NCBI GenBank assembly: GCA_000002445.1
Contig: CP000067.1
Coordinates: 768,001-832,000, forward strand
Direction of reading: 5' to 3'
From: Trypanosoma brucei
Taxonomy: Eukaryota
DNA length: 64,000 bases
Shown here: in pieces, positions 1 to 64,000 of the stretch
How the letters are laid out: each line of letters begins with the position of its first letter
Numbering within the stretch: the stretch's first letter is position 1
Position numbers and translations under genes: made by a program
The notes under the pieces: model-generated
Database searches by the model: none
Seen by the model: the letters and a program-made list of their open reading frames with translations, nothing else
Told to the model about the DNA's origin: nothing

Positions 1-16
1 CGCACACACACACTCG

Positions 17-52
17 CGGTTTCCTTTTCTTCTTTCCATGTCTGTTGTACTA
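17..52 (+). promoter_or_regulatory. polypyrimidine tract followed by AG: candidate SL trans-splice acceptor for the first gene
   Basis: tttccttttcttctttcc followed by ...actaag/caaaac, 80-120 nt upstream of the first ATG (136). Confidence 0.4.
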
Positions 53-135
53 AGCAAAACGGGAGGGTTCGGGTGACGCTGGCAGTGACTGAAAAATCAT
101 CAGTTGGTGCTTCCCGCCCCGCATGGCCGGTGGTC

Positions 136-2892
136 ATGACTGAAAGTGACATGTATCGGGGGAGCTGCTCCGTGTTACTCCAGGCAGTGTTGACACAAGC
201 ATGTCGAATCATCCTGGCTTTGTGCGCCACCGCAAAGGGAAAGGGCACAGTAAGCGAAAGAATCACAGCAACGGTGGCTGCATATATCTCAACGGTAGAA
301 GCCTCTTCCGTCGTCGAGGGTGCCAGCAAGTACGCGATGTTGACCGCAGTTCACATGATCCACTGCGAACACCACCCATATCGAGCGTGCCAACATCAGC
401 ATGGGGAGCTGGGCGCAGCTGTTGGAGTCGTCTTGAAGGAAGCGGGGCTTCGGTTGCACATTCTTACGGCACTTACACAACTTATCATGAAGCGGTGCGG
501 CAGCAGCGAGGGCTCCGTTGGGGTCTTACTGAGTCGTGCAGCGTCTCTCGAGAGCGTGCGACACGAGGCAGCTTCAACGATGCCCAACGCAGAAGAGAAC
601 GTTTCAACAGAGCTATTGTTGCAAGTGTTTCCTGAACTCGGGGTGGCCCCGTCAAAAGCTGAGAGTGGCGCCGTCGTTATTATTCATGCCGTACACTGTG
701 GTTGCCCCCATCAGTGGTTTAGTCTGATGCTACCAACCTTTTTGCTTGCTGCCACTATGGAGGAACATGTGCGGGTGTGGCGGCGCACGACGCTCTTGCT
801 AAAGGCCTTCAGGCGGCTCCAGCAGCGGCGTGGAATGCGCCTGCTGCGTGCGATTGTTGAGGAGGTCAATGCGCCATCGTCTGTTGCGCCGCCAATGGAG
901 CGATTACAAGCGCTACCGGACACTATAACATGTGGGGCTGGTCAGGAAGGTTACATAGAAACAAGTATTGTTGGAGTAAGTACGGTCATGTTGGAGGATG
1001 AAGAAGTAGGAAAGAAAGATGAGTCGCGGGATGGCATCCATACCGGGGAGAATAGGTCGGATCCTCCGGAGAGTGCCGTGACCAACAGTAGCATTGTTGG
1101 CACTTGTATCATCCGTGGCGATAGCGATAAGCCTACAGTATCAGGGGGTGTACCGGATCCTGTGCGGCATTTGTCGAGCTCAACAAGGGAACCCGACTCA
1201 GTGTCATCGGCAGGCCATATCCGTGATAAGCTTGTGAATGATTTTGTGAAAAAACGAAACACGCTAGCCGCCGAGCATTTGAAACGTTTTTGTCTCTCTC
1301 ATTGGCGCTATGCACGAATGCACGAACGGTGTGCTATCAAGCAACAGCTTCGTAAGCTGGCTGAGCGCACTACCCAGGAGTGTTGGACGCACTGGAAGAG
1401 CCGGTGGCAGTGTCACCGTGAGATGAGGCGGAAACAAGACATGGAAAAGCAATGTGACAGTTTTGTCACGGAAAAGCTCCTCAAATTGCAGAAACATGTC
1501 TTTTCGTTTTGGAGGGCGTTGTTCCTTCTCAGGCAATTTCAAATTTGTAGGCTGGGACGGCGATGTTTTGTTAGGTGGCGTTGCGCCTACACTTTTATCA
1601 TTCATTCCCGGGGTGACAAATTACCACTCATGTTACGGCAGGACATGGGCAGCCGATGTTTTCTTCAATGGCGCGACGCCTACCGTCAGCGCGTAGCGGA
1701 CCGTATGTGTGCACGACGATACTTCAGCCTCATGCGTGAGCGGCTGGAGCGGTGGTCTATTTGGAGGGAACAGGAGCAGGTTGCAGTGATGCGCGAGAGG
1801 ACGGCTGTTCAGCGTCGGTGTCTCAGCAACTGGTATAGGGCCTGGAGGGTCCAGAGTTTGTGTACGCGGTTTATTTCTAGTGCGTGTAAACGGCTGAAGT
1901 GCAGAGTGATGACGGTTTGGCGTGTCCGATGGTTGCGGCGAGAAGACACGGCGGAGCGCCTTCGTACGCTTTATGCGTGGTGGAATAGGCGAATCGCCGC
2001 CCACTCCTTCCATTGGTGGTGCAAACGCGTCCGTCTTCAACGCTCAGGTCGTCGTCTATCTGATGTGCGTGAGCGCCGTTTCTACCGCTTTGCTTGGGCG
2101 CGGTGGAGCAGTCGGGTTCTCTCTCATCAGCGGTTAACTCAAAAACACGAATTAAACGCTTCACGTAGGCGGCAGTGGGGGTTGCTGCGTGCGACGTGGT
2201 GCACTTGGCACAGGCGCTATGCGAAGCGAGTGCAGCAACGCCATGCGAGAAATCAGGAGGAAACCCTAAAATACGCGGCGGCCATGCGGGAGCAGAGCCT
2301 CGTGGCGTCGGCCTACTTCACTTGGAAAAGGAAGGCCCACATGATCCGGCGCCGGCTTCCCGGAAAACCACCGGCAGCGGTCGGTGCTGGTGGTGGCACG
2401 AGTATCCCACTGGGACTGAACCGGAGTTTCACGAATAGAGATGTGTCGCTTTTAACCAACGACGAGAGCTGTGATGGTGAGAAAACAGGGGAAGATTGTA
2501 GTTACGCAAATATTCATCGAGTTCCGACATACAAAACTTCCCACACAGGTGTATTCAATGTCTCCAAAAGATGCCTTGATCACAGGGAGCCACCAGAAGC
2601 ATTGCGTGCAGAACGGCTACTGATTCGCAGTTTAGATTCACCACGGTGGCAGGCCATTGCCCACTCACGCCTCTTCAACATCGGTGGAAACATCACACGC
2701 AGCAACACGAAGGTGGACAAGTCAACAGTTTGCACTCAGGCTGACTACCGGCAGTTCCAACACCAAAAGCGTTATTATGAACAGGCGCGGTGGAACAGGA
2801 ACGACGAGTTGCTAGACGTAACTCCTACAATGCCATCCGATATCGAAAACGATGCATGTCCGTCAGTGGAGGACAGTCAGCTGCCAGATTGA
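136..2892 (+). CDS. Sfi1-like repeat protein, hypothetical: array of about 13 tryptophan-containing repeats of roughly 30 aa (centrin-binding-type repeat)
   Basis: The reading frame is open from window position 1, and the ORF-track start at 73 is a GTG. The first in-frame ATG is at 136, preceded by the polypyrimidine tract 17-38 and an AG. The central part carries a repeated F/W-x-W-R/K pattern at about 30-aa spacing: HWRYAR, THWKSRW, SFWRAL, VRWRCA, LQWRDAY, ERWSIWR, SNWYRAWR, TVWRVRW, YAWWNRR, HWWCKRV, FAWARW, ATWCTWHRRY, FTWKRKA. Confidence 0.6.
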   Translation: MTESDMYRGSCSVLLQAVLTQACRIILALCATAKGKGTVSERITATVAAYISTVEASSVVEGASKYAMLTAVHMIHCEHHPYRACQHQHGELGAAVGVVLKEAGLRLHILTALTQLIMKRCGSSEGSVGVLLSRAASLESVRHEAASTMPNAEENVSTELLLQVFPELGVAPSKAESGAVVIIHAVHCGCPHQWFSLMLPTFLLAATMEEHVRVWRRTTLLLKAFRRLQQRRGMRLLRAIVEEVNAPSSVAPPMERLQALPDTITCGAGQEGYIETSIVGVSTVMLEDEEVGKKDESRDGIHTGENRSDPPESAVTNSSIVGTCIIRGDSDKPTVSGGVPDPVRHLSSSTREPDSVSSAGHIRDKLVNDFVKKRNTLAAEHLKRFCLSHWRYARMHERCAIKQQLRKLAERTTQECWTHWKSRWQCHREMRRKQDMEKQCDSFVTEKLLKLQKHVFSFWRALFLLRQFQICRLGRRCFVRWRCAYTFIIHSRGDKLPLMLRQDMGSRCFLQWRDAYRQRVADRMCARRYFSLMRERLERWSIWREQEQVAVMRERTAVQRRCLSNWYRAWRVQSLCTRFISSACKRLKCRVMTVWRVRWLRREDTAERLRTLYAWWNRRIAAHSFHWWCKRVRLQRSGRRLSDVRERRFYRFAWARWSSRVLSHQRLTQKHELNASRRRQWGLLRATWCTWHRRYAKRVQQRHARNQEETLKYAAAMREQSLVASAYFTWKRKAHMIRRRLPGKPPAAVGAGGGTSIPLGLNRSFTNRDVSLLTNDESCDGEKTGEDCSYANIHRVPTYKTSHTGVFNVSKRCLDHREPPEALRAERLLIRSLDSPRWQAIAHSRLFNIGGNITRSNTKVDKSTVCTQADYRQFQHQKRYYEQARWNRNDELLDVTPTMPSDIENDACPSVEDSQLPD

Positions 2893-3651
2893 GAGAAAGG
2901 AAGAAGGCTAAGATCCACATATCGAGATGTGAGTACGGTTCCGACACCAGGAACTCACTGCAAGCAACAACGAGGAAGAATGTGGTTTGGCGGGGCGAGT
3001 GCTGCGGTGGTCACCGTTAGATAAGACTATGAGAAACACAACGCACCAACTCACTTCCTCCACAGGGAGTGTACCGGGGAGGGGACGGCGTGCCCTTCTC
3101 TCTCACATACACAACCATTCCTCCATGAAGCTCTTTACCTCGACGCCACCCAAGCGTTGCCTTTGACGGCAAGGGCGTGTAACTGTATTTCTTATCTGCA
3201 CTCTCCTTCTTCATGTGATTCTACCCGGTTGAGCGGTGGTATGGTTCTTTTGTCTCACTTTCTTTGATAATGTGGAGCACGTGTTTCTTTTCCAATATGC
3301 TTTCTTTACTCTTAACACACCTTCCGTGGCATCCTTTGCATTTCGCCGCTCGCATGACAAACGTTGAGCAGTGCTTGTGGTGCTGTTCATCCGACGGAAG
3401 TAAGTACAAGTGTAATAACAAAACTTTAGGAAAGGAGCGGGGGCAAGGGGACCAAGTCAACACGAGGCCGTAAACGAGTCGCTCTTTTTTTTTTTGTATT
3501 GACTACTGGCTGACGTTGGTCAATAGCCGCATCTGCTCGCGTGCACACCAGAACAGCTGGTTAATCACCCACGACCGTAAGTGAGAGTTGGCTTTGTCGC
3601 CGTTTCACTATCGGCCACACTTTCCTTTGTTCTCTGGGCACGTAGAACATC

Positions 3652-5406
3652 ATGAGGCGTTGTGTTAGAGCAGCCACCACGCCGCCGGCAGCCCCGTGGA
3701 GAGCCGGCTCTTCATTCATACCTATCTGGCGTTTCTCGGCCTTCTACTCATCGTCGAAGTTCATTGGGCGAAGATCAAGTGGCTCGAAGAAACTTGGTGC
3801 TTTTCCGCGCATGCCGCACGCCGTAAAGAAGTCGTCCACAGACGTCCCTAGGGCAGCGGAGTCGCCAGTGGACACCACTGCAGTGCAAACAAGCGTCATA
3901 GAAGAAGACAAGGAAGAGGAACAGCCACATATGTGTAATAACAAACGCACAAAGAGCAAGAGGTCAAGTCAGCCCTGCACTGAAGCAAAGCAGTGTAGCA
4001 ATAGCAGGGAAGGGAAGCAAGCAGTAGCGGTGACGGGTACCAAGTCGTGTAACCCCAGTGAGGGCTCAACCGCCCAATGTCTCCCATGTGTTACCGACGA
4101 CAAAAACACTCAAAAGAAGGAGCGGGAGGGGGAAAACGTTTGCCTCGTCGACCGAGCCGTCGTTTTGAAGCTCTTTGTGGTGTCAGATGCCTTGGCCTTC
4201 ATGTTTGCCACATCTCCGAAGGACCAGCGTTGCGTCAACTGGCATTTGAAGAAAGTTGACCAGTCGGTCATTATGCAGCCGCCGACTCAGGCACCACGTT
4301 CGCAACACAAGGGTCAGGAAGGTATCACTGACAACGACTCAAATAGTAAGGACAAAAAGGACGCGAGAAGAGAGAGCCGGAGTCGACGGAGGGAGCAGCG
4401 GAATGCTGTAACGAGGGAGTATAATATCGCCCTTCGCGTCTTGTCCGAGGAAAGCGCGGACAACGTTCACTACATTCACGTACGGGAAATGGAGCGCCTC
4501 GTACCGCCGGCTGACGTGCTGCCTAGGAATGCAATGTCAACGGTATTGGCTTCAAAGAAAGGTAATGAAAACTCCAAACGTCGTCAGTCCAGTGAAAAGC
4601 GAAATAGCAAGGTTCAAAAAGGCAGAGGCACATCGCCTGCAGAACCTTCCGCGGCGGCGCTGGAGGCTCTCGGGCGCGTTATGGCGTTGAGACAGTGGCA
4701 GACTGCAGCTCTGCGAAAAGCACAGGAATCACAGAGGTTGCATGCATTACCACCGGCATGCCACGCTATCACGCACGTTTACATGAACGACCCATCGTTG
4801 CCGGACACAACGGTGGTGCAAGGATGCAATATTAAAAAGTCGGTCACGGATATTCTTGACTTGATGAAGCAGAGTACTGTCAGTGGCAACCTCCTTGGTT
4901 TTGTAAATCTCCACAAGGGCAGGAAATCATCATCATCGGGAAACAAGGGAACCACGCCCTCGGCCACTCTCTCCATGCCCTTCGAGCTGAAACCGTTGTT
5001 GAGCGTGGTAGCGAGTTGTATACCCCGTAGTGATGCCGCGCTAGGTGTCCGGTTCGACGAAGATGGCTTCCTTAGGTCCGTGCTCCAGCGGCATTCGCGC
5101 AAGTCAGGAAGCAATGAGCCCACTACAGCGGTGGCACAGGTAGTAAGTGAGGAAGAGCGCCAGACAGCCACAGATCGGGAGTTATCGGCCCGCCGGGTTC
5201 CACCGGTCCCCCGTTACACCACTCGCGTGGTTCTTCTTATTGACTACGACAGTTCGGAGTCATGGGATTTACACTCAGATGGGGTGTCTAGTGAAACAAA
5301 GGCGAAAAGCGCGAAGGGTGACAGTGGCGAGGAGGTCGTGAATAGGCGGCGGCGGCGAAAGGAACCTCATATTTACTGTCTTATTGCAGATGGAGGAGAA
5401 GTGTGA
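3652..5406 (+). CDS. hypothetical protein (584 aa), Ser/Lys/Arg-rich and low complexity
   Basis: ATG at 3652 opens a long plus-strand ORF in the same orientation as its neighbours, with a T-rich tract and poly-T (3481-3495) upstream. I recognised no domain. Confidence 0.5.
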   Translation: MRRCVRAATTPPAAPWRAGSSFIPIWRFSAFYSSSKFIGRRSSGSKKLGAFPRMPHAVKKSSTDVPRAAESPVDTTAVQTSVIEEDKEEEQPHMCNNKRTKSKRSSQPCTEAKQCSNSREGKQAVAVTGTKSCNPSEGSTAQCLPCVTDDKNTQKKEREGENVCLVDRAVVLKLFVVSDALAFMFATSPKDQRCVNWHLKKVDQSVIMQPPTQAPRSQHKGQEGITDNDSNSKDKKDARRESRSRRREQRNAVTREYNIALRVLSEESADNVHYIHVREMERLVPPADVLPRNAMSTVLASKKGNENSKRRQSSEKRNSKVQKGRGTSPAEPSAAALEALGRVMALRQWQTAALRKAQESQRLHALPPACHAITHVYMNDPSLPDTTVVQGCNIKKSVTDILDLMKQSTVSGNLLGFVNLHKGRKSSSSGNKGTTPSATLSMPFELKPLLSVVASCIPRSDAALGVRFDEDGFLRSVLQRHSRKSGSNEPTTAVAQVVSEEERQTATDRELSARRVPPVPRYTTRVVLLIDYDSSESWDLHSDGVSSETKAKSAKGDSGEEVVNRRRRRKEPHIYCLIADGGEV

Positions 5407-6384
5407 GGCAGCCAATAAAGTCGGGTCGACCTGCGGGCTGAAGCAACGAGACGTAGACGAAAATAATGGAATAAATAAGTATATTTATTTACTTTGTCAG
5501 GGTCGGGTATTAACCGCATAGCCAATGCAGTGCTATGTAACGCAACTAGATGGTATGGATGAGACAAAGGGATGGCAAAGGGTGTTTAACTCAGCGTGGA
5601 TCTTTTCTGCGTGTTTGAAGTAGTGGTAACGGGAGCAGGAAAGTGTGGGATCAACAGGAGAGGAATAATGAAAATGAAGAGGTCTACCACCCCAACACGT
5701 TTGAGTGCTAATGTCTTCCCACTCCACGGCAGATGGAACGTGTTTTACAGGATGCTCTTTGTCATTCCGCAATAGCGTTCGATTCAGCACATCCCTTGTC
5801 ACACTTATCCGATACCCAAGGCATAGAAAAGTGTGCGGCTTCGAAATGTGGATGAAGATTGGATTGGGCAGTCTGCACTGCAGTTTGTATCGAAAGTAGG
5901 GAAAGTGCCACAATGTGCCAGAGGCAGCAGTACGACGGGGGAGGGAAGCAGGGAAAATGAAGGGACTCGTGTTTACTGGAGGAATGTTTCTTGTTACCAC
6001 AAGCCGTACAAGTGGCTGAGAGGTGGGAACCAGCATCTTATTCGGCTCATTTTCAGCCGTATCGATATTTTTCCGCTGGTGATTGCTCCGTGTCGGTTTT
6101 TTACTTTCACGCATCGGAATCCCATACAAATTGCCGGGTTATGCTTCCCAATTCCCAGCCCCCCTCCCCCCAAGGACGTGCAACGTGGGCACCTCCGTGC
6201 TATGGGTCCCTTCTTTACATTTCATCACCCCCTTTTTTGTTCATTTTCACCGTGTATGTGATAACTAATATATAAATGGGAAGGTGTCACGCTGCTGGTG
6301 GCAACAGTGGCGTCCTTTATTCCAATTTTGCTGTGGGAATGTATAAGGGGCGCAAAAAAAAAAAGGTTCTGTGAGTGTGCGTAG

Positions 6385-6422
6385 ATGTACATATGTACAT
6401 GTGTATATATGTATATATGTAT
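6385..6422. repeat. TA/TG-rich imperfect microsatellite
   Basis: gtacatatgtacatgtgtatatatgtatatatgtat, intergenic. Confidence 0.8.
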
Positions 6423-6788
6423 AAACGTGCGAATCACAAGGCCTCACGCGGTGCACGGAGCGCGCAACCCAGCGCAGGGTGCTCACGGGGATGATAAGGG
6501 TTGAAATTTTTCGCACAGCTGGTTACAGGATGCGTGTGTTGATTCTTTTATGTACTGTCATTTCCAGCATCGTCCCCGTCAATTTGCAAGTACTAACTTT
6601 CCTACAGCATTCCGTACTTGCAATGGCCGGTGTTTTCTTTCACCATACCACTTCCCCCTATTTTCCTATTACCTTTCGCTACGCTTTCTTCCCCTTTTGC
6701 GTGGTACTGTGCGTAATTAAGGAAGGTCATTAGTTGGTCGAAGGTGTCCGCTGGCACTATTGTTGCTAAATCTGCTGGTGAATCTGCA

Positions 6789-9689
6789 ATGACTTGTACG
6801 CCGCCCGCACAGGATGTTAATGACGGAAAGCTGTTTGCACATTCCCCATCGTTCCCCACTGTGTCGTTCGCGGCGGAAGATGCGAGCGAAGACCTTTCTG
6901 CCTCGTTACACCGCCGTCAGCCCCGTGTGAGCATTTTCCCTGCTGAAAGAAGTGGCTCAATCACGAGTGACAGCGAGCAAGGGGGCACTGGTGTACCGCT
7001 TCCAACGGATGGAAGGTCGCCTTTGTCTTCCGTTAGGCGCAGGCACGACACGGCGGGTTCCCCACAGAATTTCCAGGGCAACGAGGCGCAGCAACCGGGT
7101 CGAAACCCCGGACAGCAGCTGGCCTCGCGGCATAGGGAAGGCAGTGGCGGCAGTCATAAGGGCCAACAGTCGGCTGCAAATTCGTCGCCAAGTAGGCGTC
7201 AACACTCTTCACCAACAAACCGCGACGACTCAACGGCCCACCGTAAGCAGTCGATGGGGCAGGGTGGCGGGTCCCCTTCAGCTGCAAAGAAGGGAGGTGC
7301 GGAACGCCGGCGGTCAACAGAGCTGCAGCCCAGGGGTGCAAACTCGGCATTATCCCCCACCAGGAGATCCAGCGCCAGCAAAGGCGGATCGCAGTCGAAA
7401 GGGAGCGCCAAACAAGATGCTGCACATGGAAAACAGACGAAACCGAAGACAAAGTCATCCTCACGTGACTCGTCACGAAGCAAACAGCGACAGTCGCTGG
7501 CGATCAAGGCGGCGTCTGCTAAAGACCTGTCAAGAACCGACTCCGAAGCACAACCCGCTTCAGGTCGACGCCTCAGCACCGTCAGCTTGGCGAGCAGGGG
7601 TTCACCACGTGGTAAACGTGGAAAGAAGGCAGCCGCGGTGTTGGTGAAGAATGAGGAGACGGCACGCAAAGAGATCGAAGTGGCACAAGAAGAAGCCTTT
7701 GACGAAATTATGATGAGCATATTTATTCACTCTTTCCAACCTCAGAGAAACCTTATCAAGAAACTTGAGTACGAGATGCAGAAACAGAAGCAAGAGCTTA
7801 CCGGCAAGTTGGCGCAAGCAAAGAATTCAGCGATGCAGATGCTTGAACAAGTAGCTCTTCTAGTTGATACCGTGCAGAAGAACGGTGTCGAGGCCATGAA
7901 AGAGAGCCAAATACTCGAAGCAGAGGTTCCATTCATTCATCAAGAGTTAGCACCCAAGGGAAGGAGGCTGTCGTGCGTAAATGCTGTACCGACAGCGGAA
8001 AATGAAGATGAGAGACGAATAAGGCGCAAAGATCAGGAAGAGGGAAGTGAAAGCGAACGGATAAAGGCCTTTTTTTCTGCGGATCTCTATTCTTCGTGTA
8101 GTATTGGCACGTTTAAAGACATGCGAACAGATGATATTGTAAGTTCAGTTGACAAAATGTGTGGTGAGGCGGCGTCTCTTTCGAATGTCTTTAGCGATTT
8201 GCTCAACCGCACGCAGCGCATGATCAACCAATCTAGGCAAATAATCAAGGCACAGCAGGCCGCCCTCGACGAGTGTGTGACACATGTAGAACTTGCAGAC
8301 GAGACATTGCGTGATGCAACAGAGCGGGAAAAGGAGAACATTGACTACGCGTTTCAGATTGGTCGCCAGTTCAGTATGGAGTTGCGGCATAGGATCGACA
8401 GGATCGAATATGAGATGTTCGAGGGCTTGGATGAAGTCATTAGGCGTAGCACAGAGGTGTGTTGCGATGCAATCGCCTCCACCGACCAGATGCAACGTCA
8501 AGTAGATAAAGACATCGTAGCTGAACAATTCATGACCCGTATGGAATTAGCTGCTGCGGAGAAGGCCAAGTTGCTTCGTGATGTGCGCTCAAAACTTGCG
8601 TACCTGTGGAGAAGGCGGCTGAATGTGGGAAGTGAGGAACGGGCGACGTTAACGTACACAGGACTACCGCAAGAGTACCAGAAATCGCTTGAATTGTGTG
8701 ATTATGATATGCTGTGTCGCCTTATTCACTTTGTATCGCTAAACAATGACGAGGCGCGTGAGCTGTTTATGGGCGCACTTGATGAACATGAGAGTTTCCT
8801 TAAGGGTAATTCCGTGGAGGCCGAAATCGCCTCGCAGAGGGTAACGTTGGAGACGGCGGTGAGGTCACTGCTCAGGAAACTGGAGGACGAGGGCAATATA
8901 AAGGTAAATCCCACTCGGGTGCCACAAACATACGAGGAGAAGGTTAAGGACTTGGTGGACCACTACAACATTTACATGTCAAAGGTGGAAAAACAGAGGC
9001 GCCGAATACTGCGCAGGATGGCGGCGGAGGATGCCCTCTCATGTCTTCCTTACTTCGATAGGAGGAGACCTGTCCCCGAGGAGTACGCGGCTGACCTTGA
9101 CAGCCGTCCCGGCTTTGTGAAGCCACCCGCCATATGCAACAGCTTGTCAATCCCAAAAGAGGAAGAGGCAGCGCAAAAGGTGAATGTGTCAGAGATTTCC
9201 AGACCACCGTCCTTCAGGATTAAGAGAACCGACGTCGGCTCCTTTCGTGGGCCAACAGGTCCTCCTCTCTGTGCACGACCCCCACACGATGTCGAAGTAG
9301 CAGAGATCAAAGAGTATTTGCGCCGCAGCCACCCCTCGGCCGATAAGCTGCCGGGTCCCGCAACTGTGGTTGGGTACGGCCGATGGGGAGGACAAGTGGC
9401 ACAGAGGCCGCAATCCGGCCTACCGAGAAACAGCGTGACTTTCTCCGACGCTACGGAAACACGAGGGCCAATAGGGCCACTGAAAGATGTGCAGCAGCCA
9501 CACCGCAAGCCGCCGCCGCCTATGGTTCCGCCACGGAGGGCACTGCTCACTCATGTGCTGGAGCATCACACTCACAACCCAAAGGCTCCATTGCGCGCAC
9601 CCAATGAGTACTGCACTGGCGTGTGGGGTGAAGACAAACCATTCGTCGCAAAGCAAGTCGAGCTCCTCCAAAAGGACATTCGACTGTAG
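6789..9689 (+). CDS. hypothetical protein (about 966 aa) with an N-terminal Ser/Arg/Gln-rich region and a central coiled-coil-like region
   Basis: The ORF-track start at 6744 is a GTG; the first ATG is at 6789, downstream of polypyrimidine tract 6640-6715. It is a long uninterrupted ORF with heptad-like charged segments (EIEVAQEEAFDEI..., KLEYEMQKQKQELTGKLAQAKNSAMQMLEQ). Confidence 0.6.
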   Translation: MTCTPPAQDVNDGKLFAHSPSFPTVSFAAEDASEDLSASLHRRQPRVSIFPAERSGSITSDSEQGGTGVPLPTDGRSPLSSVRRRHDTAGSPQNFQGNEAQQPGRNPGQQLASRHREGSGGSHKGQQSAANSSPSRRQHSSPTNRDDSTAHRKQSMGQGGGSPSAAKKGGAERRRSTELQPRGANSALSPTRRSSASKGGSQSKGSAKQDAAHGKQTKPKTKSSSRDSSRSKQRQSLAIKAASAKDLSRTDSEAQPASGRRLSTVSLASRGSPRGKRGKKAAAVLVKNEETARKEIEVAQEEAFDEIMMSIFIHSFQPQRNLIKKLEYEMQKQKQELTGKLAQAKNSAMQMLEQVALLVDTVQKNGVEAMKESQILEAEVPFIHQELAPKGRRLSCVNAVPTAENEDERRIRRKDQEEGSESERIKAFFSADLYSSCSIGTFKDMRTDDIVSSVDKMCGEAASLSNVFSDLLNRTQRMINQSRQIIKAQQAALDECVTHVELADETLRDATEREKENIDYAFQIGRQFSMELRHRIDRIEYEMFEGLDEVIRRSTEVCCDAIASTDQMQRQVDKDIVAEQFMTRMELAAAEKAKLLRDVRSKLAYLWRRRLNVGSEERATLTYTGLPQEYQKSLELCDYDMLCRLIHFVSLNNDEARELFMGALDEHESFLKGNSVEAEIASQRVTLETAVRSLLRKLEDEGNIKVNPTRVPQTYEEKVKDLVDHYNIYMSKVEKQRRRILRRMAAEDALSCLPYFDRRRPVPEEYAADLDSRPGFVKPPAICNSLSIPKEEEAAQKVNVSEISRPPSFRIKRTDVGSFRGPTGPPLCARPPHDVEVAEIKEYLRRSHPSADKLPGPATVVGYGRWGGQVAQRPQSGLPRNSVTFSDATETRGPIGPLKDVQQPHRKPPPPMVPPRRALLTHVLEHHTHNPKAPLRAPNEYCTGVWGEDKPFVAKQVELLQKDIRL

Positions 9690-10622
9690 GCTTGGCGGCA
9701 CCTACATTTATTTTTCTCTCCTATTTACATTATTCAACGATGGTGAGAAATTGGGCCGTGGCGGTCGGGTAGTGGGCTTTCCTGTGGAGAGTGTTGTTTT
9801 GAATGTAATATATGTTTATAAACCCCGGAAGCCTTTCCGAGGGGGGAGAAAGTATGGGAAAAAGGGGGAGGAAGAGGGAGATGATGGGAACCTGTATTCT
9901 CGATCCTTGTTCCTGCGTCGGTTAATCTGTACGGTTATCTCTGCAGCGTGTATTTTTTTTTCTTTTTCTTAGCTCGCCATCCCCTCCATTCTCTCCGAGA
10001 GCAACGTAAGGAAGCCGAGGAAGACAACAAAGGGAGGAGGGGAGATGTGGTGCTTAGGACGGTTATGTCGGGTATTACAAAAAAAATAATTGTCTGTACT
10101 TGTATAATTGCGTCTTTACAAAGTCGTAGTATGGGTGCATGGAGGGAAGAACAGAAACAAACACTCACCTTCTTGGGGTCAACGTTGCTGGAAAAGCGTT
10201 ATTTGCACCCCTTTTGCATATGATGAGAACTTGTACATCCATATTTATGTGTTAGCATGTGTATATCTTACGTGTATGTGTGTTTGTGTGTGTGGCACTT
10301 CAACTGTACCAAGTGTTTCTTGTGAAGGTTAATAACCGGCTCGGAGTAAGAAGTGCGGCATCGCCAACTTATGTCGCTCCGATTCCGATCATAGCGCCAT
10401 GCTTCTTTTGTGGTGAATAGTTTCAACAGTGTCAGTTCTCTCCTCTTTCTTCGCAATGTTTGGTACACTTTTCTTTTCTCCCTCCCTCTTCTTTGCCGCA
10501 GACGGCCGCAACTGGGTGGCAATCACGGGGTGTTAAGCCCAAAAGCCGCGCTGAAGTGGCTTTTGTGTGGTATACTGCGCACATTAGTGCAAGTTTGTTC
10601 GGGCCTCTTTTCTGCAGATACA

Positions 10623-11438
10623 ATGCGCCGCTCTTCGATGAAGTTTGGATTGCGGCAAATACTTTCCGAGGAACTGGGGAAGGCAGCAATATTCTTGCGC
10701 TTTAAAGCGAACGAATATATTGCCTCCACCGCAAGGGCTTGTCAAACGTTGACTGGAGCCGAAACTAACCCGGAACAAGCAAACAAACGCCGTAAGCACC
10801 GCCAAGTTTATGAAGAGATCCTTCGACAAAGGCAGCAAGTAGCTCAGGAAGCGGCACGGCGGGCGATGGAGGGAAAGAGCCTCAGGGAGCGTCTCATGGC
10901 CAGTGCTTCCGCCGCTCTTAAGGGACTGAAGGAGGCAACATCAACGAATGCTGGAGCCCTGGCGTTGCTGCAGCACTGTACCGCCGCGCACGCGGCAGAG
11001 GTGGCCGTTGAACAGGGTATTGATGTGAAGAGCGTAACAATGCAGGTTGAGGAACGGAAGACAGGCTCACAAGTGGGGTCTGAGACCGTTGTGGTGGGTT
11101 ATATCGACGCTCCAAACACCTCCGAGGAGGAGATGATGGCGTTCGCGGAACAACTCAGCAAAAAGTGCCCGATGGCCAACGCTATGCGGGGGAAGATTGA
11201 GTGGCGGCGAGCGAATGGGGAAGTGCAACATAACGACGAACAAACTACAGGGAACGATAATAGCGTTGGCAGTACTAGCGATAAGGCTGGTGATGCGGGC
11301 TCCATACCACATGGCATGCCCGGCACTCGGTATTACTCCCATGAATCGATGCGTAGAGGTGCTGGTGGTGTTGGGGATGGCGATGAGCTTCATCTTCCTG
11401 GTGTAACAAAGGGCAGTGGAAAGGGACCCGACAAGTGA
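10623..11438 (+). CDS. hypothetical protein (about 271 aa)
   Basis: The ORF-track start at 10410 is a GTG lying inside a polypyrimidine tract (10431-10498) that ends in AG. The first ATG after that tract is at 10623 (MRRSSMKFGL...). I recognised no domain. Confidence 0.45.
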   Translation: MRRSSMKFGLRQILSEELGKAAIFLRFKANEYIASTARACQTLTGAETNPEQANKRRKHRQVYEEILRQRQQVAQEAARRAMEGKSLRERLMASASAALKGLKEATSTNAGALALLQHCTAAHAAEVAVEQGIDVKSVTMQVEERKTGSQVGSETVVVGYIDAPNTSEEEMMAFAEQLSKKCPMANAMRGKIEWRRANGEVQHNDEQTTGNDNSVGSTSDKAGDAGSIPHGMPGTRYYSHESMRRGAGGVGDGDELHLPGVTKGSGKGPDK

Positions 11439-12085
11439 TTGGGTAATTAAAGCGGAGGCACGCGAAAGTAACAGAGAAGGAATGAGATGATTTAGTAGTT
11501 CAAACCGTTGAACGCGTTAGCCCGAATGTCACTATCGTTTAAGGAATCCGGCAGCTATCTTCTGCAACACTTCTCCTTTGGAAATAGTTTTGGTGGAATG
11601 GGGTATCAATCTTGGTGAACAAAGTAACGAAGAAAAGAGGCAGAAACTTCATGTACATGTGGTCCATTCTTTGGTATCCTCATTCGTCAGATTCGTTTAT
11701 CCGTATTTTGTTCCCTTGCTTTATCTTCTTTTCCTGTCACTACAATGTCTTGATAATAGAGCCGCTTACTCAAGGGGAGAACCGCTGCGTTCAGCGCAAA
11801 AAAAAAAAAGCGAACAAGGTTAAGAACCCAAAAATCTTGGCTGCTTTGGCTGAAGTCGATCAGCACAGGCGAATTCCACACGTGACTGTACTCTATTGTT
11901 TCGGACACGTGTGTGTTACACGGCAAAGCAATTTTTCTTGACTTGACACGCTCAGCCGCTACGGAGCCCGTTGCCGGGGTATTCTGAAGTCGTGCAAAGT
12001 GGCAGAAAGTCACTGGTGCGAGCCCGCCGTTCAACACAGCACGGAAAGGGATCGGACGGACATTCGCCAAGCGCGGAGAGGAAGA

Positions 12086-12102
12086 AAGAGAGAGAGAGAG
12101 AA
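12086..12102. repeat. (GA)8 microsatellite
   Basis: agagagagagagagaga, intergenic. Confidence 0.8.
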
Positions 12103-12885
12103 AGCGGCAGTACACCACAGGTGCCTGCTTGCAACGTGGGGAACAAGTATGTTTGGTATACTCAACGGTTGCAGTTCTGGATATGCTGCGCTTGCGCACC
12201 CACACTCCATAGTTTCCGGTGGAAGCGGTGGTGTGCATGTCCCGTAATAGTGTGGGAACGAAGCTGAGTTCCACTGCGTACGGCAACGCAGGCGATCTCA
12301 GCGTGGGCTCCTCCGATAAATTAACAATATTCTACCAGGGAGGTGCCGGGTTGCCCCGTTGCTTGTAGTGCGTCACATTCCTGCGCCCGTAGAATCTGCA
12401 TAACTTTAGTCTTGGGAAACGTGCCGAAGAAGAAGCTGGACCATCGATGCTGTTGTGCTTCTGGGCCGACGGGAACGCTCGGCAGCCATCATCGTGTGGC
12501 AGTAGCGAACAATCCCCGATGATGTTGCGGTCACACATTACGTGGAGCCAATATGCGAGGGGATCTGGGGAGGGGGGCGGACGAGTTGGGAGGTGCCGGC
12601 GCTACGGACAAAATGTGGGTGATATTGTAGAAAAAGTCCAGTCACCCGGACAGTCAAATATCGGGTGTACAAATTCATACAAACGTATATATAGATAGAT
12701 CAGCTGAAGGGGATTCGGGCCATATGTAGCGTAGCTCAACTCCCTCCGTCTGCTTGCTGTGCTAATATTACTGGCACTACTTGACTATCATTATGTGATA
12801 ATTACTTCGTGCATGTTAATCGTTGAATTGGGGTGTTATTTCGTTGGGTTTTCAACCTTCCGCTGCACGTCCTACTGACCCCGTC

Positions 12886-13003
12886 ATTGTTGTCGGCGCT
12901 GTTTTGACGCTGCTGATACTTTTGTTGTTGTCATTTCATTTATGGTTTTGTCAATTCTTGTTTGTCTGCATATTTTTGTACTCAATTGTGTTTCATTGCC
13001 CCG
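12886..13003 (+). promoter_or_regulatory. T-rich polypyrimidine region: candidate trans-splice/polyadenylation signal upstream of gene 13173
   Basis: ttttgacgctgctgatacttttgttgttgtcatttcatttatggttttgtcaattcttgtttgtctgcatatttttgtactcaattgtgtttcattgcccc. Confidence 0.4.
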
Positions 13004-13172
13004 CACGCACACACACGCTTACCGTCCCAACAAAGGCGGCCGCATCACTACAGGGTGGTGTATGGAACAACGTTAGGTGTTTGCTGTTTTACATTCTCCT
13101 CTGCGCCCGCTATCTAGCACATACATATGCGTAGCTGTGAACTCCAGCGGAAGCAACAGAGCTGCGAAAACG

Positions 13173-14159
13173 ATGAAAAAATGTTGGGTATTCGACTGCG
13201 CGGCGCCAGGCCTCTACTGTGAACCGAGGCGTCTTTTAAAACCCTTTTCTACCGATAGCATTCTTGACGCCGCCGGCCGTGCGTTCGAAACAGTGGAGGA
13301 CGGGCTGAAGGCAACCACGTGGCGCACTCATCATGCCTTCAGTGCCCGATGTGGTCTCACTTCAGTGACGCGAAGTGACAGTACCACTTGCGGTAAAGGC
13401 GTCGAAGAGTCGTCTGTATCCCGCTCACCGGAGGACTACCGGGAGTGGCATGCGGATTTCCATCTCCGCTCCCCCAGTGCAGAGCCGCACGTGTTGTTAT
13501 CAGTGGCTCCTCATTACCTCCCGTCACGTGGAAGTGGGAACGCTGACGACGGCCGAAAAATGGAAGTGGTGGGAAGCCGTGGTCGCTGGTTGAAGCCCTG
13601 GCGCCCACAGACTGCAGAAGAACAGGCGGCATATGATGCTGCGGTGCTCGGAACACCACTTATTTGGGAGGAGCCGTTGGTTCTCTCACTGGATTGCACC
13701 GCCGATGGGGTGTTTCTTTGGAGTGAAGACCATGGAATCTACGGAGAAAAGGTCGCAAACCGCTGTTTTGAGCGGCATAGCAGCGATGCCGGGGACGACT
13801 CTGCGGAGTTCAAACAGGAAGCCTTCCTAAGATTTAGGTGGAGTGAGCAGCCTCCAGCACAGACATCATCGGTAGGAAGTGGAAGACACGAAATGAAGGA
13901 AGAACATGTTGAATCCCCCAATGTCAGCAAGTGTGGTGAACTGCGCGTTTTCCGGGGACAGCGAACCAAAGTGGAAGCAGAAGAGCCACATGTGGAACGC
14001 ATTTCCTATGAGGAAGCTGACGTGGATGCCGGAAGCGGTGGGTTTCTCTGGCAGAGCGTGCTGCACCGCATCATCTCGTGTGGGCCCGTACCGAAAGAGG
14101 TATATTTTGCGCCGTATGTGACGCTGATGGAAAGTGGCGATGAGGTTAGCCTTTTGTGA
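13173..14159 (+). CDS. hypothetical protein (about 328 aa)
   Basis: The ORF-track start at 13077 is a GTG; the first ATG is at 13173 (MKKCWVFD...), downstream of a long T-rich polypyrimidine region 12886-13003. It is a plus-strand ORF with no recognised domain. Confidence 0.5.
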   Translation: MKKCWVFDCAAPGLYCEPRRLLKPFSTDSILDAAGRAFETVEDGLKATTWRTHHAFSARCGLTSVTRSDSTTCGKGVEESSVSRSPEDYREWHADFHLRSPSAEPHVLLSVAPHYLPSRGSGNADDGRKMEVVGSRGRWLKPWRPQTAEEQAAYDAAVLGTPLIWEEPLVLSLDCTADGVFLWSEDHGIYGEKVANRCFERHSSDAGDDSAEFKQEAFLRFRWSEQPPAQTSSVGSGRHEMKEEHVESPNVSKCGELRVFRGQRTKVEAEEPHVERISYEEADVDAGSGGFLWQSVLHRIISCGPVPKEVYFAPYVTLMESGDEVSLL

Positions 14160-14475
14160 CAATTATCGTCAGGAACGGGATTGAAGAAGGAGCCTAAAAC
14201 TTGAATAACTGGATGAGGTCTGCTGTGAAGGCGTGTGGTGGGTGTTTGGGTTAGGGTGACTTTCTGTTGATTTCCAAATCATGTCTTCTCGTTTGCTTGA
14301 TGTACGTGTAGTTACAAACTGCGGGACCAAGCATATGGTCATAAGGCGCAGCCCATCATCCACATTTGCTTCAGGTATTTGCTTATTTGCCGTGAAAATC
14401 AAGCACAATCGTTCTCTCTTATTGTCCCTAACGCTCGTTGTTCATTTTTGTAGTGTCCTCTTATACACATAAAAA

Positions 14476-17352
14476 ATGTCGTTACATGGTCATCCGTACC
14501 AACGCTACGTCTCCGTGAAGCTGACACATTTCCAACAGGGGGATGAAAATGACGGACCTACGAAGAGCGGTGGCGTGGAGTCGGGTAGTAATAGGGAGAA
14601 GTGGCGAGCGTTTGGTGTTGATATAGGAGTCAACCTGGCTTCAGCCACGTCTCAGAGCTCATGCACAAGCAGCTCCACGCAGTCGCAGATGGTAAACGAT
14701 GCTTCAATCACCAAAACGGCGAGTGTCCAGGAGTCGCTTCGTCAGCAGTTGGCGGTGTTGACGTCGCGTGTCGGACAAACAAGAGAACAAATATTCAACG
14801 CAGTGCGTTTAAAAGAGAAGACAAGCAGCAAAAGCACAAGCAATACATGTACACCTAGCTCCGTAACAACGGACACAGAAATTATTGGTGGTGGTTCTGC
14901 TCCCCCCTCGCAAAAGCGGGTTCCCGGTAAGGACGGCTTATCCAGAGACAGCGCGAAGAACAAGCGATCAACTACAAGTGACAACAATATTGTTTTGAAC
15001 AAGGGGGCGGGAAGCACCGCAACCCATCAGCAGCAAGAAGCAGGGCAACAAATATCTGAAAAGAAGACGAAAACGAGGGCCCGTAAGTCCTCCACATTAT
15101 CTAATGCTGAAGCAACGGTAACGTCGCGGCACTCAAGTAAATGTGCAACTCAGAGGACATTGTTCAAATTGCCTGTGGACCCTGCAACGTCTCCGCAGCG
15201 TGGGCTGCAGGTGGCATTCAAGGAAGAGTTGGATGGTAGCGCATTGTTCAATGATGCACGCGATACCCTCAACGACCCTAATCGTTTCCAGGTACCCACG
15301 ATATTTGTTGGCTTTGCAACGCGCGAAGGGCAGACGAACTTCACCATTTCCTCCTCTTCGCGCGGAAAAGTGCACTTCATGCGCGGCGTTAACCCTGAGT
15401 TAAGCCATCTCGAGGTGAGTTTCCTCGTCGTACGGTGGAAAGACGATGTAATTGTCTACTCTGCGGCTGTTGGTTTGGAGTTACTTGTGCGAGTTGCTGA
15501 AGAACTTCCGGGTGTTGAAATTGTTACATTCAACGCCCCCTGCCTCTTGCTTCCACTGTTGTCCTACAAACAGGGTAAGTTCTTTACCTCGTGCGTGTCT
15601 GATGTCCGCCTCATGACGTGGATGCTTGAGCCATCAGCGGACACAGCCGAGTTTGCGGACTATGACAAGCTCCTTCAATCGTACCAGCAGCAAATAGGGC
15701 TCCCGGCAGGGCTCAACGCCGCGGAATGCAAAGGCAGTAAAGAGGCCGTTAGCCACCGCGTGTTTTACATGGAGCCGCTCTACCGAATGCTCTACGGTAG
15801 GCTGGGATCTCATGGATTGTTACCAGCCTTTCTCAAGCAGGAGAAGCGCATCTCCATCATGTGTGCGGCGATGAAACTGAACGGCTTTTACGTGAATTTG
15901 GTGGAGGTGGACGGTTTCAAGGCGCGCTGCGCAGAAAAAATGGAGAAGCTGCGAAGTGAGGCTCGCAGTATGATCCCCTCTATGACGAACTTTAACATAC
16001 AGAGCGCAGACGACTGCAGGGTTGCGCTGTATGAGGTGCTGAAGCTCGGCCCAAACCTTGTGTCGAAGGGCACTGAAGGGTCCACAGAGAACAATTCCCT
16101 CATATTAACGAGAGGTGGTAAGTTGTCTACGTCAGAAGAAACCCTGAGGATTCTAGCACGGCACCACGAGTTCCCACGCATATTAATCGCGTATCGGAAG
16201 TTGGCGAAGCTTTTACAAACGTACGTCGTTGGATTTATGGAGATGGCGATTCCCATTGAAGAAGGTGATGGAGAATTCACAGACTTCAGCATCAGTGAAC
16301 AAGGCAAGGAAGCAATACCGAACGCATCCGACCGTCACAAAGCGAAGTGGGCGAAACTGCACCCCAATTTGGTGCAGGAAGGTACCGAAACGGGGCGGCT
16401 GACATCTGTGGAGCCCAACATGCAGGCCCTACCGCGGTCCACGCAACTTGTAGCAACCCACGAGAAAAATAACACTAACGATGCCGACTCTGAAAATGGC
16501 AACAACGAAAACATCAACGGTGATGTTAACGCTGCCGATGCTGGAGGAAACGAGAGCGATGGCCCCGTGCAAGAGAAGGAGGTGAGTTTCATACGCCGCT
16601 GTTTAGGGGCGCCCGACGGGTATTCGTTGGTCTCGCTGGACTATGAACAGGTAGAGCTACGAGTGTTGGCACATCTATCGGGCGATTCAGCTCTTATCAA
16701 TGTTCTCACGAAATCTGGAGACATCCACCGCTCGATTGCTGAGATTATATTCCGCAAAACAAGCGTTACCGGCGAAGAACGGAGCCTTGCCAAAAAAGTG
16801 GTGTTCGGTATACTCTACGGTGCGGGACCGCGCGGACTGGCGCAACAAATGGGCGTGTCTGTGGAGCAGGCGCTGCGTGTGTCTTCACTCTTTAAATCAT
16901 GTTTTCCCACCGTTGACGCGTACCAGCGGCGCATCATTGATCAGTGTCGAAGTGACGGTTCCGTGCGAACGCTGAGCGGCCGGGTCCGATCTATACCTGA
17001 CATAAACGATCGCGTGCTTACGAAACGCTCCCATGCGGAACGTCAGGCCTTCAACACCGTCGTGCAGGGAAGTGCCGCGGATGTGATGAAGTTGGGCATG
17101 ATCGCCGTGGAGCGTGAGGTGCTGCAACCCCATGCACCTGACGTTCGGTTGCTCCTACAGGTTCATGATGAAATTATCTTATCCGTCCCCAACCACATGC
17201 TCCACAGCATCGTGCCGGCTGCAATGCATGCCTTCGCACATCCTATTTCACTGCTGGTGCCGCTGCTTGTCACAACAAAAGTCGGGCGGCTGTTAGGTGA
17301 TTTGGAGGAATGGACAGTGGATCATGCACTAGGACTGCGGGTGCCGAGTTGA
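14476..17352 (+). CDS. Family A DNA polymerase (Pol I / Pol theta-like polymerase domain, exonuclease motifs absent); candidate kinetoplastid POLIA-type or Pol-theta polymerase-only protein
   Basis: ATG at 14476. Family-A motifs are read directly: RLTSVEPNMQALPRS (pre-motif A); motif A LVSLDYEQVELRVLAHLSGD; O-helix region RSLAKKVVFGILYGAGPRGLAQQMG; motif C LLQVHDEIILSVP; also FNTVVQGSAADVMK. No DxE 3'-5' exonuclease motif appears in the N-terminal half. A low-complexity Asn/Asp-rich insert of about 45 aa sits between NMQALP and motif A (nt ~16450-16581). Confidence 0.9.
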   Translation: MSLHGHPYQRYVSVKLTHFQQGDENDGPTKSGGVESGSNREKWRAFGVDIGVNLASATSQSSCTSSSTQSQMVNDASITKTASVQESLRQQLAVLTSRVGQTREQIFNAVRLKEKTSSKSTSNTCTPSSVTTDTEIIGGGSAPPSQKRVPGKDGLSRDSAKNKRSTTSDNNIVLNKGAGSTATHQQQEAGQQISEKKTKTRARKSSTLSNAEATVTSRHSSKCATQRTLFKLPVDPATSPQRGLQVAFKEELDGSALFNDARDTLNDPNRFQVPTIFVGFATREGQTNFTISSSSRGKVHFMRGVNPELSHLEVSFLVVRWKDDVIVYSAAVGLELLVRVAEELPGVEIVTFNAPCLLLPLLSYKQGKFFTSCVSDVRLMTWMLEPSADTAEFADYDKLLQSYQQQIGLPAGLNAAECKGSKEAVSHRVFYMEPLYRMLYGRLGSHGLLPAFLKQEKRISIMCAAMKLNGFYVNLVEVDGFKARCAEKMEKLRSEARSMIPSMTNFNIQSADDCRVALYEVLKLGPNLVSKGTEGSTENNSLILTRGGKLSTSEETLRILARHHEFPRILIAYRKLAKLLQTYVVGFMEMAIPIEEGDGEFTDFSISEQGKEAIPNASDRHKAKWAKLHPNLVQEGTETGRLTSVEPNMQALPRSTQLVATHEKNNTNDADSENGNNENINGDVNAADAGGNESDGPVQEKEVSFIRRCLGAPDGYSLVSLDYEQVELRVLAHLSGDSALINVLTKSGDIHRSIAEIIFRKTSVTGEERSLAKKVVFGILYGAGPRGLAQQMGVSVEQALRVSSLFKSCFPTVDAYQRRIIDQCRSDGSVRTLSGRVRSIPDINDRVLTKRSHAERQAFNTVVQGSAADVMKLGMIAVEREVLQPHAPDVRLLLQVHDEIILSVPNHMLHSIVPAAMHAFAHPISLLVPLLVTTKVGRLLGDLEEWTVDHALGLRVPS

Positions 17353-18735
17353 AGCATTGTGATAAAAGGCGGCAAGTGGCTTAGTAGCGTAGAGAAAGGA
17401 TAGTGGAGGTTCCATAATAGCCGTAAATAAATCGGTTTTAGGAAACAGAAACACACAGAAGGCAATCGATAGAAGCGAGATATTGCAACAACTTCCCCTC
17501 TCTAGGTCGTGCACTCCCTTTCCCTCTAGGTAAGTGTGTGGTTTGGCTATCTATCGCTATTCGCTCTTTCTTTTTTTTTTTTACATCTTTGCTTCATCTT
17601 CACTGAAATGATCCCTTCCTTTATATTTTCACCCTCGTTGCTCTTCCATGAGGGCGTCGCACTAGTGTTTGTTTGGCACTATGTTGCATAATATGAATGG
17701 TTGCAGAGTTTCTTGGCATGTGTTGGCGAGGTAACAATTCAGTGGTGAGGGCTGAAGAAGAGTCGTCCTTCCATTTGTTAATTGTGCCTCGCTTACTGCG
17801 TTATTTTGCTCTTCCTTTTCGCTCTTTTGGTGCTTCTTTTTTCGAAAAAAAAAAATTTCATTTCATACGCTCACTTGCCATTCACCTGTGTAGATGTGTA
17901 TATGAATCACCACTATTTCTATTTGTCATATCGATAATAACTCCTAAGAATGCGCAATGAGTAGTCACGGTGTACAGAAAGTCAAAAGTCAGCGGATGCC
18001 GCGCTGAACTGCCTTTCTTAACCTGCTGCTCTGCGCAATTTTTTCTTTTTTGCCTCCATAGTTTCTGAACTGTAGCTTCGCTATAGTTGCATCAGAGTAG
18101 GGATGTTACTTGCGGAAATTTAAATATAAAGGAAAAAACAAGAAAAAAAAAGAGAGAATTTATTGCTTGGAGTTATATTTCTTATATATGTTTTTCATAG
18201 CAACAGTAATATGCACTGGCTTACAGGAAAAAAAAAAAGAGAGAGAGACAAGAGGAAAAACATCTCAGAAAGTTTATGTCCGAGGTATTGGAAAAAAAAA
18301 AAAAGAAAGGTAGGAAGAAGGGCACGTACGCATGAAAACAGAAAAGAAAAGAAAACTTTTTTTGCCAGCTTCCACCGCCAGATATTGACTTTTGTCAATA
18401 TATTACTGTCATCACGTATACTTTCTTATTATTGACGACAGCTGGGTCCTCTCTTGTTAATGCTCATGTTGTCTTATCTTCGTTCGGTTGGTTGGGTGCA
18501 TTTGGTACTTTAAAAAAAAAAAAGGAAAGAGAAGCGAGAAATCATGTGAGGAGGAAAGAAGTCCTGTGGCCACGTCCAAAACAATATTCTTTATTGCGGG
18601 AGTCTGCACCTCCTTTCAAGAAGTACATTTTTCTTCTTGCTTACATTTGTTAATCCAGTAAGTGCAAGCCGTCAAGGGGTGAGAGGAGTGGCACGTACAT
18701 ATATATTATATATATATAATAGCGGAAAGATTCTC

Positions 18736-19101
18736 ATGAATGCGCGCGATGAACTGGTAGAGCAACTTTCTATTGCCCTTTCAGATATTGAGCAGCTCCA
18801 ACCCTGCACCGACACTGCATTAGACGCCGAGTTACTTGGCGCTGTAGCGGATTACATTGAGTCAGGTGTGAATGCCGAAGCAACGCTGAAACGACTGCGC
18901 GGTACCCTCGCACAAGTGGCAAAAAAAGGGAGTGTACCGCAGGCCCCGGTACAGGTCAAAAAGGAAAGCGAGGGCGAAGAAAAAGAGATGAATGGAAACG
19001 GCGCTGTTAGCGCCCCCGTGCTCACAGCAGAGGAATTAGGAAGACAACGGGCACAGCTCATTTTAAGAGATATTCTGAAAGAACGGTATGCCAGACATTA
19101 G
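18736..19101 (+). CDS. small hypothetical protein (about 121 aa), acidic N-terminal half and Lys/Glu-rich C-terminus
   Basis: The ORF-track start at 18637 is an alternative codon; the first ATG at 18736 (MNARDELVEQLS...) follows a polypyrimidine tract plus AG (18610-18657). It is the only plausible coding ORF in a 2.6-kb intergenic stretch. Its composition is non-repetitive and coding-like. Confidence 0.4.
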   Translation: MNARDELVEQLSIALSDIEQLQPCTDTALDAELLGAVADYIESGVNAEATLKRLRGTLAQVAKKGSVPQAPVQVKKESEGEEKEMNGNGAVSAPVLTAEELGRQRAQLILRDILKERYARH

Positions 19102-19185
19102 GGTTTGGGTTACGGTGTGTGGAATACGGAAAAGAGGTGGTGATAGAGACTCATAACGCAGCAATAGTGCGGATGTAGTGAACAT

Positions 19186-19229
19186 ACGTATATGTATATA
19201 TGTTTGTATATATATATATATATATATAA
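19186..19229. repeat. (TA)n microsatellite
   Basis: cgtatatgtatatatgtttgtatatatatatatatatatataa, intergenic. Confidence 0.85.
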
Positions 19230-19925
19230 GGCTACATCACAGTTGTTTGGGTTCCGTATTTGTATCAAACCCCCATGCAAAAGCTTGCCGTACGGGTGGG
19301 ATGCAACGTATATTCGCCGTGACCAGGCACCGCATCAACTCGTAGTTGGGGTGGCAGTGTACAGCATTCTCGTGAAATGTGGCGACAGTTGAAGTGAGTG
19401 GAAGCATGGAACATCTTGAAGCATTAAGGTATCGTGGTAGCTGCAGTAACCTTTCCTCCTTGATATACGATTGCGTGTTTGTGGCGCCTTGCAGAAATTT
19501 AAAAAAAAAAACTGTTGTTAATACCTCCTCGGGTTTGGCGAAAGGCCTGCAAACCTTAGCACTGTGAAAACGAAGTGTGTCGTTCGATCAACCCAAGCAA
19601 TGATCTCACATACCGTGTTGTGCTGTAAGGAGGTTGAAGGACTTCGTTAATTGTGGACCTCAATGTCGAAACCAGGCCATGTCTTTAAGACTCTGCGTTG
19701 CAGTTGGTGCAGTTATTTATCATTATTTTTTCGGTTGTTGGGTTGTTCCATTCCGTTGGTGATGTCACCGATTTCCCTTTATTGTGCGGAGAAATGGCAG
19801 GTGAAGCTCATGATGAACTGCAAGGGAACATTATGTTCTAATCTTCTCTCCGTCAGGTGGTGCTCCCGTACTATTGTGTTGTCACTGCCATTACTTTCCC
19901 CCTTAAGTCCTTAACGCTGTGGCTG

Positions 19926-20012
19926 CCCTTCCTTCCTTCAAAAATAATAATAATAATAATAAATCATTTCTCCTCTTTGACCCTTAACCCAATAATGTGA
20001 ATCACTCAATAG
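19926..20012 (+). promoter_or_regulatory. polypyrimidine tracts flanking an (AAT)n microsatellite, ending in AG: candidate trans-splice acceptor for the J-domain gene
   Basis: ccttccttccttc ... tcatttctcctctttgacccttaaccc ... caatag, directly upstream of ATG 20021. Confidence 0.4.
19943..19964. repeat. (AAT)7 microsatellite
   Basis: aataataataataataataaat. Confidence 0.85.
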
Positions 20013-20020
20013 CGTGTGGC

Positions 20021-21028
20021 ATGACAACATATGGTCACCGTCCTGAACACATGTTGCACGCATGGCGTACATTAGGCCTCCGCGCGAATCCCACATACGA
20101 GGAGATACGCGCTGCTTACCGTAGACTTGCTTTCGCCACTCACCCCGATCGCTCAAATGAGCCTGGCACGAAGGAACGTTTCCAAAAGTTGCAAGCGGCT
20201 TACGAAGCAGCAGTGGAGAATTGCAGACGTATGGCAGCCTTAGGAGGGTACAGGCTTAGTGGTGATGCTGCAAACTTTGACTGGCGGGCTGAGGTTGCTC
20301 GTGTGCGGGAAGCGTGGGCGCGGAAACACGGTTTAGGGTCAGATGCTGCGGAAGAAGAGGAAGAGGAAACCACGGCAAGAAAAAAAAGGCAGCAGACTAA
20401 AACAGCAGCGAAAGGAACAAAAACGGCAAAGCCGGCGTCGGCGTCGGCGTCGGCGGCACCGGATTTCTCCGGAACAAACTCCCCCACCCCAGCGAGGGGC
20501 CGCAAGAAGGCCTCACCACGAAACAGCAGGCGACAACAGAAACGTGGGAGCGCGACGACTTCACGCTGGTCGAAGCCTGTTGCAAACAAAAAGGGTAAGC
20601 CGAAACCGCCCTTTACTCTCTTTTCTTCGCCACGTAGTCCCCCGCCACCCGCAAGCAGAGGTGCTGATGGAGTGGCGGGAGAAAATAAGTCGTTAAACAC
20701 CTCTCGAGCGGGTTCCCCCGGCGCCACAACATCGCACACATCAGAGAGGCGCGCACAAGTCGTGAGGAGGCGCCGTCGCTGTTTCCTGTCAAATGAGGAC
20801 AAAATGATTTGCCGTCTAATGGCGGTTGAGGCAGCGCGGCGCTTAGCGTTGTACGTTTTTGAAGGGGCAACACGACGAATCATATCACAAATGCTCGCAG
20901 AAGTGCGAATTCGCTGTGCTATAAAGCAATTTGAGGATCTGGCATGGAAAAAATTAGTCAAATACGTGCAGCTTGGACCTAGCGACGCCCTTGTGCGTCA
21001 CAAGGGTAAGCGGCGAATTGTGGCATAG
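20021..21028 (+). CDS. DnaJ / J-domain protein (J domain at the N-terminus, then a basic Lys/Arg/Ser/Pro-rich region)
   Basis: The ORF-track start at 19997 is a GTG; the first ATG is at 20021, after polypyrimidine tract 19926-19990 and an AG at 20011. The J-domain signature with an HPD motif is read directly: WRTLGLRANPTYEEIRAAYRRLAFATHPDRSNEPGTKERFQKLQAAYEAA. Confidence 0.8.
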   Translation: MTTYGHRPEHMLHAWRTLGLRANPTYEEIRAAYRRLAFATHPDRSNEPGTKERFQKLQAAYEAAVENCRRMAALGGYRLSGDAANFDWRAEVARVREAWARKHGLGSDAAEEEEEETTARKKRQQTKTAAKGTKTAKPASASASAAPDFSGTNSPTPARGRKKASPRNSRRQQKRGSATTSRWSKPVANKKGKPKPPFTLFSSPRSPPPPASRGADGVAGENKSLNTSRAGSPGATTSHTSERRAQVVRRRRRCFLSNEDKMICRLMAVEAARRLALYVFEGATRRIISQMLAEVRIRCAIKQFEDLAWKKLVKYVQLGPSDALVRHKGKRRIVA

Positions 21029-21789
21029 AGCGCCGTTTGAGCGTGTGATTGGGGTTATCTGACGCAACTTTCTTTTTATTTCTTACGTGTCTTCCCCTAA
21101 GCACACACACACACGCACACAAACCTTCTCCCAGCTGTGTCTGTTTCCGGATAGTGGGGAGGGAAAAAAGAGTGGCTCTGTCAATCTGATTTGAATAACG
21201 CCTCTATCGAGGATTTGGCATGGCCTCATCCGAAGCTGCGGGAGGTTCGTACGGCGCTGTTTCACGGATGCCGCGGAAGGGCGATCCATAGAGGAACGCA
21301 TATTGTTCCTTTTTTTTTTTTCCTCCTCCTACCCTTTATATTGTGTCCCGTTTGTCCTCTTATCACCTCTCATGATAGTTGTAGTGTTCTTGTTTGCAAA
21401 TGCATCCCGTTCCGACGTGTGTCTTAGGCAAAGGAAAGATGCTGTGTGGAAATGTGAATTGGTATCGTCAAGTAACTGCGGTACTGCAGATAAGTTTCGT
21501 GGCATTAGTCTTGTTCATAATCCTTTTTTTTCTTTTCATTCGTTGACTAGAATTAAGAGAGGGAGTTGGGAAGAGCGGCTCATCAGTCCGAAGAGTAAAA
21601 AAATAGCGTATTTCATCGCTTACATAAGGTAGCCACATAGATGAGTAAATAGACGTGGTAGCGCCTGTCGGTGGGTATATAGTGTCTTCGTTTCTTAAGG
21701 GGGTAAACATCTCCGTAATATTTATCCTACTTCAAGAGGAGGAACTCTCTAACCCCCTTATACAAACAAGAATGAAAGAGGGAAAGAAT

Positions 21790-21827
21790 AAGAGAGAGAG
21801 AGAGAGTGTGTGTGTGTGTGTGTGTGA
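21790..21827. repeat. compound microsatellite (GA)8(TG)12
   Basis: agagagagagagagagtgtgtgtgtgtgtgtgtgtgtg, read directly in the intergenic region between the J-domain gene and gene 22179. Confidence 0.9.
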
Positions 21828-22178
21828 TGGAAAGGGGGTTGAGCCCCATTTTGTGACTCGCAAGTCTCGTTTCACCGTTTGTGTTTTTTTTTCCCTCTGC
21901 TGCCGGGTTTACAACCACAATTACCACATACACCTCGTCCCCAGCTGTGGTTGTGGCTCCCTACTTCACCATCTTCCCCCCCCCCATACATACACTTGTA
22001 TTCGTTGTATGTTATGTTCTTATTAACTTTTATTGTTCGTGTGTTGGCGGAAACGGCTGCATACATGTATAAACATGAAATCCCTTCGTATCTTCCTTCT
22101 TTGCATCTCTACCACCTGAAAGACACCATCGCCGTCTCCGCTGTGTTTATTAGGTGGTGTGTCTCAGTAGCGGCAGAA

Positions 22179-22838
22179 ATGGGGCTCGTGCACAGTGACT
22201 CGCAGCCGTCTGCATGGAGCTCACACATAAATTGGTTTAAGTCCTTTGGTTTCGGTGCCTCTCAAGATGATGATATCTTGGGCTCACCAGTCAGTAGAGG
22301 TGAACTGCAGGCCGCGGAACAAATACAGACGGAGTTTACCAGCCTCGACCACGAGGCGGAGTACGTCAATGAAAGGCTACGAAGATGTGAGGAGGCATTA
22401 GTGGCAGTGTTGGAAAAAGAGAAAATTCTGAGTCAAGGTGTGGAAGCGATCATGATGGAGATGCATGACTATACTGCTGCGGGAGGGTCCGAGTGGAGCG
22501 AAAGTGACCTGGAGAGGTTTCGTGAAAATCAACAAAGTGTTGACTCGGTGTTGAAGATACTCGAAGAGATCCGGGAGAAAAGGGAACACCTGCAGCAGCG
22601 TATCTTCAAAACAGAAGTTTACTCACGGCTCTTGGAGGCAGAGCGGAAGGAAGCGGAGAAGACGTTGGATGCCGTGAGGAGAAGTGTGGGGGATCGCACA
22701 GGATACATCGCCGTGGAGGGAGGAAATGAAAGTACTTTGGTCATCCCACCCGCACCACTGGTTGTGAGTATTGTTGAAGAATTTAGGAACGAGGTGGTGA
22801 ATGAGGAGCCGTCAAGCACGCTGGCGTCATTAATCTGA
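22179..22838 (+). CDS. hypothetical coiled-coil protein (about 219 aa) with an N-terminal MGxxxS motif (candidate N-myristoylation)
   Basis: The ORF-track start at 21879 lies inside a polypyrimidine tract (21880-21990), and that upstream part is low-complexity Pro/Leu sequence. The first ATG after the tract is at 22179 (MGLVHSDS...). Downstream is an acidic coiled-coil-like sequence (EAEYVNERLRRCEEALVAVLEKEKIL...). Confidence 0.45.
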   Translation: MGLVHSDSQPSAWSSHINWFKSFGFGASQDDDILGSPVSRGELQAAEQIQTEFTSLDHEAEYVNERLRRCEEALVAVLEKEKILSQGVEAIMMEMHDYTAAGGSEWSESDLERFRENQQSVDSVLKILEEIREKREHLQQRIFKTEVYSRLLEAERKEAEKTLDAVRRSVGDRTGYIAVEGGNESTLVIPPAPLVVSIVEEFRNEVVNEEPSSTLASLI

Positions 22839-23021
22839 TTGCTACTTGCTATGCGCCGTCAGGCGGGGGTGTGCACGCGGACACCTCTGTGATCGTTTAG
22901 TGTAAAAGTGGCGTAAATCCATCATTCGTGATTTGTTGGGTTACAAGTACTGGGTTACCCGGAATCTTCCTTGCTGTATCTGGGAAAGTTTTGCTTTACC
23001 TATCTGTATATTTACATGAGG

Positions 23022-23076
23022 ATATATATATATATATATGTGTGTGTGTAGGCAAGTGTGTGTGTGTGTGTGTGTC
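23022..23076. repeat. compound microsatellite (TA)n(TG)n...(TG)n
   Basis: atatatatatatatatatgtgtgtgtgtaggcaagtgtgtgtgtgtgtgtgtgtgtc, read directly, intergenic. Confidence 0.9.
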
Positions 23077-23218
23077 GTTTTATTGGGGAACTGAAGGGTG
23101 GTCACTTCGTTATGCAATCTAATCGTAGACATCAACATTTGTCTTCTCTTCTTTATTACTTATAAAAAGAAGCATCTGTAGCGCGCCGTTTCCTGTTGGG
23201 CGGATATACGGCAGAGGA

Positions 23219-26200
23219 ATGTCTCTTTCCCTGGGTTGTAGGGATGATTCACTAACTCCTGTTCCAAGAAGCTCTGGGGAGACTGCAAGTAATGTGTACA
23301 CAGTTGAGCAGTACACAAAACTTCTTTCCAAATACGAGGCGGCTCGGCGTCACATTGCTCAACTAGAGGGAAAGGTGGCATTACTACGGCAACAGTCAAA
23401 TAGTGGGGGTGATAAACAACCTCTCTCACCCAGGTCACAAGGCTACGGATGTGGGACGGAATACACTCCATCTAGGGAGGAGTTTCAGCAAGTAATAGAT
23501 TGGAACAAGGAACTTGTCAGTACCGTGGAGACGCAACGGTGTGAATTGGTGAGAATGGATACCGAAAATAAATTGCAGGTGGTTATGTTGAACGATGAGC
23601 TGAAGAGGCTGCAGGAGACGTGTGCTCGGCTTCAGCAGGAGAATGACAGACTGAAGTCAAGTGTTGTTGACGACATTCTTCAACGGCGTCGCAAAGCTCG
23701 CGCGGAGCTGGCAACAGAAAGGTCCAGACGCATTTGTGTTGTCCGGGCTGCCGGTAGAGGCCGACTGGAGCAGCTTGAAGGGGTACTGATGGCGTCGCAT
23801 GACGACATGTATTTCCAACCTCGCTTCGACTCGTTAAGGCTACCGTTGCATGATGCAACTTTCGTCGTTCACACTGTGGCCAGTGTAACGTATCCCCTCC
23901 GAGGGACAGAGGGTTTTACCATGGGTGTGTACCATGAACTTTTGAAGGACCTCGCGGTGAAGCACAACGGCCATCACGTTTGCTTCGAAGGACACCTTCA
24001 GGTGTTTGTCTTTTATTGTGCAACTCACGCCCTGAGGTTTGCGGGGGAGTGTCACTCGGCCCTTCTGAAAGTTGACTGGCCAGCGCGCACAATAAAGATC
24101 CCTCACTTTGCACCCGTCACGGACTTTGGTGAATTGATTTACAGTGGCCCACGCATTCACACGTGCCTGTACACGTGCAGCCCGGGGGTGGAAGTAGATC
24201 CAATCACTGGCTCCTGGTTGTACTACGGAAAGGAAGTTCGTGATGCGTTGGTGACAACGCTTGAGGAAGCACCAGTCGGCGAAATTGTAGCCAACAAAAA
24301 GTGGTGTTCAATGTTCTCGAGGGAGCACGACATCACAAACGAGACGACCACCACGGATCATCTAACTATTCAATCCGTCCGAGCAAAATTAGGCGCCCAG
24401 TGGAGTATCGTGCCCGTAAACGATTCTCCCAATGAACTTTTCTGTTCCATTCTTCCCGCGTTCCTGGAACGGCGCCGCGGAATACCGCCGTACATGGTTG
24501 ACCCAGTACCTCGTTTTGCGCGTAAAATAATAGATGTGAAGGAAGTTGTGCCTGACGTCATCGGGGTAATGAAGGGAGTCGGGCCCGTGAGTTTGGCAGG
24601 GGCTACTCAGCAGGGACAACAACCCGCACCCGCCAATGGTTGGGTGGATCATCTCAACACCTTGTCCCCTAGTGAAGAGGGAGTAGGTGATAAGGTGCTC
24701 TCACTACTAATAATGAAGAACGAAAAGGATAGGGCTCAGCACGAGTGGCTTAAACTCCAGGAAGTAAGTGCCTATCATGAAAGAGTTGCCATGGAGGGAG
24801 AAGATCGATACATCCATCGATTTCGGCCGATTATGCCGGGGCAACCTTGTTTCGTATGCACGGTTGATATTGGCGAAAACGAGGCGTGGCAACAAGTCAT
24901 TGGTGGAAAGCTAAGTGTTAATGAAAAGCTTGACTTACATGACCGGCTTCACTGTGAGGTAGTGGCGTGCGGAGATAGAAACGACGGACTCTACGTGAAT
25001 GGAAACAGTCGCGATGTGGTGACATTTGCATTTCACCAGGCATGTCAGGCCCTTCGCTTCGCAGCCCAGGCGTATGCGTCTGTGAGCAAGTCGTGTGAAC
25101 TAAAGAAAACAACAACGTGTATTGTACGGGCAGGAATCGCCGTGGGAGAGATTCATACGATAGGTCATGGTTCCAGTAGGGCATTGAAGGGCCGCACCAG
25201 TGATGATGGTGAAGCCGGTAACACTGGATCAGGAGGAAGGATGGGCAGCATGAGGTTATGCGCGGGGGTGGCAGTGACCCTGTCAGCCAAGTTGTGCGAT
25301 ATTGCCCGCGGCGGTGAAATTATTGCCTCGGCAGGTGTAGTAGACAGCTTCTACACGAAAAAGTCTAACGTCATAAGTGATGAATACAACATTCTACGCT
25401 ACGGAGTGCGATTTCTCGGAGAGGGCTCAACCCTGACAGATATCTACTCTATTTTGCCCAAGGAATATGCCTACCGTCGCCAACAGCAAATGGGTGACAA
25501 ACGCACGGTTCAGGGTGCTGGTGAGGAAAAAATGTGGCGCTCACAACGATCCGTGAAGGAAGAGCTGGTGTTTAAAAGCCCGCACATCCGGCGGGTGGAT
25601 GTACAGCACATGTTAGTGGAAAAGCAGGGTTTTCTCGAACGCAACGAGGCAGCAATGATGGCGTTGCACGATGCGGCATGGCACGTCAGCGTCAGGCAGG
25701 CAATCCGTGTGCCATGGTTGTTTACGCAAACATCAAGAGATGCTACGAAAAAGAGAAAATTGGGCTTTCTTTTCTGCGCCGCTGCGGGTCTAAGCGCACT
25801 CTCCCGCTTAGTAACAAATGAGTTGTATAAAGAACTCTGTGGGCAGTATAACTCTACGGTGCAGGAGGTCGCATTGGCAAATGATGGATATGTTGTCAAC
25901 ACAGACTCCATTTCGTCGTATATCATTGCGTTCAATGATGCTTTCCGTGCGCTGGAAGCTGCACTGCAGATTGATAGTAAGTTGCTGGCGCTACAGTGGC
26001 CGGAGGAGATTCTTACACTGGCACCGACGCTGCGCGTAAAAAGTGCTCGCACAGGCGTTCTTCTCTTTAGTGGAATTCGTGCAACGACGGTGGTGCATGC
26101 TTCTGACGGATACGAGTGGAATCGTGTACAATCTAGCACAGGGGAAGACAGTGGTATTGAAATTTCTGGCCCCGCAATCAGCACGTTGATGGACGTGTCA

Positions 26201-27088
26201 TACAGAGCAATTGGTGGTGAAGCTGCTCTAACTCAGGCTGCACACGAGTCTGTTGAGTCCTCGACACGGGGAAGGCTTCTTCTGAAGCAACTCGCCATGG
26301 AGGTGGCTGAAGATAACAACAGCAAGACAGAAGTCTTATACGCCCCGCGACACTTGCGGGAGCGGCTCAAACTGTTTAGCAGCGAACGAGCCACTTCACC
26401 GGCGCCGGCAGGGACCGACCGTAGGTCCAAAACCCCAAAAAGTGTCTGGACAAACAATCCTTTGCGGGGGGACTTGGTGTGGTGGATGAGAAGGAACGGT
26501 TTTGCTAGCCAGCTTCCCACAGTGCATGCAGCGCAGTGGGCAGCACCGCAAAAGCAACAATGTAGGAGCACTGATGCCATCATGTCAGAATATACAGAGC
26601 GAGTAGTCGATCACTTCAAACAGGAACTAGCAACAAACCTCTACATCACCTCTTGCGGAGAGTGTTTCTTCAACGTGGTAATTGGAGTGCTTGTTGCACT
26701 AAGCGGCTCTTTTGGAAACCTCTCGCCCAGTCGAAGAACAAGTCTCCCATCCAGAGCAAGCTCATCCGGGGCGTGTGCGTCATCACCATCAACCTGGGGT
26801 GTGCTGGATCCAGCGCTCACAATGAGTATGGGAAGTGAAGGATTATCAAGATCTAGTGGACGAAGGGACAATCGCCAATCGTCCCAGCAAAGCGCCGCAG
26901 ACGAATGTGATGACCCTTATAAGTACACGCTTACCGTGTTAAATGAGACACTGAAGCACCTATTACAGCAGTCACATCGTGTATTGGGCATTAACGTGTC
27001 ATTTTCTTTTAGCCCGATAAAACCGAACTCTCAAACCTTCAGTCCTTTGAGGGGTCGAAGGAATAAATTGCCCTTACTCAAGCGATAA
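23219..27088 (+). CDS. Large protein (1289 aa) with two degenerate class-III nucleotidyl-cyclase homology domains (pseudo-cyclase-like), no predicted TM or extracellular receptor domain
   Basis: ATG at 23219. The first CHD-like segment is DATFVVHTVASVTYPLRGTEGFTMGVYHELLKDLAVKHNGHHVCFEGHLQVFVFYCATHALRFAGECHSAL, which parallels the Hxx...KTIGDAYM...HA...A...M pattern but with substituted metal/catalytic positions. The second is TCIVRAGIAVGEIHTIGHG...MRLCAGVAVTLSAKLCDIARGGEIIAS, which parallels VRIGIHSGPVVAGVIG...YDVWGDTVNTASRMES.G.PG.I.VS with N->L and R->K at transition-state positions. An N-terminal coiled coil spans residues about 20-150. Confidence 0.6.
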   Translation: MSLSLGCRDDSLTPVPRSSGETASNVYTVEQYTKLLSKYEAARRHIAQLEGKVALLRQQSNSGGDKQPLSPRSQGYGCGTEYTPSREEFQQVIDWNKELVSTVETQRCELVRMDTENKLQVVMLNDELKRLQETCARLQQENDRLKSSVVDDILQRRRKARAELATERSRRICVVRAAGRGRLEQLEGVLMASHDDMYFQPRFDSLRLPLHDATFVVHTVASVTYPLRGTEGFTMGVYHELLKDLAVKHNGHHVCFEGHLQVFVFYCATHALRFAGECHSALLKVDWPARTIKIPHFAPVTDFGELIYSGPRIHTCLYTCSPGVEVDPITGSWLYYGKEVRDALVTTLEEAPVGEIVANKKWCSMFSREHDITNETTTTDHLTIQSVRAKLGAQWSIVPVNDSPNELFCSILPAFLERRRGIPPYMVDPVPRFARKIIDVKEVVPDVIGVMKGVGPVSLAGATQQGQQPAPANGWVDHLNTLSPSEEGVGDKVLSLLIMKNEKDRAQHEWLKLQEVSAYHERVAMEGEDRYIHRFRPIMPGQPCFVCTVDIGENEAWQQVIGGKLSVNEKLDLHDRLHCEVVACGDRNDGLYVNGNSRDVVTFAFHQACQALRFAAQAYASVSKSCELKKTTTCIVRAGIAVGEIHTIGHGSSRALKGRTSDDGEAGNTGSGGRMGSMRLCAGVAVTLSAKLCDIARGGEIIASAGVVDSFYTKKSNVISDEYNILRYGVRFLGEGSTLTDIYSILPKEYAYRRQQQMGDKRTVQGAGEEKMWRSQRSVKEELVFKSPHIRRVDVQHMLVEKQGFLERNEAAMMALHDAAWHVSVRQAIRVPWLFTQTSRDATKKRKLGFLFCAAAGLSALSRLVTNELYKELCGQYNSTVQEVALANDGYVVNTDSISSYIIAFNDAFRALEAALQIDSKLLALQWPEEILTLAPTLRVKSARTGVLLFSGIRATTVVHASDGYEWNRVQSSTGEDSGIEISGPAISTLMDVSYRAIGGEAALTQAAHESVESSTRGRLLLKQLAMEVAEDNNSKTEVLYAPRHLRERLKLFSSERATSPAPAGTDRRSKTPKSVWTNNPLRGDLVWWMRRNGFASQLPTVHAAQWAAPQKQQCRSTDAIMSEYTERVVDHFKQELATNLYITSCGECFFNVVIGVLVALSGSFGNLSPSRRTSLPSRASSSGACASSPSTWGVLDPALTMSMGSEGLSRSSGRRDNRQSSQQSAADECDDPYKYTLTVLNETLKHLLQQSHRVLGINVSFSFSPIKPNSQTFSPLRGRRNKLPLLKR

Positions 27089-27638
27089 GTAGAGAGGCGA
27101 ACCGAGAGGGAAGGAAATTCGCACGCATGGGTGCCCAACACCCGTCTGAGTAAATATCAGTGCGCTACTGACGTTGTTGTCACGTATGGTTAATGCGTCG
27201 GTGATACGAGTAGGTGCACGCAGCCGATGAACAGCGGGCAGAACATATGTAAATTCGGCAAAAGAAGAAAATGTGAGTGGAAAGTTAGAACAAACTGACT
27301 AGATGGAAAGGGAGGGGGAGAGTGTATCCGTATGTATATTGAATAGCCGGTGTGTATGTGACTCCCCTTCCTGTTCTTCACAAGCTTGAGAGACTCATTT
27401 TTCCCACATATACAATTGGAATTGTACATGTTTTGTCGTCAGGCCGCTTCTTGTAGTGTAAAAAAACTGTTACTCGGAACTCGTGCTTGCAGCCGATGCC
27501 ATATCAACTAACATTCCTCTCTTCTTGATTTGCCTTCTCAATTTCCTTGATTATCTTGGATGTGTTTACTGACTGATCGTAGTAGGGCCTAAATCAGTTC
27601 TGTTGAAGGCAGTTGCCCCTACACACTGCCACACCCAC

Positions 27639-28943
27639 ATGGACAGCCAAGCACGGGCGGGAAAGAGTATTCTCCACAAAGGAATCCCGAGGTACCGGCA
27701 GGCCGCACATGTGAGGCGCGGGGATGAGGAAGCCTTAGGTCATGTGGCTGGCTCTGGCGCCAAGGTACCATTGCGCACTCACACGATAACCTCAGGTCGG
27801 TTGCGGATCAAGACGTACCAAGACACTCAAAGCATGCGTGAGGCTTTTGAGCGACTGAAACAAATCTGTGGTGCCTTCTCACTCGACGAAGATGAAGAAA
27901 TCAGCTGCATGATCCCCCGAGTGTGCGATAGTGGCAACCCAGCGCCGGCGCAGTTGAACCGCATGCCGGGCCATCTCATTGTACACTGTTTTTCGTTTTG
28001 TGATTTGTCGTCGCTTGGACAGCTATCACGCGTGAGTCGCCGCCTGGCAGCGTTCGCCAACGCTCATCATATATGGGTGGAGCACGCGAAGCGGTTGAAC
28101 AAACCAGTCAGAGGACCAGAAACAGCACGCGCCGATCTCCGCTTTGAGGTGTGTGGCCGGTGGGATGCGGAAATACAAGAACACGAACAGGCATATGAGG
28201 ATTTGCAGAGGCGGCTCCAGGAAAGGGCAGCAGCAGAGCGAGCCGCTGTGCTCGATGTCGAGGGTGTTCTGAACGAAAACAGACGCAATGTAAGAGGTGG
28301 TGATATACTCCGCAGTAGAGGTAGCAACAATAGCAACATATATAGCGTGGCGGACGTGCAGGCGCTACAAGCAAAAGTAGAGCAACTTGAGGCGGTGAAG
28401 CTAGAACTTCTACGCAGCGTGCGGGACCTTGGAGATATTTTGGCCCAACAGCAGGCACAGATACAAGACATGCAAAATAGGCTAGCGGTCCGCGTGACTG
28501 CGGAGGGAGATGTAGTTACCACCACAAGTAGTTGCAACACGGTCGATGGAACCGCAACTCATGTCAGTCCCCCTGAGTTAACGTTGCACGAACTTACGAA
28601 CTTCGAACGCCGCATGTGCCGTTTGGTCCTTGGCACCATCCCCGATCTCTCCGTCGTTCTGCGTCGCGGTGTTGATGACTTCGGTACTATGGAGATGCTC
28701 GTGCAGCACAGCGGCGGTGAGCTGGAGAGCGGAATTCGTAAGCGCTGGCAAGCGTTTAAGAGTTTCTTCCCTCCGCTGTCCAACGACTACAGCAAAGCGC
28801 GGTTTTATTTGTTGTCAGGCGAGTCGGCGCAATCGGAACGCAGGAATGAGTCTATCACTCGTTGTAGCGCAATCGTTCGCCGCCTGATGAAAATGTCAGA
28901 CAGCGAAATCACCGATATTGTGATGCAAAGCGGCTCTTCGTAG
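27639..28943 (+). CDS. hypothetical protein with an F-box-like motif followed by a coiled coil (about 434 aa)
   Basis: The ORF-track start at 27603 is a TTG; the first ATG at 27639 follows polypyrimidine tract 27514-27560. The F-box-like segment is GHLIVHCFSFCDLSSLGQLSRVSRRLAAFANAHHIWVEHAKRL. A coiled-coil region follows (EQHEQAYEDLQRRLQERAAAERAAV...VEQLEAVKLELLRSVRDLGDIL). Confidence 0.5.
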   Translation: MDSQARAGKSILHKGIPRYRQAAHVRRGDEEALGHVAGSGAKVPLRTHTITSGRLRIKTYQDTQSMREAFERLKQICGAFSLDEDEEISCMIPRVCDSGNPAPAQLNRMPGHLIVHCFSFCDLSSLGQLSRVSRRLAAFANAHHIWVEHAKRLNKPVRGPETARADLRFEVCGRWDAEIQEHEQAYEDLQRRLQERAAAERAAVLDVEGVLNENRRNVRGGDILRSRGSNNSNIYSVADVQALQAKVEQLEAVKLELLRSVRDLGDILAQQQAQIQDMQNRLAVRVTAEGDVVTTTSSCNTVDGTATHVSPPELTLHELTNFERRMCRLVLGTIPDLSVVLRRGVDDFGTMEMLVQHSGGELESGIRKRWQAFKSFFPPLSNDYSKARFYLLSGESAQSERRNESITRCSAIVRRLMKMSDSEITDIVMQSGSS

Positions 28944-29539
28944 GATGATTGAGATTCCTGTTACATCACTATTTTCTTAAGCTGTACACTAACACACGAA
29001 CATATTGCACATCCGTCTTGTTGCCCCTAATATGAAGGGGAGGGTATTGGTCGTGGCAAACAACGATATTATAATAGCTGATACTTTTTCCCTTCCGCCG
29101 AAGTTTTGTGACTGTCCCAGGAATTGTCGCTGGTGCAACACACTGTGTGGACTATATGCGGACCCATCCCTGAAACCTTACCCCTAAGTCCTCCACGATA
29201 ACGTGCATGCGCCCAGGTGCCCCACACTCAATTATTTTCTCCCCTTGCTTGTGACGTTTACTTGGTTATTACTTGGTATGTTCGGCTTTGAAAGCCGTAC
29301 TTTGCAAGCGGCGACACGATTGGGGGATCCTCGAAGAAGGGGAACAATTCCCTTTGCAAGGGCCACAGTGAGAAAGCACACGGAAGGTAGAAGCAAAAAA
29401 AAAAAAAAAGACCCCCTCTCTTGACCACAGGGGCCTCCACAGTTGAAAAGGAAAAGAAAGGGAAGAAGGTATCCATTACCACTTGAAGGGGTTTCTCGCA
29501 ACGCTTCTGTGTACAGGAGTGAGTATTAGTACGGCATAA

Positions 29540-30154
29540 ATGCTAAGAAGATGGTCTGAATGTGGTCGCTTTTCCACCACACTGAGTTGGTGCGCGGCCA
29601 ACCCAGTAGGTCGGCAACAAACGAGACGTGTAAGTGGTGAAACGACCGCTAAGGACGCCAGCGTCGACTCGACAGGCGACGAAGATAAGGACAAGGAGGC
29701 ACAATATCGTGAGCGGCTAATCCAGGAAATTCTATCGCGTGATAAGGAAATATTTGAGCTGAAACGACAGCACGAGCTCTCTATGCTTCGGGTGGAGCAG
29801 AACCAGAAGCGAGTTCTGAAAGATCAGGAGGACCGCGGTATGTATTACGAGCAGAACTGCAATGTTCATACATTTGACACAGTTTCAGTTGGCCTGTACA
29901 CACAGCGTAACACACTATATCACACGATGAGCATTGAACGGCTACGGAACGTTAAGTTGTTCACAACACTCTTAGTTACAGTGCTCACATGCTTTTATCT
30001 CTACTATCGCTATATGATTAACAACGACTGGGTGTACGTGGAGAAACCCATGAAGCTGCTCGGAAGTCGTGCTTGCGCGCTGAGTGAGATCCGGGAAAAA
30101 ATGGGGGAGCAACAAGAGGAAAAAGAGCACCGGGAACGACGATTTGCTGCATGA
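29540..30154 (+). CDS. hypothetical protein (204 aa): presequence-like N-terminus, coiled coil, single C-proximal TM helix
   Basis: ATG at 29540. The N-terminus MLRRWSECGRFSTTLSW is basic, hydroxylated and lacks acidic residues. There is a coiled-coil stretch (QYRERLIQEILSRDKEIFELKRQHELSMLRVEQNQKR) and a hydrophobic segment LFTTLLVTVLTCFYLYY near the C-terminus. Confidence 0.5.
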   Translation: MLRRWSECGRFSTTLSWCAANPVGRQQTRRVSGETTAKDASVDSTGDEDKDKEAQYRERLIQEILSRDKEIFELKRQHELSMLRVEQNQKRVLKDQEDRGMYYEQNCNVHTFDTVSVGLYTQRNTLYHTMSIERLRNVKLFTTLLVTVLTCFYLYYRYMINNDWVYVEKPMKLLGSRACALSEIREKMGEQQEEKEHRERRFAA

Positions 30155-30556
30155 GATGGTGAGAGTGGAAAATCATCTCTTCCTCCAGACGTGAGGGTAT
30201 TGACCGCGGCTCCTGTGGGAAAGTTGTAGCAGTTTCTCTTTTTCAACCCAGTTCGTTAACTGGGTTTCTCCCCCATCCTCCCACAGCGCCTTGTGCGTGC
30301 TGATGCTCTCTTCCCTTAATAAATACGATGCAGTGACCTAGACACTCACGAACACACTTGAGAACTGTGCACGTTTGTTTTCGCTGTCGCTGCGCACACA
30401 CACACATTCATATTCACATACATGCAACCCCTCAATTGCTTCAAAAACGTCTAGCACTAGTTTTCCGTCTGTGGGGCCAGGGGACACCCGCGCAGTGGAA
30501 TCACGCCGCTTTATAACCGCGGGGCGAGACTTTTTTAGCGGTGTTGTGGAAGTATT

Positions 30557-33500
30557 ATGTTCACACGCGCTCTCAGTAATGCCGCGCGTGTCGTGGCGGT
30601 CGCTGCACGGCAAGGTTTCTCACATAGTCTGACTGTGAGCAGTGCTTCTCTTCAGTTTCAACTGAGAGCCCGCGCAGACATCAGAAGGAGGTACCGTAGC
30701 CGTGAAGGGAACCCACAACTCGGCAATAGCGGCGGCGCTGATGTGGGTAGCATGCCGCTCAACTTCGCTGTCATACCAGTCTCGCGAATAAATATGCGTA
30801 TGGAGTCGCAGCTTGAGTCATTCCTGAAGAAGCAGGAGAAAGAAACACTGGAGCTGGGCACGTCAGCAGAGTCTCCTAAGATACGCCTACTGAACGTGCC
30901 CCGAACAACATTGAAGCGCGCCGTGTTGGACTTCAACGTCCGCGGTCAACAAGTGCGTGCAGTCGGTCAGTCAAGGCGAGGGAAGGTGGCAAAGGCGTTG
31001 TGCTGCATGCACGCCGCGATGCTCATCGATCACTTCTCAATCGATGGCGTCGGGTGCCACGACATGCCTCTGCCGCTGGAAGAAGAGGGCGTGTCGTCCG
31101 TCCCATCAAATGCCGCGCAGACCCCACACCACAAGCACGCACAGGGCTCGCCACTTTCTACCACGTTAAAATTACCGCCGCCATGGGCACCGGGCATGCA
31201 GTGGGAAAGGTATGTGAGTGATTGCGAGAATTACATTCGACGCAGGGAACAGCAGGAGCGAACAGACGCATACGTACAATTGCGCGTCCCACGGAGTGGG
31301 AACCCCCTTGTCGACCGCGCGGCTGACATGACAAAGGGTGAGAAGAACATTAATCACCTGGCTTTACAGAGATTGAACAATGAGATACGAAACGCAACGA
31401 AGGATATTCATATAACTCGGGTGTCACGACGTATCTTTGTCGCAACGCTTCTCCTGGATGATACGTCGCAACTAAGTGCCACGGGCGTCGCAACATCCCT
31501 GAAAGAGGCCAAACAACGGTGTGCGATGCATGCCTTGAACATTCTCAAACTCGTAAAAGATCAGCGGTTGGCTTCTTCCCCTCTAGCTTCGGTGTGTCGC
31601 GAGGGCTCCTCCACGAGCGCCATCTCCTCGAGCCTCAGCCCGCGATACTCAAAGATGTTAGATTTTTTTACACTTCTTTGTGGCGTAAAGCCCAAACCGA
31701 GCTTTACAAGGGACGGAAGAGGCTACAAGTGTGAGTTGCTACTGGATGATGTGACCAGTACCGGCCGGGGAGTCAATCGATTCGAGGCTGAACGTGATGC
31801 AATCGAACATGCACTAAGTGAGATGGAGCTGTATGACGAACGACTGCAAGCAATTAATAGTATCATCTCTCGTTACCCAAAAATACAGCCGCAGTGCGTT
31901 CCCTCGGCAAAACTTCCAGAAAGCCTGAGGAACGCCATCCATGCGTTGGTGCAGCGGGTCCACAAGGAACTCCACCTTGCAGATGACGGGACCACACTAA
32001 CCGGGAGCAAGGCCTCTTCCAGTAAAGATGAGAACAAAAGTGATGATACAGATGATGTGGTAGACGCGGAGACGCGCGCCACAATCAATGCACTACAAGA
32101 AATAAGTCGTGACGAAGCCTACGCGAATCGATTGCGGGACCGGTTGTGCACCTTGCGAGCCGATCCAAAGTACCTTGAGCGGTACCATGCACGGCGGTCA
32201 TCGCTCTCAATTAATGCCGTGTCGCAGAGCATCTTAAATGAGCTCCAACAGAACCGCGTCGTCGTAGTGTGTGGTACCACAGGCTGCGGGAAGACGACAC
32301 AAGTGCCACAATATATTCTTGATGCAGAAATAATGGCTGGTCGCGGCGACCAGTGTTGCATCGTCGTTACGCAACCGCGGCGATTGAGTGCATTTAGTGT
32401 TGCGGAACGAATCGCCAGTGAGCGCCTGTCAGCCGTGGGTGGCGACGTTGGATACGCCGTGCGATTGGACGCACGTCCTGGCCGTCACGTTACGCTATGC
32501 ACAACAGGTGTTTTGCTGCAGATGTTGGTTGGCATGCCATCGCTTGATGCGGTAAGTCACTTAGTCATTGATGAAGTGCATGAACGCGACATTAATTGTG
32601 ACGTGCTCCTCGCTCTAGTTAAAGATCTCATGGAAAGTGGGGGGAACCCACGCCTGAAGGTTGTTCTCATGAGCGCGACAATGCAGTCTGATATGTTCGC
32701 ATCTTACTTTGGCAGGGCGCCTGTGATCAGTGTGGAAGGCGCCACATACCCGGTGGAAGTGCGGTACCTTGATGATGTGGCTGCCCTTCTCCAGAAACAA
32801 ACCAACCCCAGAAATGCCTACTACAGTACCATGTTTGACTCTCTAACTGCGGCTCGGGGGGCCGGTGAAGTCGGAAGAAGAGGAAAGGGGGCGGCCAACA
32901 GAGGCAGATCGGGTTTTGGCGCAAAGAAGCAGTTGCTCAGTTCTCCACTGAAAACAGACTATAGCCTCATTGCGCAGCTTGTTCGCCGAAGCGTCGAAGT
33001 GGACCTCAACAACGACGTTTTCGGTAAGTCTGTTCTTGTCTTCCTTCCCGGCTGGAAGGAGCTAGTGGCGGCAAAACAAGCCATCGAGGGTCTTGGGGAC
33101 GGCCAACGGTACCATATAATACTTCTCCATTCATGTGTTGATGCGGCGAAGCAACGCGAATGCTTTGCGCCAGCGCCCGTAGGAAAGGTAAAGGTGGTTC
33201 TTGCCACCAACATTGCCGAGAGTGGCATCACAATTGATGATGCAGCAGTTGTTATCGATACTGGACTGATTAAACAAACCACGTGGGTCTCGCGTGTCTC
33301 CGGGCTCCAGCAGCAGGGAAGGGAGCTTGGCATCCTTGCAGCACCCATGTCAACAACATACGCCACGCAGCTGTCGCTGCGGTATGCAAGTCAGGCGAAC
33401 TGCACTCAGAGAAAGGGACGGGCGGGGCGGACACAGGGAGGAGTTTGCTACCGGCTGTTCGTGCGTGACGTATGGGATGTGCTACCGGCTTTCCAAGAGG

Positions 33501-34879
33501 CAGAAATTCATCGTGTGCCTCTGACGCAAGTGTTGCTTAAACTCCTAGCTCTTGGTCACGACAGGCCGAAGGAAAAACTTCGCACGTTTATTGAGCCTCC
33601 ATCCGAGAAAAATGTGGAGGACTCCATGCGCCAGCTGCAGAGCCTCGGTGCGGTGTCTGCCGACGAACGGCTCACGCCCCTTGGCCTCTACTTGTCACGA
33701 CTTCCCTGCGAACCGACGGTAGCGAAGATGATTATGATGGGCGCTGTCCTCCGCTGCCTTGACTCTGCATTGACGATGGCTGCAACGGGCGACGTGAATC
33801 CGTTCCTTTCAAGCCGTGATATGTCCTTTGAGGTGAGGGTCCGGCGGCGTGTGTTTGCAATGGGGTCGCAGAGCGACCATATTAGCGTATTGAATGCGTA
33901 TAATGCGTACAGTGCACGGCGTGCCGACGCCGGCTTCGCCAAGGAAAACTTTCTGAGCGCAAACAATATGAGGCTTATCTCCCGGTATAAGCAACAGTAT
34001 CGCGATATTCTTCAGCGTTCAGGATTTATTCGCGACACAGAACTAAACTCTCCACAGTTCACAAGCGAATGTGGGAGTTTTGGTGGAGATGGTTCTCACG
34101 TTTTGTACTTCGACGATGGACCGCTTTCAGCTGACGCCACAGATGTGTCGCTAGTGAAGGCTTGTCTGTGTGCAGCACTTTTTCCGAATGTGGCTGTTCT
34201 TGACCCGACACCGCTGCTCCAGCAACAGGGGAAAAAGGCGAAAACGTTGGTGATGCGCACTTCAACACGCTCCGCTATTTCACCATCAAAGGATAGTGCG
34301 TGTCGCCGTACAGGCTCACCGCAAGCACATACCTGTTCCACACCACAAGATTTATTCAGCCCGCACAACGATGAGCACATGGATCTTCCCTCTATGTTGT
34401 ATATTTATCAGGGTATTTTTTCGTTGAAGGAGTCTCGAGAAGAGTTTCTAACCCAAGTTTCCTCCGTTAGCCTTTGGGCGCTGCTTCTCTTTGGTGTTGG
34501 AGAGGCTGACATGCACTACGACAACCAGGTGCAACTGTGCGTCGTGGGAAACTGGATTGGCATTCATATGGACTCCGAGTCATACAAGGCCCTTGTTGCG
34601 ATTCGTACCATTTTGCACGCGTGTGTGTGGCGCAAGTACAAGCACCCGGAGGATCCCGGAAATAATCGAGCGCTCGAGGAACTCCACCGCATTTGCAAGG
34701 GTATTTTGAAGTCACCACCGAACGATAAGGAACAATACCTGAATAATCTCGTGGACACGGGAAGGATTTTCTCTCCAATGGAAGTGCAGCAGCTAACCGA
34801 TGATGTCAAAATGGAGAGACTCAATGGGGAACAAGATGACGACGGCAACAGAGACGTATGGGAGTTACACGAGGTGTGA
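30557..34879 (+). CDS. DEAH/RHA-family (DHX9-like) ATP-dependent RNA helicase with two N-terminal dsRBD-like domains and a mitochondrial-presequence-like N-terminus (REH2-like architecture)
   Basis: ATG at 30557. Helicase motifs are read directly: motif I VVVVCGTTGCGKTTQVPQYIL; Ia VVTQPRRLSAFSVAERIA; II HLVIDEVHERD; III SATMQSD; IV-like LVFLPGWKEL; V VVLATNIAESGITIDDAAVVIDTGL; VI QRKGRAGRTQGGVCYRLF. The dsRBD-like segments are ...VGQSRRGKVAKALCCMHAAMLIDHF and ...SATGVATSLKEAKQRCAMHALNILKLV. The N-terminus MFTRALSNAARVVAVAARQGFSHSLTV is Arg/Ala/Ser-rich with no acidic residues. Confidence 0.9.
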   Translation: MFTRALSNAARVVAVAARQGFSHSLTVSSASLQFQLRARADIRRRYRSREGNPQLGNSGGADVGSMPLNFAVIPVSRINMRMESQLESFLKKQEKETLELGTSAESPKIRLLNVPRTTLKRAVLDFNVRGQQVRAVGQSRRGKVAKALCCMHAAMLIDHFSIDGVGCHDMPLPLEEEGVSSVPSNAAQTPHHKHAQGSPLSTTLKLPPPWAPGMQWERYVSDCENYIRRREQQERTDAYVQLRVPRSGNPLVDRAADMTKGEKNINHLALQRLNNEIRNATKDIHITRVSRRIFVATLLLDDTSQLSATGVATSLKEAKQRCAMHALNILKLVKDQRLASSPLASVCREGSSTSAISSSLSPRYSKMLDFFTLLCGVKPKPSFTRDGRGYKCELLLDDVTSTGRGVNRFEAERDAIEHALSEMELYDERLQAINSIISRYPKIQPQCVPSAKLPESLRNAIHALVQRVHKELHLADDGTTLTGSKASSSKDENKSDDTDDVVDAETRATINALQEISRDEAYANRLRDRLCTLRADPKYLERYHARRSSLSINAVSQSILNELQQNRVVVVCGTTGCGKTTQVPQYILDAEIMAGRGDQCCIVVTQPRRLSAFSVAERIASERLSAVGGDVGYAVRLDARPGRHVTLCTTGVLLQMLVGMPSLDAVSHLVIDEVHERDINCDVLLALVKDLMESGGNPRLKVVLMSATMQSDMFASYFGRAPVISVEGATYPVEVRYLDDVAALLQKQTNPRNAYYSTMFDSLTAARGAGEVGRRGKGAANRGRSGFGAKKQLLSSPLKTDYSLIAQLVRRSVEVDLNNDVFGKSVLVFLPGWKELVAAKQAIEGLGDGQRYHIILLHSCVDAAKQRECFAPAPVGKVKVVLATNIAESGITIDDAAVVIDTGLIKQTTWVSRVSGLQQQGRELGILAAPMSTTYATQLSLRYASQANCTQRKGRAGRTQGGVCYRLFVRDVWDVLPAFQEAEIHRVPLTQVLLKLLALGHDRPKEKLRTFIEPPSEKNVEDSMRQLQSLGAVSADERLTPLGLYLSRLPCEPTVAKMIMMGAVLRCLDSALTMAATGDVNPFLSSRDMSFEVRVRRRVFAMGSQSDHISVLNAYNAYSARRADAGFAKENFLSANNMRLISRYKQQYRDILQRSGFIRDTELNSPQFTSECGSFGGDGSHVLYFDDGPLSADATDVSLVKACLCAALFPNVAVLDPTPLLQQQGKKAKTLVMRTSTRSAISPSKDSACRRTGSPQAHTCSTPQDLFSPHNDEHMDLPSMLYIYQGIFSLKESREEFLTQVSSVSLWALLLFGVGEADMHYDNQVQLCVVGNWIGIHMDSESYKALVAIRTILHACVWRKYKHPEDPGNNRALEELHRICKGILKSPPNDKEQYLNNLVDTGRIFSPMEVQQLTDDVKMERLNGEQDDDGNRDVWELHEV

Positions 34880-35314
34880 CACGGGAAGGGAGTAAAGCAC
34901 ATCCCGACTTCGTGCCGGGAACTATTACGGTTTCGCCCAACCACGTGATAAGTGGGAAGAACTATAAATATGGCCTGTGCCACTTCACAAATCTGATAAA
35001 CGCGTACAAATTAATTAAACAGCGAGTCCGGCTCTCGTTGAGTGCGCGCAATTTCCCAGCAGAAAGGCATTCCAATGCCCTCTCGCCCCAAGTACTTGCG
35101 CGTATAACGGAGGAGGAACGAGCCGGTCAGCAAAACGGTCGTCAGTGCGCTTTGTCGGTAGCCACAAACTCAAGTGCCTTTTGTCATTGCTTATTGTTGT
35201 CAATAGACTTATATCACTTTTTCTCTTGTTTTCTTTACTCATCATTTGTACGTGGTCACTAATATACATGCTAAAAAGGGAACGGGGGCGGCACACGCGG
35301 GTAGTTGGGTGAAG

Positions 35315-36730
35315 ATGACAGATGGAAACCCTGGCGAGGATGCAATCAGGAAAGTAATAGTTTCTGCTTCCCCTCACTGCGATTTGTTGCATTTCGTGGG
35401 GCATGTTCCCCATCCCTACGGTGTCATAACGCCGCAAACCATGATGGAGAAAAATGCGGAATGCGTGAAATTCTCTCTCACACCACTCGAAAGGGAACCT
35501 TCCGTGACAGTAAGTGGAAACCACCCCCTTTTTGCGCCTGTTGTGATTCCCCGGGTGAAGGCGACGTCGTCCGCTCCAGCAGCTGCGTCAGAGGCGGGAA
35601 TGTCGCCATATTTTCCGCACAGCGGTGTCGGACTGGCACAGTCGGCATTCCGCAGTAACTTTGAGACCTTCTCCTGGGGGGTGGTTTCATCAGATGAACA
35701 ACGGCAACAAAATTACCAGTCACAAAGACACAAGGTGACTGAACGAGGTGACCATCAGGTGCAGCAGCAACCAGCTCACAATGAAGCTGAAACCCCCAAC
35801 CCTGACGCTGTTGGAGAGCAAGCGTTTATTCCCACAGTCACTGACAGTTCTTCCCGTCTAGTGAACACGTCAAGGATAGGTGGTGAAATACGTTATGAGG
35901 TTAACTTCCTGGCAGTGCGCCGGTCGCTTCTGCAAGTGTTTCTTATTCTTCATATGCCCGAGCGGAGCCCAGCGGTGGCCTTTCGTTTCTGTTCCCATGA
36001 CCCATTGCCGGGAGGTACCACCTGCCTCTCAGTTCTCCCCCGATGTGCTGAGCGCTTGCCAACGCTGGCACATCCCGCCGAAGTGACCTTCACAGACGTG
36101 CAGGCAACTGCTCATTGGAAATATTCCCTCCGCTGCGACTGCCGTATTATTCAAGAGGGTGAAGAGGCAAGTGTTGCGGAAGGTAAGTCTCAGCGCTTCA
36201 TTTCCATGAGATGGACCACAGGTGGAACCCCCGAGCGCACTCTTGAGTTAAGTGCCCTCTTGACAGAAGTCATGACACCGATGCTGTTTGCTGTCCCCGC
36301 AAAGCTGCTCAAGTCAACGGAGGAAAGGGGTAAAACAACACCACAAATCACCGGTTTCTTCCAACGTCGCTCCTTTCATCTCATGGCACTCATTGCACAT
36401 GGTGTGTGGTGCGAAAAAGTGGCCCGGTACATTATCAACGAGTCGAACAGAAGCGGCCTCGTAGCTCTTTGCGCTGAAACTTGCTCAGCCAAATTGAAGC
36501 TTCGTGATGATGTCTCGCTAGATGCCAATGAAAAGTGGGAGACGGAACTCACATTTCACCGCACTGAATCCTGTGATTGCACCACGACAGAGCGAAGTGT
36601 ACAGAAGCCAAAACCCTCCAAGTGCTTACATGTCTTAGTTAGGGGATGTGAAGATGTGATGGGTTGGGGGTGGGGCACCGCATCAACGCGCAGCGGGCTT
36701 CAGGACCTTGCAGAAGCGGTGACGCGCTGA
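35315..36730 (+). CDS. hypothetical protein (about 471 aa)
   Basis: The ORF-track start at 35246 is a TTG; the first ATG at 35315 (MTDGNPGEDAIRK...) is downstream of polypyrimidine tract 35177-35250. It is a long plus-strand ORF with no recognised domain. Confidence 0.5.
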   Translation: MTDGNPGEDAIRKVIVSASPHCDLLHFVGHVPHPYGVITPQTMMEKNAECVKFSLTPLEREPSVTVSGNHPLFAPVVIPRVKATSSAPAAASEAGMSPYFPHSGVGLAQSAFRSNFETFSWGVVSSDEQRQQNYQSQRHKVTERGDHQVQQQPAHNEAETPNPDAVGEQAFIPTVTDSSSRLVNTSRIGGEIRYEVNFLAVRRSLLQVFLILHMPERSPAVAFRFCSHDPLPGGTTCLSVLPRCAERLPTLAHPAEVTFTDVQATAHWKYSLRCDCRIIQEGEEASVAEGKSQRFISMRWTTGGTPERTLELSALLTEVMTPMLFAVPAKLLKSTEERGKTTPQITGFFQRRSFHLMALIAHGVWCEKVARYIINESNRSGLVALCAETCSAKLKLRDDVSLDANEKWETELTFHRTESCDCTTTERSVQKPKPSKCLHVLVRGCEDVMGWGWGTASTRSGLQDLAEAVTR

Positions 36731-36920
36731 GACCTTTCCTGTCGTTAAGAAAGGGAGGTGTCAAAAAAAAAAACAAAAAGGGGGGATTTAAACTGGACCC
36801 TCGTGTACAGATGGATGTTTTGTTCCCGTCTGGAGGAGGGAAAAGAAATGAGGATCCCTGGAGAAAGATGAAGTTGGAATCGGGTTGTCAACACCTGTTG
36901 CGAGTTTATTCTTCCCTCAA

Positions 36921-36947
36921 ATATATGTATATATATATATATATATA
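36921..36947. repeat. (TA)n microsatellite
   Basis: atatatgtatatatatatatatatata, intergenic, flanked by poly-A (36762-36772) and poly-T (36956-36970). Confidence 0.85.
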
Positions 36948-37020
36948 ATGGCATCTTTTTCTTTTTTTTTACAAGGGCCATTTTTTAGTAAACGTCAAAG
37001 GTAGGCGGTGTTAGGTGATA

Positions 37021-37638
37021 ATGCGGCGGAGCGTCTGTCTACTACTCCTTTCTCTAGTAATGCATGCCAATGGCAACTTCTTTGGGATCAGTTTAGAAAA
37101 CCGATGCCAGCCACTGAGTTCCCTAAAAGGCGTCAACAGAGCTATCCTCAACAAATCAGGGGAAGAGTACAAGGAGTCGGATGAACTTTTTTGTGAGAGG
37201 GGAGCCCCTGAGCAGTTTAAATGCAACTGTGGCGTTGCTACCACGTGCCTTTCAAAAAAGGACCCGTGGGGGAACAACATCGGTGTTTGTGGATGTTGCC
37301 CTCCGTGGTTATTCCTCTTCTACACATTTTTTACTATCATTGTCGGCTTTGCCATCGCATCCGCCTTCTATATTTGCTGCTGCCGCGGCAAGTGGTGGTT
37401 TGACGGCTACCCGAAAGCGATCATCCCCGCCTTCTCCCGCCGTGGCCCCGGTACCGTCGTACCCGCTGCCGTACCGCTCCCTCCCACATTATTCCGCGGC
37501 TACCGGACGACTGATTTTGTAAATGACACGGCTGCAACTCGACCAGTGGTTGATGGGGAATCTGCCGGTACTCGCACGCAGCGGGAGGGGGCCTCATCCC
37601 TTTGGAACAATGATCAAATCGTAGATGATGAACCATAA
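37021..37638 (+). CDS. hypothetical small type-I membrane protein (about 205 aa): signal peptide, Cys-rich ectodomain, one TM helix, Pro/Ala-rich tail
   Basis: The ORF-track start at 37015 is a GTG; the ATG is at 37021. The N-terminus MRRSVCLLLLSLVMHANG is a signal-peptide-like hydrophobic stretch. Cys-rich segments are CNCGVATTCLSKKDPWGNNIGVCGCCPPW. The TM segment is LFLFYTFFTIIVGFAIASAFYICCC. Confidence 0.5.
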   Translation: MRRSVCLLLLSLVMHANGNFFGISLENRCQPLSSLKGVNRAILNKSGEEYKESDELFCERGAPEQFKCNCGVATTCLSKKDPWGNNIGVCGCCPPWLFLFYTFFTIIVGFAIASAFYICCCRGKWWFDGYPKAIIPAFSRRGPGTVVPAAVPLPPTLFRGYRTTDFVNDTAATRPVVDGESAGTRTQREGASSLWNNDQIVDDEP

Positions 37639-38459
37639 ATATGAGGGTGAGGGATGGACAATGAAGGAGGAGAGAAGAAGAGGAAGGAGAAGGAGAAAAC
37701 ACAATGGAGAAATGGTGGCGTGTGTGCTTGTGGGTGTGCAAAGAGGTAGAAAAAAAAAGAAAAAGAATGAGCAAAAAGAATGGTTAAGGAACGAAAAGAA
37801 AGAAAGAAAGCAGAGCGAGCGCAGCTGCAGGTGTGGAGGCATCGCAGCACATCTCCCCCATCTTTCAAAGTATTCTATTTTCGTTTCTTCGTTTGTTCTG
37901 TTAGGTATTTTTGCCAGGGATTCACGTCAGTAATTGAGTTGGTGGTGGCGTGAATATCTTTTTTTGGAGTCCACCTCAATGCGGGTTCCATATTGCGTTG
38001 TTGTTGTTTCGTTTGCTTCCGTAGCTTCTTCGAGGAAACATGTATACACGTATGTGTATATGTATACGTATATTACTTTGAATGAAAGCACTCTTGCGTA
38101 AAGTGGCCACAAAGGGGATGAAGGGAATTTCTTTTTTTGAACAGTTCGTTGTGTTGGTTGCTTTTTTCGGTCTTTTTTTTTTCCTTATGGTTTTCGGCAA
38201 GGCTGCAACAACAGAACCTTCTTCAGTGAAGTTAAGGGTTTATAGAAATACATGTTTTCGTACACGTGTGTGTGTGTGTGTATCTGTGTTGTGCTGTGTG
38301 TTGTTTCGCTTGTCATTTTCTTCCATTTCTTCTTTTCCTTTCCTGCTTTTCTTTGCTTTATGCTGTTCTCTTTTTGGTACGAACAGGCTGCCATTATCGG
38401 TGTTTTGGTACAGTTGTGCGTATACATGCATATACATATTTATATATTTATATTTATAC

Positions 38460-38463
<4 letters not shown>

Positions 38464-38505
<42 letters not shown>

Positions 38506-38539
38506 GTGCGAAGAGGGGAGGGGGAGGGAGAGGGAGAGA
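38464..38539. repeat. (TA)~19 microsatellite followed by a GGGA/GAGG purine repeat
   Basis: atatatatatatatatatatatatatatatatatatat, then gaggggagggggagggagagggagaga, inside the 4.4-kb ORF-free tract. Confidence 0.9.
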
Positions 38540-38610
38540 TCCTTATTTTAACAAACAAAAAAAAAAGAAGTAAAGGGAGGAAGTGGATCATTTTCCAGAG
38601 GAATGCGTTC

Positions 38611-38634
38611 CCCTTCCCTCCCTCCCTCCCTCCC
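38611..38634. repeat. (CCCT)n-type pyrimidine repeat
   Basis: cccttccctccctccctccctccc, read directly. Confidence 0.85.
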
Positions 38635-40185
38635 GAGACAGGAGTCGAAAAATGATATAAAATAGTTGAGTGGTTAATTTTATTGCTGCCGAAATCAACT
38701 CCGTGAGATGCACAATTAGAGCGCAACTAGTTTGAGTTTGTGGTGAATGTAAAGGAGAGCAAAACAGAAAGAAAGTGGGAATAGTTTTTGTTTAACAAAG
38801 AAAGAAAAGAAGAAGATGAAAAGTAGTAATTTCTTTTTTTTTTTTTTTACTACTGGACAAAATAAGCAACTGTTCTACTCGTGTGTCCTCACATGACTGT
38901 GGATGATCCAAACTTGACTCCCCCCTTTCCCCTTTTTCCTTTTGGTGATGCAACGCGTTGCATTCCGGGGCTAATAACTTTAACCCTTGTCTTCGTTGTT
39001 GCAGCAACAACAAAAATAAGGAAAAGTTAATGTTGGAACGTGCACATAAACGCACGTTGCTTACATACTTGCATACGTTCATGTTTTTTTTTCCTCTTTT
39101 TTTTTTTGCTTTCTTCGCTTTTTTGTCATTTCTGGACTCAACTGATACGCACAGAAACGATTAAGGACAAGTAGAGTTCATAAAATGAATGTCATTAGCA
39201 CAGTTTGAGTGAATATGAAAAGTTACGCGTGTGCTTAAAAAAAAAAAGAGAGAGAGAAATAAGAGTGACTGCGGCATCACACAGAGAATTGTTTGCGTGC
39301 CATGAACTGACTGTGAAAATGCTGAATTTAAGCACAAAAAACCAAAACCACCGATTTGTTGGCGTACGTGCTTGAGTTTGTGTCCAAAATGAATCAACAG
39401 TTTGAGAGGCAAAATTATGTTATGACAGCCGCCGTGCACACGACCGGCGCATCCCACAGTAGCGGTGGACGAATAGGTGGACAAAAGAGAACAGAGAAAG
39501 TAAAATAGGATAGAATGGTTAAGGCAATTAGCTCCATAAGAAATGGGATCGTATCAATTGACACATTCCCTCTTTCTGTACCGTAGGTCCGATTCAACAC
39601 TTTCAATTTCTTCTATTTTTCTCCTCCAGATCATATTTGCCTTTCAGTGCGTGGTGCGCGAATTGGCACGCGAGAGGCGGAACATTTCTTGAAGCTGTGC
39701 GTTTTCTGGTGCCGTCGCTGTGATCGTGCGCCTTTTAGCGCACCACAGTAATGACATGAGAAGGCAAGAGGATAAGGCAGATTCGGGAAGATCCTTCTTT
39801 TATTTGTTTGTTTGTTTGCTGCACCCACCTGATCGACCATTACCTCTAATTGATTCGATCATTCCTTGGAATTACCTTTACTTTACAGTTTGGATGCGTT
39901 ACTTCGTTCATGCAGGCGAGTGAATTGTGTCGGTTCTCCGTATTTGCTGCTCCTCTCGTAAAATGTCCTGAGCTGCGGGATGGTTGAAAATAATGCGGGC
40001 TCGTCACAGACAAAATGGATGATGGGGGGAGGAGGAGGGGTGCGGGACAGTGAAATTCAGCGGTCAAACGAAGCGAAATATCTCACTTCTCTTTTGTTTT
40101 ATTGTGGACATTCAACCGGCCGGCTGTTACGCGTTTCTCACTCCAAACGGAAGGACCCATGCAGGCCCACCCATAATATGTCTTA

Positions 40186-40225
40186 GTATATATATATATA
40201 TATGTATATACATACACATATTATT
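40186..40225. repeat. (TA)n microsatellite with TA/CA-rich flank
   Basis: gtatatatatatatatatgtatatacatacacatattatt, inside the ORF-free tract. Confidence 0.8.
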
Positions 40226-42075
40226 TTTTTTCTTCCCCCCCCTCCAGAAAATGCAGGGAAATCACGTGTTACGCCATGAACGGTGTTCATTCGTCCACCA
40301 ACTCTGGAGGAAGCAAATGATGACAACAAGATGTAATTTTATTTTGTCTGTGCACGCACAAACGGTTCTTGAGAAGGGGAGGCAGAGGAATTTCCGTCTG
40401 TGCTGCAACTCTATTTTTTATTCAATTCAAGTCTTCAATCCCATCCGCACCCGTTGCGAGCTGTTAATGTGATGCAAAATGCGTACCGGTGCCTTGTAAT
40501 AATGGATATATCAGCACTGGGGTGGACAAATGCAAAAAAAACGGGTGGATAAATTAGACGAAATGCATAACTTCACGTATTATTATTGCTGTTATTTGGC
40601 AGGCATAACATATAACTGGTAACCAAAGGTGCGAGAGGATTGTAACGGTGATGGGTGCAGTTTCGGTATGTAAGTTGCACCTTTGGAGACATCAGTATGA
40701 GGGAAAGAAGTAAGGAAGAAGAAGAGGAGAATTGTTGCACGTATCTTTGTACTGTCAGTGGTTCTGCTAAAGTAAGTGTTAACTTACTTCTTCGATCATG
40801 TAATGCCTTGTCCCGATTTCTGTACGTGGTGGAAGTGTGTGTGAGCAGGGTGCTTGGTTTAATCTGCTTATTTGGTCAATGCATACACATGTCCACTTGC
40901 TCACGGATTATGTGCGATAACAAGTTGTGCATGGGGCATTCACCCTTTGCGTGTATGTTGTCGGGTCGCACCTTTCCTTTGTTTCCGAGGGATGCGTTTG
41001 ATTAAATGCTCTTCTGTTCGGGCGCTCATTCGGTGGAACTCAACAAAGAGGATGAAGAGGAACGAACGGACCAGAAGGGAGGAGAGAAAAGGCCGCGGTT
41101 TCTCGATATATCGTTCCTCCTCCGTGGAGTGGCGACTTGCGCCCATATTTTTTTTTTCACTTGTTTATTTGTTTTCAGTCCACGATTGAGATACGACGCT
41201 CGTCACGGACGAACTTATTCAATTCCCCATCATCAGGACTGGAATGTGGCGAAGAAGAAAGAGGAGGGGAGGAGGAGGCAGAGCCGACGTAAAGGGGATC
41301 AGTTGGTGAAGGGGAGAATTCCTTAGTTATTAAAAATGACAACACAAACGGGGGGAAAAAATCATCCCCCTGTCTTTTTTTTTCGGCTACCTGTGCGTCT
41401 CAGACTGTTGCCATGGTCAAACGATGACATGAATCACTCTCACTGGGTCACCACGGGAAGAAACTTACATTTACACACACAGAGATGCTTACTAACCGCT
41501 GTCATGCACGAAAACTACAACACAAACCAAAAGAAAATGACGGGCATCGCGCGTACGTGTTCTTCGGCGTGTCGGCATGGAAGTAATAATGAAAAAAAAA
41601 AACACGTCCACCCTTTGACTTTCTTTCTTTTTACGACCAACTCTTCTCCCTGTTTCCGCCATCTGCGAACCGCGCGCCGGCACGCGTGCTCACCTGAACG
41701 CACTATCTACTGGTTGGAATACGAACGGATATCAGACTTACCAATCGAGGAACAAGAGAAAAGAGGAGCAACTACGTTTGTAGCATATACGCTTTTTTAA
41801 AAAACGCAAGAGAAAAAAGGAAAAGCAGGCAGCATAATTGTGAAGTTTGGACCAGCTCTTGGATCGCTCGCGTCGGTGAACCCTGCAACACATCCCAAAC
41901 ACAAGGTTAACTGACGCGCCATCAATATACCACCAGCAACAAAGGAGCTGTGAAACCTAGGGACTAAAGCAAAATAGAGAAAGGACTTGCGCATAATCAA
42001 GTCGGACCAAATATTTAACTAATAGGAGGCGTACTGAGAGCAGGCTGTATTAAGTGAAGGAAAGGTCGATCAAGC

Positions 42076-42522
42076 ATGGAAATCATTGATCGGCCCCTAA
42101 GTGAAATCATCAAGGAGCAAAACATTGCCCAGTCCCTGCGCCGCAACCGCCGAGGGGGGAAAGGCAACCAACAGCGACGGCCGAGAGGAGGAGCTCGGGG
42201 CGCCGTGACTGGTGGCAACCGTGGCGTGTCGAGACCCCGTCGTGGTTTGGGACGTGACCGCTTCAGAGAAGTGGACCGCCGTCGGCTCTTGTCACGGCGC
42301 CCTGATGGCCCCTTCCGCCGCTTCCGACCGTCATATGGCCGCGTATTGGAGAGGCGTCGTAATGCCGTGGATTACGGTGATGTGAGGTCGCGCCGCTCCG
42401 TGAAAAGCACCGATTATTTGCGTGAGCGCCGCCTCTCCGGTTCGGAACGCAACGAACGCCTCCGGTACCAGCGCCGTCGCGAAGAACTCTCCCGCGTCCG
42501 CTCCCGCTTCTCACGTGATTGA
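42076..42522 (+). CDS. Arginine-rich 148-aa protein with an N-terminal ALY/REF-type UAP56-binding-motif-like sequence and RGG-type repeats; no RRM
   Basis: ATG at 42076. The N-terminus MEIIDRPLSEIIKEQNIAQSLRRNRRGGKGNQQRRPRGGARGAVTGGNRG resembles the ALYREF N-terminus ([24 protein letters not shown]), which I recall from memory. The rest is an Arg-rich tract with RRR/RSR dipeptides. The sequence is non-repetitive at the DNA level. Confidence 0.5.
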   Translation: MEIIDRPLSEIIKEQNIAQSLRRNRRGGKGNQQRRPRGGARGAVTGGNRGVSRPRRGLGRDRFREVDRRRLLSRRPDGPFRRFRPSYGRVLERRRNAVDYGDVRSRRSVKSTDYLRERRLSGSERNERLRYQRRREELSRVRSRFSRD

Positions 42523-44040
42523 TAGGCCGGGCGCCCAATACGAGGGGGAGAGATGAACAGGAATTATTGAAGGTCAGGTGTTTGAGATGCGTGACTGAGG
42601 GAGAGGAAGCGAAAAAAGAAAAAAACCAAAAGGAAGGGGAACAATGAGTGAGAAGCACGGTTGGAAATGTAGAAAGGTTGCACTCAATAATAACGATAAA
42701 AAAGAAAATGGGGCGGCGAGGGGAGAAAGCAAAGAGGGAACGCAGCAAGTCGAACAGTTAAAGAAAGCAAGATGCAAGCCTACAAAACACTAGGAAGTGG
42801 AAAGGAGCCTGAGCGTTTCAACGCTTCATCAATGTCCCTCTTGTTTAAGGGTTGTTTGCCGTCACCAAATCCGTTGAGTCGAGTCCATTACCGGAGTTAG
42901 CCGCTTCAATGAAAATGACGAAGTTTTCCCGATGGAAAGTCAGTTGAAGGAAGGAGGGTAATATCGTGTAGCGATCTGTAGAGGAACGGAGAGGAGCGTT
43001 AGAAGCGGCGAGCTGAGAGACGAAAGAAATATGGCTGCTTGTAAACTTCTTTCTGCATTTGAACTGGAGCGGCGAAACCTGCCCACGAATGAAAAGATCA
43101 TCGCGAAAGAGAAAACCAACTTCACAGATTACCGGGAACTATAAACCAAGGACGCACACGAACATGTTGGTTACACATTATGTGGATTGTCACGACTTGA
43201 TTTGTTGGGTTCTTTTTCTGGTGTTGGTGTTGGTCGCGGTCATGAACGTATTGTTGCCCTTCTTCATGCGCGCAAAGGGGGGGGAGAAAAGTAGCAAAGG
43301 CATAAAATGAATAATTGATTGTTCAAATACAGTGTGCTAAGGCTAATACAACTAGAAAAGAACTAGGACAAGAAAAGGACGAAACATACGGGAAGAACTG
43401 ATAGTGAACGTTGTGAGGACTAAAAGATAGAAGGGGAGATGAACCTTGGGGATATGGTATACTCATATTTGTGCGGATGTATTTGTATTTGTTTTTACTA
43501 AGAGGAAATAAAGTGAACCAGCGACATGGTATGGTATGAACTGTTGGGTAAAAAAGAAAAAAAAGGACATTTCCACTAGCTGTAAAAGAAACGGAGAGAA
43601 GGTGAAATAGGGAAACAGAAAAAGAGGGAAATGAATTTGCTGCCTCCGTACAATGTTACACACTTCAAGGCAGCGGAATGACCCTTTAAATTTTTCATTT
43701 TCCCCATTAATCCCTTCGATATTATATTATGCGTGTCTCTCTCCCCTGCCTTCTGTTTTCTGTCTCCTTTTGTCTCCTTTTGTCATCCCTTAGCTGCCTG
43801 GAATGGGGATGTAGGAAGGCGAAAAAGAAAAAAAATACGTGTCTCTTTATTCCAACAGCAGTGCAGCGCGGGGGGTTGCAACATTGCATTTTTGTTTGGT
43901 TCTGTTTTTGCTCTTTTCTGTTTGTATTTGCTGGCGTTGTTAGTGTTGAAAACAAGAGAAAACAAAAAGAACGTGAGTATGTGCAATACAGGAACTGAAG
44001 TGAGTGGAACACCTACAAGAAACATAAAGGGGGGGTGCAC

Positions 44041-44156
44041 TCTCTTAATTACCCTTTGCTTCGGCTTTCCTGCCACGACTTTTTTTTTCCCCATTACACT
44101 ATTATTATCACCGTTGGTGTTGTTATTTTTACTGCCTCTTCATCTTCGCAAAGGAC
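44041..44156 (+). promoter_or_regulatory. long polypyrimidine tract: candidate polyadenylation/trans-splicing coupling element between the Arg-rich gene and gene 44413
   Basis: About 110 nt that is overwhelmingly C/T (ctcttaattaccctttgcttcggctttcctgccacgactttttttttcccc...ctgcctcttcatcttcgc). Confidence 0.4.
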
Positions 44157-44412
44157 AGGAATCGCGGCGGAAAGGACGGAGAGAGTAAAGCATTCCTTCG
44201 CTCCACTGCGTTGGCAGGACCCGTAGGAGGGCCCGAGAGAGCCAAAGGGAGAAAAACGAACGAAATAATATTAATAATAACAGTTATTAATAACGTGGAA
44301 GCGGTTTCACAGTTACATTTCAATAGCCCCGTTTGGATTAGAAGAATAGAAAAGAAACTGGAGTTGCGGAGGACTTGAGCCGACGAAGGGTAAGAGGGAA
44401 CAAAAAAGAATT

Positions 44413-45759
44413 ATGCTGCGCCATACATGCAGGCGGTTGTTACTTAATGTATCGGGGGAGAGCCCGTCGTTCCGTGCAAAGCCCATACGGAATCTGCAGA
44501 TGGATGTGCAGATGAGCCCCTACAAGGAGCAATTCAAAGACTACTGGTCCACACCCGTGCCATGGGCAGATCGCGAGTACGGCGAGAAGCCAAAACTCGG
44601 GGCTCCCGTTCCCACGCGTCGGGCTGCAACGGCGGTTGTGATTGGAATGAACCGTCACGCCGACATGGCGAAGGTTGAACGCGGTGAGGACAATGATTAC
44701 AAGGTGCTCATGATGTATCGCGAAGGAAAAAGCCGCTTTGTGCGGGACCAGTTCATCCTACCGTCAATGCCAGTGAGTTTGGAGGATAGTTCGGAGGATT
44801 GGGAAAAGATTCTCCGCCGCCGCGGTGTGAAAACTCAGTGGACGGACCTGCATCACCGCCTCTGCGCGATGCGGGCGCTATTTGCACAAATGAATATTCT
44901 TCTCATTCCAAAGGAGGGGGGCGGGCTTGCGGAGGTTGAGGGACCGCCTGGACCCAAGAAGTGGCACTTGCTCGTCCATTCAAACCCCAAGGCAATGAAG
45001 AACCTGGTGGATGTTCTGGAGTTACCGATGGAAACGTGTTTGTCACAGCTGCTGCCGTTCCGCAGCATCACAACACCAACAACGGAAACCTTTCGTTTCT
45101 GCAATCTCAATTACCTGGTGCCCTTTGAGAAGGTACCGGACGTGCGATTTACTATTAGTACTCTGGGAGAGAAGCTTGTGTGGGTGTCACCGATGGAGGC
45201 CATGGCACGTTTTAACGCCGGTATCATGAACATGCCCACGCCCAGCCTTATTCTTCTGTCTGAGTTGAACAACGAGTGCCCCACCTTTGCGGATGTGATG
45301 AAGCGGAAGCCACACGACAGTTACCGCGATGTCCTCCCTGAGTTGTTTCGTCACAACCAAACAAAAGTCGCCACAATCCTTCTCCCTGGTGACCTTCAAC
45401 ACACCAGCACAACAGAAGAAGATAAGGCTCAACAATATGTCCGTCGGTTTGTGTATGAAAAGGATTACCCCTTCGGTGTGCGCGCGGTGTTTGAGGAACG
45501 GCCGGCGACGGTAGAGGAATCAGCGGGACCTTTAGAGCAGGAAATGCCCAAATTGTTGGAGGAGGCAAATGAAATGGATATGGTTTACGCCGAGGTGCCG
45601 TACCCAAAGAGGGAGAAGCGGCCGGAGGAAATCGGTCGTACAGCATTTGCCGTTCCAAATTACACTTTTCAAGAGGGAGTGGAGAACGCAGATGGCGTCA
45701 TCCCAGTGAAGAAGCGGAACATCGGAAGCGTGGGGGATTTGTACTCGCACACAAAATAA
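44413..45759 (+). CDS. hypothetical protein (448 aa) with a presequence-like N-terminus
   Basis: ATG at 44413, downstream of polypyrimidine tract 44041-44150. The N-terminus MLRHTCRRLLLNVSGESPSFRAKPIRNL is basic and amphipathic. I recognised no domain. Confidence 0.55.
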   Translation: MLRHTCRRLLLNVSGESPSFRAKPIRNLQMDVQMSPYKEQFKDYWSTPVPWADREYGEKPKLGAPVPTRRAATAVVIGMNRHADMAKVERGEDNDYKVLMMYREGKSRFVRDQFILPSMPVSLEDSSEDWEKILRRRGVKTQWTDLHHRLCAMRALFAQMNILLIPKEGGGLAEVEGPPGPKKWHLLVHSNPKAMKNLVDVLELPMETCLSQLLPFRSITTPTTETFRFCNLNYLVPFEKVPDVRFTISTLGEKLVWVSPMEAMARFNAGIMNMPTPSLILLSELNNECPTFADVMKRKPHDSYRDVLPELFRHNQTKVATILLPGDLQHTSTTEEDKAQQYVRRFVYEKDYPFGVRAVFEERPATVEESAGPLEQEMPKLLEEANEMDMVYAEVPYPKREKRPEEIGRTAFAVPNYTFQEGVENADGVIPVKKRNIGSVGDLYSHTK

Positions 45760-46321
45760 GTGAAGAAATGGAACGGAGGAGAAGGGAGGAACGTGGCATG
45801 CGAAGAGCTGGTTTTGATGATGTGGAGTGGTATCGCCCAGTTCCTTGGTGCTTACATATTTGATTTTATTTTGCTTCGTGGGAACGGGCGGTCGGCCGCA
45901 AGAAGAGAGAAGGAATGTGGCCACCGCTGGGTTGGAAGTGCCGGAAAATGCGGAAGGGGTTCTGTTGGTTCAGTATCGATCTCGTGCGTCACACACATTT
46001 TTTTCATTTCTTTCCCTTTCCATCTGTTCTACCACTGTTTCCGCGGCTATCGCTTCTGACACAGTGGCGTTCGATTCGCATCACATTCATCTGAAGCTTG
46101 GTGCTTAAGTCTGAGAAACGTTTTTTGGCATCTCTTCTTCTGTTTGTTTGTTGCTATTGTTGTTTTTTCGCTGTGCTGCCGGCATTTGTAATTGCATTTT
46201 ATCACTTCACCGAACGCATGCACGGGCTTCCACCAAAAACTAAGGAAAGAACAGAACGGATAAAGGGATATAAAGTTGCGAGACCGCATATATCATATGG
46301 TTTAGCTCAAGGTTGTTGGAT

Positions 46322-46819
46322 ATGAAGGTATCGTCGTTTATTGTTCAGCTCCGCCCGGGTTTCTTTCGCCTTATGATTCATGCCAAACCTGGCGCGCGGA
46401 GTACCGCGTTGGCTGCCCAACCACAAGCGCTCGATGAAGCTCTGGAGGTTCGGCTGGCGGCACCACCTGTGGATGGAAAGGCGAACACAGAACTTGTTGA
46501 GTTCATGCAAACACTTTTGGAACAGCAACTGGCCACACTTCGTATCACTCAAAAACAACATCTGCGGAAAAGCGGCTGTGAGGATGGGGAAGATGAAGTG
46601 TACACGTACGAGCACTACGCAAAGAAGAAAAAGAGTAAGAACAACAAGCGGATGAATGAAGATTCGAAGTCTGGGGAAGCGAAAGTTGAATATCCGGATG
46701 ATAAGGTGCGGGTGTCGCTAGTGAGTGGCCTCACAAGTAGAAATAAAGTACTAGAAGTTACGTTTCCCGGAACAGAGGAAGACCTGTTGGCTGTGCTCAA
46801 GTCTGCCGATTTTTCATGA
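46322..46819 (+). CDS. DUF167 / YggU-family (UPF0235) protein with a Lys/Glu-rich C-terminal extension
   Basis: The ORF-track start at 46313 is a TTG; the ATG is at 46322. The family signature is read directly: LMIHAKPGARSTALAAQPQALDEALEVRLAAPPVDGKANTELVEFMQTLL, matching the pattern HAKPGA...L.V.L.APPVDGKAN..L..F. Confidence 0.75.
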   Translation: MKVSSFIVQLRPGFFRLMIHAKPGARSTALAAQPQALDEALEVRLAAPPVDGKANTELVEFMQTLLEQQLATLRITQKQHLRKSGCEDGEDEVYTYEHYAKKKKSKNNKRMNEDSKSGEAKVEYPDDKVRVSLVSGLTSRNKVLEVTFPGTEEDLLAVLKSADFS

Positions 46820-46884
46820 GGGAGGGGGTGCCTCGTGTCTTTCTTCCCTTGCTTTGCGGCTTTATTTGCCATCGACTCCGCATA

Positions 46885-46890
<6 letters not shown>

Positions 46891-46919
<29 letters not shown>

Positions 46920-46929
46920 GTGTGTGTGT
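46891..46929. repeat. (TA)~15 then (TG)4 microsatellite
   Basis: tatatatatatatatatatatatatatatacgtgtgtgtgtc, intergenic after the DUF167 gene. Confidence 0.9.
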
Positions 46930-47460
46930 CAGCGCGTTAATGTGAATGCAAGTTTACAGCAGAGGACGGTGGGACGAGTTGAATCCACCCCATAATTGCT
47001 TCCATCGCCGTATGCTCGCTTAATCTCCCACTGGTCATGCTGAGGCGGAAACAACTTTAATGGCTTCTCTTTTGGGTTGCCTTATTATTTTTACCCAATC
47101 CATTTATTGATACCGTCGTCTGTTGCAAACTTTTTTGTGCGTCTTTCTTTCCTTCTTTTACTATTCGTCGTTTGTGTCTGACATGATTTACAAGGGCACA
47201 ACTCAACCACAGAAGGAGTAACCGACACGTCCGTACGTCTCGTCCCAACGTACATAAAGGGGGGAAGAAGGTAAGGGAGTGGATCTGGACACAGCGGCAA
47301 AGCAGTTGAGCAATTACAGCCTCTGAAGCAAGGTAAATAAAAAGAAAGAAAAAGTATCAACAAAAAAGGGGGAACTATTTCCCTGCTTTCACGTTCTTTT
47401 TTCTTTTTATTGAAGTCTACACACGCGTGATTGTTGCGCGAACATATTTGCTCACGTGAG

Positions 47461-47508
47461 CCATTACTACTGTTGTTATTTACTTACAAGTTATATTTAT
47501 ATTTACAG
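47461..47508 (+). promoter_or_regulatory. polypyrimidine tract plus CAG immediately upstream of ATG 47515: candidate trans-splice acceptor
   Basis: ccattactactgttgttatttacttacaagttatatttatatttacag, then gatcgg ATG. Confidence 0.45.
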
Positions 47509-47514
47509 GATCGG

Positions 47515-48213
47515 ATGCACCCGTTCTACACTATACGTTACCCACCGTCAAAAGGCTCCAATGAAAGCCAGCCAATATTAGTGACAGACACGGCGATAGA
47601 GCCACTATTCTTCTGTATTGTGTACTCTATCGAGTTTCAGTGCCCCGTGCAGACAACAGAATCCCGCACGGCAAATTCGCGCTCCAGTAGTTTCCCCTTC
47701 GGTGGCAGGGCCAGTGGCAGCGGAGGCAAAAGGGAAGCGAATGAGTTGCATGTGTGTCCCGTGGAAAACACAAGCAAACTTCTGGGGAATGTAACGTATG
47801 TGTCGTGCCTCGATCACAACCCGACTCTTCTTGCCTCTTTGCAGACGGCAGTTGATGCAGCTCGCGCCATTCCTATTCCGGAGGACGAGCAGAAAGTGCC
47901 GCTTCAGCTATGTGTGCGGCTGCTGCATAAACAAACTCGGTGGCTGTGGGAAGAGTCACGGCCTCTCGTCGAATGGACGTTTAAGATTGTCAAAACGCGG
48001 GGGCTCAGCTACGCAGCGGTTCCGGAAGCCTCCAGTGGCGCGAGTGCACGCAATACAAATGTCGAATTTGTGCATGCAAGTGGTCCTGCACAAATTAGAG
48101 AAGTTCTCCAATTCATACTCAAGCATAGCTACGAGGCCATTGATCTCAACACCTTTTCAGACTTTAAGTCAGGGGAGTTGGTATTTGAAGTATTTGTGGA
48201 TCAGGCACGATGA
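47515..48213 (+). CDS. hypothetical protein (about 232 aa)
   Basis: The ORF-track start at 47431 is a TTG. The ATG at 47515 is immediately preceded by a Y-rich tract and CAG (47461-47508), a textbook splice acceptor. I recognised no domain. Confidence 0.5.
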   Translation: MHPFYTIRYPPSKGSNESQPILVTDTAIEPLFFCIVYSIEFQCPVQTTESRTANSRSSSFPFGGRASGSGGKREANELHVCPVENTSKLLGNVTYVSCLDHNPTLLASLQTAVDAARAIPIPEDEQKVPLQLCVRLLHKQTRWLWEESRPLVEWTFKIVKTRGLSYAAVPEASSGASARNTNVEFVHASGPAQIREVLQFILKHSYEAIDLNTFSDFKSGELVFEVFVDQAR

Positions 48214-49232
48214 TTGTCATAATGACGGTGTGGAAACCATATGAACGGTTACGTTAAAACTCGTGGCCAGAGGATCGCAGAGGGCCCCGTGTGTTGCCCA
48301 TATTTGATGCTCCTTATCGACCGTCGTGTACAGTCGTTCACCTTTTAAGTTGTCTCTTGCCTTTTTATGGTCCCCCCCCCCTGCGTGCGCATGCGCTTCG
48401 ATCATATGCTGAAAAGCACGTTTTATTCCAAAGGGGGGGACTAAGGTAGCAAAGGGGGGGGTAGAAATCAGTTCTGTACGTTTTCAGTTTATTTCAGCGT
48501 ACGCGTACCACATAAGCGCGAAGTCGTGTCTGCTTCAGTATTTACGTGTAATTGTACACATACGTCTGGACCTGGCACTATCACAACTGGGGAGGCGAAG
48601 TGAATTAGTAACCTTGGCTATAGCCCCTGGTGTGCTTCCTTTTTTTTGTTTAATTTTGTTGCTTCTGTCGACTGGCAATCCCGTTGTGCGTATGTCTGTA
48701 GGTGGGGCTCTAAAAAGGGGGGGTCGAGTTTCACTGTTTAGATGCATTTGCTGTTACAAATTTACACATATATGTGCGCAGATGAGTGAGCGCCGCAGTG
48801 GTCGACGGGATGGCGGAGTGCCGCGACCATCTTCCGCACTTTTTCACACACTCTTTCAACGTTTTTTTCTGCTATTTTAGAGCACACGTGCGCTCCCTAA
48901 CGTGCGGAGCGCCGTTGCCTCCTTGTGGCTTTTCTTACTTTGTTGAATCAAGTGAGGGAAGGGAAACGGGGTACAACAAAGTTATCTTCAAGTGTTGTGA
49001 CTGCGGGCGTTTATGCGCTCGCCGTGGTTTTTTGTGAACAACAGAGAGAAAGCCAAACGTTCTGACGTGGTCTGTTGGCTGCATCCTGTCTAGTAGGGGC
49101 TCATGCCTTTACCATCACGTCGCCACAACTACTAAGTGCGTGAAAAGGAATAAATAAATCACCTAGGCAAAAATACATACATATATCGAGGCGGAGGGAG
49201 AACAACGTGCGTAAAATAGTATCTGGGCGGGG

Positions 49233-50327
49233 ATGCCGTTATGTGTTCCTCTTCTTCAAAATGTGTTGGCATGGTACGGTGATGAATTATCGATATCACT
49301 CGCACTCTTATCAACCTCGCCATCTGTTCGTTTCTTCTGCGAGCGACACGCGGAACCACCGCTGCGGATACTGGCGGGAACATGGACCGTGCAATGCAGA
49401 ACTGACGGGCCCCGCTTTATTACGCACAACGTAGGTATAAAGGTTGCGGACGCCCTCGGTGCGGATGTCTTTTCGTCTATGGCGTGGTGGTGTAACCGGA
49501 TCGTTACCAGCAGTAGCGGTCGGGGCCGGGAGCCGGTTCAGTTACATCTCAACCTCAACGGTGCACGGTGCTCCGTAGAACAGGTGCTGCAAGGGGCGTT
49601 GGCTTTCCGAACCCTTGTGGAGTTGTCCCTTCGCCGAGTGTCAATAAAAGATGTCAACGTGCTTGGAAAAATGCCATCGCTGCAGAAGCTAGATTTGGTG
49701 GAAGCAAGTGTCGCCGACAGTGGCATTGTTGGCCTCGGTGATAGTAACAGTTTGGTGAGCATTAACTTATGGGGATGTGAAGACATTGCCGATGTGAGTG
49801 TGCTTGGTAAGATACCAACTTTACGTGAGCTTGTAGTCGCTGAGACAAAAGTCACAGATTGTGGCACCGCAGGTCTTGTGGATTGTGTGAACCTCCGCGA
49901 GTTAAATATGGAGGCGTGCCCCTCCATTACATGCGTGGGGGCCGTGTCAGAGCTTCCAGTCCTCCAGCGGCTGTTGCTTGTAACAACAGCAGTCACTAGC
50001 GCTGGTATCGCAAGTCTGGGAAATAGCCGGAGTTTAGTGGAAATTGACCTGTGGGGTTGCCGCGGTGTGGACAGTGTAAATACTCTGGGGAAAATACCAA
50101 CACTGCGACGCCTTGATCTCTTCGGTACATCTGTGACAAATGAAGGAATCATTGAACTGGGGTGCAGTCAAAGTCTTGAAGAGGTTGATCTCACTTTCTG
50201 CGAAGCCATCAGTGACGTGGGAACCTTGGTCGCCGTACCGACTCTGCAGCGGCTGATACTCTTGCATACGTCTGTGGAAGAAGGGGCATGCAGACAGTTT
50301 AGTAAGCGGGTTTCCATTGCAATTTAA
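49233..50327 (+). CDS. Leucine-rich repeat protein of the ESAG8 / LRRP type (RING-less)
   Basis: ATG at 49233, though the true start could be a downstream Met. About 8 tandem repeats of roughly 25 aa are read directly: LGKMPSLQKLDLVEASVADSGIVGLGDSNSLVSINLWGCEDIADVSVLGKIPTLRELVVAETKVTDCGTAGLVDCVNLRELNMEACPSITCVGAVSELPVLQRLLLVTTAVTSAGIASLGNSRSLVEIDLWGCRGVDSVNTLGKIPTLRRLDLFGTSVTNEGIIELG... Confidence 0.8.
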   Translation: MPLCVPLLQNVLAWYGDELSISLALLSTSPSVRFFCERHAEPPLRILAGTWTVQCRTDGPRFITHNVGIKVADALGADVFSSMAWWCNRIVTSSSGRGREPVQLHLNLNGARCSVEQVLQGALAFRTLVELSLRRVSIKDVNVLGKMPSLQKLDLVEASVADSGIVGLGDSNSLVSINLWGCEDIADVSVLGKIPTLRELVVAETKVTDCGTAGLVDCVNLRELNMEACPSITCVGAVSELPVLQRLLLVTTAVTSAGIASLGNSRSLVEIDLWGCRGVDSVNTLGKIPTLRRLDLFGTSVTNEGIIELGCSQSLEEVDLTFCEAISDVGTLVAVPTLQRLILLHTSVEEGACRQFSKRVSIAI

Positions 50328-50646
50328 TACACACTTCTTGCTCGTGACACAATCCGCTGACAAACGGCTTTGCACGTTTAACCCGTGTATGCGGGTACGG
50401 GGTAGTGTGCGGTCCATTTTGGTGCCTGACGACGGGTAAATACTCTTCCCTCACAATGCCGTTCGGATACGGGAGAAGGAGGAGGAGGAGTATGCGACCG
50501 AGAAAGATCGTGTACAACGCGCATATTTGTGTACATATGCATATATTATTGTGTCTTATGTTGCTTTGCATTTGCTCTATCCATTTTATTCTACCGTCCA
50601 GACATTAGGTTGTTGTACTGCCTGTAGGCGGTCCTGCCAAGGCAGA

Positions 50647-51906
50647 ATGAGTGGCGTGGAACCCGAACCACGGGCCCGCACGGATTTGGCCTCTATGCTG
50701 AAGGAGGCGCAGTCGGCCATACTCCGTCTCGTCAAGGAGGCACCAGAGCTACGCGACGCAACCATAGAGCCATCGCAATATGAATGGGCTTGTCAGCGCA
50801 TGGAAAAGGCGTACGGTAGTATCTTAAAGATTCAGGCGCCGATGGTGCGTTGCAGCCGTCCTGCATTCCGCAAGCTCTGTAGGTTGTGGGGAACGGATAT
50901 CAGCTACACACACATGATCATGGCGGATAGTTTCGCTTGTTCGGAGGCTGCGCGTCAGGCCGAGTTCTCCATTTATTCCGGTGAAACTCGCCTCATCACA
51001 CAGCTTGCATCTTCCAGCGGACCCACGGCTGCAACGGCGGCGGCCATAGTGGCCCCTTGGTGCGACGCCATTGATCTCAACTGTGGTTGTCCGCAACGAC
51101 GTGTTATGGCGGATGGGCTCGGTGCAGCACTTCTGAGAAACCCGGAAGTTGTGGCAGATACCGTAAGATGCGTAAGAAACGCGCTTGAGGGCGGTGTGGA
51201 GTTGCCGTGCGTGGTGAAAATGCGGGTGAAGGACGATGTGCGACTTAGCGTCGACTTCGCGCGGCAGTGTGAGGCGGCCGGTGCGGCATGGATTACTGTC
51301 CACGGGCGGACCCCAAATTGCAGTGCACACGCACCCGTCAGATTTGACGCAATCAACACGATTCGTGAGGCACTTGGCGTCCCTGTTGTTGCAAATGGTG
51401 GCGTGCGAGATCCGAGCACGGCGCTTCAGGCTGCCTTAACAGCTGGTGTAGGCGGAGTGATGAGCGGAATGGGACTGCTGGCGAATCCTGCGTGCTTTTA
51501 CGTGCCTGGGGCTGACGAAAAGTTCCACTTTGAGCCGCAGCACATCGCATACGGAACAGGGTCGTGCCCTTGGGAAAGTGGTTCTGAAGTGAGGGAGGAA
51601 CACATTGACGCGCGAAAGAGATGCTTGTCCACAGGACACTCTGGTGGTGAGAGAGATGCAAAAACCGTATGGCCGAAAGGGTTCTCTCACTGTCCTCTAG
51701 AAGTTTTGTCAGACTTCATTCGTCTGAGTTGCGTTACTGACCTCGGGTCTAAGGCAACCTCGATGCATCTGCTGAAGATGGGCGGCAATTATTTGAGTCC
51801 TGTGGAACGAACCTTCATTGCAGAAATGCACTCCTCCTTCTCCGTTATAGCGGCTTTCCAGCAGTTGGGTCTTTACGTGCGGGAGGGAAGGTTTCAGGTG
51901 GAATAA
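50647..51906 (+). CDS. tRNA-dihydrouridine synthase, DUS4-like, with a C-terminal extension
   Basis: The ORF-track start at 50527 is alternative; the first ATG at 50647 (MSGVEPEP...). Dus motifs match DUS4L closely (from memory): APMVRCSRPAFRKLCRLWGTDISYTHMIMADSF; IDLNCGCPQRRVMADGLGAALLRNPEVVADTVRCVRNALE; ITVHGRT; PVVANGGVR; GVMSGMGLLANPACF. Confidence 0.85.
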   Translation: MSGVEPEPRARTDLASMLKEAQSAILRLVKEAPELRDATIEPSQYEWACQRMEKAYGSILKIQAPMVRCSRPAFRKLCRLWGTDISYTHMIMADSFACSEAARQAEFSIYSGETRLITQLASSSGPTAATAAAIVAPWCDAIDLNCGCPQRRVMADGLGAALLRNPEVVADTVRCVRNALEGGVELPCVVKMRVKDDVRLSVDFARQCEAAGAAWITVHGRTPNCSAHAPVRFDAINTIREALGVPVVANGGVRDPSTALQAALTAGVGGVMSGMGLLANPACFYVPGADEKFHFEPQHIAYGTGSCPWESGSEVREEHIDARKRCLSTGHSGGERDAKTVWPKGFSHCPLEVLSDFIRLSCVTDLGSKATSMHLLKMGGNYLSPVERTFIAEMHSSFSVIAAFQQLGLYVREGRFQVE

Positions 51907-52473
51907 AGTATCCCCACGAAGCGATGCGTTAGGATGCTCACCATGCACACACGCAGTAACGATCACCGTTTCTATATGCAAGATATATCCACAAGCGCAC
52001 ACTACCCCCTTTCCACTTCTCACTTGTTTTTTCTTGTCACTGGTATGCGTAACAAGACACTCAACCCACTTGATTTAACCACTAATTCGTACTCTTGACT
52101 AGTGTTGCGGAGAATACGAACAAAACCCGGTGACTGTCACTTTCTTTCCTTAATTCTCCTCTTTTCTTTTCCCCCAACCCCGACACTGCTGTCGTGTCTA
52201 CTTTCGATCGTTGCTTATACGGTTACGATCCATTTTAAGTGGTCGGAAGCGGGGCGGCCATTGCTCGTAGAATTGGAAGCAATATTCCTATCGTGCATAC
52301 TCGCTTCAGTATACGTATTTATATATACACCACGCAGGTGCCCTTGAGTACCCTGTTGGTGCACCGCAGGAAACGCAAAGGAAACACGAACGCGTATATA
52401 CAACATACGCAGTTACGCAACAAAATAGAGGAGATTTTAGAGTTTAGAACAATAATTAGTGGTGGCATAAAAC

Positions 52474-55275
52474 ATGGAAATTGAAGGGCATGAGACCGAA
52501 GCCATGCCAACGGCTACCAAATATGACCCGACGGAATGTGGAAGAACCGAAGGGTCCCATATTACTCAAATTAACGTGACTGTACAAGGAAGAGGAAGAC
52601 CTCCAACAGTGCCCGAGGGTGCCAGCGTTGAAAAACCGAAGTCTATCCTAAAAAACACGACTGGAACCTCGACTACAAGTGCTGAGGCTTCCCGCAAGCG
52701 GACCGTGAGGTTTGGCGGGTCCGACACGTTTGAAGCTGCACCGTACTTCAGCACACCAGAGAGCAATAGTGAGGAAGGCTCTGTTGATTCTCGGGGGGGC
52801 GGTGACAACATAGGCGCGGCCGCTGCACCAAGGGCTGGAAAGGAGCGCCACGATGACGACGACGATCAACTTGAGACAGGTAGCAACACGAGCGAGCCAA
52901 CAAGTCCGCGACTCGGAGCGATAGGTTGGGTGCCATTAGCAGTACAGCGCCCCCCAGCTGGTGAGCATCGGAAGGGCAAACAAGGGAATAAACCCACAGA
53001 AGGCAAACGAAACGAAATGGCTTCCTGGGAAATGCCTTCGACGCATCAGGGTGGAAAAGGGAAAGGTGAGGGCTCACTTCTTGACGTGAGCGTCAGTGAA
53101 TCGACGCTGTCGCCTGGTAGTGAGAAGTCTCTGATTGCAGCCGCAGATGACGAAAATAACATAGAAAAGCACCGAAAAGACGTTAAAGCAGTTGACTTGG
53201 TGGCAAAATCCAGAACGAGTGGGAAGCCACCCAGAGGGGAAGTGCTCACCGTTACCGGTCTTTCACTAGATAAAATACCCATACAAGAGAGTCGTGGTAC
53301 TGATTATAAGGAAAACTCAACGGACGATCTTCCGAGGTTGTTCTACCCCACACCGAGACCTCAGAAGGACTTCAACAACGCGGAGGAAGAAAAACCCCCG
53401 CTGCGGCACCGTGACTCGCACACCGACGGGGACGACGGAGATAAGCCTGGTACCGTGTCTGCTGAACTCTTAGACCACTTGCAGCGAAAGTCCGGGGTCG
53501 GCGATCTGCTAAATCCTGAAGGTGGCGTTGACCCGCAGCACTTGATGTTTGATGATAACCTCGCTCCCCCTGCGCGGAGGAAAGGAAGTGTTGCCTCGCA
53601 TACAAATCACGACGACTACGACCGTCTTATTCATCCCTCTATCCGGTTGTTCCCAGACCTTCCGCCGCCTATCGCAGCAAGTGACTCTGAGCCATCGGTG
53701 ATTGTAGAAGTGATGGCCATAGAACAAGCAAATGCTGACAATGCGGAAGTAGGAATATCAAGAAGCGGCAACCATCAGCAAGCCGGTTGGATGTCCTCTT
53801 CGGTCAAAGCCACATTCGAAGGGCCCAACACAATTTCACCCATAGGAACGGGGTACGTGTTCAATTCATCTGGGGCTGGAGTTGATACCTGCGTCAGCAA
53901 CACAGAGAATGGTTGGAGTGCCGTTTTAAATGCTACACCTCTCAAGATAGGCGGCGGCTCAAAGAATGTGGTCCACCGTAAAAATAGCAATACGGGGTTT
54001 GATTTGAAATCAGACTTCCTCATGTCAAGTGTGCAAACAGAGTCGGAAACAATACGCGGTGAACACCGCCCAAATGTAGCAAAGCCGGTGGATGTGCAGA
54101 CTGTCAGTTGTGCTACGGAAATGTGGCGGGAAGTTCTTAACAATGATGAGGAGTACACGATGCAATCCAGCAAGGCAGGCAGGTACCTCCCAGGGGACTT
54201 CTTCGAGGGTGTGCAAGCAAGCATGGGCAACGACGCTACAAACAAAGGCATACGAAAGGGGAGCGCATCCAAATCCGCATCGTTACTTCCAATCAGGGGA
54301 ATGGAAATCGTTCGACCAACCAAACCGCAAGGGGAAAGCACTCGCAAAACCAGTGTCTACCGCAAGAGCCGCTCGGTAGAGCGTCGTAAAACGGAAAAAG
54401 AGCAGCCGAAGGTACTGGCGGTGGAGGTGGTGGCGGGGGCCGAGTCACGCAGCGCCCTGGATGAATCTACCAACCCCAGGGAACCGCAAGCAGCGGCGCG
54501 GGCCACGACGTCCAGCAAAGAGAGGTCCCTTTGTGTGGTGCAACCATGTGGGGGAAAGGTAAGTGCAAGTGAACTAAGTGCACTGGCTTCCACGCAGCTG
54601 ATGTCCAAGGACACCTCGTTGAGCGAAGACTGCGCGAGCAGGTTGCGGAAGAAGTGGGGAGTAACGCCGAAGAAGGCAGAAAAAGAGGATGATGAAGAAG
54701 AGAGGATACGTCGGGCAGAACGTTTTGAGAGGATCAACCTCGCGTTGCTAAAGCTAGAAGTCTGCAGAAAGAACAATCATTCATCTCATGACACAAGGGG
54801 GTGGGCGTCACCAACAAGCGACTTGGACTCACGGTACGAAACCAAACCCTGGACTCAGGCATATTCCCCCTCTGGTGCCACCACCGACACCCTTGACAAC
54901 GGTTACACTTCATCGATTGATCCCCCACGCTCAAAGTATTGGGACAGGGAAATGGCCGGAGGCACTTCTAAGAGGCATAACTCAAGACCGAGATCACTGT
55001 TTCCGCCGCCGCACTCACCCGTCAAAACCTCAGCTGATCCACCGGTGGACGGCCTCATTTACACACCAGCGAAAACTGCATCGGCACGCAGCGCTTCCTG
55101 GATGTTTGAAAGGAGTCCTGATGAGGATAGGTACAACTCGTACTTCATGGACGCAAACTCACGGCTGCAGGAACTCCGTGTATGTGATTCAATGGCGGCG
55201 AAAAACTTTGCACGTGATCTCTCGTCGCTAGCATCCGCTGTACGGGGCAGTGAACTATTTAGCATGATATCGTGA
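52474..55275 (+). CDS. hypothetical protein (933 aa), Ser/Thr/Pro/Gly/Glu-rich and largely low-complexity
   Basis: ATG at 52474 opens a long plus-strand ORF. The composition looks disordered, and I recognised no domain. Confidence 0.55.
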   Translation: MEIEGHETEAMPTATKYDPTECGRTEGSHITQINVTVQGRGRPPTVPEGASVEKPKSILKNTTGTSTTSAEASRKRTVRFGGSDTFEAAPYFSTPESNSEEGSVDSRGGGDNIGAAAAPRAGKERHDDDDDQLETGSNTSEPTSPRLGAIGWVPLAVQRPPAGEHRKGKQGNKPTEGKRNEMASWEMPSTHQGGKGKGEGSLLDVSVSESTLSPGSEKSLIAAADDENNIEKHRKDVKAVDLVAKSRTSGKPPRGEVLTVTGLSLDKIPIQESRGTDYKENSTDDLPRLFYPTPRPQKDFNNAEEEKPPLRHRDSHTDGDDGDKPGTVSAELLDHLQRKSGVGDLLNPEGGVDPQHLMFDDNLAPPARRKGSVASHTNHDDYDRLIHPSIRLFPDLPPPIAASDSEPSVIVEVMAIEQANADNAEVGISRSGNHQQAGWMSSSVKATFEGPNTISPIGTGYVFNSSGAGVDTCVSNTENGWSAVLNATPLKIGGGSKNVVHRKNSNTGFDLKSDFLMSSVQTESETIRGEHRPNVAKPVDVQTVSCATEMWREVLNNDEEYTMQSSKAGRYLPGDFFEGVQASMGNDATNKGIRKGSASKSASLLPIRGMEIVRPTKPQGESTRKTSVYRKSRSVERRKTEKEQPKVLAVEVVAGAESRSALDESTNPREPQAAARATTSSKERSLCVVQPCGGKVSASELSALASTQLMSKDTSLSEDCASRLRKKWGVTPKKAEKEDDEEERIRRAERFERINLALLKLEVCRKNNHSSHDTRGWASPTSDLDSRYETKPWTQAYSPSGATTDTLDNGYTSSIDPPRSKYWDREMAGGTSKRHNSRPRSLFPPPHSPVKTSADPPVDGLIYTPAKTASARSASWMFERSPDEDRYNSYFMDANSRLQELRVCDSMAAKNFARDLSSLASAVRGSELFSMIS

Positions 55276-56025
55276 GGACACTATGGCGAATAAATCAAAA
55301 ATGTGAGGAAATGAACGGTTTATAGCGGAGTCGAATGCACTTCTGCTGTGCATGGCCTTAGGCTCTTTCTCTGCATGATCCAAATCTTCGTCTGTCCCTT
55401 ACTTGTGTGCGATTTCTGTCAGTGGAGTATTGTTTTTGATTTAAGTGCTTGGTCGTTGTTGTTTTTTTCTCCTTCTTGTTCCTTTAGTTGTCATGTATGG
55501 CTCACAGACGCCATTCACACGCTGTTCGGCAAATTTTCATTTTGTAACCCGACAAATCGGTTGTAACCGGAGAGAGATGTCGTGAAAAGTGGGAAAGGAG
55601 AGGGTATCTATACATAAGCATATATAGAAATGAAGTAAGAGAGAGGCCTCGAACCGAATATGTGAAATTGACAAAACACTTATGGTGAGCACTTCGCGTC
55701 ACGCAAACAGCATGGAAATGGAGCGATATCTCATAGACAGTGACCGAGAAAGTATGGTGGCCAGCGCGGTACGATGTGAAACGCAGCTGTGTGCATGGCC
55801 CTGTACATGTTAGTTAATCACTTCTTCTGTCCCGTCTCCCCCCCCCCCCGTACACACACAGTAGCGGCTTAGCCCTAACAATTTACGAATAGAACCGTAC
55901 TTGTATTGAAACACGGCGAGTCCCCGTTTTTGCTCGCTTTTTTTTTTTTTGGTGGACTTAAACCGCATTTTTCCCTCTTCCTCACTTGTGTTGCACTGCC
56001 CTTGCTTTTGCTCAAACACGTGTGT

Positions 56026-56060
56026 ACGCATATACGTATATATATATATATATATATATG
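56026..56060. repeat. TA/TG-rich microsatellite
   Basis: gtgtgtacgcatatacgtatatatatatatatatatatatg, intergenic upstream of SPEF1. Confidence 0.8.
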
Positions 56061-56257
56061 GTAGAGGAATGAATCTCTGACAGACTCATGCGTTTGCTCA
56101 CTCACCTTCATGCCTCCTTCTTTCCTGAACTTACCTCAGTCTTTTAGAATCGAGTAGCATCTGAACACGGCGCGGTGTCACGGGGCCCGCCCTTTGCACA
56201 CGCACACGCAACGCCCCCATACGGCTCCGGCTTTAATACCTTACACCATTGTCTTAC

Positions 56258-57085
56258 ATGTCGGTTCCACTCACAGAGGAGGATCTGCATGACTTGTATG
56301 TGTGGGTTGATGAAATACCCATTTCCCGCCCCAAGCGGAATATTACCCGCGACTTCAGCGATGGTTGCTGCGTGGCTGAAGTCATGAAGTTCTTCTTCCC
56401 AAAGCTTGTCGAACTGCATAACTACGTGCCTGCTATGTCACAGTCAAAGAAAATAGAGAACTGGAATACCCTCAACAACCGAGTGTTTCGCAAACTCCAC
56501 TTTGAGGTGGCGCGGGATGAAATCAGCGACATCACAGCGGGGGTCCCAGGCGCCATTGAGCGGTTCCTCCGTGCATTGCGAACAAAGATTTCTGAGATCA
56601 AAGCCCGCCGTGAGGAATTGGCAGCTGCGGAGGCGCTGACAGGCGTGCCAGGAACGGGGCTCTCCCCTTCACGGTTTCGTTATGGTGCACGGCATGCGGA
56701 CAGAGCTGGCACGGCGGGATCCACCTTGTCTGCGCATGATCGTAATGTAGAAAATGAAGCGGAACGAGGACAGCGCGGGGGCAGCAAGGTAGGAGTCACA
56801 TCCGGTTACGCGAACACGCAAGGACGCTCTAACGCTGCCCCAAACGTGAAAAGTGGATTTGACCAGCGGAACGGGTCAGCCAGAACGAGTGGTAGTGTGG
56901 ACGACGGTATTGACAGCAGGACAGCTGCCAGCCTCCGTCAGTTATTTGATGAAAAGGACCGAACTATAGCTGAGCTCCGTGAGACTGTTGGCCTGCTCAG
57001 TGAGAAGGTGATGAAGCTAGAAGAACTCGTTCGCTTGAAGGACAATAAGCTGCATGACTATAGGAGCACATTTGGTCACATGTGA
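56258..57085 (+). CDS. SPEF1: SPEF1 / CLAMP-like calponin-homology (DUF1042 CH-like) microtubule-associated protein
   Basis: The ORF-track start at 56249 is a TTG; the ATG is at 56258. The N-terminus LHDLYVWVDEIPISRPKRNITRDFSDGCCVAEVMKFFFPKLVELHNYVPAMSQSKKIENWNTLNNRVFRKLHFEV aligns almost residue for residue with human SPEF1 (LHQLYLWVDNIPLSRPKRNLSRDFSDGVLVAEVIKFYFPKMVEMHNYVPANS...), which I recall from memory. A C-terminal coiled coil is present. Confidence 0.85.
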   Translation: MSVPLTEEDLHDLYVWVDEIPISRPKRNITRDFSDGCCVAEVMKFFFPKLVELHNYVPAMSQSKKIENWNTLNNRVFRKLHFEVARDEISDITAGVPGAIERFLRALRTKISEIKARREELAAAEALTGVPGTGLSPSRFRYGARHADRAGTAGSTLSAHDRNVENEAERGQRGGSKVGVTSGYANTQGRSNAAPNVKSGFDQRNGSARTSGSVDDGIDSRTAASLRQLFDEKDRTIAELRETVGLLSEKVMKLEELVRLKDNKLHDYRSTFGHM

Positions 57086-57952
57086 CTATGACGATGATGA
57101 CTTTGATTTATATACGGGAGGCGACAAGAAGGAAAGTGAATAGAATTAAAGGAACATGAAACAGGGGAATAGAATGGGTGGTTTAAAGGCAGATATGAGA
57201 GGAAGAATGACGGTGTGAACGACAGCGGCAGATTGGCTTGTGCTGCTTCACCCTTCTCCCTCTTGAGAGTACCTCTTCCAAGGGTAATTGGGCTGACAAG
57301 TGGCGGTGAGCTGGAGTGTGACAATGAAGGAGACGTACGCGCGCTGGGCCCACCGCAGTACGTACGAATCTTTTAGGCTGTACTTGATTTGCTTGTGTGG
57401 TATTATAAACTTGGGCGTGTGAATTACGTTCGCTTGCCCTCCAAAGAAACCCCTAACGCGCATCTGAAACGAAAAGTTTCACCATATATGTGGACGCAGC
57501 TTTAGACTGTGCTTCGTTGATGTGACGCGCAGCCCTATGCGTGTGCGTTTTCAGCGCGCACACACGGTTCCATCTGCCTGTTCCCCATTGCGATACCACT
57601 TTCGTGCCTGTCTAATCGCGCGATGACAAACTCTGAATGCCTCTTCTTTTCCCTACTCTTGCGTCCCTTCTCGTGCGTGAAGCCTCCTTTTACAGTCAAC
57701 TCTTTCTTAAAGGTACGATCCCGCCTCGATTCCAACTTCCCGTAGCCAGCTAGCGAGCCAGCAGTAGAGAAGACAGGAAGCGGTCATAGGGAGGGGGAAG
57801 TCTTGGAGAGTGTGTATTATTATTTCCACAACTAAAAACAGCGTCCCTTCATCCGTTTAGGGGGTTCCTCTCACCATTTCGATACGTGCGGGTGCCAAAG
57901 CAGGAGGCCGCTAAACGGTAAACAGGATACTGGAAACTAAATATAGTCGACC

Positions 57953-59359
57953 ATGAGCGCGCGCATGCAGGTCCCGCTGTCGCAACGGCGCCACACAAAC
58001 GTTGCTGCAGTGCGATATACAAAAAATGGTCATAAGCTGGAAATTGCCTGTTACAAAAACAAGGTGATATCGTACCGTAATGGGGTTGAAACGCGGTTAG
58101 ATGAAGTTCTTCAGATCGACCGCGTTTTTACCAATATTTCACGTGGTCTCTTCGCTTCTGAAAAAGATATCCAAGCGGTGTTTGGCAAAGGAACCACGGA
58201 AGAGGATGCACTCAAGTACATCCTCGTCCATGGCGAACTTCAGGTGGCGCAACACGAACGTGAAGTTGAAGTGAATCAAATGTTCACAGATATAGCACTG
58301 ATCATATCGCAGAAGTGCGTGAATGAAGTTACACAGCGGCCCTTCCCCGCACAGGTCATTGAGCAGGCTCTGCGCTCCATAGGTGCCGCAGTGAGGTTGG
58401 ATCAACCGGCGAAAAAACAAGCACTTGCGCTCATTCATAGGCTTATGGACGCACAGATCATACCGATCGCACGAGCTCCAATGAAACTCCGGTGCACAAC
58501 AGTGGACGAGCAATCTCTGAAGAAGGTGACGGAATGGTGTGAAAGCAATAGAGCGACCATACTTGAGGAACCGGGGGAGACCTGCCAAGATGAAACGGTT
58601 CATGGAGCGGGGAAATATTCTCTGCTCATCCTCTTACAGCCACATCTTTTTCGAGATCTTGAAATTTTTGTCAAGGACGAGTTACCACATGGTGCGACGG
58701 TGCACATGATAGACAGTGTGGCGATGGATGTAGGTGAAGTGGATGTGATGGATGCAGATTTGATAGCTCGGGCTAACGCTCACACGAACGCTGCTGATAA
58801 GTCGGTAGGTGGCGGAGGCGGTAGCCATCAAACCGGTAGCAGCAGTAATCCCACACAATGTCTGAACAACAACAACAAAGGAGGAAAGAAAGGGGGAAAG
58901 AGTGGCCGGAAGCAGAAGAACGCAAAATATTCACTCCAGAAGAATGATGACACACCACAGGAAGAACAAGGCACGCCACTCACAGCTGATTTGTCATCGA
59001 CAGGGCCGGGGGTTGTGGATGATAAGGAGATCTCCGATGTGAAGACGGCGCTAAGCAAACTGGGTCTTGATAATCCTTGCGCGCTGGATGACCACGACGA
59101 TGACGACAAGAACAAACGGGGGAAAAAGAAAGCCAAACGGCGCCAGGGAGCTCAGCAGCAGTCACAACAACCCGCATCATCAAAGAAGGAGGTTGAGGTG
59201 GAGGCCCAGGAGGATAGTGACGAAGAGGTTCTAGTTAACCGCAAGCAGCGCAAAATGGCCGCAGTTAAGGCTAAAGACATAAGCAATAATCACGACTGCG
59301 ACTTCGATGACGAGTACAACTATGAGTACGATATGGAGGAAGGGGTAGGAGAGGAGTGA
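57953..59359 (+). CDS. SBDS: SBDS (Shwachman-Bodian-Diamond / Sdo1) ribosome-maturation factor with a long low-complexity C-terminal extension
   Basis: ATG at 57953. The N-terminal FYSH domain is read directly: [67 protein letters not shown]...[38 protein letters not shown], matching human SBDS [58 protein letters not shown]... The tail is Gly/Lys-rich then Asp/Glu-rich ([15 protein letters not shown]...[20 protein letters not shown]...). Confidence 0.9.
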   Translation: [468 protein letters not shown]

Positions 59360-59780
59360 AACCCACAGATGCGCCGAAACGCCACGGATGGATGTGAAGA
59401 GCAGGTAGTACGGCCACTTGGTTTAGTGCCGTACGTCAACCCACGCTCCCCACTTCAGCTGGAGGGGATATGAAAACAAAAAGTAACGTGAAATTAAATA
59501 ATGACAAGTTTTTTTTACAACCTCCGTAAGAACACACACATACTCCTCTGTCTCAGCTAGTTAGCGTTTTTCTTCTAATATATATGCTGGTGTTAATGAA
59601 GTGTCTCCTTGCTACTTTTGTTTTTGCCACTAGGCCCCTGCTTGTCTTTTGCAGCAGTGGGTGCGCGTGACCAACACGATTTCACATAAGCGGCAGTAAA
59701 ATCTTAATAGTAGCAGCTTGCACGGACACACTAAGAAAGGTCATCGTTAACCTGATAAGCACATCGCCACGTACACACGA

Positions 59781-59806
59781 ATATATATATATATATATAT
59801 ATATAG
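59781..59806. repeat. (TA)13 microsatellite
   Basis: atatatatatatatatatatatatat, upstream of gene 59846. Confidence 0.85.
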
Positions 59807-59845
59807 CGAGATATTCAAATAGTTCCTTTTCTTCGCTGCGATAAG

Positions 59846-60877
59846 ATGTGGAACGCATTTAGCGGGTTTCAGCCACCAAAATTGAGGGATGGTAACGGTG
59901 GCTGGGGAAGTGGTAGGCCTTACAGGCCAATGAGGGTGGGAGGGCAGCCATATCATAAGGAAAGGTTTGGGGCCCCCTCTTACCCTCAAACCCAAGGCGG
60001 TTACCAGCATCATGGGAATTTGGACCCCATGAACCGCTCTTACAGTCGTCATACGCCGCAGGCAGCACACAGGATCCGCCAGCCTAATATCGATGAGCCT
60101 TTTGCATGGAAAGCGTTTATGCGAAGGAGCACTGAAGGTGCCATTTATCGTGGAACGACGCAGCTTGAGGGAAGCCAAAGGACAAAGGAAAGCGGTGAAA
60201 CTACGAGTCCCAATGGGTTGGCGCGGCACATTGATGGTGAAGCTTGGAATGCTTATTGGGGCGAGTACTCTGACCATTTTGCGTCCCGAATTGACGACGT
60301 TCAGGAGCATTTAAGCAAGGGTGAAAGGTACAACGGCAAAAGGTGTGTACGAGTCGCCACACCCATACCGAAGGATTCACTTATGGAGTCATTCAAGAGT
60401 CGGATGATCGACTACGCACGACACTTTGGGGCAATCGAATGTGTTACTCGCGACGGCGGTGTCGTTGGGGTACAGTTCACCACCCATCGCTCTGCAGAGC
60501 TCTTCGCTGTGTGGGCTGCCTCAATGACTTTTGTGGAAATTCTCGGTGATACCGTGAAACCGGATGAAGTCAACGGTCCCGTAGAGATGGTGGTGCGGCT
60601 TGCACCACATGATCCGAATAGACTTACGACGACACTTCGACTGGGCGATAACATCGTCCTTTCAACAGCGTTTGTCGAGGGGTTGTTTAAGGGTATTTTC
60701 GATGCCGAAGACATTAAGTTTCATGCTGGTGCCTTCCAAATAACGTTTGGCTCTGTCCAGGCAGCCAAGGTGGCACTTCACTCGGTCCAGCGGCACCTTT
60801 TCGATGGCTTTGGTCTGCTACTAACGTTTTCGGAGGTGCCCTTGGGCGCGGGGCCTCTAATGCCACATGCGAAGTAG
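59846..60877 (+). CDS. hypothetical protein (343 aa), Gly/Pro/Tyr-rich N-terminus and a possible RRM-like alpha/beta region in the C-terminal half
   Basis: ATG at 59846 opens a plus-strand ORF. The segment RCVRVATPIPKDSLMESFKSRMIDYARHFGAIECVTRDGGVVGVQFTTHRSAELFAVWA loosely resembles an RNP-type fold. This is a weak, unverified impression. Confidence 0.5.
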   Translation: MWNAFSGFQPPKLRDGNGGWGSGRPYRPMRVGGQPYHKERFGAPSYPQTQGGYQHHGNLDPMNRSYSRHTPQAAHRIRQPNIDEPFAWKAFMRRSTEGAIYRGTTQLEGSQRTKESGETTSPNGLARHIDGEAWNAYWGEYSDHFASRIDDVQEHLSKGERYNGKRCVRVATPIPKDSLMESFKSRMIDYARHFGAIECVTRDGGVVGVQFTTHRSAELFAVWAASMTFVEILGDTVKPDEVNGPVEMVVRLAPHDPNRLTTTLRLGDNIVLSTAFVEGLFKGIFDAEDIKFHAGAFQITFGSVQAAKVALHSVQRHLFDGFGLLLTFSEVPLGAGPLMPHAK

Positions 60878-61751
60878 CTTTCACACGATTGCGAGCAAGC
60901 AAACACAAAGGACAAAATTAAGACGGCGTAAAATAAACGGGAAACTTTTAGTGTGAAAGGGAGGAAGGGATGTTCCAAATGATCCTGCTTGCTTCCCTCC
61001 AAGGGACAAGCATGCTCCTCAACATCACTCTTCGGGGAGCCGTGCTGCAAGCAAGCACATACGCACATTATAGTGGCGAGACAAAAACGTGGAGCGCATC
61101 GCCGGCGTCTGCTGCGGGTGGAGAACATCCAGGCGTTGGGGTCGTTACTTCTTGGTGTTTTTAGGCAGCTGTGAACCCGTTTAATGTTTTGGTTAATTAA
61201 AGGCAGGAGAACCGTTTTGAACCTGCGGGAAGTCCTGCATGCGGTGCGGTCCTGTAGGTGACAGATAATGGAAAAACGTGCACCGCAGGTCAATATACAT
61301 TTATATATACTTGTGCGTGTGTATTGGACGTCTGCCGCGCGTAAAAGCCCACATCAAACGCTGGGATGCCGCCGCGTTACCTCGATTTTCTCTTTGACTT
61401 GCTTCCACGTCCGTCTCTTTTTTTCTTTAAGTCTCTCTGCTGGTGACAGTGTTGGATAAAAATTGATGCCGAGTAGCACGGGAGGAGAAAGTGGCGAGAC
61501 AGCGTGTTTGGAGGCCTTCTTAACCAGTTCTGTCCCAGACTGCGTGCATACACACCATTGTCGCCGTCACGTCCCTCTTCTTATTTGACCAACAGTGCAT
61601 TTCGGATAATCATCATGCTTTCGTGTTAACCACTCACCCTCCACGGGAGAAAATAAGCCCGCATCGCCTCTCCTGTCGCTACTGCTGCTGCTTCAACGCC
61701 CCCTAAAGTCTATTTAGCACAACTTCTATATTGAACGCATCGTCTAGCACT

Positions 61752-64000
61752 ATGAAACAAGGTAACGGGGCCACACACTCCATTCCCCACAATGTGCCCT
61801 TCCGACGCATTGTTATTCTTTCTGACTATGGATCACCTTGGCTCAACGCGGTAACGGCCGTAACATGCGCAACGCTGCCATGTCTTTCGGCACTCTCCAA
61901 TGGGTGGTGTGAGAAGCGTGGAAACGTTGTTGTTGCCAGTAAACTGGATAGCCCGCGCGTCCTCATTCCGGCCGAGGCAGGTGTTGCACCGGACGGCACC
62001 TCGTGCTCGTCACTTTCCTCGTTATCTGCAGTGTGTCGGGATTTAGCTGACGGCCGTAACATTGCCAGTCGTATCTTTTTTACCGCGGATGCGGCCAGCA
62101 ATCCGCGAGCGCAGACTTTTGCACCAAGCGTGGAAGATGACTTGTTTGTGTATGTGTCGGCGTGGAGTGGTGAAAAGGACGCCGCCCATCTTGCTCTTCG
62201 TTCCCTTTCCAACATGTTTGGTGCCACCAGCTTCGGCATTGGCGCATCGGGTGTCCTCACAGGACCGTGTGGCGTTCCTCGGCTTATTATTCTGGCAGAC
62301 GAATCCACACGAAACTCAGTCTGCGAAACTGCTCGGCATCTCAGCAATTGGTGCGTCCTCTCGTGCATTGTGCCAAGTTTCGCTCCCCCGGCCTTCAACC
62401 ACCAGCTTGCTGCTTCGGTCGTGCGGGAATGCGATGTCGTATGCGGGGTTCTGGAGTGTGTTGCGCTCGGCGTGGCTCTGGGAACGGTAAAGCGACTTCC
62501 GTTCGGTTTTATGGACCCCGTATGTGTTATGCCCCTTGATGCTGCTATCAGTACTGCTCTGATTGCATTCCTGCAGCGTTTGAAAGGGGGTCCTGCAGCA
62601 GTCTGTGGGGGTACGAGCGCCACTATTATTATAGGCTCTCCCAGTGACAGCGCTTTCGTGTGGGGCATGTTTGCTCAATACCTGATGGATTATTATGGTC
62701 GTGTGGGTCTTCTCGCACTGAAGGAATCCCAGTTACGTTGGCTGTTTGATACCTCGCCAGCGCTGCAGCTGAATGCAGACTTTATGAATTGGGTGAACTA
62801 TGGCACATCGACAATGATGCCTTTTCGGTGCTACTATGATAATGCCGCGGCGCGGCGCCGGAAGCAGTTGATGGAGCACTATCCCCATTCAAATGTAGCT
62901 AGGAAGGTTTGTGGGACATTAACGAACATTGACACGCGCATCCACAATATGGTAAAGTTGACTCAACACTCTGAGCCAACAGGGCAACATGATGGCGAGC
63001 GGGTGAACAAGCAGGGGAAGCCCAACACGGCGGGGTTTTACAGTGACTTGCTTCGGGCTGTAGAACAAGATGCCGCGTTACGGCCTCTCTACCCGTACAT
63101 CTCGTTGAGTTGCATAAGGTGGGATGTTTTTGTGAAGGTTATTGCCCAATCCGTGCTGGAGCATGCGGCACGCCAGATCGCAGGGCATCCAACTGTGGTC
63201 CCTCCGCCTCTTCCTTTGTATCATAACGACATCATATTTTACGGCCCGCAGCGGGCTCCGCGGAACTGTCTCCTCACTCGATTCTTCCCAGAAAGCGTTC
63301 GGTGGGCACAGCGCTCAGGTTTACGGCCGAACGGGGTGCTTGTAGCGGCAGAACCCGGGCTCACAGAAGAGTCATTGGCGTGTATACTTCAGCGCCCAAG
63401 TATAATTCAGGTGGTTAAGAAAACTGCAAAAGCAGAGGGCGTAACGGAGGAAGATGTCTTGAGGCGGGCGACAGCAATCTTGCGCGGTATGGGTGATAAT
63501 CTGAATCAGCTCAATGTCCGCGTCTTCGGCCTTATGGTGCGGAAGGCGCTGTTCAGGCTCTTCGACAGAGTGAGCCTGAACGCCTCCGCCTTCGAACGGC
63601 TCCATGCTGCAACTACGCAACCGAGGACCCATGTCATGTTGCTACCAGCACACAGGTCATATATAGATTTCATCATAATGACCTATTTGCTCCTGGTGAT
63701 GGGTCTGACCCTACCGCACGTATGTGCAGGTGATGATTTCCTTCGAATGGGCCAGATAACTAAATTGATGCGTGGTAGCGGCGCCTTTTTCATACGGCGG
63801 ACATTCCGCGACGATCCCCTGTACACTGCACTCTTCAAAGAGTACATTCACAACCTTGTCCTTCGAAAGCAAATGATCGAATTCTTCATTGAAGGAACTC
63901 GAAGCCGCACGGGCAAAACGCAACGCCCCATGCTCGGGGTCCTAAAGTTCATTGCCGACACCTTGGTTAACGCACAAGAGGCTATCGATGACGTTTGCAT
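61752..64000 (+). CDS. GPAT/DHAPAT-family acyltransferase (dihydroxyacetone-phosphate / glycerol-3-phosphate acyltransferase) with a long N-terminal extension; 3'-partial, continuing beyond the window
   Basis: The plus frame is open from ATG 61752 to the window end, which I checked codon by codon by eye. It is absent from the ORF track, presumably because no stop occurs in the window. Acyltransferase motifs near the window end: motif I HRSYIDFII (HxxxxD), motif II GAFFIRRTF (FxxR), motif III FFIEGTRSRTGK (FxEGTRS), motif IV PMLGVLKF. The minus-strand ORF 61826..62668 overlaps it and is judged spurious. Confidence 0.8.
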   Translation, partial: MKQGNGATHSIPHNVPFRRIVILSDYGSPWLNAVTAVTCATLPCLSALSNGWCEKRGNVVVASKLDSPRVLIPAEAGVAPDGTSCSSLSSLSAVCRDLADGRNIASRIFFTADAASNPRAQTFAPSVEDDLFVYVSAWSGEKDAAHLALRSLSNMFGATSFGIGASGVLTGPCGVPRLIILADESTRNSVCETARHLSNWCVLSCIVPSFAPPAFNHQLAASVVRECDVVCGVLECVALGVALGTVKRLPFGFMDPVCVMPLDAAISTALIAFLQRLKGGPAAVCGGTSATIIIGSPSDSAFVWGMFAQYLMDYYGRVGLLALKESQLRWLFDTSPALQLNADFMNWVNYGTSTMMPFRCYYDNAAARRRKQLMEHYPHSNVARKVCGTLTNIDTRIHNMVKLTQHSEPTGQHDGERVNKQGKPNTAGFYSDLLRAVEQDAALRPLYPYISLSCIRWDVFVKVIAQSVLEHAARQIAGHPTVVPPPLPLYHNDIIFYGPQRAPRNCLLTRFFPESVRWAQRSGLRPNGVLVAAEPGLTEESLACILQRPSIIQVVKKTAKAEGVTEEDVLRRATAILRGMGDNLNQLNVRVFGLMVRKALFRLFDRVSLNASAFERLHAATTQPRTHVMLLPAHRSYIDFIIMTYLLLVMGLTLPHVCAGDDFLRMGQITKLMRGSGAFFIRRTFRDDPLYTALFKEYIHNLVLRKQMIEFFIEGTRSRTGKTQRPMLGVLKFIADTLVNAQEAIDDVC

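What the first reader, a model, noticed from the sequence alone, without database searches (positions are those of the whole stretch)
23219..27088. Soluble 1289-aa protein with two degenerate class-III cyclase homology domains (pseudo-cyclase architecture), unlike the receptor-type adenylate cyclases typical of trypanosomes
Two segments, nt ~23850-24090 and ~25014-25355, carry the recognisable backbone of adenylyl/guanylyl-cyclase catalytic domains. In the first, FEGHLQVFVF parallels KTIGDAYM. In the second, IVRAGIAVGEIHTIGHG parallels VRIGIHSG.VVAGVIG, and GVAVTLSAKLCDIARGGEIIAS parallels GDTVNTASRMES.G.PG.I.VS. The canonical metal-binding Asp and transition-state Asn/Arg positions are substituted (H, L, K). 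Known trypanosome cyclases (ESAG4/GRESAG4) are single-pass receptor-type proteins with one catalytic domain. This protein has no TM, a leading coiled coil and tandem pseudo-catalytic domains, which suggests a heterodimer-mimicking regulatory or scaffold protein rather than an enzyme.
Basis: partly seen in the sequence, partly recalled or inferred. Interest (0 to 1): 0.55.

Follow-up and report, generated by a model that had tools for sequence, protein, structure and literature searches.

The report
Trypanosome cytosolic triple pseudo-cyclase protein
This Trypanosoma brucei gene encodes a soluble protein made of a coiled coil followed by three (not two) badly eroded copies of the adenylate-cyclase catalytic domain, only one of which keeps a metal/phosphate-binding half-site, so it is most likely a non-catalytic relative of the parasite's cAMP-making enzymes that has escaped the published cyclase inventories.

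Summary
The ORF (23219-27088, +, 1289 aa) is real and identical to T. brucei Q583X6, probably Tb927.4.2990. Pfam PF00211 finds nothing in it or in 11 orthologues, yet the cyclase homology holds. A profile of the orthologues reaches many PF00211-positive proteins. Profile-profile comparison with Pfam-validated cyclase domains gives 99.3% (D1, aa ~205-417), 95.4% (D2, ~540-750) and 99.75% (D3, ~845-1050). An AlphaFold model (pLDDT 74) hits only class III cyclases in PDB (TM up to 0.85).

D1 has lost all seven catalytic residues. D2 keeps both metal Asp and the phosphate Arg (19/19, 17/19, 19/19 sequences). D3 is nearly intact in distant environmental relatives, half-eroded in T. cruzi and fully eroded in T. 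brucei. No domain supplies the transition-state Asn/Arg, so cyclase activity is unlikely.

An intramolecular C1:C2-like dimer is plausible for D2:D3 but not shown. Databases already auto-label orthologues "nucleotide cyclase, putative". No searchable paper describes the protein. Moderate interest.

The parts
23219..27088 (+). Complete ORF, 1289 aa, identical to T. brucei TREU927 XP_844449.1 / UniProt Q583X6 (probably Tb927.4.2990)
   Evidence: Gene ID inferred from neighbours POLIA = Tb927.4.2950 and F-box Tb927.4.3000.
23282..23788 (+). N-terminal coiled-coil region (aa ~22-190). Heptad-significant core aa ~97-158 (nt 23507-23692). The helix runs into D1.
   Evidence: Sub-threshold Pfam hits to coiled-coil families in all orthologues; heptad score above 99.9% of shuffles only here; helix aa 181-198 in the model.
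23831..24469 (+). D1: cyclase-homology domain 1 (aa ~205-417). All seven catalytic positions are substituted (T219, C255, H259, H314, L334, R341, V345). Invariant R312/H314/C316/C320.
   Evidence: hhalign vs validated CHDs 99.3%, E 1.7e-20. D1 HMM hits PF00211 coordinates of P0136, P0057 and P0030. CHD HMM 53 bits. Residue map. pLDDT 85-95.
24683..24820 (+). Long predicted helix (aa ~489-534) immediately preceding D2
   Evidence: DSSP of model 2, H310-355 of the construct, pLDDT ~55-70. No significant heptad signal.
24836..25468 (+). D2: cyclase-homology domain 2 (aa ~540-750), the most divergent. It retains a C1-type half-site: metal Asp550 (nt 24866-24868), metal Asp599 (nt 25013-25015) and phosphate Arg637 (nt 25127-25129). 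It lacks Lys/Asp base recognition and Asn/Arg (N594, L680, T687, K691). It has a low-complexity insertion at aa ~650-678.
   Evidence: hhalign vs validated CHDs 95.4%, E 1.9e-8, 176 columns. Internal repeat D2-D3 E 1e-3. Residue conservation 19/19, 17/19, 19/19. pLDDT 70-89.
25592..25681 (+). Long predicted helix (aa ~792-821) preceding D3
   Evidence: DSSP of model 2, H613-642 of the construct, low to moderate pLDDT.
25751..26368 (+). In T. brucei none of the seven catalytic positions keeps its canonical residue (A854, N894, I898, T956, E981, S988, D992; E981 is a conservative Asp-to-Glu change). It is partly retained in T. cruzi (DKTREEE) and nearly intact in distant relatives (DKERD[A/T]R).
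   Evidence: PDB profile hit to Ma1120. hhalign 99.75%, E 2.9e-27. D3 HMM hits PF00211 coordinates at iE down to 3e-19 with Z=1.8e9. Residue maps. pLDDT 85-95.
26369..27085 (+). C-terminal tail (aa 1051-1289), poorly conserved and low-complexity, with conserved 'WW' and 'LP' motifs and a T. brucei-specific hydrophobic stretch at aa 1143-1161 (nt 26645-26701). Not modelled.
   Evidence: Alignment A1; hydropathy.

Best explanation
The gene encodes a cytosolic pseudo-cyclase made of a dimerising coiled coil followed by three class III cyclase-homology domains (CHDs). These derive from the same euglenozoan CHD lineage as the trypanosome receptor cyclases.

Shown: all three domains are CHD homologues with the CHD fold. 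In T. brucei, D1 and D3 have lost every canonical catalytic residue. D2 has kept only the 'C1-type' half of an active site (two metal-binding Asp plus the phosphate-binding Arg), invariant or nearly so across trypanosomatids and more distant relatives. No domain provides the base-recognising Lys/Asp or the transition-state Asn/Arg.

Inferred: the protein therefore cannot make cAMP by itself at any meaningful rate. D2 still binds a divalent metal and the phosphates of a nucleotide at an interface with a second CHD. That partner is most likely D3, which carries the complementary residues in distant relatives, in the way mammalian C1 pairs with C2. The coiled coil would bring two chains, and probably the two D1 domains, together. 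The protein would then act as a nucleotide-binding regulatory or scaffolding module of cAMP/ATP signalling rather than as an enzyme. It would be a decayed descendant of an active soluble multi-CHD cyclase of the kind still found in diplonemids.
For: Homology: a profile of the trypanosome orthologues finds 1079 proteins at E<=1e-3. Sampled hits carry PF00211 above the gathering score at the matched coordinates. hhalign against 9 Pfam-validated CHDs gives D1 99.3% (E 1.7e-20), D2 95.4% (E 1.9e-8) and D3 99.75% (E 2.9e-27). The internal repeats are collinear.

Fold: the AF2 model has mean pLDDT 74.4. The 50 best Foldseek PDB hits are all class III cyclases, with Rv1900c CHD at TMt 0.85 and rmsd 2.8 A and GRESAG4.1 at TMt 0.70. 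The first, weaker model gave the same answer.

Catalytic map: it is the same under three alignment modes, holds on a 19-sequence alignment and was checked with an independent hmmalign. The reference motifs were confirmed against GRESAG4.1/4.3. D2 Asp550 is 19/19, Asp599 is D/E in 17/19 and Arg637 is 19/19. D3 decays progressively: DKERD(A/T)R in distant relatives, DKTREEE in T. cruzi, and none of the canonical residues in T. brucei (only a conservative Glu at the base-Asp position).

Context: arrays that mix intact and degenerate CHDs behind an N-terminal coiled coil are the norm in relatives, e.g. Namystynia P0030 with five CHDs. Solubility rests. Orthologues occur in Trypanosoma, Leishmania and Phytomonas.
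Against: No biochemical, localisation or phenotype data could be found. PF00211 itself does not match. D2 is the weakest domain: 95% by hhalign and only 8 bits with the CHD HMM. The AF2 model does not show any canonical CHD:CHD dimer (pTM 0.38; sAC and AC9 superpose at rmsd ~25 A), so the D2:D3 pairing rests on residue complementarity in relatives only. The residue aligned to metal Asp2 in D3 differs between MAFFT and hmmalign. Strict conservation of a metal/phosphate site could also mean residual or different catalysis. UniProt auto-names the protein 'Adenylyl cyclase'.
Confidence: 0.6

Rival explanations
1. It is a working, unconventional or low-activity, soluble adenylyl cyclase, as the automatic UniProt names ('Adenylyl cyclase', 'ATP pyrophosphate-lyase', 'Nucleotide cyclase, putative') imply. 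D2 would supply the metal site and another domain would supply non-canonical substitutes for the missing residues.
For: D2's Asp/Asp/Arg triad is conserved in 17-19 of 19 homologues. D3 of distant relatives is nearly intact (DKERD[A/T]R). In non-Trypanosoma orthologues basic residues (K/R) appear at D2 positions 680 and 687.
Against: In T. brucei no domain has the base-specifying Lys/Asp or the transition-state Asn/Arg. In established class III mechanisms both halves are required. The decay of D3 from T. cruzi to T. brucei suggests relaxed selection on catalysis. The database names are automatic and no experiment was found.
Confidence: 0.12
2. It regulates receptor cyclases in trans. D2's C1-type half-site (or D1/D3 as inert partners) would heterodimerise with the catalytic domain of ESAG4/GRESAG4 receptor cyclases, which are active only as dimers, and so tune or poison their activity.
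For: The CHD lineage these domains belong to has GRESAG4.3 and 4.1 as its closest solved relatives (E 1.9e-27 and 5.6e-26) and shares the 'LL..WP' insertion. Pseudo-subunits pairing with active CHDs is an established principle for C1:C2 and sGC alpha:beta (general knowledge).
Against: There is no evidence of co-localisation or interaction. The protein has three CHDs of its own plus a coiled coil, which is enough for self-contained pairing. Receptor cyclases are flagellar-membrane proteins, whereas this protein has no membrane anchor.
Confidence: 0.15
3. The CHD scaffolds have been re-used for a different chemistry or ligand, for example a structural or sensory Zn/metal site in D1 built from the invariant His314/Cys316/Cys320 (plus H279), unrelated to nucleotides.
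For: H314, C316 and C320 are invariant in 13/13 orthologues and sit exactly where the active-site strand (canonical 'RxGxxxG') lies. D1 is as well conserved as D3 despite total loss of the catalytic residues.
Against: This is purely a sequence pattern. The residues are not invariant in the six distant relatives. No coordinates were available to test the geometry.
Confidence: 0.07
4. The cyclase resemblance is a chance similarity and the protein has an unrelated fold.
For: No PF00211 hit at E<=10. Single-sequence PDB search empty.
Against: See: transitive profile hits at E down to 1e-67, hhalign 95-99.7%, and all of the top 50 structural hits are class III cyclases.
Confidence: 0.01

Closest known systems
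Trypanosome receptor-type adenylate cyclases (ESAG4/GRESAG4; catalytic domains solved as PDB 1FX2, 1FX4)
   Same: Same CHD lineage. Pfam-validated CHDs that the D1 and D3 profiles hit have GRESAG4.3/4.1 as best PDB match (E 1.9e-27 and 5.6e-26). They share the insertion after helix alpha2 ('LL..WP..'). Foldseek TMt is 0.70.
   Different: Receptor cyclases have a signal peptide, a large extracellular domain, one TM and one intact CHD. This protein has no conserved TM, a coiled coil, three CHDs and no complete catalytic set. It was not picked up by the 2020 census of trypanosomatid cyclases, which used BLAST at E<=1e-20 from a receptor cyclase (PMC7719234).
Tandem-CHD pseudo-heterodimeric cyclases: mammalian membrane AC C1:C2 and soluble AC (ADCY10; e.g. 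PDB 4CLF, 7PDD)
   Same: Several CHDs on one chain. One domain (here D2) keeps only the metal-Asp pair and phosphate Arg, like C1. Foldseek aligns two of the domains collinearly with sAC and AC9 (~575 columns, E 1e-11 to 1e-9).
   Different: The C2-type partner residues (Lys, Asp, Asn, Arg) are absent from every domain in T. brucei. There are three domains rather than two. The canonical dimer geometry is not reproduced in the model (rmsd ~25 A).
Euglenozoan and other protist soluble multi-CHD cyclases (e.g. Namystynia karyoxenos P0030, Diplonema papillatum KAJ9448846.1 'Adenylate cyclase', Hemistasia P0032)
   Same: N-terminal coiled coil followed by an array of CHDs of the same subfamily. Intact and degenerate CHDs are mixed within one chain. 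These are the nearest PF00211-positive relatives of D1 and D3.
   Different: Those proteins have 2-5 CHDs, most with the full DKDRDNR set, and strong PF00211 scores (E 1e-100). The trypanosomatid protein has exactly three, none complete, and no PF00211 score.
Class III adenylyl cyclase-like ATP-binding protein of Pseudomonas aeruginosa (PDB 6YII)
   Same: A CHD-fold, two-domain protein described by its depositors as ATP-binding rather than as a cyclase. It is a precedent for a nucleotide-binding pseudo-cyclase and appears among the Foldseek hits (E 2.6e-8).
   Different: It is bacterial and has a different architecture. The relationship is at fold level only (12% identity), and I could not read the primary paper.
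Leishmania oxygen-sensing soluble adenylate cyclase (OAC/HemAC, LmjF.28.0090)
   Same: A non-receptor, soluble trypanosomatid CHD protein (PMC7719234).
   Different: The OAC has a globin sensor plus one active CHD and has been lost from trypanosomes (abstract). The present protein is found in Trypanosoma, Leishmania and Phytomonas and has no globin domain.

Membership tests
Class III nucleotidyl cyclase catalytic domain (CHD; Pfam PF00211 Guanylate_cyc) | Match to the PF00211 profile at or above the gathering score (21.9 bits) | tested here: not met
   No hit at E<=10 in the T. brucei protein or 4 Trypanosoma orthologues, and none at E<=1 in 7 further orthologues.
Class III nucleotidyl cyclase catalytic domain (CHD; Pfam PF00211 Guanylate_cyc) | Demonstrable sequence homology to bona fide CHDs (profile-profile or transitive) | tested here: met
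   hhalign vs 9 PF00211-validated CHDs: D1 99.3%/1.7e-20, D2 95.4%/1.9e-8, D3 99.75%/2.9e-27. D1 and D3 HMMs hit the PF00211 coordinates of P0136, P0057, P0090 and P0030 at iE 1e-8 to 3e-19 with Z=1.8e9.
Class III nucleotidyl cyclase catalytic domain (CHD; Pfam PF00211 Guanylate_cyc) | CHD fold (beta-alpha-beta-beta-alpha-beta core) | tested here: met
   AF2 model pLDDT 74.4, domain cores 70-95. The top 50 Foldseek PDB hits are all class III cyclases, with TMt up to 0.85 and rmsd 2.8 A. Per-domain structural matches could not be separated, so the fold of D2 specifically rests on its secondary-structure order plus the two-domain collinear alignments.
Class III nucleotidyl cyclase catalytic domain (CHD; Pfam PF00211 Guanylate_cyc) | Two metal-binding Asp (beta1 'FxDxxxxT' and beta2-beta3 'GD') | tested here: inconclusive
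   Met in D2 only (D550 19/19; D599 D/E 17/19). Not met in D1 (T219, H259) or in T. brucei D3 (A854, I898).
Class III nucleotidyl cyclase catalytic domain (CHD; Pfam PF00211 Guanylate_cyc) | Base-specifying Lys/Asp (AC) or Glu/Cys (GC) pair | tested here: not met
   T. brucei has C255/L334 (D1), N594/L680 (D2) and N894/E981 (D3). The Lys is retained in D3 of 8/13 orthologues and in distant relatives.
Class III nucleotidyl cyclase catalytic domain (CHD; Pfam PF00211 Guanylate_cyc) | Transition-state Asn and Arg ('VNxAxR') | tested here: not met
   R341/V345 (D1), T687/K691 (D2), S988/D992 (D3). Asn is absent from D2 and D3 in all 19 sequences; in D1 an Asn occurs there only in two distant relatives. 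The Arg is kept only in D3 of distant relatives.
Class III nucleotidyl cyclase catalytic domain (CHD; Pfam PF00211 Guanylate_cyc) | Head-to-tail CHD dimer forming the active site at the interface | tested here: inconclusive
   The model's pTM is 0.38. Two-domain cyclases superpose at rmsd ~25 A and TMt ~0.3. No coordinates or PAE were available and no multimer prediction was possible.
Class III nucleotidyl cyclase catalytic domain (CHD; Pfam PF00211 Guanylate_cyc) | Conversion of ATP/GTP to cAMP/cGMP | not testable with these tools
   Needs an enzyme assay. No published assay was found.
Trypanosomatid receptor adenylate cyclases (RAC; ESAG4/GRESAG4) | Single transmembrane helix with a large extracellular periplasmic-binding-protein-like domain | tested here: not met
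   No conserved hydrophobic segment (orthologue max KD19 <=1.64). No Pfam domain other than sub-threshold matches to coiled-coil families.
Trypanosomatid receptor adenylate cyclases (RAC; ESAG4/GRESAG4) | One catalytically complete CHD | tested here: not met
   Three CHDs, none complete.
Tandem C1:C2 pseudo-heterodimeric cyclases (tmAC, sAC) | Complementary half-sites: one domain with the Asp pair, the other with Lys/Asp/Asn/Arg | tested here: not met
   The C1-type half is present (D2). The C2-type half is absent in T. brucei and largely present (Lys, Asp, both Arg, not Asn) in D3 of six distant three-domain relatives.
Euglenozoan soluble coiled-coil multi-CHD proteins (no curated family; defined here by the profile search) | N-terminal coiled coil followed by two or more CHDs of the 'LL..WP' subfamily, without TM | tested here: met
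   coiled coil; insertion shared by D1, D3 and the reference CHDs; relatives with 2-5 CHDs.

The most novel reading that the evidence does not exclude
The invariant C1-type half-site of D2 is a working metal-nucleotide pocket that is completed in trans by the catalytic domain of a receptor adenylate cyclase, or else senses ATP/Mg on its own. Either way this conserved cytosolic protein would be a previously unrecognised regulator that couples the many trypanosome receptor cyclases to the cell interior, a missing component of the unusual trypanosomatid cAMP pathway.
Probability: 0.12. Interest if true: 0.8.

Novelty: new variant of a known kind. Interest (0 to 1): 0.42.

Why it matters
Trypanosomes have dozens of receptor adenylate cyclases but very few recognised downstream or regulatory components, and the published cyclase inventories list only receptor-type and oxygen-sensing enzymes. 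This pan-trypanosomatid cytosolic protein carries three eroded cyclase domains, one of which has kept a metal/phosphate half-site under strict conservation. It would add a third, non-catalytic class to that inventory and give a concrete, testable candidate for nucleotide sensing or cyclase regulation. It also shows stepwise enzyme-to-pseudoenzyme decay: nearly intact in environmental relatives, half-eroded in T. cruzi, fully eroded in T. brucei. Finally it illustrates that the general Pfam model misses the whole clade. The practical value is limited until localisation, binding and knock-out data exist, and automatic database names already hint at the cyclase relationship.

Tried and rejected
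The following led nowhere or were rejected.
- Single-sequence Pfam and PDB sequence searches found only sub-threshold matches to coiled-coil families.
- Scanning each of 12 orthologues against Pfam gave no PF00211 hit.
- A second word-indexed homologue search with the profile returned only the same five proteins.
- The first AF2 model, from 5 sequences, had pLDDT 49.5. It was used only as a preliminary and was superseded by the 19-sequence model.
- I tested for a canonical intramolecular C1:C2 dimer by looking for a low-rmsd superposition on sAC or AC9. None was found, but the test is not decisive at pTM 0.38.
- A transmembrane reading of aa 1143-1161 was rejected because the hydrophobicity is not conserved.
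- Literature searches by gene ID, UniProt/GenBank accessions and key words found no paper on this protein.
- Gene neighbourhood is uninformative: the region is a same-strand polycistronic unit of unrelated genes.
- No tRNA or Rfam family occurs in the window.
- The long helices before D2 and D3 do not show significant heptad periodicity, so I do not claim they are coiled coils.

Full report
**1. What is at the coordinates**

The protein is 100% identical to T. brucei TREU927 XP_844449.1 / AAZ10890.1 / UniProt Q583X6 and to the T. equiperdum copy. GenBank calls it 'hypothetical protein, conserved', while UniProt/UniRef auto-names it 'Adenylyl cyclase'.

All large ORFs of the window lie on the + strand, as in a trypanosome polycistronic unit. 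Upstream is a family-A DNA polymerase (14476-17352) that I take to be POLIA, whose published ID is Tb927.4.2950 (PMC10719067). Downstream is an F-box protein (27603-28943), which matches Tb927.4.3000 as listed among F-box proteins in PMC12816148. The target is therefore probably Tb927.4.2990. That ID is inferred, not verified.

**2.

PF00211 does not match the protein at E<=10, nor four Trypanosoma orthologues, nor seven further orthologues at E<=1. The only hits are sub-threshold matches to coiled-coil families at aa ~22-176. A single-sequence search of PDB sequences is empty.

A profile of five orthologues puts the class III cyclase Ma1120 first among PDB sequences.

An exhaustive HMMER search of 1.84 billion representatives with the aa 180-1060 profile gave 1079 hits at E<=1e-3 and 185 at E<=1e-10. 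The first ~10 are full-length orthologues. The rest are mostly long proteins matched in several stretches. Of 19 sampled hits, 14 carry PF00211 above its gathering score, most at the coordinates that the trypanosome profile matches. Examples are P0136 (PF00211 38-195), P0057 (18-209), P0090 and P0026 (1237-1400).

Separate HMMs for the three regions were built from 13 orthologues, and E-values were scaled to the whole library. D1 hits P0136 38-196 at 9e-12 and D3 hits P0136 35-200 at 3e-19. D2 hits only the equivalent middle domain of more distant three-domain relatives.

Profile-profile comparison with an alignment of nine Pfam-validated CHDs settles it:

| Domain | Probability | E-value | Aligned columns |
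|---|---|---|---|
| D1 | 99.3% | 1.7e-20 | 159 |
| D2 | 95.4% | 1.9e-8 | 176 |
| D3 | 99.75% | 2.9e-27 | 177 |

The three regions also match each other collinearly: D1-D3 E 3e-5, D2-D3 1e-3, D1-D2 2.6e-3. Each ends in the same 'SILP..RR' motif, 'VPR..R' in D3.

**3. Fold**

A first AF2 model from five sequences was poor (pLDDT 49.5), yet it already hit only cyclases. With 19 sequences the model reaches mean pLDDT 74.4, with D1 and D3 cores at 85-95 and D2 at 70-89.

All 50 best Foldseek matches in PDB are class III nucleotidyl cyclases, and 180 matches have E<=1e-3. Single CHDs reach TMt 0.85 at rmsd 2.8 A (Rv1900c) and 0.70 (T. brucei GRESAG4.1).

Two-domain cyclases (human sAC, AC9 C1-C2) align over ~575 columns but at rmsd ~25 A and TMt ~0.3. 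At least two domains are therefore recognised collinearly, but the model does not pack them as a canonical dimer. With pTM 0.38 this neither supports nor excludes an intramolecular dimer.

**4. Anatomy**

- Coiled coil at aa ~22-190. Heptad periodicity is significant only at aa ~97-158.
- D1 at aa ~205-417.
- A linker with a long helix at aa ~489-534.
- D2 at aa ~540-750, with a low-complexity insertion at ~650-678.
- A linker with a helix at aa ~792-821.
- D3 at aa ~845-1050.
- A poorly conserved tail.

There is no conserved TM. The hydrophobic stretch at aa 1143-1161 (KD 1.92) is peculiar to T. brucei and carries charges in every orthologue.

**5. Catalytic residues**

Six of the nine reference CHDs carry the full canonical set D-K-D-R-D-N-R. 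Their alignment to GRESAG4.1/4.3 confirms the motif assignment: FTDIESST, EVKTVGD, RVRVGIHTG, YDYYG..NMAAR. Mapping by hhalign in three modes, on the 19-sequence alignment and by hmmalign gives:

| Domain | T. brucei residues at the seven positions | Conservation |
|---|---|---|
| D1 | T219, C255, H259, H314, L334, R341, V345 | All seven lost, with no canonical residue at these positions in any sequence apart from an Arg (PPi position, one distant relative) and an Asn (two distant relatives). H314, C316 and C320 are invariant in 13/13 orthologues. |
| D2 | D550, N594, D599, R637, L680, T687, K691 | Metal Asp1 19/19, metal Asp2 D/E 17/19, phosphate Arg 19/19. The other four are absent. This is the residue pattern of a mammalian C1 domain. 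|
| D3 | A854, N894, I898, T956, E981, S988, D992 | None of the seven canonical residues is retained in T. brucei (E981 is a conservative Asp-to-Glu change). T. cruzi reads DKTREEE. The six distant three-domain relatives read D-K/R/H-E-R-D-(A/T/D)-R, close to a complete site. |

One caveat: the residue at Asp2 of D3 depends on the alignment method.

D3 therefore decayed stepwise within trypanosomatids, furthest in the salivarian species. In T. brucei no domain supplies the base-recognising Lys/Asp or the transition-state Asn/Arg.

Its statement that the metal Asp are substituted does not hold for D2.

**6. Relatives and evolution**

Full-length orthologues exist in:
- T. congolense, T. cruzi, T. 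melophagium and T. rangeli;
- Leishmania (Viannia) species, where UniRef names them 'Nucleotide cyclase, putative' or 'Adenylyl cyclase';
- Phytomonas.

Six more distant three-domain relatives come from environmental assemblies of unknown taxon. One is labelled 'class 3 adenylate cyclase'.

Beyond them lie soluble multi-CHD proteins of diplonemids (Namystynia, Hemistasia, Diplonema 'Adenylate cyclase') and other protists (Fabomonas, Lagenidium). Among 369 CHDs in 160 retrieved proteins, 81 are complete, 69 C1-like, 17 C2-like and 202 degenerate. The diplonemid-type proteins have an N-terminal coiled coil and five CHDs in the order full-degenerate-full-full-full.

The closest solved relatives of this CHD lineage are the T. 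brucei receptor cyclases themselves. The trypanosomatid protein is thus a decayed member of a euglenozoan soluble multi-CHD cyclase family, paralogous to the receptor cyclases.

**7. Mechanism**

*Shown:* three CHD-homologous domains, a coiled coil, no TM, an incomplete catalytic set, and one strictly conserved C1-type half-site.

*Inferred:*
- The protein lacks cyclase activity.
- D2 binds metal and the nucleotide phosphates at an interface with another CHD.
- D3 is the most likely partner, because it carries the complementary residues in distant relatives.
- The coiled coil dimerises the chain and probably pairs D1 with D1.

The role would be regulatory, sensing or scaffolding.

*Rivals:* residual or unconventional cyclase activity, trans-pairing with receptor cyclases, or a re-purposed metal site in D1. 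None of these can be excluded without experiments.

**8. Novelty**

Automatic database names already flag a cyclase relationship. Pseudo-cyclases and tandem-CHD proteins are known in general, for example C1:C2, sAC and the P. aeruginosa ATP-binding CHD protein 6YII, which appears among the structural hits.

No paper in the searchable library mentions the gene or its accessions. The 2020 census of trypanosomatid cyclases covers only receptor and oxygen-sensing classes, and its BLAST cut-off of 1e-20 would have missed this protein (PMC7719234).

I rate it a new variant of a known kind, of moderate interest. The architecture and the selective retention of one half-site are worth testing, but the function is unknown.

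Noticed in passing
window 24158-24178 (aa 314-320 of the protein, within D1): The strand that carries the phosphate-binding Arg in real cyclases reads 'PRIHTCxYTC' in D1. His314, Cys316 and Cys320 (and Arg312) are invariant in 13/13 trypanosomatid orthologues and His279 in 12/13. This is a possible Zn/metal site replacing the lost active site.
   Followed up: partly
window 26645-26701 (aa 1143-1161): A hydrophobic stretch (KD19 = 1.92, 'ITSCGECFFNVVIGVLVAL') would pass a naive TM threshold. It is hydrophobic only in T. brucei; all orthologues have charged residues there.
   Followed up: yes
window 1-64000: The window is T. brucei-group chromosome 4. All ORFs of at least 250 aa but one lie on the + strand, consistent with a single polycistronic unit. 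Neighbours: OsmC-like protein (10410-11438), mitochondrial DNA polymerase POLIA Tb927.4.2950 (14476-17352), DnaJ protein (19997-21028), F-box protein Tb927.4.3000 (27603-28943), DExH helicase with a dsRNA-binding motif (30557-34879). Start codons listed by the ORF tool follow the bacterial code, so the GTG/TTG starts of the neighbours are not the real ones.
   Followed up: partly
window 36700-44400: An ORF-poor stretch with the lowest GC of the window (0.40-0.45). It contains an (AT)n run at 38430-38499, a small Cys-rich ORF with a signal-peptide-like N-terminus and a hydrophobic segment (37015-37638), and an Arg-rich 148-aa ORF (42076-42522). No tRNA or Rfam family occurs anywhere in the window.
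   Followed up: partly
related proteins P0148 and P0039 (from the search): Among relatives of the CHD lineage, P0148 fuses a CHD (36-195) to a protein kinase domain (304-496). The oomycete Lagenidium protein P0039 (2472 aa) carries four CHDs that all have the same 'C1-like' signature D-(T/A)-D-R-T-V-E. It is an array of half-sites with no complementary partner in the same chain.
   Followed up: no
window 23282-23746 (aa 22-176): The best Pfam hit of the protein is ATG16 (E 1.3e-5, 25.9 bits, below the 33.7-bit cut-off). The precomputed annotation in the protein database lists PF08614 for it. This looks like generic coiled-coil similarity rather than an autophagy link, because the orthologues hit other coiled-coil families (TSC22, DivIC, YabA, bZIP) instead.
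   Followed up: partly
D1 and D3 (window ~24080-24110 and ~25990-26020) and reference CHDs: D1, D3, the diplonemid CHDs and GRESAG4 share an insertion after helix alpha2 with a conserved 'LL..(D)WP..L' motif. D2 lacks it. It may correspond to the trypanosome-specific sub-domain seen in the GRESAG4 crystal structures (from memory, not checked).
   Followed up: no

What the first reader, a model, noticed from the sequence alone, without database searches (positions are those of the whole stretch)
42076..42522. Arginine-rich 148-aa protein whose N-terminus resembles an ALY/REF-type UAP56(Sub2)-binding motif: candidate mRNA-export adaptor in a lineage where none is clearly known
The N-terminus MEIIDRPLSEIIKEQN is followed by RRNRRGGKGNQQRRPRGGARGAVTGGNRG. 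This has the same layout as the N-terminal UAP56-binding motif (L-D-D-I-I-K) plus RGG box of ALYREF/Yra1/UIF/CHTOP; here it is L-S-E-I-I-K, two conservative differences. The protein has no RRM, which is UIF/CHTOP-like rather than ALY-like. To my knowledge kinetoplastids retain Sub2/UAP56 but lack an identifiable ALY/Yra1 orthologue, so a small UBM-plus-RGG protein would be a plausible missing adaptor. The ORF is non-repetitive at the DNA level and sits in a normal position in the transcription unit. Both points argue against it being a low-complexity artefact.
Basis: partly seen in the sequence, partly recalled or inferred. Interest (0 to 1): 0.6.

Follow-up and report, generated by a model that had tools for sequence, protein, structure and literature searches.

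The report
Trypanosome HYP: Sub2 partner with ALY-like motif
This small arginine-rich gene is Trypanosoma brucei "HYP" (Tb927.4.3060), already published as a nuclear partner of the mRNA-export helicase Sub2 and the export receptor Mex67b but still listed as "unknown function"; its invariant N-terminus significantly resembles the helicase-binding peptide of the ALY/REF export adaptor, which would explain how it binds Sub2.

Summary
The ORF at 42076..42522 (+) is real and reads as described. It is Tb927.4.3060 on T. brucei TREU927 chromosome 4, the protein called TbHYP/TcHYP. Published work shows HYP is nuclear and co-purifies with Sub2 in T. cruzi. In T. brucei bloodstream forms it co-purifies, with Sub2 and PABP2, with Mex67b but not Mex67. 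RNAi in procyclic cells gave no bulk poly(A) retention. The link to Sub2 and the export machinery is therefore already known. Trypanosomes also have a second published UBM-bearing Sub2 partner, TbFOP.

The motif reading is not in the main text of the papers I read. Residues 4-13 (I-D-R-P-L-S-E-I-I-K) are essentially invariant in all 15 family members, out to the parabodonid Cryptobia. They align in register with the ALYREF N-terminal UAP56-binding motif (hhalign P about 1e-4; 0 of 800 column shuffles reach the score). The rest of the protein is a disordered Arg-rich linker followed by a confident basic C-terminal helix. There is no RRM, no C-UBM, no SARNP-type motif and no Pfam domain.

It is not an ALY/REF family member. 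It resembles single-UBM, RRM-less adaptors such as UIF and LUZP4. Direct motif-mediated binding to Sub2 is inferred, not shown.

The parts
42076..42522 (+). Complete ORF of Tb927.4.3060 (TbHYP), 148 aa plus stop
   Evidence: It is an exact match to XP_844456.1/AAZ10897.1/Q583Y3. The gene ID was assigned from accession order anchored on Tb927.4.3020 (helicase), Tb927.4.3040 (ESP11) and Tb927.4.3070.
42085..42114 (+). Residues 4-13, I-D-R-P-L-S-E-I-I-K: ALY-type N-UBM-like core, the proposed Sub2-binding peptide
   Evidence: D5, P7, L8, S9, E10, I12 and K13 are invariant in 15 kinetoplastid sequences. L.[DE][IV]I[KG] is at residue 8 in 15 of 15. hhalign aligns HYP 2-18 with ALYREF 3-19 (P=6.7e-5). 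0 of 800 column shuffles reach the score. The ungapped profile score is 26.1 against 13.8+-2.9, P about 0.002.
42076..42141 (+). Residues 1-22, the full conserved N-terminal block (MEIIDRPLSEIIKEQxIxxxLR). It extends beyond the ALY UBM core, and the predicted helix 8-25 starts at Leu8
   Evidence: Alignments A3 and A4. AlphaFold2 helix 8-25, pLDDT about 60.
42142..42354 (+). Residues 23-93, a variable Arg/Gly-rich disordered linker (RGG/RG motifs), the presumed RNA-binding region
   Evidence: Poorly conserved in sequence and length but always R/G-rich. pLDDT is 44-51 with no secondary structure. Composition. RNA binding is inferred by analogy with ALYREF and LUZP4.
42355..42423 (+). Residues 94-116, a conserved middle block (RR.AVD.GD.R..R[SG]VK[ST]....R) of unknown partner
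   Evidence: R94, V109, K110 and R116 are invariant out to Cryptobia. No match in Pfam or in PDB sequences.
42439..42510 (+). Residues 122-145, a conserved basic C-terminal helix ([ED]R[NM][DE]R.R..RRRE.L.R.RSRF), a second interaction module (candidates: Mex67b-Mtr2 or RNA)
   Evidence: AlphaFold2 helix 122-145, pLDDT 82-86. R125, R130, R134 and R142 are invariant. It is not a C-UBM and not a SARNP UCM by consensus.

Best explanation
The ORF encodes HYP (Tb927.4.3060), a kinetoplastid-specific, intrinsically disordered, very basic nuclear mRNP protein.

Shown in the literature: it co-purifies with the DEAD-box helicase Sub2/UAP56 and with the export-receptor paralogue Mex67b.

Inferred here: its invariant N-terminal peptide (residues about 4-13, forming the start of a short helix) is a UAP56-binding motif of the ALYREF N-UBM type. 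It would dock on the RecA2 lobe of Sub2, as the ALYREF N-UBM does on human UAP56. The Arg/Gly-rich linker would bind RNA non-specifically. The conserved basic C-terminal helix would be a second contact, for Mex67b-Mtr2 or RNA.

HYP would then act as a minimal, RRM-less, single-UBM co-adaptor, with a UIF/LUZP4-like layout. It would keep Sub2 on mRNPs and couple them to the Mex67b branch of export, partly redundantly with the CHTOP-like TbFOP. This would happen in an organism that lacks THO and ALY/Yra1.
For: Identity: exact match to XP_844456.1. Accession order with three literature anchors gives Tb927.4.3060, which Inoue et al. 2022 name TbHYP.

Published interactions: TcHYP is nuclear. Its GFP pull-out contains SUB2, Mex67b, FOP, PABP1 and hnRNPH, and HYP appears in the API5 and FOP isolates. 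The authors state that TcHYP interacts with TcSub2. In T. brucei bloodstream forms Mex67b, but not Mex67, co-purifies with Sub2, PABP2 and HYP.

Motif: it is invariant across 15 members including Cryptobia borreli, while the rest of the protein diverges to 32-66% identity. The syntenic neighbouring gene stays 66% identical. hhalign against 15 ALYREF N-termini gives the same register, P=6.7e-5. Empirical controls: 0 of 800 column shuffles reach the score, and 40 of 20,000 reach the ungapped score.

Layout: the motif sits at the extreme N-terminus and is followed by an R/G-rich stretch, as in ALYREF. The chain is disordered with two helices. LUZP4 is a precedent: it was found through its UBM and has a UBM, an Arg-rich RNA-binding region and a basic C-terminal helix, without an RRM.

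Context: Sub2 is present, while Yra1/ALYREF and THO are absent in T. brucei.
Against: No experiment addresses the motif, so direct binding is an inference. Arg-rich proteins co-purify promiscuously, and the HYP isolate also holds fibrillarin and NOP56.

The match is short, and two positions that are invariant in the 15 animal-type ALYREF N-termini I collected differ (Ser to Pro7, Asp to Ser9). The T. brucei peptide scores only 3.3 bits against a metazoan UBM HMM. phmmer against PDB sequences finds nothing.

TbHYP RNAi gave no bulk poly(A) retention. That experiment used procyclic cells, where Mex67b itself can be deleted without poly(A) accumulation, so it is not decisive.

I could not check whether TbSub2 keeps the N-UBM-binding residues (human R276, A302, E309). 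I never saw the T. cruzi sequence itself; orthology rests on the paper's statement and on synteny in its relatives T. conorhini and T. rangeli.
Confidence: 0.6

Rival explanations
1. HYP is a sticky Arg-rich mRNP or nuclear protein whose association with Sub2 is indirect, bridged by RNA or by FOP/API5. The invariant N-terminal peptide would serve a different partner, for example Mex67b-Mtr2, an importin, a PRMT or a nuclear export signal receptor. Its likeness to the ALY UBM would be coincidental.
For: The pull-outs were not reported as RNase-treated in the text I read, and they contain many RNA-binding proteins. The one-sided HMM score is weak. The conserved block (residues 1-22) is longer than the ALY UBM core, and P7 and S9 differ from positions that are invariant in the 15 animal-type ALYREF N-termini I collected. 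Mex67b is a consistent partner in both species.
Against: The profile-profile match is in register and beats all 800 composition-matched shuffles. The same position and layout (N-terminal motif followed by an R/G-rich stretch) are found in ALYREF. Sub2 is recovered with HYP in T. cruzi and alongside HYP in T. brucei Mex67b isolates.
Confidence: 0.25
2. HYP is mainly a nucleolar or ribosome-biogenesis Arg-rich factor. This is the alternative the first reader named as a refutation.
For: The TcHYP isolate includes fibrillarin, NOP56, ribosomal S27a and eEF1-beta. TbSub2 knockdown raised some rRNA species. The composition (30% Arg, pI 12) is typical of nucleolar proteins.
Against: TcHYP is reported as nuclear like TcSub2, not as nucleolar. 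In T. brucei, HYP co-purifies with Mex67b together with Sub2 and PABP2, whereas the ribosome-biogenesis interactome belongs to the nucleolar paralogue Mex67L. Nucleolar proteins are common contaminants of Arg-rich baits (general knowledge).
Confidence: 0.07
3. The C-terminal conserved helix is a SARNP/Tho1-type UAP56-clamping motif (UCM) or a CHTOP/UIF-type 'NERFG' element. HYP would then be a natural N-UBM plus UCM fusion that clamps Sub2 on RNA.
For: N-UBM and UCM bind adjacent sites on RecA2 and act synergistically, and an artificial UCM-N-UBM fusion is the most active form. HYP has ERNER.R and a terminal R.RSRFS, and Cryptobia ends in GRRFGRK.
Against: The published consensus R/KxxxRAxRFG is absent from all 15 members. 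The spacing is off by one residue in RARSRFS. The terminal RF[SG] is lost in the Leishmaniinae-like sequences. The position matching the UCM Phe is not conserved in ERNERxR. There is no Pfam FoP_duplication or FYTT hit at E<=10.
Confidence: 0.08

Closest known systems
ALYREF / Yra1 (ALY/REF, THOC4) N-terminal UAP56-binding motif (N-UBM)
   Same: Both have a short helical peptide at the extreme N-terminus with the pattern hydrophobic-D-x-x-L-x-[DE]-[IV]-I-K. HYP reads I4-D-R-P-L-S-E-I-I-K13 and ALYREF reads M5-D-M-S-L-D-D-I-I-K14. In both it is followed by an R/G-rich RNA-binding stretch, and both proteins partner Sub2/UAP56.
   Different: HYP has no RRM, no C-terminal UBM (LDxxLDxY) and no WxHD motif. 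Pro7 and Ser9 replace the Ser and Asp that are invariant in the 15 animal-type ALYREF N-termini I collected. The conserved block runs on to residue 22. No homology is detectable outside the motif, and the family is confined to Kinetoplastea.
UIF (FYTTD1) and LUZP4: single-UBM, RRM-less mRNA export adaptors
   Same: The architecture matches: one ALY-type UBM near the N-terminus, an Arg-rich RNA-binding region and, in LUZP4, a basic C-terminal helix. They bind UAP56 and the export receptor and are redundant with other adaptors, so single knock-downs are mild.
   Different: There is no sequence homology: no Pfam FYTT hit and no leucine zipper. HYP is much smaller (148 aa). Enhancement of receptor RNA binding and complementation of adaptor loss have not been tested for HYP.
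TbFOP/TcFOP (Tb927.6.1470), the kinetoplastid CHTOP-like FoP-domain protein
   Same: It is also kinetoplastid-specific, nuclear and Arg-rich. It co-purifies with Sub2 and with HYP, and its RNAi gives no bulk poly(A) retention. It is a likely redundant partner.
   Different: It is a different gene on chromosome 6. It has a recognisable FoP domain with C-UBM-type LDxxLDxY-like motifs separated by RGG, and deleting its C-terminal UBM halves Sub2 recovery. HYP has no FoP domain and carries the N-UBM type of motif.
SARNP/Tho1 (UAP56-clamping motifs)
   Same: It is a small, largely disordered UAP56 cofactor that acts through short basic helical peptides bound to RecA2.
   Different: HYP has no SAP domain and no match to the UCM consensus in any member.

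Membership tests
ALY/REF (ALYREF/Yra1/THOC4) | N-terminal UAP56-binding motif (..DMSLDDIIK.. type) | tested here: inconclusive
   The match is in register and significant against controls (hhalign P=6.7e-5; 0 of 800 shuffles; P about 0.002). However, 2 positions that are invariant in the 15 animal-type ALYREF N-termini I collected differ, and the single-sequence HMM score is 3.3 bits. Binding has not been tested.
ALY/REF (ALYREF/Yra1/THOC4) | Central RRM domain | tested here: not met
   There is no Pfam hit at E<=10 in any of 15 members. AlphaFold2 shows no globular fold. No RRM-bearing relative was found in 1.84 billion representatives or in the 5.8 billion-sequence index.
ALY/REF (ALYREF/Yra1/THOC4) | C-terminal UBM (LDxxLDxY) | tested here: not met
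   The regular expression matches none of the 15 members. The C-terminus is a basic helix.
ALY/REF (ALYREF/Yra1/THOC4) | RG/RGG-rich regions that bind RNA and the export receptor | tested here: met
   The composition criterion is met: 29.7% Arg, 2 RGG and 5 RG in T. brucei, and up to 5 RGG and 13 RG in orthologues. RNA and receptor binding are not tested directly, although HYP co-purifies with Mex67b.
Functional class: UBM-bearing mRNA export adaptors (ALYREF, UIF, LUZP4, CHTOP, POLDIP3) | Physical association with UAP56/Sub2 | not testable with these tools
   This is met according to published experiments, which I did not test: SUB2 is in the TcHYP-GFP isolate, the authors state a direct interaction, and Sub2 and HYP are found together in TbMex67b isolates.
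Functional class: UBM-bearing mRNA export adaptors (ALYREF, UIF, LUZP4, CHTOP, POLDIP3) | Association with the export receptor (NXF1/Mex67) and stimulation of its RNA binding | not testable with these tools
   Association with Mex67b is published. Stimulation of RNA binding has never been tested.
Functional class: UBM-bearing mRNA export adaptors (ALYREF, UIF, LUZP4, CHTOP, POLDIP3) | Depletion, alone or combined, causes nuclear poly(A)+ RNA retention | not testable with these tools
   Published single RNAi in procyclic cells shows no retention. Bloodstream-form depletion and a double knock-down with TbFOP are not reported in the papers I read.
UIF/FYTTD1 (Pfam FYTT) and CHTOP (Pfam FoP_duplication) | Match to the family HMM | tested here: not met
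   0 Pfam families at E<=10 for all 15 members.
SARNP/Tho1 | SAP domain and UCM repeats (R/KxxxRAxRFG) | tested here: not met
   No Pfam SAP hit. The UCM consensus is absent from all members.

The most novel reading that the evidence does not exclude
HYP is not a lineage-specific invention. It would be the reduced kinetoplastid descendant of the ancestral ALY/REF adaptor, keeping only the N-UBM and the adjoining RGG region and having lost the RRM and the C-UBM. [quoted passage not shown] Trypanosomes would have a minimal 'Sub2-HYP-Mex67b' transcription-export unit, which becomes essential in bloodstream forms where Mex67b is essential.
Probability: 0.2. Interest if true: 0.7.

Novelty: new member of a known kind. 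Interest (0 to 1): 0.45.

Why it matters
Trypanosomes keep Sub2 and Mex67 but lack THO and ALY/Yra1, so how Sub2 is coupled to mRNPs and to the export receptor is an open question. HYP keeps turning up with Sub2 and Mex67b in two species, yet it is still described as a protein of unknown function.

Recognising an invariant ALY-type UBM at its N-terminus turns that association into a precise, cheap test: three point mutations, or one 25-residue peptide against recombinant Sub2. It also suggests that the N-UBM site on the helicase is used outside opisthokonts and plants, and in the absence of THO.

Finally, it explains why the published procyclic RNAi may have been uninformative, and it points to bloodstream forms, where Mex67b is essential, as the place to look for a phenotype.

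Tried and rejected
1. TbFOP identity. I first suspected the ORF was the published TbFOP. It is not: TbFOP is Tb927.6.1470 on chromosome 6.

2. phmmer of the N-terminal 42 aa and the C-terminal 56 aa against all PDB chain sequences gave 0 hits at E<=10. The full-family profile against PDB gave only a spurious peroxiredoxin hit at E=0.37.

3. A metazoan ALYREF UBM-core HMM against the single T. brucei peptide scored 3.3 bits, which is not significant. Only the profile-profile tests that use the conservation in both families are significant.

4. The SARNP UCM / 'NERFG' idea for the C-terminal helix was rejected on consensus, spacing and lack of conservation. My recalled SARNP UCM repeats could not be verified, because only the SAP domain is in PDB sequences.

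5. The search for an RRM-bearing bridge outside Kinetoplastea found none, either in the exhaustive profile search of 1.84 billion representatives or in the indexed profile search.

7. The yeast Yra1 N-terminus could not be verified, because only its C-box is in the PDB (5SUP_G). It was not used as evidence.

8. The supplements of the two key papers are not held as text. I therefore could not check RNAi primers, HYP figures or the T. brucei mass-spectrometry tables.

9. The look-up of encoding contigs has no record for the exact T. brucei protein. Synteny was taken from orthologues instead.

Full report
OBSERVATION. The ORF at window 42076..42522 (+) runs from ATG to TGA and encodes 148 aa beginning MEIIDRPLSEIIKEQNIAQSLRRNRRGGKGNQQRRPRGGARG. 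Otherwise the description is accurate. The protein is 29.7% Arg with pI 12, and it has only 2 RGG and 5 RG in T. brucei. Tandem Repeats Finder reports a single 19-bp micro-repeat. The ORF is a GC island, 62.6% against 44-46% in the flanks, and its Arg codons are skewed to CGC/CGT (68% against 39% in neighbouring genes). It lies on the same strand as all surrounding genes. The overlapping antisense ORF (42263..42748) is low-complexity and simply mirrors the Arg codons.

IDENTITY. The protein is identical to T. brucei TREU927 XP_844456.1/AAZ10897.1/Q583Y3, on a contig of 1,590,432 bp. The GenBank and RefSeq accessions of the flanking genes run in gene order. XP_844452 is the DEAH helicase with one dsRBD (window 30557..34879), which the literature names Tb927.4.3020. 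AAZ10895 is ESP11, which is Tb927.4.3040. XP_844457 is a 448-aa protein with a basic N-terminus that looks like a mitochondrial presequence by eye, consistent with 'uncharacterized mitochondrial' Tb927.4.3070. AAZ10897 is therefore Tb927.4.3060.

Inoue et al. 2022 (PMC8938319) give exactly this ID, written Tb927.04.3060, for TbHYP, the orthologue of TcHYP (TcCLB.506435.150, 'unknown, low complexity regions'). I first suspected TbFOP, but that is a different gene, Tb927.6.1470.

WHAT IS ALREADY PUBLISHED. TcHYP came out of the TcSub2/TceIF4AIII proteomics and is nuclear. Its GFP pull-out contains SUB2, Mex67b, FOP, PABP1, DED1 and hnRNPH, and also fibrillarin and NOP56. HYP is found in turn in the API5 and FOP isolates. 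The authors conclude that TcFOP, TcAPI5 and TcHYP interact directly with TcSub2. TbHYP RNAi, done in procyclic 29-13 cells, gave no nuclear poly(A) accumulation.

[quoted passage not shown] It notes that the same holds in T. cruzi. It describes Mex67b as essential in the blood stage. Procyclic cell lines with Mex67b deleted showed no poly(A) accumulation.

Kramer's 2021 review lists Sub2 as present and Yra1/ALYREF and all THO subunits as absent in T. brucei. However, the claim that no adaptor candidate is known is out of date. Neither paper's main text mentions a UBM in HYP, and their supplements were not available to me.

THE FAMILY. Direct and profile searches find only 15-17 proteins, all kinetoplastid. 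They come from Trypanosoma species, Phytomonas, unnamed Leishmaniinae-like assemblies and, most distantly, the parabodonid Cryptobia (Trypanoplasma) borreli. None has a Pfam domain, even at E<=10.

The gene order HYP, then a 421-448 aa gene, then a DUF167 gene, is kept in T. conorhini and in a divergent trypanosomatid. The neighbouring gene is 66% identical, whereas HYP members are only 32-66% identical to the T. brucei protein.

Against that background three blocks are conserved:
- Residues 1-22, with D5, P7, L8, S9, E10, I12, K13 and L21 invariant.
- A middle block around R94 to V109, K110 and R116.
- A C-terminal block with R125, R130, R134 and R142 invariant.

AlphaFold2 with the family alignment gives a disordered chain (mean pLDDT 56) with two helices. 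One spans 8-25 and starts at the conserved Leu8. The other is a confident helix at 122-145 (pLDDT 82-86). This is the signature of a disordered protein that works through short linear motifs.

IS THE N-TERMINUS A UBM? I verified my recalled human ALYREF sequence against PDB 7ZNK chain L, where it is 100% identical. I then used residues 1-45 to collect 17 ALYREF-type N-terminal fragments (79 aa or shorter; one is labelled 'THO complex subunit 4'), all reading D-M-S-L-D-[DE]-[IV]-[IV].

Profile-profile comparison of 10 HYP N-termini with 15 ALYREF N-termini aligns HYP 2-18 with ALYREF 3-19. Matched positions are I4/M5 (hydrophobic), D5/D6, L8/L9, E10/D11, I11/I12, I12/I13 and K13/K14.

Controls gave the following:
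- hhalign scores 20.0, against 7.8-8.2 +- 2.0 for 800 column shuffles (maximum 16.9, none reaching 20) and 10.8 for the reversed profile.
- An independent ungapped BLOSUM profile score is 26.1 against 13.8 +- 2.9, reached by 40 of 20,000 shuffles.
- The pattern occurs once in the window's 128,000 six-frame residues.

On the other side, the T. brucei peptive scores only 3.3 bits against a metazoan-only UBM HMM, and 0.17% of random 20-mers do as well. phmmer against PDB sequences finds nothing. Pro7 and Ser9 replace residues that are invariant in the 15 animal-type ALYREF N-termini I collected.

My reading is that the resemblance is real and unlikely to be chance. This holds especially given the independent facts that the peptide is invariant, sits at the extreme N-terminus, is followed by R/G-rich sequence, and belongs to a protein that co-purifies with Sub2. 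Sequence alone cannot prove the function.

HOW IT MOST LIKELY WORKS. Structural work on human TREX shows that the ALYREF N-UBM binds the RecA2 lobe of UAP56 (site R276/A302/E309). The C-UBM binds RecA1, and SARNP UCMs bind next to the N-UBM and act with it. By analogy, which is inference, I propose three things. HYP residues about 4-13 dock on Sub2 RecA2. The Arg-rich linker binds RNA. The basic C-terminal helix contacts Mex67b-Mtr2 or RNA. That makes HYP a minimal single-UBM, RRM-less co-adaptor.

The closest known layouts are UIF and LUZP4. LUZP4 was itself discovered by BLAST with the ALYREF UBM. It has a UBM, an Arg-rich RNA-binding region and a basic C-terminal helix.

The negative procyclic RNAi does not contradict this. 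CHTOP-type and ALY-type adaptors are redundant in humans, TbFOP is a plausible back-up, and the Mex67b branch is itself dispensable for bulk export in procyclic cells.

RIVALS. The first rival is indirect, RNA-bridged association, with the motif serving another partner (about 0.25). The second is a nucleolar or ribosome-biogenesis role (about 0.07). It is supported only by fibrillarin and NOP56 in the isolate. It is contradicted by the reported nuclear localisation and by the fact that the ribosome-biogenesis interactome belongs to Mex67L, not Mex67b. The third is that the C-terminal helix is a SARNP-type UCM (about 0.08). I rejected it because the published consensus is absent from all members, the spacing is off, and the Phe is not conserved.

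MEMBERSHIP AND NOVELTY. HYP is not an ALY/REF family member: the RRM and the C-UBM were tested and are absent. It is also not a member of the FYTT/UIF, FoP/CHTOP or SARNP families by HMM or consensus. It fits the functional class of UBM-bearing adaptors through its published interactions and through the motif analysed here.

The protein and its Sub2 and Mex67b association are already known. The motif-level mechanism is, as far as the searchable main texts show, new. I therefore rate it a new member of a known kind, of moderate interest. The most novel reading still open is that HYP is the reduced descendant of the ancestral ALY adaptor, rather than a convergent invention. I found no bridging sequence for or against this.

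CAVEATS. I never saw the T. cruzi TcHYP sequence. Its orthology to Tb927.4.3060 rests on the paper's statement, on the reported features (low complexity, 108 alignable positions, a bodonid outgroup), and on synteny in T. conorhini. I could not obtain the TbSub2 sequence to check the receptor site. The TcSub2 paper reports only 69% similarity to human UAP56. The ALYREF profile rests on 15 closely similar animal-type ALYREF N-termini whose source organisms were not listed. The yeast Yra1 N-terminus could not be verified and was not used.

Noticed in passing
window 37639..42075: A 4.4-kb stretch between ESP11 (Tb927.4.3040) and HYP has no ORF of 200 aa or more. It contains low-complexity TA/pyrimidine-rich sequence, for example the ...IYIYIYIYIYI... 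ORFs around 38250-38550. The accession series implies that an annotated gene, AAZ10896 (presumably Tb927.4.3050), lies here, but I did not identify which small ORF it is. The upstream synteny also differs from the Leishmaniinae-like contig L001.
   Followed up: partly
window 44413..45759 (+): The downstream neighbour, a 448-aa protein (XP_844457, Tb927.4.3070), has a basic N-terminus that looks like a mitochondrial presequence and no Pfam domain. It is 66% identical to its counterpart in a divergent trypanosomatid. The literature lists it as an uncharacterised mitochondrial protein strongly enriched near RESC6 and RESC8 (RNA editing).
   Followed up: partly
window 42263..42748 (-): A 161-aa antisense ORF overlaps the HYP coding region. 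Its translation is low-complexity (G/R/S-rich, then F/S-rich). It looks like a by-product of the CGN-rich Arg codons on the sense strand, not a gene.
   Followed up: partly
P0002 (T. congolense orthologue) and P0011: The T. congolense orthologue is annotated 'hypothetical protein, unlikely' although it belongs to this conserved family. P0011 carries a 73-aa F/L-rich N-terminal extension upstream of the conserved MEIIDRPLSE start, which is probably a mis-called start in a pyrimidine-rich upstream region.
   Followed up: no
window 61826..62668 (-): This is the only long ORF (280 aa) that is on the minus strand and does not overlap a plus-strand ORF, after about 61 kb of uniformly plus-strand genes. 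It could mark a convergent strand-switch or transcription-termination region near the window's end, or it could be spurious.
   Followed up: no
window 30557..34879 (+): This is the DEAH/RHA helicase with a single dsRBD, Tb927.4.3020, the shorter paralogue of the RNA-editing helicase REH2. Its function is reported as undetermined.
   Followed up: no
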